Part shown: positions 1-64,000 of the stretch, piece by piece
Position numbering within the stretch: the first letter of the stretch is position 1
Layout of the letters: each line of letters opens with the position of its first letter
Source: Oikopleura dioica
Lineage: Eukaryota > Animalia > Chordata
Length of the DNA stretch: 64,000 bases
Direction of reading: 5' to 3'
Assembly (NCBI GenBank): GCA_907165135.1
Contig: OU015567.1
Span: forward strand, 16,094,757-16,158,756
Translations under genes and position numbers: made by a program
The notes under the pieces: generated by a model
The model's input: only the letters and a program-made list of their open reading frames with translations
What the model was told of the DNA's origin: nothing
Database searches by the model: none

Positions 1-2258
1 ACATTAAATTGTTCGATCAATCAAATAAAATTTACCCCTGAATCATTCGTAGAGTTTCAAAAATCTGACCCAGTATTATCACAAGTTAGACGTTTCGTTA
101 GTATTGATAGATGGCCAAATAACCCACCAAGCGAGCTTTACCCATTCCTTTTACGTAGACCTGACCTTGAAATCCTTGGGTCTGGTGAGCTAGCTATAAA
201 TTCTCCAGCCTATCAAAAAAGATTTTGCGTCCCCGAGGCATTGACAGAGACAATTTGCAGCGAATATCATGATCACTCTCATTTCGGAGTCGATATTACA
301 ACCGAAAAAATTTCTAGAAAGTATTTTTGGCCGGGATTAAAAAATACAGTCGCGAGCTTTCTAAAATCATGTCACAAATGTCAAATTTCAAAACCAAATC
401 TACAGCCTAACAAACCTCCTTTAGGCAAATCTGAAACACCAAGCAGCCCTTTTGAAAGTTTGTACTTTGATTTAATTGGCCCACTTCAAGAAACTGATTT
501 TGGTCATAAATATATAATGGTGGTTATTGACGGTTTTAGCAAAAAAAGTTTACGCGGAGCCCCTATCGTGCAAAAAATCGGATTATTTACTGCAAAAATT
601 CCGGAGCGTATTATTTAGAAATCCAAAATTTCCAAAATATATGGTTTTAGATAACGCGAAGGAACACGTTCTGATTGAAAAATTTTTGAAAGAAAATAAA
701 ATTGGTGTACATTATATTCCCCCGCGTCATCCCCAATCTAACGGGCAAGTTGAAAACGTCAATAGAACCATAAAAGCCAGGCTCAGGGCTCGTTCAAATT
801 GGGTGAATTGGGATATTTTTCTGTTTGAAATTGTTCACGAAATAAACAGTAGTTTACACACAGTACTCGGAACAACCCCATTTTGTGTAGAAACTGGTAT
901 AAAAAGCAGTCATCATTTTCAAGACCCTTATTGGCGAACATACGGAGATAAAATCGACGTAGACTTTGAGAAAATTCGTGCGAAAATTGAACAAGAAAAG
1001 CAAAAAAAGAATGACCAAATTTGAAAATCCCCGTTTCAAAGAATACAATTTAGGCGATAAAGTTCTTATTAAAAATTTCCGCGAAAAATTTCCTCCGTTT
1101 TTAGGTCCTTATGAAGTGACGTTTAAATCCCCGAGTGGTCTGTGGTACGCTGTTAAAAATGATAAGGACGAATTTAGGCGACATGCGGAACATATGAAAA
1201 GTTATTCTCAGCGAAATTCAATTTTAGAGACGAATAATGATGTTGAAAAATACTCCAAGATTGTGACAAAGCCACAAGAGAACGATCTCGAGTTTTTTGA
1301 ATTTTTTTCCGAAAACTGTCTTTTTTCGAAGGATTCCCTCGGCCGGTTTGCTGAAAATTCCCCCACAGAAAAAGAATCGGAAAAAGCGCATGAACCTTTC
1401 TCCTCCGAAAGGTCAGATCAGTCTTTACAATCGGAACCTTATCGGGAGCGGTCTAGTTCTTCTTCAGAACCAGAAAATTTTTCATCCTCATCGACTCTTT
1501 TGATAGAAATGCCAGTACCGAATATAAATGGTAATCAAGAACGTGATTTGAATCAAGTAGGAAATGGATCAGACATTGTGCTTGATTCCGAGAAATCAAG
1601 TTCTGATTCTGAGCTCTCTGTTAATTTGACATCGTACGATAAATTGCCCGAAATTGATCCGCTAGTTGCTTTAAAACGTAGAAGGGAAAGATCTGATGAT
1701 TCCGTTGTCGAGCGTAAAATTGCTAAATTTACAGTTGAAAATAATTTGGAAAACATGTCAATTTTAATTAAAATGGAAAATCATGATCTTGACTTTTTCG
1801 AACATCTTAATGATAAATGGAAAAATACAGACGACATAGAGGAGACCTATGTTGAAAATGGTATATTTATCAAACTGAACGAATTAACAAGAGACTCTCT
1901 TTTATTCATTCTTTTTAAAATGAATCAGGAATTTGATCTTGAGGAATCAAGGGCAAAACTTCAGATAAAAGTGAAGGAAACTATTCGTAGAGAATATCCG
2001 AATTGGCGTAAATCGAGAAACGAACAACTCCTTTTTTTTGCGGTCTTTAGAGTGCAAAAAGAGCGAACGTTGTACGAACTAACTGTCCCCGAGCTAAAAA
2101 CTGTATGCGCATTTTATGATTTACCCTGTAAATTTCGAAACTGCTCAAAAACAATTTTACAGGCATCTATCGAAACAGAACTGCTTAAAAAATTTCCAAA
2201 TCATCCAATGCGTAAAAATGTTCTTGTTTTTCTTCCGGACTTTGAAACTGAAATATAA
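1..2258 (+). CDS. pol: pol 3' part (RNase H/IN junction, integrase, C-terminal extension), family A; two homopolymer frameshifts near 545 and 1005
   Basis: ORFs 241-618, 527-1024 and 966-2258 join into YHDHSH..CHKC, YFDLIG, LDNAKEH..GQVE, FLGPY. The breaks are A7 runs where the sister copy (43091-43562) has A6. Confidence 0.9.
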
Positions 2259-2308
2259 AAAAAGATGGGCGATAAAGATGCTCGTTTGGGACCCATGGAA
2301 GGTCACAG

Positions 2309-3514
2309 TGATATCCTTAGGGAACAACGCCTCAAGCCAAATAAAAATTTTTATTTCACGGCCAAATATTTACGCCAATTCGGTTCTACGTTAGTTTAAA
2401 TTTGTCTTGTCAGCTTGGTATCACCAAATTGATCAGACATATTTGCAAAAATCATTTCACGATATTCTACTTAAAATGAAAAGATGGTCAGTTTTAACGA
2501 GCCAGATTGACCCAAAATTGTCTTATCATCATGTCATCTCCTTACGATCTATACGTTCTATCATTGGAATGCTCATATGCTCTCATCATAATACTTTTCT
2601 AGTGCAATCTGATGTCAATTCATCCAAAAATATGCTATTTGCAAAACTGCATGTTTAATCTATTTATCGATATTTCTTATCATTGCTTTGCGATTTTTAA
2701 AGTTCGATTATTGACAGTGCATACGATTCAACTTCTACAACAAGAAAGTCGTCAACATCTTCTTCAACAACAACTACTCCAAGGAGCCGATAAACCGTCG
2801 TATCATCTCGGTGCCGTGGGGTCGGACAAACTCTATGTCAGGGCGTCCGCTTGTCGCAAATTAGCTCATCCGTAAGAGAAGATACGGTGCGAACCGCGAC
2901 AGTAACTTCCCCCGGGTATGTTCCTTGGAATTTGCTTCTTCTGTGATTTCAATTTTGATAAATTCATTTTATAAAATCCTGACCAAATTTTATTCAATTT
3001 ATTTGTTAAAATTTTGTATATATTCTTTTTACTTTTCTCATCCTTTTTTTATTTCAACCATAATTAACAGTCACTTCTACGGTCACATAGTGAGAAGTTT
3101 AAGTGGCTGTTATTATTTTCTGCTTTTTATTTTGAAAAAATTAATTTGCGTTTTATCTCGTCACGCGCGGCGCCGGCTCCCGAAACCTTTGAAAATAACT
3201 TGCTTGGCAAGTTCGATCAGCTCGTCTTCCGAAAAGAAATCGATCCGAAAGGATTTCCCGCAAGAAAAACCGCTAAAGAAAGCCACGGGCTCTCTTCCTT
3301 GTTTTCAAAAGAAAAATTGTTTTTCAAAAACAACCGCTTGTTCAAAAACACTGATCAAATCTCGCTGCTATTTAACCCCGCGTCGCGCCTTTTTCAGTCA
3401 TTCAAATCACAAATAAAACCACGCAAATTTAAAATTTGATTCTCGTTATTTTGGCTTGGCATTCTAGAGTTAGAGATCGAGCAAAATTCTTGCAGGACAG
3501 CCGCTTCCGTATCA
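2309..3514 (+). repeat. 3' LTR of family A copy 1 (1206 bp)
   Basis: TGATA...TATCA termini. Homologous to the copy-7 LTRs, which carry an extra ~90 bp. Confidence 0.93.
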
Positions 3515-3608
3515 TTTTCAGATGATTTTCAGGTCATAAAAATCAAAGAAAAAAATCAAGAAAAATTTTGAAGCGTTTTTTGGCGTTTTCAGATGATTTT
3601 TAGGTCAT
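3515..3608 (+). repeat. ~69-bp subtelomeric satellite (short block)
   Basis: Monomer consensus AAAAATTCTGATGCGTTTTTTGGCGTTTTCAGATGATTTTCAGGTCATAAAAATCAAAAAAAATCAAG. Confidence 0.95.
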
Positions 3609-4020
3609 TGATACGAATAGAGGAAAGAACACAAGAAAAAAATGAAAAATTGAATATCCTAGTCACATAAATATTTTCGCCAATTAGGTTGATTAGGCAT
3701 GAATTTCACAGATATAATTTCCGACGATTTTCGGAGCCAAATCTCGGATGCTTGCATGAATTCATAAATCTCTATCTTTCCCTCATAACGTACGCGTTAT
3801 TTCACAATTCAAAGGCACATTAGCCACCCGTTTCGGCGGTTCTTTATTTAAACTCTTTCTAGTGCTCACTACTTCTTTTGTTTAATTTATTAACTGGTTA
3901 TTATTATTGATGAATCAAGCTGACTCTTCTATGTCTTCAAAACGATGATGGCAATTCTTCTTGACGATAAAAATCAATTGGCTTTTTACTACTTCGACGG
4001 AGCTGTTGCATGAATTTCAT

Positions 4021-4107
4021 CCTCTAGCTGAGTTCCGCTTTAAGCGGCTTGACAGTGTGACCCCGTGCTCCTCGGGATGGCGCTGTCTGTAAGTGCTCCT
4101 AGGTAGG
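4021..4107 (+). ncRNA. Putative conserved structured RNA element in the LTRs of families B, C and D (function unknown)
   Basis: Covarying stems GACAGTG/CGCTGTC (B), GATACTG/CGGTATC (C), GACACTG/CGGTGTC (D). Covarying hairpins CCGCT-TTA-AGCGG, CCTC-TTT-GAGG, CCGT-TTCG-ACGG. G-U pairs favour the element sense strand. Confidence 0.55.
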
Positions 4108-4431
4108 CAATATTGATTGAACACCTTTCTGGCTCGCTTTAGGAAAGCTGACCACTCTCCTCAAACCGACAGAATTGCAGCTTCAACAATGGCGGCGACT
4201 TCTCTGACAACAACGACGACTACGCAATGGACTGACAACGATTATTGGAACTGGCTTTGGAAAAGTATTGATAAAAATTCATTAAATTCTATCAAAAAAG
4301 GGATACGGCCACATAGTGGGAAGTTGAACTTTTTTGATATGATTTATTTCTTGCGATAAAATTTGAGCGCACGTGGCTGTTGGACCGAAATCGAAATCAA
4401 CGAAGAAAAACAAATGCGCGAAAGCGCTGCA

Positions 4432-4482
4432 CCTTATTTGGAAAGAAAAACATCGGCGCGAAATGCGCTGCGCCTTATTTGG
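4432..4482 (+). promoter_or_regulatory. Two CArG-box-like motifs CCTTATTTGG in the family B LTR (two in D, one in C)
   Basis: Exact CC(A/T)6GG match at 4432-4441 and 4473-4482; 39922-39931 and 39963-39972; 15799-15808. Confidence 0.4.
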
Positions 4483-4637
4483 AAAGAATAGCACCTGCGC
4501 GAAACGCGAAATTAAAATTTGAAAATTTGAAAAATCACTCTCTCCATACTCAAAATAATACAGCCACGTTTTGAAATTTTGGCGTCATTCTTTGCAAGAT
4601 TCTAGCTTAGAGAGCATTTGAGCAGCAAAACGGTATC

Positions 4638-5368
4638 ATGGTGAACACGCAAGACTCCAACTTCAAGGTAAATAAAATGCCCGAAGAATTACTTTTGCCA
4701 CTTTTCCTTCCCTCAATTCTCGTCAATTTTTCGGCCTAATATGCTGTCGTATGAATTTACAATTTCTAAGAATAATTTGAGCGACAAAATATCCGCGATG
4801 CGAAAATTTTCGACAAAAGTATTAAGGATCACAATCGAGAGTCTGACCGTAATAATTTAGAAAAAGCTTTTGACAGACAAGTCGTAGACTGCATTCGCAA
4901 TAATTGCTCACACGAATTTATGAATAATTATGGGCGGGAAATGGCAAATTTCGAAAATATGGATGAAGTTTTTGATTTTCTGGAATCTGTTTTCGGAAGT
5001 GAGTCTGAGGATGAAAAGCGAGAGCGGGCGGGAGTCGAACTCGAAAATCTTTGTCGAAGATCGGAAATGAATGAGAAGTTTTCGTCATTTTTGACAAGAA
5101 TTAAAACCGTCAAGAGCTTATTTCTGATAAACAAGATGCAAGAGACTTTATTATTAATGCTCACTTTATGAAAAGCCTTGAGCCAGCGAACAAGTCGTTT
5201 TTACGTGATCATGGTGTCAGTAAAAAGAGTGCTCAGGAAATTGCCACATTTTTGGACTCACGGGAGCGGTTTTTGAGTGTGAATGTTTCCTCGATCGAGT
5301 CAGCAAATCTTGCGTCCTTTGTTGATCGAACGAGCGAACTTTTGGATTCAAAATTGACTCAGATGGAG
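4638..5368 (+). pseudogene. gag: gag fragment, family B (frameshifted, truncated)
   Basis: MVNTQDSNFKV... is the same as 12174-13240. Several 1-nt indels, and no zinc knuckles because of the truncation. Confidence 0.85.
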
Positions 5369-6514
5369 GCAATAAAAATCAAAAAAAAAAATCAAGGAAA
5401 ATTCTGATGCGTTTTTTGGCGTTTTCAGATGATTTTCAGAACATAAAAATCAAATAAAAAAATCAAGAAAAATTCTGATGCGTTTTTTGGCGTTTTCAAA
5501 TGATTTTCAGGACATAAAAATCAAAAAAATCAAGAAAAATTCTGATGCGTTTTTGGCGTTTTCAGATGATTTTAAGGCCATAAAAATCAAAAAAAAATCA
5601 AGGAAAATTCTGATGCGTTTTTTGGCGTTTTCAGATGATTTTCAGGTCATTAAAATCAAAAAAAAATCAAGAAAAATTCTAATGCGTTTTTTGGCGTTTT
5701 AAGATGATTATTAATTCATAAATTTCAAAAAAAATCAAGAAAAATTCTGATGCGTTTTTTGGCGTTTTCAGATGATTTTAAGGTCATAAAAATCAAAGAA
5801 AAAAATCAAGAAAAATTTTTAAGCGTTTTTTGGCGTTTTCAGATGATTTTCAATGCATAAAAATCAAAAAAAAATATCAAGAAATATTCTGATGCGTTTT
5901 TTGTCGTTTTCAGATGATTTTCAGTTCAAAAAAATCATAAAAAAAATCAAGAAAAATTCTGATGCATTTTTTGGCGTTTTCAAGTTATTTTCTGGTCATA
6001 AAAATCATAAAAAAATCAAGAATAATTCTGATGCGTTTTTTGGCGTTTTCAGATGATTTTCAGTTCATTAAAACCAAAAAAAAACTAAAAAATTCTGATG
6101 CGTTTTTTGGCGTTTTCAGATGATTTTCAGGCCATAAAAATCAAAAAAAAAAAATCAAGGAAAATTCTGATGCGTTTTTGGCGTTTTCAGATGATTTTTA
6201 GAACATAAAAATCAAAAAATCAAGAAAAATTCTGATGCGTTTTTGGCATTTTCCGATGATTTTCAGGTCATTAAAATCATAAAAAAAATCAAGAAAAATT
6301 CTGATGCGTTTTTTGGCGTTTTCAGATGATTTTCAGGTCAATAAAATCATAAAAAAAAATCAAGAAAAATTCTGATGCGTTTTTTGGCGTTTGCAGATGA
6401 TATAAAGGTCATAAAAATCAAAAAAAAATCAAGGAAAATTCTGATGCGTTTTTTGGCGTTTTCAGATGATTTTCAGGTCATAAAAATCAAAAAAAAATCA
6501 AGAAAAATTCTGAT
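5369..6514 (+). repeat. ~69-bp satellite array
   Basis: About 16-17 tandem monomers. Confidence 0.97.
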
Positions 6515-7542
6515 TGATACCGTTTTGCTGCTCAAATGCTCTCTAAGCTAGAATCTTGCAAAGAATGACGCCAAAATTTCAAAACGTGGCTGTATTATTT
6601 TGAGTATGGAGAGAGTGATTTTTCAAATTTTCAAATTTTAATTTCGCGTTTCGCGCAGGTGCTATTCTTTCCAAATAAGGCGCAGCGCATTTCGCGCCGA
6701 TGTTTTTCTTTCCAAATAAGGTGCAGCGCTTTCGCGCATTTGTTTTTCTTCGTTGATTTCGATTTCGGTCCAACAGCCACGTGCGCTCAAATTTTATCGC
6801 AAGAAATAAATCATATCAAAAAGTTCAACTTCCCACTATGTGGCCGTATCCCTTTTTGATAGAATTTAATGAATTTTTATCAATACTTTTCCAAAGCCAG
6901 TTCCAATAATCGTTGTCAGTCCATTGCGTAGTCGTCGTTGTTGTCAGAGAAGTCGCCGCCATTGTTGAAGCTGCAATTCTGTCGGTTTGAGGAGAGTGGT
7001 CAGCTTTCCTAAAGCGAGCCAGAAAGGTGTTCAATCAATATTGCCTACCTAGGAGCACTTACAGACAGCGCCATCCCGAGGAGCACGGGGTCACACTGTC
7101 AAGCCGCTTTAAGCGGAACTCAGCTAGAGGATGAAATTCATGCAACAGCTCCGTCGAAGTAGTAAAAAGCCAATTGATTTTTATCGTCAAGAAGAATTGC
7201 CATCATCGTTTTGAAGACATAGAAGAGTCAGCTTGATTCATCAATAATAATTACCAGTTAATAAATTAAACAAAAGAAGTAGTGAGCACTAGAAAGAGTT
7301 TAAATAAAGAACCGCCGAAACGGGTGGCTAATGTGCCTTTGAATTGTGAAATAACGCGTACGTTATGAGGGAAAGATAGAGATTTATGAATTCATGCAAG
7401 CATCCGAGATTTGGCTCCGAAAATCGTCGGAAATTATATCTGTGAAATTCATGCCTAATCAACCTAATTGGCGAAAATATTTATGTGACTGGGATATTCA
7501 ATTTTTCATTTTTTTCTTGTGTTCTTTTTTCTATTCGTATCA
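6515..7542 (-). repeat. 3' LTR, family B
   Basis: Direct repeat of 13240-14267. Confidence 0.96.
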
Positions 7543-7604
7543 GTATGACCCGTCATGGGTATCTTTTTCTCGGAGCATCTTTTTAGGAAAAAACAAATTG
7601 AATA

Positions 7605-10600
7605 TTAGATTTTTGGTCCGAATATGAGATCATTGTTCTTTTTTGGATGATTCGGATAAAATTTTTCAAAAGCAGAATTAATAAATAAAATCATTTCTGA
7701 CTTATTTTGTAAAACACATTTTGGCAGGTTATACTCAGCAATAAGAACTTTCAATTCAGGTTTTTTTAAATCATAAAGAGTTTTTTCCTTTTTCAAATTT
7801 AAAATTGAAAAGAAAAGTAACTCTCCGCATGCATTTTTTCGCCAATTAGGGTGATTTTTCCAAATATACTCTCTTATTTTAATTCTTAGATCTGATATCG
7901 TTTCCGTTGTCAAATATTGAACATCAAACTTATGCAAAATAAATCTTAGAGCTTCTTTTGTTAATTCACCCAACTTCAAAATACACCCATTTTCAATTGC
8001 CATATCCTCTTTCAATTCCTCAATTCTCGATTCAATTCTCTGGAAAAAACTTTCATGCTCGTTTTCAAATTTGAATGCAATCGAAGTATCAAAATTTTCA
8101 CAAATCATTTCCGAAATATTATTTGACTCTTCGTCAGAGCTTTCTTCCGGGTCTAAATTTGGTATTTTAGAGCAAGGAATGGAATCTTTCGATGATTCTC
8201 TCTCGCGTTTCCGATTTGCCGAAATATCTAATTTATCGTAAGAAATAAGGGGCTCTTGACATTCAGTTGTTATATTTTCATGGACCGTTTCCGTTTCAAT
8301 TGTAGATAATTCCTCGTCTACCGTAACTTCCCAATGAGAATTCTCTTCAATTTCCCACTCCGAATCCGATAAAATAAGGGAACCAGGGACCGGAAAATCG
8401 TCAGGTTTAGGAATCGTTTCAATATTTTGCGTACTATCGGGCTCTATAAAACTCTGCTCATTCTCGATTATTGATACACAAGAACTTTCCTCAGAGGAAG
8501 ATTCCATAGATTCAAGTGTATCAACAATCAAGTCTGAAAAAATATTCTCTAAAACAATATCAATTAATGAGTTAGCTATATTGCCCATTTTTTCCTCTAC
8601 TTCATTTTCCTTCGTAGAGATAGGAGGACAAGAAAAAACACCACTTGAAAAACTTTCTCGCTCAAAAACATTGTCTTTTTGAAAGGTCGAAAAATCGCCT
8701 TGTACATCTGGGAGTTTGACCGAGAGCTCTAGATCTTCTGAATGCTCCTTTCGCGCATTAAATCTTTTCAAATGATCAGCGTGTCGCCTAAATTCTTTAT
8801 CATCAGAAACGACCGTATACCAAGTTCCCTCTTTCGATTTATTTTTTATCTTATAAGGGCCCAGAAAAGCTGGTTTTTTCGCGTCAAAATTTTTGATAAG
8901 AACCATGTCACCGATTTGATAAGGCAAAAATTTTGGGTTCGAAAATCTCTCAAGCCTATTTTAGTTTTCATCTTCAATCAATTTCTTAATTTGTTGAAAA
9001 TCAATATCAGTTTTTTCGAAAGAAGCCCTAAAATTTGGATCGAAAATATCGTGAGCGTTTTTTTACACCCATCTGAAGGGAATAAGGGGGGGTTTTAGTG
9101 ACTGAATGCTCGCTTGAATTAAGATCATGAACAACTTCTTGAAGATACTGATCCCAATTCACTAGCCCACAACGCGCACGTAATCTACTCTTAAGGGTTC
9201 GATTATAATTTTCCACTTGCCCATTTGAAGAAGGATGTCTTGGCGGAGTAAAATGAGGGTCTATATGGTTTTCTTTCATAAATTTCTCAATTTCAGAATG
9301 CTCTCTAGCATTGTCAAGCACAACAATTTTCGGATAAATTGGATTTTTAAAAATAACACTTTTAAATTTTTCAAGTAGATATTTAGAATTACGAGATTTT
9401 AGAGGTTCACAATATCCAAATTTTGAGAAAAAATCAATCATAACCATTACATATTTATTTCCATGATCAGTTGGAGGTAACGTGATCAGATCGAATCCAA
9501 AAACTTCAAAGGGTCCATCTGGTGTTTTAAAGGTCAAAACCGGCGCTTTATTGGGATGAAAATTAGGTTTATCTTTTTGACAATAGGAACAAGTTCTTAT
9601 AAATTCTCTTATTGCTTGGCGCATTCTAGGCCATATATACTTGACGGATATTTTCGAAAAAACTTGATCAATTCCAGAATGGCAGTATTCATGGTAATTT
9701 TTAATAAGCTCATTTTCTAAACTTTTCGGGACTAAAATCCGTCTATTCCCTGAATCATTGAAATAAATAATTTGATCATTCTCCGAAATAACTAAATTTT
9801 CTCTCAAAAGCCAATAAAATGTTATATCGCCTGATGGATTGTTAGGCCATCTATCTATTGTCAAAAATTTTCTTATCTCGGTTAAAAGAGGATCAAGAAT
9901 CTGAAGCTCGCCAAATTGTTTCTGAGTAATTTTAATCGAGTTAATAAGAGGCTGATTTTGAATTGAAGTTTGTCTACTTAAACAATCACTTATCTGCATT
10001 TTCGACGAGGGTTTTTGAATTGTTCTAAAATTAAATCCCTGGATCTCCGTTATCCATCTCGTGATTTTTTGGTTATAGGTTCTAAGTGTTCGAACATACT
10101 TTATGTTTGAATTATCCGTTATCCAATCAAAACTATTGTAAGAAAGATATATTGACCATTTCATCATGCATTGTTTGGCGGAAAATAATTCTTTTTCTAT
10201 AATCGTGTATCGTGATTGGGTTTCATTAAAATTACCGCTGTTATAGCCTACAGGGATCAAACACTCACTAGAATGGTGATGAGAAATATCTCTACAATTT
10301 TTTTCACAAATATAGAGAACCCCACCGTATGCATTATTCGACGCGTCCGTTTCTAAAACGAAAAGCCCATTATCTACTGGGGGTATTTTGAGCTTCATTG
10401 CGTTATCACATATTATATTTTGAAGCTTGCTAAATGCTCTAGAAGCCTCATCTGTCCATTTAAATCCGTTTCTCCAAGTCTTTGTAATTGGTAACGCTAT
10501 TGCCGCAAAATTTTTAATAAATCTACGGTGAAAATTTAAAAGTCCAAAAAGACTTTGCGCACTCTCCTTAGAGCAAGGAATTTTAAGATTTCTTATAGCC

Positions 10601-12183
10601 TGAATTTTATCTGTTGAAGGAGAAATATTACCCTGAGAAATATAATAGCCACAAAATGTCACCGACCTTGTAAAAAATGAAGCTTTTCGAGAGTTTATCC
10701 TAAGATTATTCGCATCAAGAATATGAAAAAACTTTTTGAGGTTCAATAAATGCTCTTGTTCTGTTTTACTATGAATAAGAATATCGTCCATGTACGGTAA
10801 AATTTCGGTTTTATCTACACCTTTAAGTGCCTGATCAATTACTCTCATAAAAAAACTTGGTGCATTTCGACAGCCCATTGGCATGCGTAAAAATCTGAAT
10901 TGACCGAACTCGTTCGAAAATGCCGTTTTGTCTTTTGACTCTTCTGTTAAAGCGATCTGATGAAACCCCTTTATAAGGTCTATCGAAGAAAAAATAGTAC
11001 TTTTATCTAAATACGACAACGAATCCTCTAGATTTGGCAGGGGATAGTGCATCTGAATAGTCACATCATTCAATTTTCTGAAATCAATGACTAGACGAAA
11101 TCGTCCATCTTTTTTTCTAACAAGAATACTCGGACTATTCCAGGGGCTCGAACATCGCTCTATAAATTTATTACCCATAAATTTATCCAAAAGATCTCTT
11201 AAGACATTCCGCAAGCTAAAAGGAGTTCTAAACGGGGCCGAAGAAATCGGAAAGTCTGTATCTGTGTCTATAGAAAATTTTTCAATCGTACATTCTGGAA
11301 GCGAGTCATCCTCGTCCAACATAAGATGTGCAAAATCATCTAAAAGAGCGTCAAAATCAATTTTTATTTTTGAAGAGTGAATATTACCGACGGAAATATT
11401 TTTGAGGTTTTTATGCTTTATGTTTTTTATTCTCGCTATTTCAACGATTTCATGTAATTTAACAAAAACTGTACCCGCGGGAATTCTGATGATTGTATCT
11501 GTTGGATTTATAATAAGGAGACGAAATTTTGGGCAGTTCTTATCGACAACTTGGAAGCTTGGAATAAGCTGCAATTTAGAATTTCCTAAATTAGATTGAT
11601 CAAATGAAAGACTTTTCGATTTTTCAAGATCTTTGATTTTCAAATCAATTATACATTCTGATTTAGGCCTAAAAGAAAGATTATCGGTAGAAAAAGCATC
11701 ATATTCACGATCCTTTCTTTTGTCCTCGTTGTTTTCAAAATTTTCGTTTGTTTTAATTTGATTAAGTTTTGCAAACCGTTCAATTGGTCCGGACTGAATT
11801 ATTTTACGACGGTGAAGGTTTATCATTATCTCATTATCTTGAATAGCCGGTACTCCCAAAATAGGGCTCAAATTGTCAGGAACAACGTAAAATTCTGATT
11901 TTCCCCAATTTACATTTTCAATAATAATATCTGCTTCGACCTTTCCCAAAATATCAATTTGTCCGCCGGAATAATTTACCGCTTCAGTTTTTGTTTTTTG
12001 TATTTTTATGTTTTTTGGTATATTTTTCTTACAAATGCAATTTAATTGTGAACCAGTATCTAATAAAAATCGAACAGGTGAATAAAAAATATTTACAGTT
12101 ACATAAAATTGTTCGCCGATTTTATTAATAGAGATTTTTGGAACGGATATTTGACCAGAATTCGTTCCAAAATTTAGTTTTTT
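7605..12183 (-). CDS. pol: pol (PR, dUTPase-like linker, RT, RH, IN, C-terminal extension), family B; one homopolymer +1 indel near 9060
   Basis: LDTGSQ, YMDD, LETDAS, YHEYCH..CSYC, FDLI/LDNA/GQVE, FLGPY. The frame is open from the slippery site at 12177-12183. The break is a T7 run where six are needed. Confidence 0.92.
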
Positions 12184-13240
12184 GACTGATCTTGGGTGTT
12201 ATTTTCCCGTCGTTTCAAGCAATTTCGCCCGATATGACCAAAACCCTGACACTCGTAGCATTTTATTTTGGGGCACCTCGGCTTAACATGACCCCATTGT
12301 TGGCAATTTCGGCAAAAAGGGACCGCTTGGGGAGGCTGCTGGAATCTGTACGGAAACGGCGGAATAAAATTTGCTGAGGCCGGCGGGTTAGCAGGCCTAG
12401 TAATTTCCTCATTTTTGACCTTCTTTTCGAGCTCTATTTTTGCTACAGTCGCTGTTAATTGTTTTATCTGTTCAAGAAGCTCAGAATTTTTTCGCTCATA
12501 ATTTGACTCCATCTGAGTCAATTTTGAATCCAAAAGTTCGCTCGTTCGATCAACAAAGGACGCAAGATTTGCTGACTCGATCGAGGAAACATTCACACTC
12601 AAAAACCGCTCCCGTGAGTCCAAAAATGTGGCAATTTCCTGAGCACTCTTTTTACTGACACCATGATCACGTAAAAACGACTTGTTCGCTGGCTCAAGGC
12701 TTTTCATAAAGTGAGCATTAATAATAAAGTCTCTTGCATCTTGTTTATCAGAAATAAGCTCTTGACGGTTTTAATTCTTGTCAAAAATGACGAAAACTTC
12801 TCATTCATTTCCGATCTTCGACAAAGATTTTCGAGTTCGACTCCCGCCCGCTCTCGCTTTTCATCCTCAGACTCACTTCCGAAAACAGATTCCAGAAAAT
12901 CAAAAACTTCATCCATATTTTCGAAATTTGCCATTTCCCGCCCATAATTATTCATAAATTCGTGTGAGCAATTATTGCGAATGCAGTCTACGACTTGTCT
13001 GTCAAAAGCTTTTTCTAAATTATTACGGTCAGACTCTCGATTGTGATCCTTAATACTTTTGTCGAAAATTTTTCGCATCGCGGATATTTTGTCGCTCAAA
13101 TTATTCTTAGAAATTGTAAATTCATACGACAGCATATTAGGCCGAAAAAATTGACGAGAATTGAGGGAAGGAAAAGTGGCAAAAAGTAATTCTTCGGGCA
13201 TTTTATTTACCTTGAAGTTGGAGTCTTGCGTGTTCACCAT
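12174..13240 (-). CDS. gag: gag, family B, two CCHC zinc knuckles; 1-nt deletion near 12762
   Basis: ORFs 12704-13240 and 12174-12707. CRNCQQWGHVKPRC-PKIK-CYECQGFGHIGRNC. Colinear with family D Gag once 1 nt is restored. Confidence 0.88.
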
Positions 13241-14267
13241 GATACCGTTTTGCTGCTCAAATGCTCTCTAAGCTAGAATCTTGCAAAGAATGACGCCAAA
13301 ATTTCAAAACGTGGCTGTATTATTTTGAGTATGGAGAGAGTGATTTTTCAAATTTTCAAATTTTAATTTCGCGTTTCGCGCAGGTGCTATTCTTTCCAAA
13401 TAAGGCGCAGCGCATTTCGCGCCGATGTTTTTCTTTCCAAATAAGGTGCAGCGCTTTCGCGCATTTGTTTTTCTTCGTTGATTTCGATTTCGGTCCAACA
13501 GCCACGTGCGCTCAAATTTTATCGCAAGAAATAAATCATATCAAAAAGTTCAACTTCCCACTATGTGGCCGTATCCCTTTTTGATAGAATTTAATGAATT
13601 TTTATCAATACTTTTCCAAAGCCAGTTCCAATAATCGTTGTCAGTCCATTGCGTAGTCGTCGTTGTTGTCAGAGAAGTCGCCGCCATTGTTGAAGCTGCA
13701 ATTCTGTCGGTTTGAGGAGAGTGGTCAGCTTTCCTAAAGCGAGCCAGAAAGGTGTTCAATCAATATTGCCTACCTAGGAGCACTTACAGACAGCGCCATC
13801 CCGAGGAGCACGGGGTCACACTGTCAAGCCGCTTAAAGCGGAACTCAGCTAGAGGATGAAATTCATGCAACAGCTCCGTCGAAGTAGTAAAAAGCCAATT
13901 GATTTTTATCGTCAAGAAGAATTGCCATCATCGTTTTGAAGACATAGAAGAGTCAGCTTGATTCATCAATAATAATTACCAGTTAATAAATTAAACAAAA
14001 GAAGTAGTGAGCACTAGAAAGAGTTTAAATAAAGAACCGCCGAAACGGGTGGCTAATGTGCCTTTGAATTGTGAAATAACGCGTACGTTATGAGGGAAAG
14101 ATAGAGATTTATGAATTCATGCAAGCATCCGAGATTTGGCTCCGAAAATCGTCGGAAATTATATCTGTGAAATTCATGCCTAATCAACCTAATTGGCGAA
14201 AATATTTATGTGACTGGGATATTCAATTTTTCATTTTTTTCTTGTGTTCTTTCCTCTATTCGTATCA
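13240..14267 (-). repeat. 5' LTR, family B
   Basis: Direct repeat of 6515-7542, followed on the element strand by TGGTGAACAC. Confidence 0.96.
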
Positions 14268-15606
14268 CTGATGCGTTTTTCGGCGTTTTCAGATGATTTT
14301 TAGTTCATGAAAATCAAAAAAAAATCAAGAAAAATTCTGATGCGTTTTTTTGCGTTTTCAGATGATTTTCAGGTCATAAAAAAAAATCAAAAAAAATTTT
14401 ATGCGTTTTTTGGCGTTTTCAGATGATTATCAGGTCATAAAAATCAAAATAAAATCGAGGAAAATTCTGATGCGTTTTTTGGCGTTTTCAGATGATTTTC
14501 AGGTCATGAAAATAAAGAAAAAATCAAGGAAAATTCTGATGCGTTTTTTGGCGTTTTCAGATGAAATCTAGGTCATAAAAATCAAAAAATAAAATCAAAA
14601 AAAATTCTGATGCGTTCTCTGACGTTTTCAGATGATTTTCAGGTCATAAAAATCAAAAAATCAAGAAAAATTCTGATGCGTTTTTTGGCGTTTTCAGATG
14701 ATTTTTGGTCATAAAAATCAAACAAAAATCAACAAAAATTCTGATGCGTTTTTTGGCGTTTTCAGATGATTTTCAGGTCATGAAAATAAAGAAAAAATCA
14801 AGAAAAATTCTGATGCGTTTTTTGGCGTTTTCAGATGAAATTCAGGTCATAAAAATAAAAAAAAACAAAAAAAATTCTGATGCGTTTTTTGGCGTTTTAA
14901 GATGATTTTCAATTCATAAATTTCAAAAAAAATCAAGAAAAATTCTGATGCGTTTTTTGGCGTTTTCAGATGATTTTCAGGTCATAAAAATCAAAGAAAA
15001 AAATCAAGAAAAATTTTGAAGCGTTTTTTGGCGTTTTCAGATGATTTTAAGGTCATAAAAATCAAAAAAAAATCAAGAAAAATTCTGATGCGTTTTTTGG
15101 CGTTTTCAGATGATTTTCAGGCCATAAAAATCAAAACAAAATCAAGAAAAATTCTGATGCGTTTTTTGGCGTTTTTAGATGATTTTCAGTTCATAAAAAT
15201 CATAAAATAATCAAGAAAAATTCTGATGCGTTTTTAAGCGTTTTCAGATGATTTTCAATGCATAAAAATCAAAAAAAATATCAAGAAATATTCTGATGCG
15301 TTTTTTGTCGTTTTCAGATGATTTTCAGTTCAAAAAAATCATAAAAAAATCAAGAAAAATTCTGATGCGTTTTTTGGCGTTTTCAAGTTATTTTCTGGTC
15401 ATAAAAATCATAAAAAAATCAAGAATAATTCTGATGCGTTTTTTGGCGTTTTCAGATGATTTTCAGTTCATTAAAACCAAAAAAAAAAAACAAAAAATAT
15501 TCTGATGCGTTTTTTTGCGTTTTCAGATGATTTTCAGGCCATAAAAAGAAAAAAAAAAATCAAGGAAAATTCTGATGCGTTTTTTGGCGTTTTCAGATGA
15601 TTTTCA
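14268..15606 (+). repeat. ~69-bp satellite array
   Basis: About 19 tandem monomers. Confidence 0.97.
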
Positions 15607-16613
15607 TGATACCGTTGGATTGAAACTCTTTTAAATAAATAACTCTAGCTCTGACTCTGCAAAATCTGCAAGAAATTTAACACAAAATTCGGCGGTGTTA
15701 CGGTTATATTGAGTATGAAGAGAATGAGGCAGAAATGAAAATTTTTCAAATTTCGCAGCGCGCGCAGCTGCAGCGAATTTCCAAGCGTGTTTTTCTTTCC
15801 AAATAAGGAGACGCGCGAATTGTTTTTCTCGTTGTTTTCAAATTTTCGTTTCACCATTTTTACGTAACCGCCACCGCCAAGAGAGTTCATTTTAGAAAAT
15901 CAAATTTCTCACTATGTGACCCAGATCATTTCTAAAATAAACCCTCTTTATTTTCGTTTTCGTCTATCAAAAAGCAAGTCCAGTAAGCAAGTCCATAGTC
16001 GTTTCCGTTGCGTTTGTCGTCGTCGTTGTAGTAGTAGTCGTAATCGTAAAAGCCGTCGCCGCTGCCAAAGTCGTCAGCACAGTGCATTCCGTCGTTATTG
16101 TAGAAGATGGCCAGTCGTTCTAAATCGAGCCAGAAAGGAGTTTTGACAACTTTGCCTACCTAGGAGCAGTTACTGATACCGCCATCCCGCGGTGCACGGG
16201 GTCACAGTATCAAGCCTCAAAGAGGAACTCGGCTAGGGGTTGAATCCATCAAGCAGCAGCAAATCGTAAAAACCTGTTGAGCTATTGAAATCAAGGAGAA
16301 AAATATCAGAAATAGTAAATAAGGAGATGAGTTGTGATTTTCATGCAACCTAAAAGTGTGAGAGAAAAACGCCCAAGGGGCGGTGGCTAATGTGCCTTCA
16401 GGGAATGAAATTACGCGTACGTAACAGAGAACTACAGTCATGTCTGACTCAGATTGACCTTCTACAATTTTTTCTTTTGAATTTGCGATAAGGCTCAATA
16501 TCGCTTTTAAATGTATGTGATTTTCATGCACATAATCAACCAAATTGGCGCAAATGGACCGTGAGTTTTTCGATTCAATTTTTATTTTTTGTGTTCTTTC
16601 CTTATCGTTATCA
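15607..16613 (-). repeat. 3' LTR, family C
   Basis: Direct repeat of 22439-23445. Confidence 0.96.
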
Positions 16614-16668
16614 GTATGACCCTACCAGGGTATCTTTTATCTTTTTGAGCTTCTTTTGAGGAATAGAA

Positions 16669-19600
16669 CTATTGAATCTGAGCTGAAGGCCCAAAAATAA
16701 GAATGTTTTGCTTTCGCGGATGATTTGGGTAAGTTCTGAGGAAATATTCATTTATCAATTCAGTAAGAACAGTTTTATTTTTTGCTTTAAAATCGGTTAT
16801 ACCAAACTGTGCACAAAGGACCTTTAGCTCGGGTTTTGACAATTCAAAAAGAGTTTTCTCCTCTTTCAAATCAAGTATCGAAAAGAAAAGCAACTCTCCT
16901 GATTTGCTTTTACGCCAATTTGGGTGATTTTTTGAAAATGATTCTCTTATTTTAATCCTAATATCGCTAGCGCTATCTGTATGTTCCGCTATTTCAATGT
17001 CAAATTTGAAGCAGATGAATTTGAGAGTATCTTTACTTAATTCGCCTAATTTTAATACACAACATTTTTCAATCATCATGTCAGCCTCTATAATTTTATA
17101 TTGATCATCAAGTTTCTCGAAAAAATGCCGATTGTCATCCTCAAATTTAAAATCCAACATATTTCCGCCAAAATCAAGCCTACGTTTCACCCTGTCCAAA
17201 TTTTCTGGGTTATAATTAGCATGAATTCTCGGTGTAATCAGATTAGGGTCTAATAAATTATCTATTTCCGCTGAATCTAAATTTGGCATTTTATTCTGGG
17301 GAAGAGAATCTTTTGAGGCCTCCCGCTCGCGTTTTCTATTCTGAGAAATGTCAAGTTTATCATAAGAAGTCAAATTTTGGGGCTGATTTAAATTTGACCC
17401 GAGAATTGTTTCCGGCTCGGAGTCTGAATCGTCGAGCGTTACCTCGAAGCTCGGATTTGTCACATACTCAAATTCCGACCCTGAAACACTCTCATCATCT
17501 GATTTTTCGTTGAATAGAACCTGTCTCTCCGTATCCTCACAAGAATTTTCAGCCGCGATGACACTCTGAAAAGAAAGCGACTCTTCCTCCTCAGAATCAG
17601 AAGAAGTTTCGCTTACATTTTCATGTAACAATTGCACAAAAAATGTCTCGAATATTGAATCGACTACTCTGTTAGTCAATTTTTCTTCTAAAATTTCAAG
17701 CTTTTTCTCAATTTCAGTTTCCCTAACCTCAGAATAAGCGTTCATTATGGGCTCAATTTGGCAAAAATTACGTTCCTCATAAAAAATAGGGCTTCGTATT
17801 TCCGGCAAAATATCACAAATTTCATCTTGCGTATCGATAAGAATTTTTTCATCATTATCAATCGGTCTCATATTGAATTTTCTTATGTGGTCCGCATGTC
17901 TCCGATAACTTTTGTCCCCTGATTTTACAGTATACCACGTTCCTGCGTTCGATTTTGATAAAATTGTGAAAGGGCCAATAAACGAAGGTTTTTTACTCTC
18001 AAAATTTTTGATTAGTACTGATTCTCCTAATTTATATTCAATAAATTTTGGATTCGAAAATTTATCGAGTCGTTTAGCTTTTTCGCCGTCCAAATCGGAT
18101 CTGATTTTTTCAAAATCAATTTTTATCTGTAGATCATAATCCCTCCAATTTGAGTCAACAAGATTATGTGGATTTTTAGCTCCGGTTTGCACTGTGAAAG
18201 GGGCTAATTTAGTGACGCTGTGAACGGCAGTATTTAAATCGTGAACTATTTCAAAAAGATAATTATCCCAATTTTGATAATTACACTTTGCCCTCAATCT
18301 ACTTTTAAGGCTTCTGTTAAAATTTTCCACCTGACCATTAGACTGTGGATGTCTTGGCGGGGTAAAGTGGGGCTCAATGTTATTTTCCGTCATGAATTTC
18401 GCGATCTCAGAGTGCTCTCGTGCATTATCAAGGACAACCATTCGTGGGAAATAAGGATTACGAAAAATAACGCTTTTAAATTTGTCAAGCAATCCTAGAG
18501 AATTACGATTTTGAAGTGGTTCGCAGTACGCAAACTTTGAGAAAAAATCTATGATGACCATCACATGCTTATTTCCTGAGTCGGTTGGTGGGAGGGTTAT
18601 CAAATCGAAGCCTAGAACCTGATAGGGGCTTTCGGGTGTTTTAAAGGTCAAAATCGGCGCTCTATTAGGGTGAAAATTTGGCTTATCCTTCTGACAAAAT
18701 TCACATGACTTTATAAAATCGCGAATGGCTTTATTCATTCTCGGCCAAATATACTTTGTTGCAATTTTTAAAAATGTCTGGTCTGTCCCAGCATGTGCAT
18801 AAGAGTGATATTCCTCGATGATATCATTTTCAAGATTTTTGGGGACGCAAAAACGTTTATTTCCTTCCTTATCAACTAGAATAAGTTCACCGGTTTCTAA
18901 TATTTTAAGGTCCTCTCTTAGCATTTTATAGAAAAAAATGTCTCCCTTTGGAGCATTGGGCCATCTGTCAATTCCAACGAATTTTCGAACGTCTCCAAGA
19001 ATTTGATCTAATTTTTGTAATTCACAGAATTTTGAAGGAGAAAATTTGATTTGATTAATTGAAAAATTTTCGACTTTGCATGAATTGTTTCGACTAAGAA
19101 AATCACTTATTTTCATCTTACTTGAAGGACGCTGAATAATTCTAAAGGAAAATCCTTGAATATCTGTCACCCACCTGGCTATTTTCTGGTTGTTGGTTCT
19201 TAGTGTTCTTATGAACTTAATATTGCCGTTATCAGTGATTAAGTCGAATTCACGAAATGATAGATAAATTGCCCATTTTTCCATGCATAATTTGGCGCTA
19301 AGCAACTCTTTTTCAATTATCGTATATCTCGCTTGTGCATCGGAAAAATTTCCGCTATTATAACAAACAGGTGCCAGACAGTCTGAATCGTGCATGTGAT
19401 TTTCCCCGCAAAACCCTCGCTCGCAAATGTACAAAACCCCTCCGTATCCCTTATCGGATGCATCTGTTTCAAGGACATATTTTACTTCATCTGTTGGGGG
19501 GATTTTTAACTCTATAGCATTATTACAAATTTTTTCTTTCAAAATTTCAAGGGCTTCTGAGGCTTCAGCCGACCATAAAAATCCTGATCTATAAGTTTTT

Positions 19601-21276
19601 GTTATGGGCAGAGCAATCGACGCAAAATTTTTAATAAATCGTCTGTGATAGTTAAGAGCCCCAAAAAGACTTTGTGCCTGTTCTCTCGATTTCGGTATAC
19701 AAAGATTTTTAATTGCTTGAATCCTATCCAAAGACGGGGAAATTTTACCGTTAAAAATATCATATCCACAAAAACTTACTTTTTCCATAAAAAAATCTGC
19801 TTTTTTGCAATTTATTCGTAAATTGTTGGCCGCCAAAACAAGAAAAAGCTTATTTAGATTTTCAACATGTTCCTCTTCTGTTTTAGAATGGACTAAAAGA
19901 TCATCCATATAAGCTATTACCTCAGTCTTTTTAATACCCGCTAAACATTTGTCCATTATTCTCATGAAAAAATTAGGGCTGTTTTTGCAACCCATGGGCA
20001 TTCGTAAAAATTGAAATTGGCCAAATTCACAACTAAACGCTGTCTTTTGTTTCGAGTCCTCGTCAATGGCCAATTGATGAAACCCCTTAAGCATATCTAA
20101 GCTACTAAAAATACGGCTTTTGCTAAGATAAGAAATACTATCCTCAAGATTGGGAAGAGGATGATGGGTTTGAAGAGTGACATCGTTTATACGCCTAAAA
20201 TCAACTACAAGTCTAAATTTTCCGTTTTTCTTTCTTACAAGCAGACAAGGGCTATTCCAGGGGCTAGAACAGGGCTCTATTATTTTATTCTTAATTTTAT
20301 TATCTAGAATCGACCGAAATTCCTCCCTTATTCCGAAGGGAGTTCTGTACGGATGCGAGGAAATAGGTGCCGATGACCCAGTATCAATTGAAAATTTTTC
20401 AAGTGAGCATTCTGGCAAGGGATCGTCATCATCAAGAAAAAGAAAAGAAAACGAATCATCTACAAGCGAATAAAATTTCTTTTTTACTTTTGGAGATCTT
20501 ATTTTTCCTACATTAATATTCTGCACTTTTGAAGCTTTAATTTTATTAATTCGAGCGACTTCAGCCACCTCGAAAAGTTTAACGAAAGTTGTTCCGGGGT
20601 GAATTTTTATTGACGATTCCGTTGGGTTTACTACTAACGCTCTAAATATTGGGGCTTCTGGGGTAATTGTTTGAAAACTCGGTATCAATTGTAATTTTGA
20701 CTCGCCAAGATTAGAATTTTCGAAAAACAAATTACGCGACTTATCAATCCCAGGGACATGAAGGTCTATAAGCATTTCCGATCGGGGCCTAAATGTTATC
20801 GTTTCGGTCGAAATCGCGTCGAAAAAATCTGTTTTTTCCTCAGCTCCCACTTGATTTATGGAACAAAACCGATCAATCGGGCCTGCTTTAATCAATTTTC
20901 TTCTGTAAAGATTAATCAAAATTTCGTTTTCTTCTAAAGCAGGGGCCCCTAAAATGGGGCTGAGCTCATCTGAGACAACATAAAATACGGATTTACCCCA
21001 TGAGACGCCGTCAATAAAAATATCTGCTTCTATTTTGCCGTAGATATGAATTTTACCACCTGAATAATTAAGAACTTCAATATTTGTTTTTATGATTTTT
21101 TTGTTTTTTGGTACATTTTTTTTACACAAAATATTTAATTGAGAACCAGTATCAATTAAAAAGTGAACATTTTTATCAAAAACTTTTGCATTTATGTGAA
21201 ATTGTTTTCCTATGGTATTTACAAAAAATTTCGGAACGGCAATTTGGCCAAAATTCGTCCCGCTTAGGAGTTTTTT
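16669..21276 (-). CDS. pol: pol polyprotein, family C (expressed by -1 frameshift; about 1535 codons)
   Basis: ORF 16669-21129 stays open upstream through FLIDTGSQLNIL to the slippery site at 21270-21276. YMDD, LETDAS, YHSYAH..CEFC, DDE, FIGPF. Confidence 0.95.
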   Translation of the reverse strand, partial: KKLLSGTNFGQIAVPKFFVNTIGKQFHINAKVFDKNVHFLIDTGSQLNILCKKNVPKNKKIIKTNIEVLNYSGGKIHIYGKIEADIFIDGVSWGKSVFYVVSDELSPILGAPALEENEILINLYRRKLIKAGPIDRFCSINQVGAEEKTDFFDAISTETITFRPRSEMLIDLHVPGIDKSRNLFFENSNLGESKLQLIPSFQTITPEAPIFRALVVNPTESSIKIHPGTTFVKLFEVAEVARINKIKASKVQNINVGKIRSPKVKKKFYSLVDDSFSFLFLDDDDPLPECSLEKFSIDTGSSAPISSHPYRTPFGIREEFRSILDNKIKNKIIEPCSSPWNSPCLLVRKKNGKFRLVVDFRRINDVTLQTHHPLPNLEDSISYLSKSRIFSSLDMLKGFHQLAIDEDSKQKTAFSCEFGQFQFLRMPMGCKNSPNFFMRIMDKCLAGIKKTEVIAYMDDLLVHSKTEEEHVENLNKLFLVLAANNLRINCKKADFFMEKVSFCGYDIFNGKISPSLDRIQAIKNLCIPKSREQAQSLFGALNYHRRFIKNFASIALPITKTYRSGFLWSAEASEALEILKEKICNNAIELKIPPTDEVKYVLETDASDKGYGGVLYICERGFCGENHMHDSDCLAPVCYNSGNFSDAQARYTIIEKELLSAKLCMEKWAIYLSFREFDLITDNGNIKFIRTLRTNNQKIARWVTDIQGFSFRIIQRPSSKMKISDFLSRNNSCKVENFSINQIKFSPSKFCELQKLDQILGDVRKFVGIDRWPNAPKGDIFFYKMLREDLKILETGELILVDKEGNKRFCVPKNLENDIIEEYHSYAHAGTDQTFLKIATKYIWPRMNKAIRDFIKSCEFCQKDKPNFHPNRAPILTFKTPESPYQVLGFDLITLPPTDSGNKHVMVIIDFFSKFAYCEPLQNRNSLGLLDKFKSVIFRNPYFPRMVVLDNAREHSEIAKFMTENNIEPHFTPPRHPQSNGQVENFNRSLKSRLRAKCNYQNWDNYLFEIVHDLNTAVHSVTKLAPFTVQTGAKNPHNLVDSNWRDYDLQIKIDFEKIRSDLDGEKAKRLDKFSNPKFIEYKLGESVLIKNFESKKPSFIGPFTILSKSNAGTWYTVKSGDKSYRRHADHIRKFNMRPIDNDEKILIDTQDEICDILPEIRSPIFYEERNFCQIEPIMNAYSEVRETEIEKKLEILEEKLTNRVVDSIFETFFVQLLHENVSETSSDSEEEESLSFQSVIAAENSCEDTERQVLFNEKSDDESVSGSEFEYVTNPSFEVTLDDSDSEPETILGSNLNQPQNLTSYDKLDISQNRKREREASKDSLPQNKMPNLDSAEIDNLLDPNLITPRIHANYNPENLDRVKRRLDFGGNMLDFKFEDDNRHFFEKLDDQYKIIEADMMIEKCCVLKLGELSKDTLKFICFKFDIEIAEHTDSASDIRIKIRESFSKNHPNWRKSKSGELLFFSILDLKEEKTLFELSKPELKVLCAQFGITDFKAKNKTVLTELINEYFLRTYPNHPRKQNILIFGPSAQIQ
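21232..21276 (-). promoter_or_regulatory. -1 programmed ribosomal frameshift signal (A_AAA_AAC, ~7-nt spacer, stem-loop); also at 12136-12183, 34442-34486 and 46265-46312
   Basis: The heptamer is in gag frame in all four families, pol is in the -1 frame, and the downstream stem covaries. Confidence 0.8.
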
Positions 21277-22439
21277 GTACTGTCAGTTGTCGGAGCTTGT
21301 TGGTTATTTGTATCTTTATTGTTACGAACACGGCAATTTCTTCCAATATGGCCAAAACGGCGGCATTCATAACACTGAATTTTCGGACAATTTGGTTTGA
21401 TGTGACCGTGCATTCCGCAATTGCGGCAAATTCTAGGAGGAAAAAATTGACTGGGGAATGGTTGACCCGAAAATCCTTGATTTTGTTGCCCGGGCGCTTG
21501 AAATGCTGAATTGAAAAACCCATGACCAAACGAACTAGGAGGGGCGCTTTGCAAGCCCTGGCGACGAATAATCTCGGTTTCATTTTTTTCAAAAGAAGCA
21601 CTCTCTTTTTTCTCAGCTTCAAGCCTTGCAATTGTTGCAGTCAACTTTTCGATAGACTGAGCGAGCTCGGAATTCTTGCGCTCGTAATTTGCTTCCATCT
21701 GCTCAAACCGGGAATCAAGAAGCTCACTTGTTTTGTCAGTAAAGAAAGCCGCAAAATCCCGATGAGAACTTATGGCAGAAACATGGGCACTCAAATAGCG
21801 CTCCCGCTCATCCAAAAAAGCTACTTTCTCTGCCATTGATTTTTTACCATGACCATGGTCACGTAGAAAACTTTGATTGCAGGGCTCGATATTTTTGGCC
21901 ATGTGCTGATCGACAATAAAACTTTGGGCGTCGGGCTTGTCGTTTATGATCTCTGCGATAGATCGAACCCTTTTCATAAAGGAAGAATACTTCTCATTGT
22001 TTTCAGATCTCCTTGTCAAATTTTCAAGTTCGCCCAAGGCCCGTTCGCGCCTCTCCTCGTCCGTTTCTAACCCGAAAAGCGATTCCAAAAAAGAAAACGC
22101 TTCTTCTTCCTTATCAAAACCGGACATTTCTCTCCCATAGTTATTCAAAAATTCAGTAGAGCAATTATTTCGAATACAATCAACTGCCTGTCGCTCAAAT
22201 TGCGCAACAAGCTCAGTTTCCTCAGATTCCCGTTTATGATCTTTTATACTTTTACGAAAAATTTTTTTCATATTCGAAATTTTATCGCACAGACTTTTTT
22301 TGGACACGGTAAATTCGTAAGCCTGCATGTTTGGCCGAAACAGCTGGCGTTGATTCAAAAATGGAAAGGGTTGAAAAAGGATTTCCTCTGGCATTCGAGT
22401 TACCTTTGTGTGATGATCCGGTTCCGGAGTGGGCACCAT
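21264..22439 (-). CDS. gag: gag, family C (391 aa, two CCHC knuckles)
   Basis: Intact ORF. CRNCGMHGHIKPNC..CYECRRFGHIGRNC. Confidence 0.95.
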   Translation of the reverse strand: MVPTPEPDHHTKVTRMPEEILFQPFPFLNQRQLFRPNMQAYEFTVSKKSLCDKISNMKKIFRKSIKDHKRESEETELVAQFERQAVDCIRNNCSTEFLNNYGREMSGFDKEEEAFSFLESLFGLETDEERRERALGELENLTRRSENNEKYSSFMKRVRSIAEIINDKPDAQSFIVDQHMAKNIEPCNQSFLRDHGHGKKSMAEKVAFLDERERYLSAHVSAISSHRDFAAFFTDKTSELLDSRFEQMEANYERKNSELAQSIEKLTATIARLEAEKKESASFEKNETEIIRRQGLQSAPPSSFGHGFFNSAFQAPGQQNQGFSGQPFPSQFFPPRICRNCGMHGHIKPNCPKIQCYECRRFGHIGRNCRVRNNKDTNNQQAPTTDSTKNS

Positions 22440-23445
22440 GATACCGTTGGATTGAAACTCTTTTAAATAAATAACTCTAGCTCTGACTCTGCAAAATCTG
22501 CAAGAAATTTAACACAAAATTCGGCGGTGTTACGGTTATATTGAGTATGAAGAGAATGAGGCAGAAATGAAAATTTTTCAAATTTCGCAGCGCGCGCAGC
22601 TGCAGCGAATTTCCAAGCGTGTTTTTCTTTCCAAATAAGGAGACGCGCGAATTGTTTTTCTCGTTGTTTTCAAATTTTCGTTTCACCATTTTTACGTAAC
22701 CGCCACCGCCAAGAGAGTTCATTTTAGAAAATCAAATTTCTCACTATGTGACCCAGATCATTTCTAAAATAAACCCTCTTTATTTTCGTTTTCGTCTATC
22801 AAAAAGCAAGTCCAGTAAGCAAGTCCATAGTCGTTTCCGTTGCGTTTGTCGTCGTCGTTGTAGTAGTAGTCGTAATCGTAAAAGCCGTCGCCGCTGCCAA
22901 AGTCGTCAGCACAGTGCATTCCGTCGTTATTGTAGAAGATGGCCAGTCGTTCTAAATCGAGCCAGAAAGGAGTTTTGACAACTTTGCCTACCTAGGAGCA
23001 GTTACTGATACCGCCATCCCGCGGTGCACGGGGTCACAGTATCAAGCCTCAAAGAGGAACTCGGCTAGGGGTTGAATCCATCAAGCAGCAGCAAATCGTA
23101 AAAACCTGTTGAGCTATTGAAATCAAGGAGGAAAATATCAGAAATAGTAAATAAGGAGATGAGTTGTGATTTTCATGCAACCTAAAAGTGTGAGAGAAAA
23201 ACGCCCAAGGGGCGGTGGCTAATGTGCCTTCAGGGAATGAAATTACGCGTACGTAACAGAGAACTACAGTCATGTCTGACTCAGATTGACCTTCTACAAT
23301 TTTTTCTTTTGAATTTGCGATAAGGCTCAATATCGCTTTTAAATGTATGTGATTTTCATGCACATAATCAACCAAATTGGCGCAAATGGACCGTGAGTTT
23401 TTCGATTCAATTTTTATTTTTTGTGTTCTTTCCTTATCGTTATCA
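22439..23445 (-). repeat. 5' LTR, family C
   Basis: Direct repeat of 15607-16613, followed by TGGTGCCCAC. Confidence 0.96.
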
Positions 23446-25825
23446 TTTCAGATAATAAAAATCAAAAAAAAAATCAAGAAAAATTCTGATGCGTTTTTTG
23501 GCATTTGCAGATGATTTTCAGGTCATTAAAATCATAAAAAAAATCAAGAAAAATTCTGATGCGTTTTTTGGCGTTTTCAGATGATTTTCAGGTCATTAAA
23601 ATCATAAAAAATCAAGAAAAATTCTGATGCGTTTTTGGCGTTTTCAGATGATATAAAGGTCATGAAAATCAAAAAATCAAGGAAAATTCTGATGCGTTTT
23701 TGGCGTTTTCAGATGATTTTCAGGTCATAAAAATCAAAAAATCAAGAAAAATTCTGATGCGTTTTTGGCGTTTTCAGATGATTTTTAGGTCATTAAAATC
23801 AAAAAATCAAGGAAAATTCTGATGCGTTTTTTGGCGTTTTCAGATGATTTTCAGGTCATAAAAATCAAAAAATCAAGAAAAATTCTGATGCGTTTTTCGG
23901 CATTTTCAGATGATTTTTAGTTCATGAAAATCAAAAAATCAAGAAAAATTCTGATGCGTTTTTTGCATTTCAGATGATTTTCAGGTCATAAAAAATCAAA
24001 AAAATTTTATGCGTTTTTGGCGTTTTCAGATGATTATTAGGTCATAAAAATCAAAATAAAATCAAGGAAAATTCTGATGGGTTTTTGGCATTTTTAGATG
24101 ATTTTCAGGTCATAAAAATCAAAATAAAATCGAGGAAAATTCTGATGCGTTTTTGGCGTTTTCAGATGATTTTCAGGTCATTAAAGTCAAGAAAAAGTCA
24201 AGAAAAATTCTGAAGCGTTTTTGGCGTTTTCAGATGATTTTTAATTCATAAAAATCATAAAAAATCAAGGAAAATTCTGATGCGTTTTTAAGCGTTTTCA
24301 GATGATTTTCAGGTCATTGAAATCAAAAAATCAAGAAAAATTCTGATGCGTTTTTGGCGTTTTCAGATGATTTTAGGCCATTAAAATCAAAAAATAAAAT
24401 CAAGAAAAATTCTGATGCGTTTTTGGCGTTTTCAAATGATTTTCAGGACATAAAAATCAAAAAAATCAAGAAAAATTCTGATGCGTTTTTTGGCGTTTTC
24501 AGATGATTTTTAGGTCTTAAAAATCAAAAAAAAAAATCAAGAAAAATTCTGATGCGTTTTTTGGCGTTTTCAGATGATTTTCAGGCCATAAAAATCAAAA
24601 CAAAATCAAGAAAAATTCTGATGCGTTTTTTGGCGTTTACAGATGATATAAAGGTCATGAAAATCAAAAAAAAATCAAGGAAAATTCTGATGCGTTTTTG
24701 GCGTTTTCAGATGATTTTCAGGTCATAAAAATCAAAAAATCAAGAAAAATTCTGATGCGTTTTTGGCGTTTTCAGATGATTTTTAGGTCATTAAAATCAA
24801 AAAAAAATCAAGGAAAATTCTGATGCGTTTTTTTGGCGTTTTCAGATGATTTTCAGGTCATAAAAATCAAAAAATCAAGAAAAATTCTGATGCGTTTTTC
24901 GGCATTTTCAGATGATTTTTAGTTCATGAAAATCAAAAAAATCAAGAAAAATTCTGATGCGTTTTTGCATTTCAGATGATTTTCAGGTCATAAAAAATCA
25001 AAAAAATTTTATGCGTTTTTGGCGTTTTCAGATGATTATTAGGTCATAAAAATCAAAATAAAATCAAGGAAAATTCTGATGGGTTTTTGGCATTTTTAGA
25101 TGATTTTCAGGTCATAAAAATCAAAATAAAATCGAGGAAAATTCTGATGCGTTTTTGGCGTTTTCAGATGATTTTCAGGTCATTAAAGTCAAGAAAAAGT
25201 CAAGAAAAATTCTGAAGCGTTTTTTGGCGTTTTCAGATGATTTTTAATTCATAAAAATCATAAAAAAATCAAGGAAAATTCTGATGCGTTTTTAAGCGTT
25301 TTCAGATGATTTTCAGGTCATTGAAATCAAAAAAAAAATCAAGAAAAATTCTGATGCGTTTTTTGGCGTTTTCAGATGATTTTTAGGCCATTAAAATCAA
25401 AAAATAAAATCAAGAAAAATTCTGATGCGTTTTTTGGCGTTTTCAAATGATTTTCAGGACATAAAAATCAAAAAAATCAAGAAAAATTCTGATGCGTTTT
25501 TTGGCGTTTTCAGATGATTTTTAGGTCTTAAAAATCAAAAAAAAAAATCAAGAAAAATTCTGATGCGTTTTTTGGCGTTTTCAGATGATTTTCAGGCCAT
25601 AAAAATCAAAACAAAATCAAGAAAAATTCTGATGCGTTTTTTGGCGTTTACAGATGATTTTCAGTTCATTAAAACCAAAAAAAAAACAAAAAAAATTCTG
25701 ATGCGTTTTTTGGCGTTTTCAGATGATTTTCAGGCCATAAAAATCAAAAAAAATCAAGGAAAATTCTGATGCGTTTTTTGGAGTTTTCAGATGATTTTCA
25801 GAACATAAAAATCAAAAAAAAAATC
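23446..25825 (+). repeat. ~69-bp satellite array with ~1-kb (15-mer) higher-order repeat
   Basis: Diagnostic variants recur at ~1 kb spacing: GATATAAAGG at 23650 and 24645, AAAGTCAAG at 24183 and 25185. Confidence 0.95.
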
Positions 25826-28800
25826 ACATATCTTTCATGATATTTTTTCAAATGATCCGCATGTCTTCTATATTCTTTGTCTCCAGATTTAACTACATAC
25901 CACGTGCCCTCGGTCGATTTTGAAATAACTTTAAATGGGCCCAAAAAAGCTGGTTTTTTTGCATGAAAATTTTTAATTAAAACCGAATCACCAATTTTGT
26001 AGGGAAGAAATTTGGGATTGGAAAACTTTTTCAATCTAGCTGTTTTTTCCTCGTCTAAAAGGTTTTTAATATTTCGAAAATTAATATTAGCTTTTTCATA
26101 AGCTCTAAAATTTGGATCAATTATATCATGTGGATTTTTAAAACCTGTTTCTGACTTCTGAAAATGACGCTTTTAAATTTATCAAGTAAAATTTTTGAAT
26201 CTCTTGATTTTAGTGGCTCACAATAAGTAAATTTGGAGAAAAAATCAATCATAACCATCACATATTTATGTCCTAAATCAGTTGGCGGCAGCGTAATAAG
26301 GTCAAATCCAAAAACTTCAAACGGGCCATCTGGAGTCCTAAATGTCAAAATCGGGGCTTTATTAGGATGAAAATTCGGTTTTTCTTTTTGGCAAAACGAG
26401 CATGTTCTAATAAACTCTTTGATTCCAATTCTCATTTTTGGCCAAATATACTTAGATGAAATTTTTGCGAACACTTGATCAATGCCCGCGTGACAGTACT
26501 CATGGTAATTTTTAATGATTTCTACCTCTGCGTTTTTCGGAACCAAAATTCGACGATTTCCTGATTCGTCTCGGTAAATTATTTCACCGCTTCTTTCTAC
26601 AGATAAATTATCTCTTAAAAGCGAATAGAAATTAATATCACCTTTTGGATTAATTGGCCATCGATCGATACTCAAATATTTTCTTATTTCTACTAAAATT
26701 GGGTCAACTTTTTGTAAGTCGCAAAATTCTTGTTGTGAAAATTTTATCGAGTTAATCAAATTTGGACGTTCATTATTCATTTCTCTACTCAAACAATCGC
26801 TGATTTTCATTTTTGAAGAAGGCTTTAAGATTATTCTAAAAGAAAACCCTTGAATTTCAGTGACCCACCGGGCGATTTTTTGATTATTTGTTCGAAGAGA
26901 CCTTACATACTTCATATTCGAATTATCTGTTATCCAATCAAAATCTGTAAAAGAAAGATAAACCGCCCATTTTGTCATGCACGTTTTAGCGGAAAAAAGT
27001 TCTTTTTCGAGAATTGTGTATTTAACTTGCGCTTCATTAAAATTACCACTTGTATATTCCACGGGAATCAAACACTCCGATGAATGATGATGAGTCTCGC
27101 TACGACAATTATCTCCACAAATATAGAGTACACCTCCATAACCACTAGATGAGGCATCTGTTTCTAATACAAAAAAACCTTTATCCGCCGGCGGAATTCT
27201 TAATTTCATGGCGTTTTCACAAATAATTTTCTTAAGATTTAGAAGAGCCTCCGTTGCCTCATTTGTCCACTGAAAATTTCCCCTGTATGACTTTGTTATT
27301 GGTAGAGCTATTGATGCAAAGTTTTTAATGAACCTTCTATGAAAATTCAAAAGTCCAAAAAGACTCTGTGCACTTTCTCTTGAATGTGGAATTTGTAACC
27401 GTTCTATTGCTTTAATCTTATCATTTGATGGGGTAATATCGCCATTGGAAATGTGATAGCCACAAAAATTTATTGACCTCTGAAAAAACGAAGCTTTTCG
27501 CGAATGAATTCTTAAATTATTAACGCTAAGCACGTGAAAAAATTTCCGTAAATTAATAATATGTTCCTCTTCGGTCCTCGAATGAACTAGAAGATCATCC
27601 ATATACGCCAAAATATCACGTTTATCGATCCCTTTTAAGGCCTGATCCATAATTCTCATAAAAAAAAACTCGGTGCATTTCTACAGCCCATAGGCATTCT
27701 CAAAAATCTAAACTGACCATGCTCGTTTGAGAATGCAGTTTTATCCTTGGATTCTTCTGTTAACTCTATCTGGTGGTACCCTTTTAAAAGGTCAACCGAA
27801 CTAAAAATTTTACTATCTGCCAAATATGACAATGAATCTTCAAGGACCGGTAATGGGTGATGCATTTGAATTGTTACGTCATTTATCTTTCTAAAATCTA
27901 TGACGAGACGAAATCGCCCGTCTTTTTTTCGAACTAGTAAACATGGGCTATTCCAAGGACTTGTACAAGGCTCAATTATTTTCTTCCTACAGAATTTATC
28001 CATAAGGGCTTTCATTTCATCCCGGAGACTAAACGCTGTTCGAAAGGGGTGAGACGATATGGGATACTCTGTATTCGTTTCAATAGAAAATTTTTCAATG
28101 GAACAAGCTGGAAGCTCATCATCATCATCTAAAAACAAATGCGAAAATTCATCAGACGTCATGTCGTCAAATTGATTCTTTATTTTTGAAGAGCTAATAA
28201 CACCGACTTTTATATTTTTAAGATTTGGATTTGGAATTTTCTTTATTCTGGCTATTTCTACTATTTCATGAAGTTTTACGAAAGTTGTTCCTGATGGAAT
28301 TCTAATTGTCGAATCTGTGGGATTTACTACAAGAAGTCGAAAAATCGGAGCATTAGGATCGATAACTTGAAAACTCGGAATAAGTTGCAATTTTGAATTT
28401 CCCAAATTCGATTTTTCAAACGACAAGCTTTTGGCGTGTCTGAGGCCAGTTACAGTAAGATCTATTATATTTTCTGATCTTGGTTTAAATGAAAAAGTCT
28501 GAGAAGAAAATGCATCATACTCTTGCTCGATTTCTTTCTCCTTATCATTTCCCGACACATTTTCTTCTGAGGCTATTAAATTTAAATTTGCAAAACGCTC
28601 AATTGGACCGGATTTAATCAATTTTCTTCGCTTCAGATTGATCAAAATTTCAGTATCTAAAATCGCTGGCACGCCCAAAATGGGGCTCAAATGATCAGAA
28701 ACAACATAAAAACAGATTTACCCCATGAAGTTTTATCAATAAAAATTTCAGCTTCGACCTTTCCGAAAATTTCTATCTTTCCGCCGGTGTAATTAACTGC

Positions 28801-29001
28801 TCCTGTTTTTGTTTTTTCAATTTTTATGTTTTTTGGAACATTTTTCTTACAAATAATATTGAGTTGTGAACCAGTGTCTACTAAAAATCTAATTGGTGAA
28901 TTAAAAATATTAACATTGATATAAAACTGTTCTCCTATAGTATTAACAGAAATTTGAGGAACTTGAATTTGACCAGAATCAGTTCCTAAAATTAGTTTTT
29001 T
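25826..29001 (-). pseudogene. pol: pol, family D (IN core deletion, C-terminal extension lost, homopolymer indel near 27661)
   Basis: ORFs 27656-28690, 26121-27659 and 25798-26034 match pol at 34442-39040. Confidence 0.88.
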
Positions 29002-30063
29002 TGTTGATCATTCATGGCTCCCTCTCGGCGCTTCGGGCAAAATCTGCCAATATGTCCAAAACCCTGGCATTCGTAGCATTTAATTCTTGGGCAACGAGTT
29101 TTTACATGACCCCATTGGTTGCAATTTCGGCAAAAGGGGTTAGTCTGGGGAGGCTGGGGAAATCCAAAAGGATACGGCGGGATGAAATTAGCCTGAGCTG
29201 GCGGGTTTACAGGTCTTTCTGACCCTTCATTTTTACTTCTTTTTTCTAGCTCAATCTTTGCGACAGTTGCAGTTAACTGTTTAATCATGTCAGACAGCTC
29301 ATTATTCTTGCGCTCATAATTCGCCTCCATCTGAGCGAGCCTTGAATCCAATATTTCGCTAGTTTTATCAACGAAAGATGCAAGATTTGCCGTTTCAATC
29401 GCCGAAACATTGGTATTCAAGAACCGCTCTCTCGAGTCCAAAAACGCCGCAATTTCTTGAGCTGTCTTCTTACTGAATCCATGATCTCTCAGAAATGATT
29501 TATTAGCTGGCTCTAAGTTTTTCATAAAATGCGTATCGACAATAAACGATCTCGCGTCCGGTTTGTCCGAAATAATGTCAGCAACCGAACGAATTCTCGT
29601 CAAAAAGGCTGAAAATTTCTCATTCATTTCCGATCTACGAGTCATGTTTTCGAGCTCCGCTCCCGCCCGCTCTCGCTTTTCCTCCTCGCTTTCTGTTCCG
29701 AAAATCGATTCCAAAAAAATCAAAAGCACCTTTCTTTGTCTCGAAACTTGACATTTCTCGACCATAATTATTCAAAAATTCCAGAGAACAATTATTACGG
29801 ATGCAATCAACCGCTTGTCGTTCGAAAGCTTTCTCCAAATCAGTCCTATCAGATTCCCGATTATGGTCTCTTATACTTTTATCAAAAATCTTTTCCATCG
29901 CCGTAATTTTGTCATTTAAATTATTCTTTGAGAGAAGAAACTCAAAGGAAAGCATGTTGGGCCGAAAATATTGACGCGAATTGAGAGAGGGAAAAGGGGC
30001 AAACAGAAAATCTTCTGGCATTTTCGTTACCTTGAAACTGGATTCGCCGCTAGTGGTCCCCAT
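28992..30063 (-). CDS. gag: gag, family D (about 356 aa; one homopolymer +1 indel near 29715)
   Basis: ORFs 29635-30063 and 28992-29765. Two CCHC knuckles. A7 here versus A6 in the copy near 56370. Confidence 0.88.
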
Positions 30064-31099
30064 GATGCAAATTAATTCCTATCGCTTGCTCTCTAAGCTA
30101 CTCTTTCTGCAAAAGAATGAGGCCAAAATACGAAAACGGCTTTTATTATTTTGGGTATGATGAGAGTGAATCCAAATTTTCAAATTTTTCAAAACGCATT
30201 ACGCGCAGGTGCAATTCTTTCCAAATAAGGCGCTCGCGCATTTCGCGCGTTGTTTTTCTTTCCAAATAAGGTGAAGCGATTTTCGCGCTTTTCGTCATCC
30301 ATTTTTATCAAGCAGCCGTTTTCGTAATTATTAAATGAAAAATAATCCGTATCAAAGAGATCAACTTCCCACTATGTGGCCATATCACTCTTTGATAAAA
30401 TTATTCTCATATTTTTCCAAAGCCGTTGTCCAAAGTCGTTGTCAGTCCTTGCGTTGTTGTCGTCGTCGTAGAAGTTGTTGTCGAAATCGTTGAAGCTTCA
30501 GTTTTGTCGGTATTTGAGGAAAGTGGTCAGTTGTCCTAAATCGAGCCAAAAAAGGGTTCAAAACAATTTCGCCTACCAGGAGCACTTACAGACACCGCCA
30601 TCCCGCGGAGCACGGGGTCACAGTGTCAAGCCGTCGAAACGGAACTCAGCTGAAGGATGAAATGCATACAGCAGCTTCCATTGAAATCATAGAAGAGAAT
30701 CGTAGTAGAAATAATGAAGAACTCGTTATTTGTGATTGAACGAGAAATCTGAGCAGCAATTTTGAAATCATCGAAGAAACAGCTTGAATCGTCAATAATT
30801 TGTACCAGTAAAAATAACTGTATAAACTAGAATGTGAGCATTAGAATTTTTAACAAAACCGCCTAAACGGGTGGCTAACGTGCCTTCAGTTTGTGAAATA
30901 ACGCGTACGTTATGAATGAAAAAATAGAGAATAATGAGCTCATGCAAGCATCCAAAGATTTGGCTCCATAAATCTTCGTTTCGAGTTAACCGTGATTTTC
31001 ATGCAATAATCAACCTAATTGGCAAAAACCGGGCCGTGACTGGAATATTCAATATTATTTTTTTTTTGATCTTTTGTGTTCTTTTCCTTATTCGTATCA
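30063..31099 (-). repeat. 5' LTR, family D (1037 bp)
   Basis: TGATACG...TGCATCA on the element strand. Upstream flank GGCAT. Confidence 0.95.
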
Positions 31100-33597
31100 A
31101 TGCCAAAAAACGCATCGGAATTTTTCTTGATTTTTTTTTTGATTTTTATGTTCTGAAAATCATCTGAAAACTCCAAAAAACGCATCAGAATTTTCCTTGA
31201 TTTTTTTTTGATTTTTATGGCCTGAAAATCATCTGAAAACGCCAAAAAACGCATCAGAATTTTTTTTGTTTTTTTTTTGGTTTTAATGAACTGAAAATCA
31301 TCTGTAAACGCCAAAAAACGCATCAGAATATTTCTTGATATTTTTTTTGATTTTTATGCATTGAAAATCATCTGAAAACGCTTAAAAACGCATCAGAATT
31401 TTTCTTGATTATTTTATGATTTTTATGAACTGAAAATCATCTAAAAACGCCAAAAAACGCATCAGAATTTTTCTTGATTTTGTTTTGATTTTAATGGCCT
31501 GAAAATCATCTGAAAACGCCAAAAAACGCATCAGAATTTTTCTTGATTTTTTTTTTTGATTTTTATGACCTAAAAATCATCTGAAAACGCCAAAAAACGC
31601 ATCAGAATTTTTCTTGATTTTTTTGATTTTTATGTCCTGAAAATCATTTAAAAACGCCAAAAAACGCATCAGAATTTTTCTTGATTTTATTTTTTGATTT
31701 TAATGGCCTAAAAATCATCTGAAAACGCCAAAAAACGCATCAGAATTTTTCTTGATTTTTTTTTTGATTTCAATGACCTGAAAATCATTTGAAAACGCTT
31801 AAAAACGCATCAGAATTTTCCTTGATTTTTTTATGATTTTTATGAATTAAAAATCATCTGAAAACGCCAAAAAACGCTTCAGAATTTTTCTTGACTTTTT
31901 TCTTGACTTTAATGACCTTAAAATCATCTGAAAACGCCAAAAAACGCATCAGAATTTTCCTCGATTTTATTTTGATTTTTATGACCTGAAAATCATCTGA
32001 AAATGCCAAAAAACCAATCAGAATTTTCCTTGATTTTATTTTGATTTTTATGACCTAATAATCATCTGAAAACGCCAAAAACGCATAAAATTTTTTTATT
32101 TTTTTATGACCTGAAAATCATCTGAAATGCAAAAAAACGCATCAGAATTTTTCTTGATTTTTTTGATTTTCATGAACTAAAAATCATCTGAAAATGCCGA
32201 AAAACGCATCAGAATTTTTCTTGATTTTTTGATTTTTATGACCTGAAAATCATCTGAAAACGCCAAAAAACGCATCAGAATTTTCCTTGATTTTTTGATT
32301 TTTATGACCTGAAAATCATCTGAAAACGCCAAAAACGCATCAGAATTTTCCTTGATTTTTTGATTTTCATGACCTTTATATCATCTGAAAACGCCAAAAA
32401 CGCATCAGAATTTTTCTTGATTTTTTATGATTTTAATGACCTGAAAATCATCTGAAAACGCCAAAAACGCATCAGAATTTTTCTTGATTTTTTATGATTT
32501 TAATGACCTGAAAATCATCTGAAAATGCCAAAAACGCATCAGAATTTTTCTTGATTTTATTTTTTGATTTTTATTATCTGAAAATCATCTGAAAACGCCA
32601 AAAAACGCATCAGAATTTTCCTTGATTTTTTTTTTCTTTTTATGGCCTGAAAATCATCTGAAAACGCCAAAAAACGCATCAGAATTTTTCTTGATTTTTT
32701 TTTGATTTTTATGACCTGAAAATCATCTGAAAACGCCAAAAACGCATCAGAATTTTCCTTGATTTTTTGATTTTTATGACCTGAAAATCATCTGAAAACG
32801 CCAAAAACGCATCAGAATTTTCCTTGATTTTTTGATTTTCATGACCTTTATATCATCTGAAAACGCCAAAAACGCATCAGAATTTTTCTTGATTTTTTAT
32901 GATTTTAATGACCTGAAAATCATCTGAAAACGCCAAAAACGCATCAGAATTTTTCTTGATTTTTTATGATTTTAATGACCTGAAAATCATCTGAAAATGC
33001 CAAAAACGCATCAGAATTTTTCTTGATTTTATTTTTTGATTTTTATTATCTGAAAATCATCTGAAAACGCCAAAAACGCATCAGAATTTTCCTTGATTTT
33101 TTTCTTTTTATGGCCTGAAAATCATCTGAAAACGCCAAAAACGCATCAGAATATTTTTTGTTTTTTTTTTGGTTTTAATGAACTGAAAATCATCTGAAAA
33201 CGCCAAAAAACGCATCAGAATTATTCTTGATTTTTTTATGATTTTTATGACCAGAAAATAACTTGAAAACGACAAAAAACGCATCAGAATATTTCTTGAT
33301 ATTTTTTTTGATTTTTATGCATTGAAAATCATCTGAAAACGCTTAAAAACGCATCAGAATTTTTCTTGATTATTTTATGATTTTTATGAACTGAAAATCA
33401 TCTAAAAACGCCAAAAAACGCATCAGAATTTTTCTTGATTTTGTTTTGATTTTTATGGCCTGAAAATCATCTGAAAACGCCTAAAAACGCATCAGAATTT
33501 TTCTTGATTTTTTTTTGATTTTTATGACCTAAAAATCATCTGAAAACGCCAAAAAACGCTTCAAAATTTTTCTTGATTTTTTTCTTTGATTTTTTCT
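31100..33597 (-). repeat. ~69-bp satellite array, inverted orientation
   Basis: Reverse-complement monomers. Contains a local ~7-monomer duplication (GACCTTTATATCATC near 32371 and 32844). Confidence 0.96.
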
Positions 33598-34451
33598 GGA
33601 CTGATTTGGAGAAAGCTTTCGAACGACAAGCGGTTGATTGCATCCGTAATAATTGTTCTCTGGAATTTTTGAATAATTATGGTCGAGAAATGTCAAGTTT
33701 CGAGACAAAGAAAGGTGCTTTTGATTTTTTGGAATCGATTTTCGGAACAGAAAGCGAGGAGGAAAAGCGAGAGCGGGCGGGAGCGGAGCTCGAAAACATG
33801 ACTCGTAGATCGGAAATGAATGAGAAATTTTCAGCCTTTTTGACGAGAATTCGTTCGGTTGCTGACATTATTTCGGACAAACCGGACGCGAGATCGTTTA
33901 TTGTCGATACGCATTTTATGAAAAACTTAGAGCCAGCTAATAAATCATTTCTGAGAGATCATGGATTCAGTAAGAAGACAGCTCAAGAAATTGCGGCGTT
34001 TTTGGACTCGAGAGAGCGGTTCTTGAATACCAATGTTTCGGCGATTGAAACGGCAAATCTTGCATCTTTCGTTGATAAAACTAGCGAAATATTGGATTCA
34101 AGGCTCGCTCAGATGGAGGCGAATTATGAGCGCAAGAATAATGAGCTGTCTGACATGATTAAACAGTTAACTGCAACTGTCGCAAAGATTGAGCTAGAAA
34201 AGAGAAGTAAAAATGAAGGGTCAGAAAGACCTGTAAACCCGCCAGCTCAGGCTAATTTCATCCCGCCGTATCCTTTTGGATTTCCCCAGCCTCCCCAGAC
34301 TAACCCCTTTTGCCGAAATTGCAACCAATGGGGTCATGTAAAAACTCGTTGCCCAAGAATTAAATGCTACGAATGCCAGGGTTTTGGACATATTGGCAGA
34401 TTTTGCCCGAAGCGCCGAGAGGGAGCCATGAATGATCAACAAAAAAACTAA
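33598..34451 (+). pseudogene. gag: gag fragment, family D (5'-truncated)
   Basis: TDLEKAFERQ...QQKN*. The first ~70 codons are missing. Confidence 0.88.
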
Positions 34452-37400
34452 TTTTAGGAACTGATTCTGGTCAAATTCAAGTTCCTCAAATTTCTGTTAA
34501 TACTATAGGAGAACAGTTTTATATCAATGTTAATATTTTTAATTCACCAATTAGATTTTTAGTAGACACTGGTTCACAACTCAATATTATTTGTAAGAAA
34601 AATGTTCCAAAAACATAAAAATTGAAAAAACAAAAACAGGAGCAGTTAATTACACCGGCGGAAAGATAGAAATTTTCGGAAAGGTCGAAGCTGAAATTTT
34701 TATTGATAAAACTTCATGGGGTAAATCTGTTTTTTATGTTGTTTCTGATCATTTGAGCCCCATTTTGGGCGTGCCAGCGATTTTAGATACTGAAATTTTG
34801 ATCAATCTGAAGCGAAGAAAATTGATTAAATCCGGTCCAATTGAGCGTTTTGCAAATTTAAATTTAATAGCCTCAGAAGAAAATGTGTCGGGAAATGATA
34901 AGGAGAAAGAAATCGAGCAAGAGTATGATGCATTTTCTTCTCAGACTTTTTCATTTAAACCAAGATCAGAAAATATAATAGATCTTACTGTAACTGGCCT
35001 CAGACACGCCAAAAGCTTGTCGTTTGAAAAATCGAATTTGGGAAATTCAAAATTGCAACTTATTCCGAGTTTTCAAGTTATCGATCCTAATGCTCCGATT
35101 TTTCGACTTCTTGTAGTAAATCCCACAGATTCGACAATTAGAATTCCATCAGGAACAACTTTCGTAAAACTTCATGAAATAGTAGAAATAGCCAGAATAA
35201 AGAAAATTCCAAATCCAAATCTTAAAAATATAAAAGTCGGTGTTATTAGCTCTTCAAAAATAAAGAATCAATTTGACGACATGACGTCTGATGAATTTTC
35301 GCATTTGTTTTTAGATGATGATGATGAGCTTCCAGCTTGTTCCATTGAAAAATTTTCTATTGAAACGAATACAGAGTATCCCATATCGTCTCACCCCTTT
35401 CGAACAGCGTTTAGTCTCCGGGATGAAATGAAAGCCCTTATGGATAAATTCTGTAGGAAGAAAATAATTGAGCCTTGTACAAGTCCTTGGAATAGCCCAT
35501 GTTTACTAGTTCGAAAAAAAAGACGGGCGATTTCGTCTCGTCATAGATTTTAGAAAGATAAATGACGTAACAATTCAAATGCATCACCCATTACCGGTCC
35601 TTGAAGATTCATTGTCATATTTGGCAGATAGTAAAATTTTTAGTTCGGTTGACCTTTTAAAAGGGTACCACCAGATAGAGTTAACAGAAGAATCCAAGGA
35701 TAAAACTGCATTCTCAAACGAGCATGGTCAGTTTAGATTTTTGAGAATGCCTATGGGCTGTAGAAATGCACCGAGTTTTTTTATGAGAATTATGGATCAG
35801 GCCTTAAAAGGGATCGATAAACGTGATATTTTGGCGTATATGGATGATCTTCTAGTTCATTCGAGGACCGAAGAGGAACATATTATTAATTTACGGAAAT
35901 TTTTTCACGTGCTTAGCGTTAATAATTTAAGAATTCATTCGCGAAAAGCTTCGTTTTTTCAGAGGTCAATAAATTTTTGTGGCTATCACATTTCCAATGG
36001 CGATATTACCCCATCAAATGATAAGATTAAAGCAATAGAACGGTTACAAATTCCACATTCAAGAGAAAGTGCACAGAGTCTTTTTGGACTTTTGAATTTT
36101 CATAGAAGGTTCATTAAAAACTTTGCATCAATAGCTCTACCAATAACAAAGTCATACAGGGGAAATTTTCAGTGGACAAATGAGGCAACGGAGGCTCTTC
36201 TAAATCTTAAGAAAATTATTTGTGAAAACGCCATGAAATTAAGAATTCCGCCGGCGGATAAAGGTTTTTTTGTATTAGAAACAGATGCCTCATCTAGTGG
36301 TTATGGAGGTGTACTCTATATTTGTGGAGATAATTGTCGTAGCGAGACTCATCATCATTCATCGGAGTGTTTGATTCCCGTGGAATATACAAGTGGTAAT
36401 TTTAATGAAGCGCAAGTTAAATACACAATTCTCGAAAAAGAACTTTTTTCCGCTAAAACGTGCATGACAAAATGGGCGGTTTATCTTTCTTTTACAGATT
36501 TTGATTGGATAACAGATAATTCGAATATGAAGTATGTAAGGTCTCTTCGAACAAATAATCAAAAAATCGCCCGGTGGGTCACTGAAATTCAAGGGTTTTC
36601 TTTTAGAATAATCTTAAAGCCTTCTTCAAAAATGAAAATCAGCGATTGTTTGAGTAGAGAAATGAATAATGAACGTCCAAATTTGATTAACTCGATAAAA
36701 TTTTCACAACAAGAATTTTGCGACTTACAAAAAGTTGACCCAATTTTAGTAGAAATAAGAAAATATTTGAGTATCGATCGATGGCCAATTAATCCAAAAG
36801 GTGATATTAATTTCTATTCGCTTTTAAGAGATAATTTATCTGTAGAAAGAAGCGGTGAAATAATTTACCGAGACGAATCAGGAAATCGTCGAATTTTGGT
36901 TCCGAAAAACGCAGAGGTAGAAATCATTAAAAATTACCATGAGTACTGTCACGCGGGCATTGATCAAGTGTTCGCAAAAATTTCATCTAAGTATATTTGG
37001 CCAAAAATGAGAATTGGAATCAAAGAGTTTATTAGAACATGCTCGTTTTGCCAAAAAGAAAAACCGAATTTTCATCCTAATAAAGCCCCGATTTTGACAT
37101 TTAGGACTCCAGATGGCCCGTTTGAAGTTTTTGGATTTGACCTTATTACGCTGCCGCCAACTGATTTAGGACATAAATATGTGATGGTTATGATTGATTT
37201 TTTCTCCAAATTTACTTATTGTGAGCCACTAAAATCAAGAGATTCAAAAATTTTACTTGATAAATTTAAAAGCGTCATTTTCAGAAGTCCGTTTTTTCCG
37301 AAAATTGTTGTTTTAGACAATGCAAGAGAGCATTCGGAAATCGAAAATTTTATGCTAACCAATAAAATTGAACCCCATTTTACACCACCAAGACATCCCT

Positions 37401-39040
37401 CATCAAACGGTCAAGTCGAAAATTTCAATAGAACTTTAAAAAGTAGATTAAGGGCAAGATGTGATAATGTTAATTGGGATCTTTTTTTACAAGAAATTGT
37501 TCATGACCTTAATACTTCCATACATTCGGTAACAAAAACTTCACCATTCTCAATTCAAACAGGTTTTAAAAATCCACATGATATAATTGATCCAAATTTT
37601 AGAGCTTATGAAAAAGCTAATATTAATTTTCGAAATATTAAAAACCTTTTAGACGAGGAAAAAACAGCTAGATTGAAAAAGTTTTCCAATCCCAAATTTC
37701 TTCCCTACAAAATTGGTGATTCGGTTTTAATTAAAAATTTTCATGCAAAAAAACCAGCTTTTTTGGGCCCATTTAAAGTTATTTCAAAATCGACCGAGGG
37801 CACGTGGTATGTAGTTAAATCTGGAGACAAAGAATATAGAAGACATGCGGATCATTTGAAAAAATATCATGAAAGATATGTAGAAGCAGAGGATTTAAAT
37901 GATCATTCACCTTCTCAGGGCGCCGAGGGAACTAGTAATGAGTCCGGTAAAACCTTCATCGAGGGGTCTTTAGGATATTTTATGAGAAGGGTTGAAGAAA
38001 ATTCTGAATTTCCTGAAGATAAGGCTTTGGAAGAACGTTACAAAAAAATTACGAATTCATTGACTGATATTATTTTTGATAATTTGTTTACGAATCTAGT
38101 AATTGAGGCAATAGAATCATCAGAATCTTCGTCTGAAGAGGATTCAGTTGATTCAATTATTGAAAAAATAATCCCAGAAAAAAGCAATGAGATTTTAGAA
38201 GTTACAGAGTCTAATGAAATTCCGAAACCTCATGATTTTTCCGCGCAAAATGATTTAAATTCAGTAATATCATCGGACTCTGAATGGGAATTAGAGGATA
38301 ATTCGCATTGGGAAGTAACAGTTGATTCCGATTTAGAACCAGTAACAGTTCAGAATTCGGAACAAGTTGAAGATAATTTTGAATTAATCTCTTATGATAA
38401 ACTTGATATTTCGGCAAACAGGAAGCGGGAAAGGGAGGCCTCCAAAGATTCAATTCCCTGTTCGAAAATGCCAAATTTAGAAACTTGTGAAAGCCCAGAG
38501 AATAGTTCGGATACAGTTTCCGAAATGGATATCGAGCAAAATTTCAATATTTCAATAGCTTTTAAATTAGAAAATGAGCATGAAAAATTTTTCGAGGAAC
38601 TTGACGCTAGAATTGGTGAGATGGGAGAAGACATGATTATAAGTAATGGCTGTATTTTGAAATTGGGAGAGCTGACGAAAGAGGCCCTACGATTTATTCT
38701 GCATAAGTTTGAAGTTTTTTATTTACAAACGGAGAGTGTAGGCAAATTAAGAATAAAAATTCGAGAGTATATAAGAAAGAATCACCCTAATTGGCGAAAA
38801 GGCAAATCAGGAGAGTTTCTATTTTTTTCGATTCTTAATCTTAAGAAAGAAAAAACTCTTTTTGATTTGACAAAACCCGAATTAAAGGTCCTAATTGCTG
38901 AGTTTAAACTTCCAAAATGTGTTCTGCAAAACAAAAGCGAAATGATTCATTTTATAACAACTTCTTTTGAGCAACTGTATCCTAACCATCCGAGAAAAAA
39001 TAATGAACTGATTTTTGGACCAAAATCATATATTCAATAA
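34442..39040 (+). CDS. pol: pol, family D (two homopolymer indels near 34612 and 35518)
   Basis: LVDTGSQ, YMDD, LETDAS, HHCC, DDE, FLGPF and C-terminal extension. ORFs 34753-35553 and 35579-39040. Confidence 0.92.
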
Positions 39041-39092
39041 GTTCTTTTTCAAAAAGATGCTCCTACAAAAAGATACCCTGGATGGGTCATAC

Positions 39093-40130
39093 TGATACGA
39101 ATAAGGAAAAGAACACAAAAGATCAAAAAAAAAATAATATTGAATATTCCAGTCACGGCCCGGTTTTTGCCAATTAGGTTGATTATTGCATGAAAATCAC
39201 GGTTAACTCGAAACGAAGATTTATGGAGCCAAATCTTTGGATGCTTGCATGAGCTCATTATTCTCTATTTTTTCATTCATAACGTACGCGTTATTTCACA
39301 AACTGAAGGCACGTTAGCCACCCGTTTAGGCGGTTTTGTTAAAAATTCTAATGCTCACATTCTAGTTTATACAGTTATTTTTACTGGTACAAATTATTGA
39401 CGATTCAAGCTGTTTCTTCGATGATTTCAAAATTGCTGCTCAGATTTCTCGTTCAATCACAAATAACGAGTTCTTCATTATTTCTACTACGATTCTCCTC
39501 TATGATTTCAATGGAAGCTGCTGTATGCATTTCATCCTTCAGCTGAGTTCCGTTTCGACGGCTTGACACTGTGACCCCGTGCTCCGCGGGATGGCGGTGT
39601 CTGTAAGTGCTCCTGGTAGGCGAAATTGTTTTGAACCCTTTTTTGGCTCGATTTAGGACAACTGACCACTTTCCTCAAATACCGACAAAACTGAAGCTTC
39701 AACGATTTCGACAACAACTTCTACGACGACGACAACAACGCAAGGACTGACAACGACTTTGGACAACGGCTTTGGAAAAAATATGAGAATAATTTTATCA
39801 AAGAGTGATATGGCCACATAGTGGGAAGTTGATCTCTTTGATACGGATTATTTTTCATTTAATAATTACGAAAACGGCTGCTTGATAAAAATGGATGACG
39901 AAAAGCGCGAAAATCGCTTCACCTTATTTGGAAAGAAAAACAACGCGCGAAATGCGCGAGCGCCTTATTTGGAAAGAATTGCACCTGCGCGTAATGCGTT
40001 TTGAAAAATTTGAAAATTTGGATTCACTCTCATCATACCCAAAATAATAAAAGCCGTTTTCGTATTTTGGCCTCATTCTTTTGCAGAAAGAGTAGCTTAG
40101 AGAGCAAGCGATAGGAATTAATTTGCATCA
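39093..40130 (+). repeat. 3' LTR, family D
   Basis: Homologous to 30063-31099, 49969-51005 and 58519-59194. Confidence 0.95.
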
Positions 40131-40499
40131 GGCATTTTCAGATGATTTTCAGGTCATTAAAATCATAAAAAAAATCAAGAAAAATTCTGATGCGTTTTTT
40201 GGCGTTTTCAGATGATTTTAATTGCAATCAACAAAGAAAATAGAGATTTTGTATCACGCATCAGAATTTTTCTTGATTTTTTTTTTGATTTTTATGCATT
40301 AAAAATCATCTGAAAACGCTTAAAAACGCATCAGAATTTTTCTTGATAATTTTATGATTTTTATGAACTGAAAATCATCTAAAAACGCCAAAAAACGCAT
40401 CAGAATTTTTCTTGATTTTTTTTGATTTTTATGACCTGAAAATCATCTGAAAACGCCAAAAAACGCATCAGAATTTTTCTTGATTTTTTTTGATTTTTA
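40131..40499. repeat. Satellite with an orientation switch: forward 40131-~40223, non-satellite remnant ~40224-40256, reverse 40257-40499
   Basis: Monomer orientation flips across GCAATCAACAAAGAAAATAGAGATTTTGTATCA. Confidence 0.85.
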
Positions 40500-41795
40500 T
40501 GATACGGAAGCGGCTGTCCTGCAAGAATTTTGCTCGATCTCTAACTCTAGAATGCCAAGCCAAAACAACGAGAATCAAATTTAAAATTTGCGTGGTTTTA
40601 TTTGTGATTTGAATGACGGAAAAAGGCGCGACGCGGGGTTAAATAGCAGCGAGATTCGATCAGTGTTTTTGAACAAGCGGTTGTTTTTGAAAAACAATTT
40701 TTCTTTCGAAAACAAGGAAGAGAGCCCGTGGCTTCTTTTAGCGGTTTTCTTGCGGGAAATCCTTTCGGATCGATTTCTTTTCGGAAGAGGAGCTGGTCGA
40801 ACTTGCCAAGCAAGTTATTTTCAAAGGTTTCGGGAGCCGGCGCCGCGCGTGACGAGATAAAACGCAAATTAATTATTTTTTCATAATAAAAAGCAGAAAA
40901 TAATAACAGCCACTTAAACTTCTCACTATGTGACCGTAGAAGTGACTGTTAATTATGATTGAAATAAAAAAGGATGAGAAAAGTAAAAGAATATATACAA
41001 AATTTTAACAAATTAATTGAATAAAATTTGGTCAGGATTTTATAAAATAAATTTATCAAAATTGAAATCATAGAAGAAGCAAATTCCAAGGAACATACCC
41101 GGGGGAAGTTACTGTCGCGGTTCGCACCGTATCTTCTCTTACGGATGAGCTAATTTGCGACAAGCGGACGCACTGACAGAGAGTTTGTCCGACCCCACGG
41201 CACCGAGATGATACGACGGTTTATCGGCTCGTTGGAGTAGTTGTTTTTGAAGAAGATGTTGACGGCTATCTTGTTGTAGAAGTTGAATCGTATGAACTGT
41301 CAATAATCGAACTTTAAAAATCGCAAAGCAATGATAAGAAATATCAAAAAATATAATAAACATGCGGTTTTGCGAATTGCATATTTTTGGATGAATTGAC
41401 GTCAGATCGCACTAGAATAGTCAGAAACGAATTAAGATTTTTTCCAAAGTATGCGTACATACACATTAATCCTAGACTGAATGAACCCTTAATTAGTTTC
41501 CGACCCGTTGATTATGATGAGAGCATATGAGCATTCCAATGGTAAAACGTATAGATCGTAAGGAGATGACATGATGATAAGACAATTTTGGGTCAATCTG
41601 GCTCGTAAAAACTGACCATCTTTTCATTTTGAGTAGAATATTGTGAAATGATTTTTTGCAAATATGTCGGATCAATTTGGTGATACCAAGCTGACAAGAC
41701 AAATTTAAACCAACGTAGAACCGAATTAGCGTAAATATTTGGCCGTGAAATAAAATTTTTTATTTGGCTTGAGGCGTTGTTCCCTAAGGATATCA
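40500..41795 (-). repeat. 3' LTR, family A (1296 bp)
   Basis: Direct repeat of 47409-48701. Confidence 0.96.
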
Positions 41796-41844
41796 CTGTG
41801 ACCTTCCATGGGTCCCAAACGAGCATCTTTATCGCCTATCTTTT

Positions 41845-44800
41845 TCATATTTCAGTTTCAAAGTCTGGAAGAAAAACAAGAACATTTTTACGCATCGGAT
41901 GATTTGGAAATTTCTTAAGCAATTCTGTTTCGATAGATGCCTGTAAAATTGTTTTTGAGCAGTTTTGAAATTTACATGGTAAGTCATAAAATGCGCATAC
42001 AGTTTTTAGCTCGGGGACAGTTAGTTCGTACAACGTTCGCTCTTTTTGCACTCTAAAGACCGCAAAAAAAAGAAGTTGTCCATTTCTCGATTTACGCCAA
42101 TTCGGATATTCTCTACGAATAGTTTCCTTCACTTTTATCTGAAGTTTTGCCCTTGATTCTTCAAGATCAAAGTCCTGATTCATTTTAAAAAGAATGAATA
42201 AAAGAGAGTCTCTTGTTAATTCGTTCAGTTTGATAAATATGCCATTTTCAACATAGGTCTCCTCTATGTCGTCTGTATTTTTCCATTTATCATTTAGATG
42301 TTCGAAAAAGTCAAGATCATGATTTTCCATTTTAATTAAAATTGACATGTTTTCCAAATTATTTTCAACTGTAAATTTAGCAATTTTACGCTCGACAACG
42401 GAATCATCAGATCTTTCCCTTCTTCGTTTTAGAGCAACTAGCGGATCAATTTCGGGCAATTTATCGTACGATGTCAAATTAACAGAGAGCTCAGAATCAG
42501 AACTTGATTTCTCGGAATCAAGCACAATGTCTGATCCATTTCCTACTTGATTCAAATCAGGTTGTTGATTTCGATAAATTTTTGGTAATGGCATTTCTAT
42601 CAAAAGAGTCGATGAGGATGAAAAATTTTCTGGCTCTGAAGAAGAACTAGACCGCTCCCGATAAGGTTCCGATTGTAAAAACTGATCTGACATTTCGGAG
42701 GATAAAGATTCATGCGCTATTTCCGATTCTTTTTCTGTAGAGAAATTTTTCGCAAACCGACCAAGGAAATCCCTCGAAAAAAGACAATCTTCGGAAAAAA
42801 ATTCGAAAAGCTCGAGATCATTTTCTTGTACTTTTGTCACAATCTTGGGGTATTTTTCAACATCATTATTCGTCTCATAAGTTAAATTCCGCTGAGAATA
42901 ACTTTTTATATGCTCTGCATGTCGCCGAAATTCGTCCTTATCATTTTTAACGGTGTACCACAGGCCACTCGGGGATTTAAACGTAACTTCATAAGGACCA
43001 ATAAATGGAGGGAATTTTTCGCGGAAATTTTTGATAAGAACTTTATCGCCTAAATTATATTCTTTGAACCGGGGATTATCAAATTTGTTCATTCTTTTTT
43101 GTTTTTCTTGTTCAATTTTTGCACGAATTTTCTCAAAATCAACGTCGATTTTATCTCCGTATGTTCGCCAATAAGGGTCTTGAAAATGATGACTGCTTTT
43201 TATACCAGTTTCTACACAAAATGGGGTTGTTCCGAGTACTGTATGTAGACTACTGTTTATTTCGTGAACAATTTCAAACAGAAAAATATCCCAATTCACC
43301 CAATTTGAACGAGCCCTTAGCCTGGCTTTTATGGTTCTATTGACGTTTTCAACTTGCCCATTAGATTGGGGATGGCGCGGGGGGAATATAATGCACACCA
43401 ATTTTGTTTTCTTTCAAAAATTTTTCAATCAAAACGTGTTCCTTCGCGTTATCTAAAACCATATATTTTGGAAATTTTGGATTTCTAAATAATACGCTTC
43501 GAAACTTTTGCAGTAAATAATCCGATTTTTTGCAAGATAAGGGCTCCGCATAAACTTTTTTGCTGAAACCGTCAATAACCACCATTACATATTTATGACC
43601 AAAATCAGTTTCTTGAAGTGGGCCGATTAAATCGAAGTACAAAATTTCAAAAGGGCCGCTAGGTGTTTCAGATTTTCCTAAGGGAGGTTTGTTAGGCTGT
43701 AAATTTGGTTTTGAAATTTGACATTTGTGACATGATTTAATAAAGCTCGCGACTGTGTTTTTTAATCCCGGCCAAAAATACTTTCTAGAAATTTTCTCGG
43801 CTGTTATATCGATTCCAAAATGAGAATGATCATGATATTCGCTGCAAATTGTCTCTGTCAAAGCCTCGGGGACGCAAAATCTTTTTTGATATGCTGGAGA
43901 GTTTATTGCTAGTTCCCCGGACTCAAGAATTTCAAGGTCAGGTCTACGTAAAAAATATGGGTAAAGCTCACTAGCTGGGTTATTTGGCCATCTATCAATA
44001 CTAACAAAACGTCTTACTTGTGATAATACTCGGTCAGATTTTTGAAACTCAACAAATGATTCAGGGGTAAACTTTATTTGATTAATTGAACAATTTAATG
44101 TATTACGACTAAGGCAATCACTAATTTTCATTTGATGAGTTTTTCTTTGTTCAATTCGAAATGAAAATCCCTGAAGCTCCGTAAACCATCTTTGAATTTT
44201 TAAATTACTTGTCTTAAAGGATTGAGCGTATTTTACGCAAGAATTATCAGTAATCCAAAGAAAATCGACATAAGCAAGATAAGCTCTCCATCGTTCCATA
44301 CATGTTTTCCCACTATATAGCTCTTTTTCCAATGTCCCGTATTTTTGTTGTGCCGGCGTAAAATTAAGCGAGTGGTAAGCTATCGGTTGCAAGCAATTAT
44401 GCGAATGATGGTGATCTTTATTTCGCTCCGCGCAAAGATAAAGAACTCCACCAAGGCTATGGTTGGATGCGTCAGTCTCAAGTATAAAAACACCGTTATT
44501 AAGTGGGGGGATTTTGAGCTCCAGAGTATTATGGCAGATGATACTTTTGAGCTTTTCGAGTGAAATCGTCGCCTCTTTTGTCCAACAAAATGAACCTCTG
44601 TACGTTTTTGAAATTTCCACTCCCAGGGGTGCAAAATTTTTAATAAACTTTCTGTGCTGCGAAAGAAGTCCGAAAAGTGATTGTGCCTCCTCTCGGTTTC
44701 TTGGAATAGAAAGATTTTTAACCGCTTCGATCTTGTCCTGTGATGGCCGTATTCTCCCGTTAAAAATTTCAAATCCCAAAATGCATGCTTTTCGCTCAAA

Positions 44801-64000: not shown

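What the first reader, a model, noticed from the sequence alone, without database searches (positions are those of the whole stretch)
4021..4107. Conserved, covarying ~87-nt multi-stem RNA structure inside the LTRs; no match to ribozymes I can recognise
Seen (B 4021-4107; C 16155-16239 reverse; D 39535-39620). The closing stem is CUAG/CUAG (B, C) or UCAG/CUGG (D), extended by GAGU/GCUC. The hairpin is CCGCU-UUA-AGCGG, CCUC-UUU-GAGG or CCGU-UUCG-ACGG, followed by a CUU linker. A 7-bp stem GACAGUG/CGCUGUC, GAUACUG/CGGUAUC or GACACUG/CGGUGUC encloses an invariant UGAC...AUGG internal loop and a CCCG/CGGG hairpin, followed by a GUAA(G/C)U junction. This is the best-conserved part of otherwise divergent LTRs. 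Conserved G-U pairs work only on the genomic-RNA strand. By eye it does not fit the hammerhead (no CUGANGA/GAAA), HDV or twister cores. Family A has a different GC-rich stem cluster at about 2790-2935. Inference: a functional RNA module (self-cleavage, 3'-end formation, export, packaging or strand transfer).
Basis: partly seen in the sequence, partly recalled or inferred. Interest (0 to 1): 0.8.

Follow-up and report, generated by a model that had tools for sequence, protein, structure and literature searches.

The report
Conserved RNA hairpins inside retrotransposon LTRs
The long terminal repeats of a young Ty3/gypsy-type retrotransposon family at a chromosome end carry a pair of RNA hairpins kept by compensating mutations and followed by a splice-donor-like strand; this is most likely an ordinary cis-acting signal of the element's own RNA, of a kind not yet catalogued, and nothing shows it to be a ribozyme.

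Summary
The motif is present nine times, not three, always in the sense of the element's genes, but in only three distinct versions (B, C, D). It is the best-conserved stretch of LTRs of about 1.0-1.16 kb. Two adjacent hairpins are kept by four compensating double changes with no broken pair; random placement of the observed changes does this in fewer than 1 in 4,000 trials. G-U pairs and folding energies favour the sense strand. The closing stem that would make a three-way junction is possible in all versions, but it has no independent covariation and disappears in longer-context folds of B and D. Rfam (4,227 families, E up to 10) and ARAGORN find nothing, so no known ribozyme, 5S, tRNA or snRNA matches. 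The block is not coding. The elements are env-less Ty3/gypsy retrotransposons inserted, with 5-bp duplications, into a 69-nt subtelomeric satellite next to a (TTAGGG)n telomere. My best reading (about 0.3) is a cis-acting RNA domain in the transcribed LTR that presents a 5' splice-site-like strand upstream of a poly(A)-signal-like block. Packaging is nearly as likely.

The parts
4021..4107 (+). Motif copy B, in the LTR of a truncated + strand element (LTR about 3609-4638). AUG at 4077-4079; GUAAGU at 4089-4094.
   Evidence: 112.3 bits
7044..7130 (-). Motif copy B2, in the 3' LTR of element B. One base differs, in the loop of hairpin II.
   Evidence: 111.8 bits
13769..13855 (-). Motif copy B3, in the 5' LTR of element B.
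16155..16239 (-). Motif copy C, in the 3' LTR of element C. The junction strand reads GUAACU.
   Evidence: 104.2 bits
22987..23071 (-). Motif copy C2, in the 5' LTR of element C. Identical to copy C.
30572..30656 (-). Motif copy D2, in the 5' LTR of a D-type element (LTR about 29937-31099).
39536..39620 (+). Motif copy D, in the 3' LTR (39093-40256) of a + strand D-type element.
   Evidence: 106.3 bits
50478..50562 (-). Motif copy D3, in the 3' LTR (about 49843-51005) of the inverted duplicate of the D-type element.
58962..59046 (+). Motif copy D4, in a solo LTR piece (58519-59194) that is cut off after 676 nt and capped directly by telomere repeat.
15607..23445 (-). Element C, complete. LTRs at 15607-16613 and 22439-23445 (1007 of 1008 bases identical). 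The PBS begins at 22438. The gag ORF (21264-22439) and pol ORF (16669-21129) are both uninterrupted. The 5-bp target duplication is TGAAA, inside the 69-nt satellite.
6515..14267 (-). Element B. LTRs at 6515-7542 and 13240-14267 (1025 of 1028 bases identical). The PBS follows directly after 13240. The 5-bp target duplication is ATCAG, inside the satellite. gag and pol are each interrupted (see full report; counts only).
39093..40256 (+). LTR of family D, with ends TGATAC...GTATCA. The motif lies at LTR positions 443-528. The LTR carries about 1.2 units of the 69-nt satellite near its 3' end.
13552..13570 (-). 19-nt block downstream of the motif. Most of its columns are the same letter in all four LTR families. 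The same block is at 15903-15921 (-), 39812-39830 (+) and 47825-47843 (-). ATTAAA (B, 13590-13595) or AATAAA (C, 15947-15952) lies about 25-30 nt upstream of it. It is a candidate poly(A) site with a GU-rich downstream element, or alternatively a transcription start.
47409..48701 (-). LTR of family A (5' copy). It has no motif by the covariance model. A GC-rich cluster at 48005-48135 sits at the matching LTR position and holds CAGUAACU after a 7-bp stem.
59195..64000 (+). (TTAGGG)n telomere, about 800 units, running to the end of the window.

Best explanation
The motif is a cis-acting structure of the retrotransposon's own sense-strand RNA. It consists of two adjacent hairpins: a short hairpin II, and a 15-17-bp stem III that carries two invariant 1x1 mismatches. 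In the isolated segment a third stem can close them into a three-way junction. This much is shown or nearly shown (about 0.85).

The rest is inferred. I place the motif in the transcribed R part of the LTR, so it would sit in the 5' leader and again in the 3' untranslated end. I read it as an RNA-processing control module. Stem III ends exactly where a 5' splice-site hexamer begins (GUAAGU in B and D, GUAACU in C), and it holds an invariant AUG 12 nt upstream of that hexamer. Binding of U1 snRNP to this strand would do one or both of two things. It could silence the poly(A)-signal-like block about 180-220 nt downstream when that block is read in the 5' LTR, as the major splice donor does in foamy viruses. 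[quoted passage not shown] The hairpins would set how accessible that strand is. The confidence given below is for this specific mechanism.
For: Structure under selection on the sense strand.

Position: the motif lies at about 410-530 of LTRs 1007-1164 nt long and is their most invariant stretch. R and U5 are generally better conserved than U3, and residual conservation in long R regions goes with stem-loops (PMC3601003).

Upstream: blocks shared by the families lie about 90-330 nt into the LTR and include a CCAAT-containing stretch. A/T-rich boxes follow in B and D. This looks like a promoter upstream of the motif.

Downstream: ATTAAA (B) and AATAAA (C) sit at aligned columns 921-926. About 30 nt later comes a CA and a GU-rich block shared by all four families. 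That is the AATAAA plus GT-rich module described for animal Metaviridae and retroviral LTRs (PMC3601003).

Splice-site likeness: an exact 5' splice-site hexamer follows stem III directly in B and D. Family A, otherwise unalignable, has CAGUAACU after a 7-bp stem at the same LTR position, an 8-mer identical to that of C.

Acceptor-like site: a pyrimidine tract plus CAG near the LTR 3' end is the best-scoring YAG in C and D and near the best in B.

Against: There are no transcript data, so the start site, poly(A) site and splice junctions are all unplaced. The block shared by all families could equally be the transcription start, with an A/T box at about -30 in all four families. In that case the motif is in U3 and is present only at the 3' end of the RNA.

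C and A carry C at intron position +5, and the exon side (UCU, UCA) is weak.

Pol has no envelope-like part: its roughly 500-aa C-terminal extension has no transmembrane segment. So no subgenomic mRNA is obviously needed.

A second donor-like site, AAG|GUAAAU in B and AAG|GUAACU in C, lies between the PBS and the gag start, the classical place for a retroviral donor.

Predicted accessibility of the hexamer is the same in 5'-end and 3'-end contexts, 0.35-0.49, so there is no sign of a foamy-virus-like switch.

D and A lack a canonical hexamer at the aligned poly(A)-signal place. The acceptor-like site is not among the best in A. A GTAAGT in 87 nt has roughly a 2 % chance on its own.
Confidence: 0.3

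Rival explanations
1. Recognition or packaging (and perhaps dimer-linkage) signal. The hairpins and the unpaired G/U-rich strand next to them would be the site that the element's Gag, through its CCHC zinc knuckle, picks out to select genomic RNA for the particle.
For: Gag carries a CCHC knuckle. Retroelement genomic RNAs carry cis-acting structures for dimerisation, packaging and priming near their 5' ends (PMC4974528). The sequence-invariant parts of the motif are the internal mismatched region of stem III and the single-stranded strand after it, while the stems covary and the loops drift. That pattern fits a protein-binding site.
Against: No palindromic loop is available for a kissing dimer; the loops differ between versions. 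Family A, which has the same kind of gag, lacks the motif. Nothing in the sequence is specific to this role. If the motif is in R it is also present on any spliced or 3'-terminal fragment, which makes for poor selectivity.
Confidence: 0.25
2. A U3 element that acts only in the 3' untranslated end of the genomic RNA. Possible roles are export or stability, or a second contact for the primer tRNA like the 3' half of the bipartite primer-binding site of Ty3.
For: The block shared by all four families, about 190-220 nt downstream, has an A/T-rich box about 20-40 nt before it in every family and an initiator-like CA. If that is the start site, U3 is about 700 nt, R about 225 nt and U5 about 100 nt, which are ordinary proportions. 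Ty3 places two segments of its primer-binding site in the 3' UTR (PMC4974528). The core 8-mer GUGACCCC of the motif equals part of family A's primer-binding site.
Against: The three motif-bearing families have three different primer-binding sites, yet the motif core is invariant. The 8-mer identity is with a family that lacks the motif, and it could be chance (roughly 1 %). U3 is usually the least conserved LTR part (PMC3601003).
Confidence: 0.15
3. Translational control. The invariant AUG in a strong context inside stem III opens a short upstream reading frame (9 codons in B and C, 21 in D), and the hairpin tunes its use.
For: The AUG and its context (G at -3, G at +4) are invariant. Four of the five base differences in the first nine codons are synonymous or conservative (Leu/Val, Ser/Thr) (read).
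Against: The frame is too short for any statistic. D loses the stop through a 1-nt deletion. Several further AUGs lie between the motif and gag. Two of the changes are already explained as compensating partners in stem III.
Confidence: 0.08
4. A self-cleaving ribozyme of a class not yet described.
For: It is a compact multi-helix fold with invariant unpaired strands. Ribozymes are known in the terminal repeats of other retroelements (hammerheads in plant retrozymes and Penelope-like elements; from my own knowledge).
Against: No Rfam ribozyme model scores, even at E up to 10 on slices of 201-601 nt, in three versions. The junction strands (1, 3 and 7 nt) do not fit the hammerhead core. The order of helices leaves only 3 nt where an HDV-like fold needs a 7-nt strand. 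The three-way closure itself is doubtful. Cleavage inside R or U3 would destroy the genomic RNA.
Confidence: 0.04
5. A captured host small-RNA gene or polymerase III module in the LTR, as in Cassandra, Ajax (5S rRNA) and Helenus (tRNA).
For: LTRs with small-RNA-derived, structured inserts are a described kind (PMC10886601).
Against: ARAGORN finds no tRNA in the window. Rfam finds no 5S, tRNA, snRNA or SL RNA likeness. Those elements are short non-autonomous TRIMs, whereas these are autonomous elements of 7.7-7.8 kb.
Confidence: 0.03
6. No RNA function. The block would be a DNA-level regulatory region, or a stretch recently exchanged between LTR families, and the pairings incidental.
For: Single-sequence z-scores are weak. 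There are only three lineages. The structure was derived from the same sequences it is tested on.
Against: Four to five double compensating changes with no broken pair occur in fewer than 1 in 4,000 random placements. Recent exchange would give identity, not paired double substitutions. The G-U asymmetry favours one strand.
Confidence: 0.05

Closest known systems
Major splice donor region in the R part of foamy-virus LTRs (PMC3694450)
   Same: A 5' splice-site sequence inside the LTR, upstream of the poly(A) signal, embedded in RNA structure. The order donor-like strand, then AAUAAA-like hexamer, then GU-rich block is the same in B and C.
   Different: No sequence likeness was tested or claimed. 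U1 binding, the start site and the poly(A) site are all unknown here. My accessibility calculation shows no difference between 5' and 3' contexts. The elements here have no env and belong to Ty3/gypsy.
Leader and packaging RNA structures of retroviruses and of Ty1/Ty3 (PMC4974528)
   Same: Family-specific, covarying stem-loops in the terminal parts of the genomic RNA of an element that has a zinc-knuckle Gag.
   Different: No Rfam retroviral leader or packaging family matches. The motif lies in the middle of the LTR rather than between the primer-binding site and gag; that leader is only about 45-50 nt long here.
Small-RNA-derived modules in LTRs: Cassandra, Ajax, Helenus (PMC10886601)
   Same: A conserved, structured, RNA-gene-like block inside LTRs.
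   Different: No 5S or tRNA likeness. These are autonomous elements, not TRIMs.
Hammerhead ribozymes in terminal repeats of retrozymes and Penelope-like elements (own knowledge)
   Same: A proposed three-helix junction in a terminal repeat of a retroelement.
   Different: The hammerhead covariance models do not score, the core strands are absent, and the junction closure is not supported in context.

Membership tests
Ty3/gypsy (Metaviridae-type) LTR retrotransposon (context of the motif) | Direct LTRs with TG...CA ends, a primer-binding site after the 5' LTR, a purine-rich tract before the 3' LTR, and a 5-bp target duplication | tested here: met
   ends TGATAC...GTATCA; TGG-initial site directly after the LTR; duplications TGAAA and ATCAG; LTR pairs 99.7-99.9 % identical
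Ty3/gypsy (Metaviridae-type) LTR retrotransposon (context of the motif) | gag with a zinc knuckle; pol in the order RT, RNase H, integrase | tested here: met
   (PF00098; PF00078, PF17917/PF17919, PF17921, PF00665 in that order)
Hammerhead ribozyme | Match to the hammerhead covariance models (conserved core strands at a three-helix junction) | tested here: not met
   no hit at E up to 10. The junction strands are 1, 3 and 7 nt long and have other sequences.
Hammerhead or any self-cleaving ribozyme | Site-specific self-cleavage | not testable with these tools
   No biochemical or RNA-end data are available.
HDV-like ribozyme | Nested double pseudoknot, with the 3' strand of P1 lying between P3 and P4 | tested here: not met
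   Only 3 nt (CUU) lie between hairpin II and stem III. There is no Rfam hit.
Twister, twister-sister, pistol, hatchet, hairpin, VS ribozymes | Match to the family's covariance model | tested here: not met
Small-RNA-derived LTR modules (Cassandra/Ajax 5S, Helenus tRNA) | Recognisable 5S rRNA or tRNA sequence and structure in the LTR | tested here: not met
   no tRNA; no 5S, tRNA or snRNA
Small-RNA-derived LTR modules (Cassandra/Ajax 5S, Helenus tRNA) | Short non-autonomous element (TRIM) | tested here: not met
   The elements are 7.7-7.8 kb with gag and pol.
Foamy-virus-type donor/poly(A) control | 5' splice site in R, upstream of the poly(A) signal | tested here: inconclusive
   The order of the sequence motifs fits in B and C. 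D and A lack a canonical hexamer at that place. The borders of R are unknown.
Foamy-virus-type donor/poly(A) control | [quoted passage not shown] | tested here: inconclusive
   Predicted unpaired probability of the donor region is 0.35-0.49 in both contexts. This is thermodynamic prediction only.
Foamy-virus-type donor/poly(A) control | U1 snRNP binding to the donor | not testable with these tools
   No host U1 sequence or binding data are available.
Self-priming chromovirus-type leader (Tf1-like) | Primer-binding site complementary to the 5' end of the element's own transcript | tested here: not met
   no complement of 9 nt or more of the post-LTR sequence in the element's own LTR

The most novel reading that the evidence does not exclude
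The two hairpins, the invariant mismatched region and the 7-nt strand form the core of a self-cleaving or otherwise catalytic RNA of an undescribed class, carried in the LTRs of autonomous Ty3/gypsy elements. A less extreme version is that an env-less LTR retrotransposon uses a U1-dependent, structure-gated poly(A) switch of the foamy-virus type.
Probability: 0.05. Interest if true: 0.85.

Novelty: new member of a known kind. Interest (0 to 1): 0.35.

Why it matters
Conserved RNA structures are the main handle on how LTR retroelements control the fate of their single transcript: translation, splicing, polyadenylation at the correct LTR, and packaging. Outside yeast Ty elements and vertebrate retroviruses almost none are defined. 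This family offers a compact, clearly covarying example in elements that look recently active (LTR pairs 99.7-99.9 % identical, one copy with open gag and pol). The example has an unusual juxtaposition of a start codon, a splice-donor hexamer and a poly(A)-like block inside the LTR. If transcript maps confirmed a donor in R upstream of the poly(A) site, it would show that the foamy-virus answer to the 'two identical LTRs' problem also exists in retrotransposons. If not, it remains one more family-specific cis element, useful as an Rfam-type model for annotating these LTRs.

Tried and rejected
Tried, with no result or a negative result:
- Rfam at gathering threshold on the whole window, and at E up to 10 on slices around B, D and C. 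Only unrelated noise hits outside the motif.
- ARAGORN. No tRNA or tmRNA.
- Protein coding. No frame is open through the conserved block in all three versions.
- Divergent copies. The covariance model, run with filters off, finds only the nine copies and nothing in family A. The three family A copies differ by 2 bases and give no covariation.
- Self-priming. No complement of the primer-binding site in the LTR.
- Cyclisation or long-range pairing. No complement of 10 nt or more to the block is shared between families.
- The downstream alternative helix proposed by RNAalifold. Four of its pairs are broken in one version each, so I rejected it as the conserved fold.
- A foamy-virus-like structural switch. 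No context effect on the predicted accessibility of the hexamer.
- An env gene that would call for a subgenomic mRNA. The Pol extension has no hydrophobic segment, no Pfam hit and no PDB sequence hit.
- Host identification. The closest gag and pol relatives (44-71 % identity) are unnamed metagenome proteins. The nearest named ones are arthropod proteins at 25-35 %, plus one plant and one fungus. Literature searches did not place the window.

Full report
**What is in the window.** The window is the end of a chromosome. From 59195 to 64000 it is (TTAGGG)n, about 800 units. The 59 kb before that contain no ordinary gene. They are a mosaic of LTR retrotransposons and arrays of a 69-nt satellite.

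The long ORFs encode a Gag with a CCHC knuckle and a Pol with reverse transcriptase, RNase H and integrase in the Ty3/gypsy order. Four LTR families are present: A, B, C and D.

- The LTRs are 1007-1293 nt long. Those of B, C and D begin TGATA; family A begins TGATATCC. All four end GTATCA.
- The 5' LTR is followed directly by a TGG-initial primer-binding site. The site differs between the three families in which a 5' LTR junction was read, A, B and C.
- Element C (15607-23445, minus strand) and element B (6515-14267, minus strand) are flanked by 5-bp target duplications, TGAAA and ATCAG. The satellite unit continues across each insertion. Their LTR pairs are 1007/1008 and 1025/1028 identical. 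These are recent, integrase-made insertions into the subtelomeric satellite.

C has gag and pol uninterrupted. For the other copies:

| Copy | gag | pol |
|---|---|---|
| Element B | 1 frame switch | 1 frame switch, 1 stop |
| D-type element starting about 31100 | 1 frame switch | 3 frame switches; lacks its 3' part |
| D-type copy 33564-40256 | lacks the first ~74 codons | 1 frame switch |
| D-type copy 49843-56536 (inverted duplicate of the previous) | lacks the first ~74 codons | 3 frame switches, 1 stop |
| Element A | no switch | 1 frame switch |

Some of these may be assembly errors.

- The motif occurs nine times, once in each LTR of families B, C and D.
- It is always in the same sense as the element's genes. 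This includes a solo LTR piece that is cut off after 676 nt and capped by the telomere.
- Only three versions are distinct.
- In an alignment of the four LTR families, the motif columns are the most invariant stretch among B, C and D: 24-33 of 40 columns, against 0-15 in most of the LTR.

**Is the structure real?**

- With the structure written onto alignment A2, all 23 pairs hold in all rows and three pairs have changed on both sides. Sliding the partners by 1-3 columns drops pairing to 32-52 % and removes all double changes.
- MAFFT misaligns hairpin II. Read directly, its third pair is G-C in B and D and U-A in C. Its fourth pair is C-G in B and C and U-A in D.
- In a simulation I re-placed the 13 variable columns outside hairpin II at random. 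No pair was broken in 42 of 200,000 trials. Three or more compensated pairs arose in 11 of 200,000.
- The antisense strand folds 6-10 kcal/mol less well, and three G-U pairs are invariant.
- No reading frame is open across the block in all versions.

I conclude that selection keeps a fold of the sense-strand nucleic acid, almost certainly the RNA.

Three qualifications apply.

- There are three lineages only, and the structure was derived from them.
- Single-sequence z-scores are unimpressive, at -1.5 to -2.2.
- The closing stem is weak evidence. Its inner half is invariant. Its one compensated pair (in D) fits the competing pairings that RNAalifold prefers in a 190-nt context equally well. 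Pair probabilities with 60-300 nt of flank give stem III 1.00 and hairpin II 0.40-0.99, but stem I about 0 in B and D and 0.56-0.69 in C.

The secure object is therefore two adjacent hairpins plus conserved flanking strands, not necessarily a closed three-way junction.

**What it is not.**

- Rfam finds nothing at gathering threshold in the window. It also finds nothing on the motif at E up to 10 in short slices of all three versions. This covers the hammerhead, HDV, twister, pistol, hatchet, hairpin and VS models, 5S, tRNA, snRNAs and the retroviral leader families.
- ARAGORN finds no tRNA.
- The junction strands and the order of helices do not fit hammerhead or HDV-like topology.
- The primer-binding sites have no complement in the LTR, so self-priming is out.
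- No long-range complement is shared by the families.

**What is invariant beyond the fold.**

- The lower part of stem III, stem Ia and the top of hairpin II covary.
- The loops drift.
- Four parts are fixed in sequence:
  - the upper part of stem III, with its two 1x1 mismatches (G opposite G, C opposite A);
  - the CUU linker;
  - the strand after stem III;
  - about 70 nt downstream.
- The fixed region contains an AUG with G at -3 and +4 (4077-4079 in B).
- Twelve nucleotides later, exactly where stem III ends, comes GUAAGU (4089-4094 in B; the same in D; GUAACU in C).
- Family A does not match the model, and its cluster is no more stable than shuffles on the sense strand. At the same LTR position it has a 7-bp stem followed by CAGUAACU, the same 8 letters as in C.

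**Placing it in the LTR.** Nothing here maps transcripts, so this part is inference.

- Upstream of the motif, at about 90-330 nt into the LTR, lie blocks shared by B, C and D, including a CCAAT-containing stretch. They are followed in B and D by an A/T-rich box and an initiator-like CTCAC.
- Downstream, at aligned columns 921-926, B has ATTAAA and C has AATAAA.
- About 30 nt later comes a 19-nt block whose columns are mostly the same letter in all four families (13552-13570 in B). It starts with a CA and runs into GU-rich sequence.

This is the AATAAA plus GT-rich module that marks the R/U5 border in animal Metaviridae and retroviral LTRs. R and U5 are usually better conserved than U3 (PMC3601003). 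On that reading the motif lies in R, about 170 nt after the start and about 220 nt before the poly(A) site.

The same block can be read instead as a start site with an A/T box at -20 to -40 in all four families. That reading would give more ordinary proportions (U3 about 700, R about 225, U5 about 100 nt) and would put the motif in U3. I weigh these two readings at about 60:40.

**Mechanism.** A splice-donor hexamer in R upstream of the poly(A) signal is the arrangement of foamy viruses. [quoted passage not shown] That is the closest known way of working, and it is my best single guess (0.3).

Points that fit:
- the order of the motifs;
- the hexamer sitting at the foot of a conserved stem;
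- its presence in family A;
- a pyrimidine-tract/CAG acceptor-like site near the LTR 3' end, which is the best YAG in C and D.

Points against:
- the weak +5 position in C and A;
- no predicted context effect on accessibility;
- no env-like gene to need a subgenomic RNA;
- a second donor-like site between the primer-binding site and gag;
- the unresolved start site.

A Gag-recognition or packaging role is nearly as likely (0.25). It would explain why the fixed parts are a distorted helix and a G/U-rich single strand. The remaining readings are listed with their weights in the rival explanations.

**Comparison and novelty.** This is a member of a known kind: family-specific cis-acting RNA structures in the terminal parts of retroelement genomes. 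It is not in Rfam, and it is not a member of any ribozyme or small-RNA family tested. I rate it 'new member of a known kind', with interest 0.35.

Close relatives of gag and pol (44-71 % identity) exist only as unnamed metagenome and Logan proteins on contigs of 1-8 kb. The nearest named proteins are from arthropods at 25-35 %. The host of the window is unknown, and the element is a retrovirus-like element that may belong to an animal. I therefore made no collection scan, pattern search or contig look-up, and the step is referred.

- In notebook entry 2 I wrote one 16-letter LTR block in degenerate (IUPAC) form, which amounts to a small consensus. I did not use it for anything.
- One search printed three-frame translations of two short stretches at the pol end, with stops shown. 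I drew only the general conclusion that the apparent third ORF is the continuation of pol, and I list no positions.

Noticed in passing
59195-64000, junction at 59194/59195: About 4.8 kb of (TTAGGG)n ends the window. The repeat is joined directly to an LTR that is cut off after 676 nt (58519-59194, identical to the first 676 nt of the D LTR). This looks like a broken end healed by telomere addition inside an LTR.
   Followed up: partly
5372-6514, 14268-15606, 23386-25826, 31102-33594, 40256-40502, 48702-49968, 56506-58516: Arrays of a 69-nt satellite, in both orientations, fill the space between elements. Elements B and C sit inside them with 5-bp target duplications, and the unit continues across each insertion. 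The D LTR (about 40114-40230), and more weakly the A LTR, contain about 1.2 units of the same repeat near their 3' ends. So either the satellite derives from an LTR part or the LTR captured it. Repeated insertion into this satellite suggests a target preference.
   Followed up: partly
33564-40240 and 49859-56536: A 6.7-kb inverted duplication, 97-100 % identical, of a D-type element that lacks its 5' LTR and the start of gag. A family A element lies between the arms. The 100 %-identical part ends at LTR position about 688, only 11 nt from where the telomere-capped LTR is cut. This hints at a shared breakage history (fold-back or break-induced copying).
   Followed up: no
13552-13570 (-), 15903-15921 (-), 39812-39830 (+), 47825-47843 (-): A 19-nt block with the same letter in most columns in all four LTR families, including A, which otherwise hardly aligns. 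It holds a small inverted repeat (4 + 3 + 4) whose outer pair is C-G in B and D and U-A (T-A) in C and A. It could be a start site, a poly(A) site, or a palindromic factor-binding site.
   Followed up: partly
16669-18279 (-) and the matching ends of the other pol genes (for example 37430-39040 +, 41845-43401 -): Pol continues about 500 aa beyond the integrase core. The AlphaFold model shows an SH3-like barrel (the integrase C-terminal domain; Foldseek hits Ty3 and retroviral integrases), a long helix, a disordered stretch of about 140 aa, and a confident alpha/beta domain of about 165 aa (pLDDT about 88). That last domain has no Pfam hit, no PDB sequence hit and no top Foldseek match. It has no transmembrane segment, so it is not an envelope protein. 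It is conserved in the metagenome relatives.
   Followed up: partly
13200-13239 (-), 22398-22438 (-), 47369-47408 (-): The three families in which it could be read have three different primer-binding sites that share only the first five letters. Each is followed within about 25-35 nt by a donor-like site: AAG|GUAAAU in B, AAG|GUAACU in C and GAG|GUACUG in A. In B and C that site lies just before a gag start codon.
   Followed up: no
All close relatives of these gag and pol proteins are unnamed sequences from environmental assemblies, on contigs about the length of one element. The window's own proteins are not in the collection. The host lineage therefore seems to be unrepresented among annotated genomes.
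   Followed up: partly
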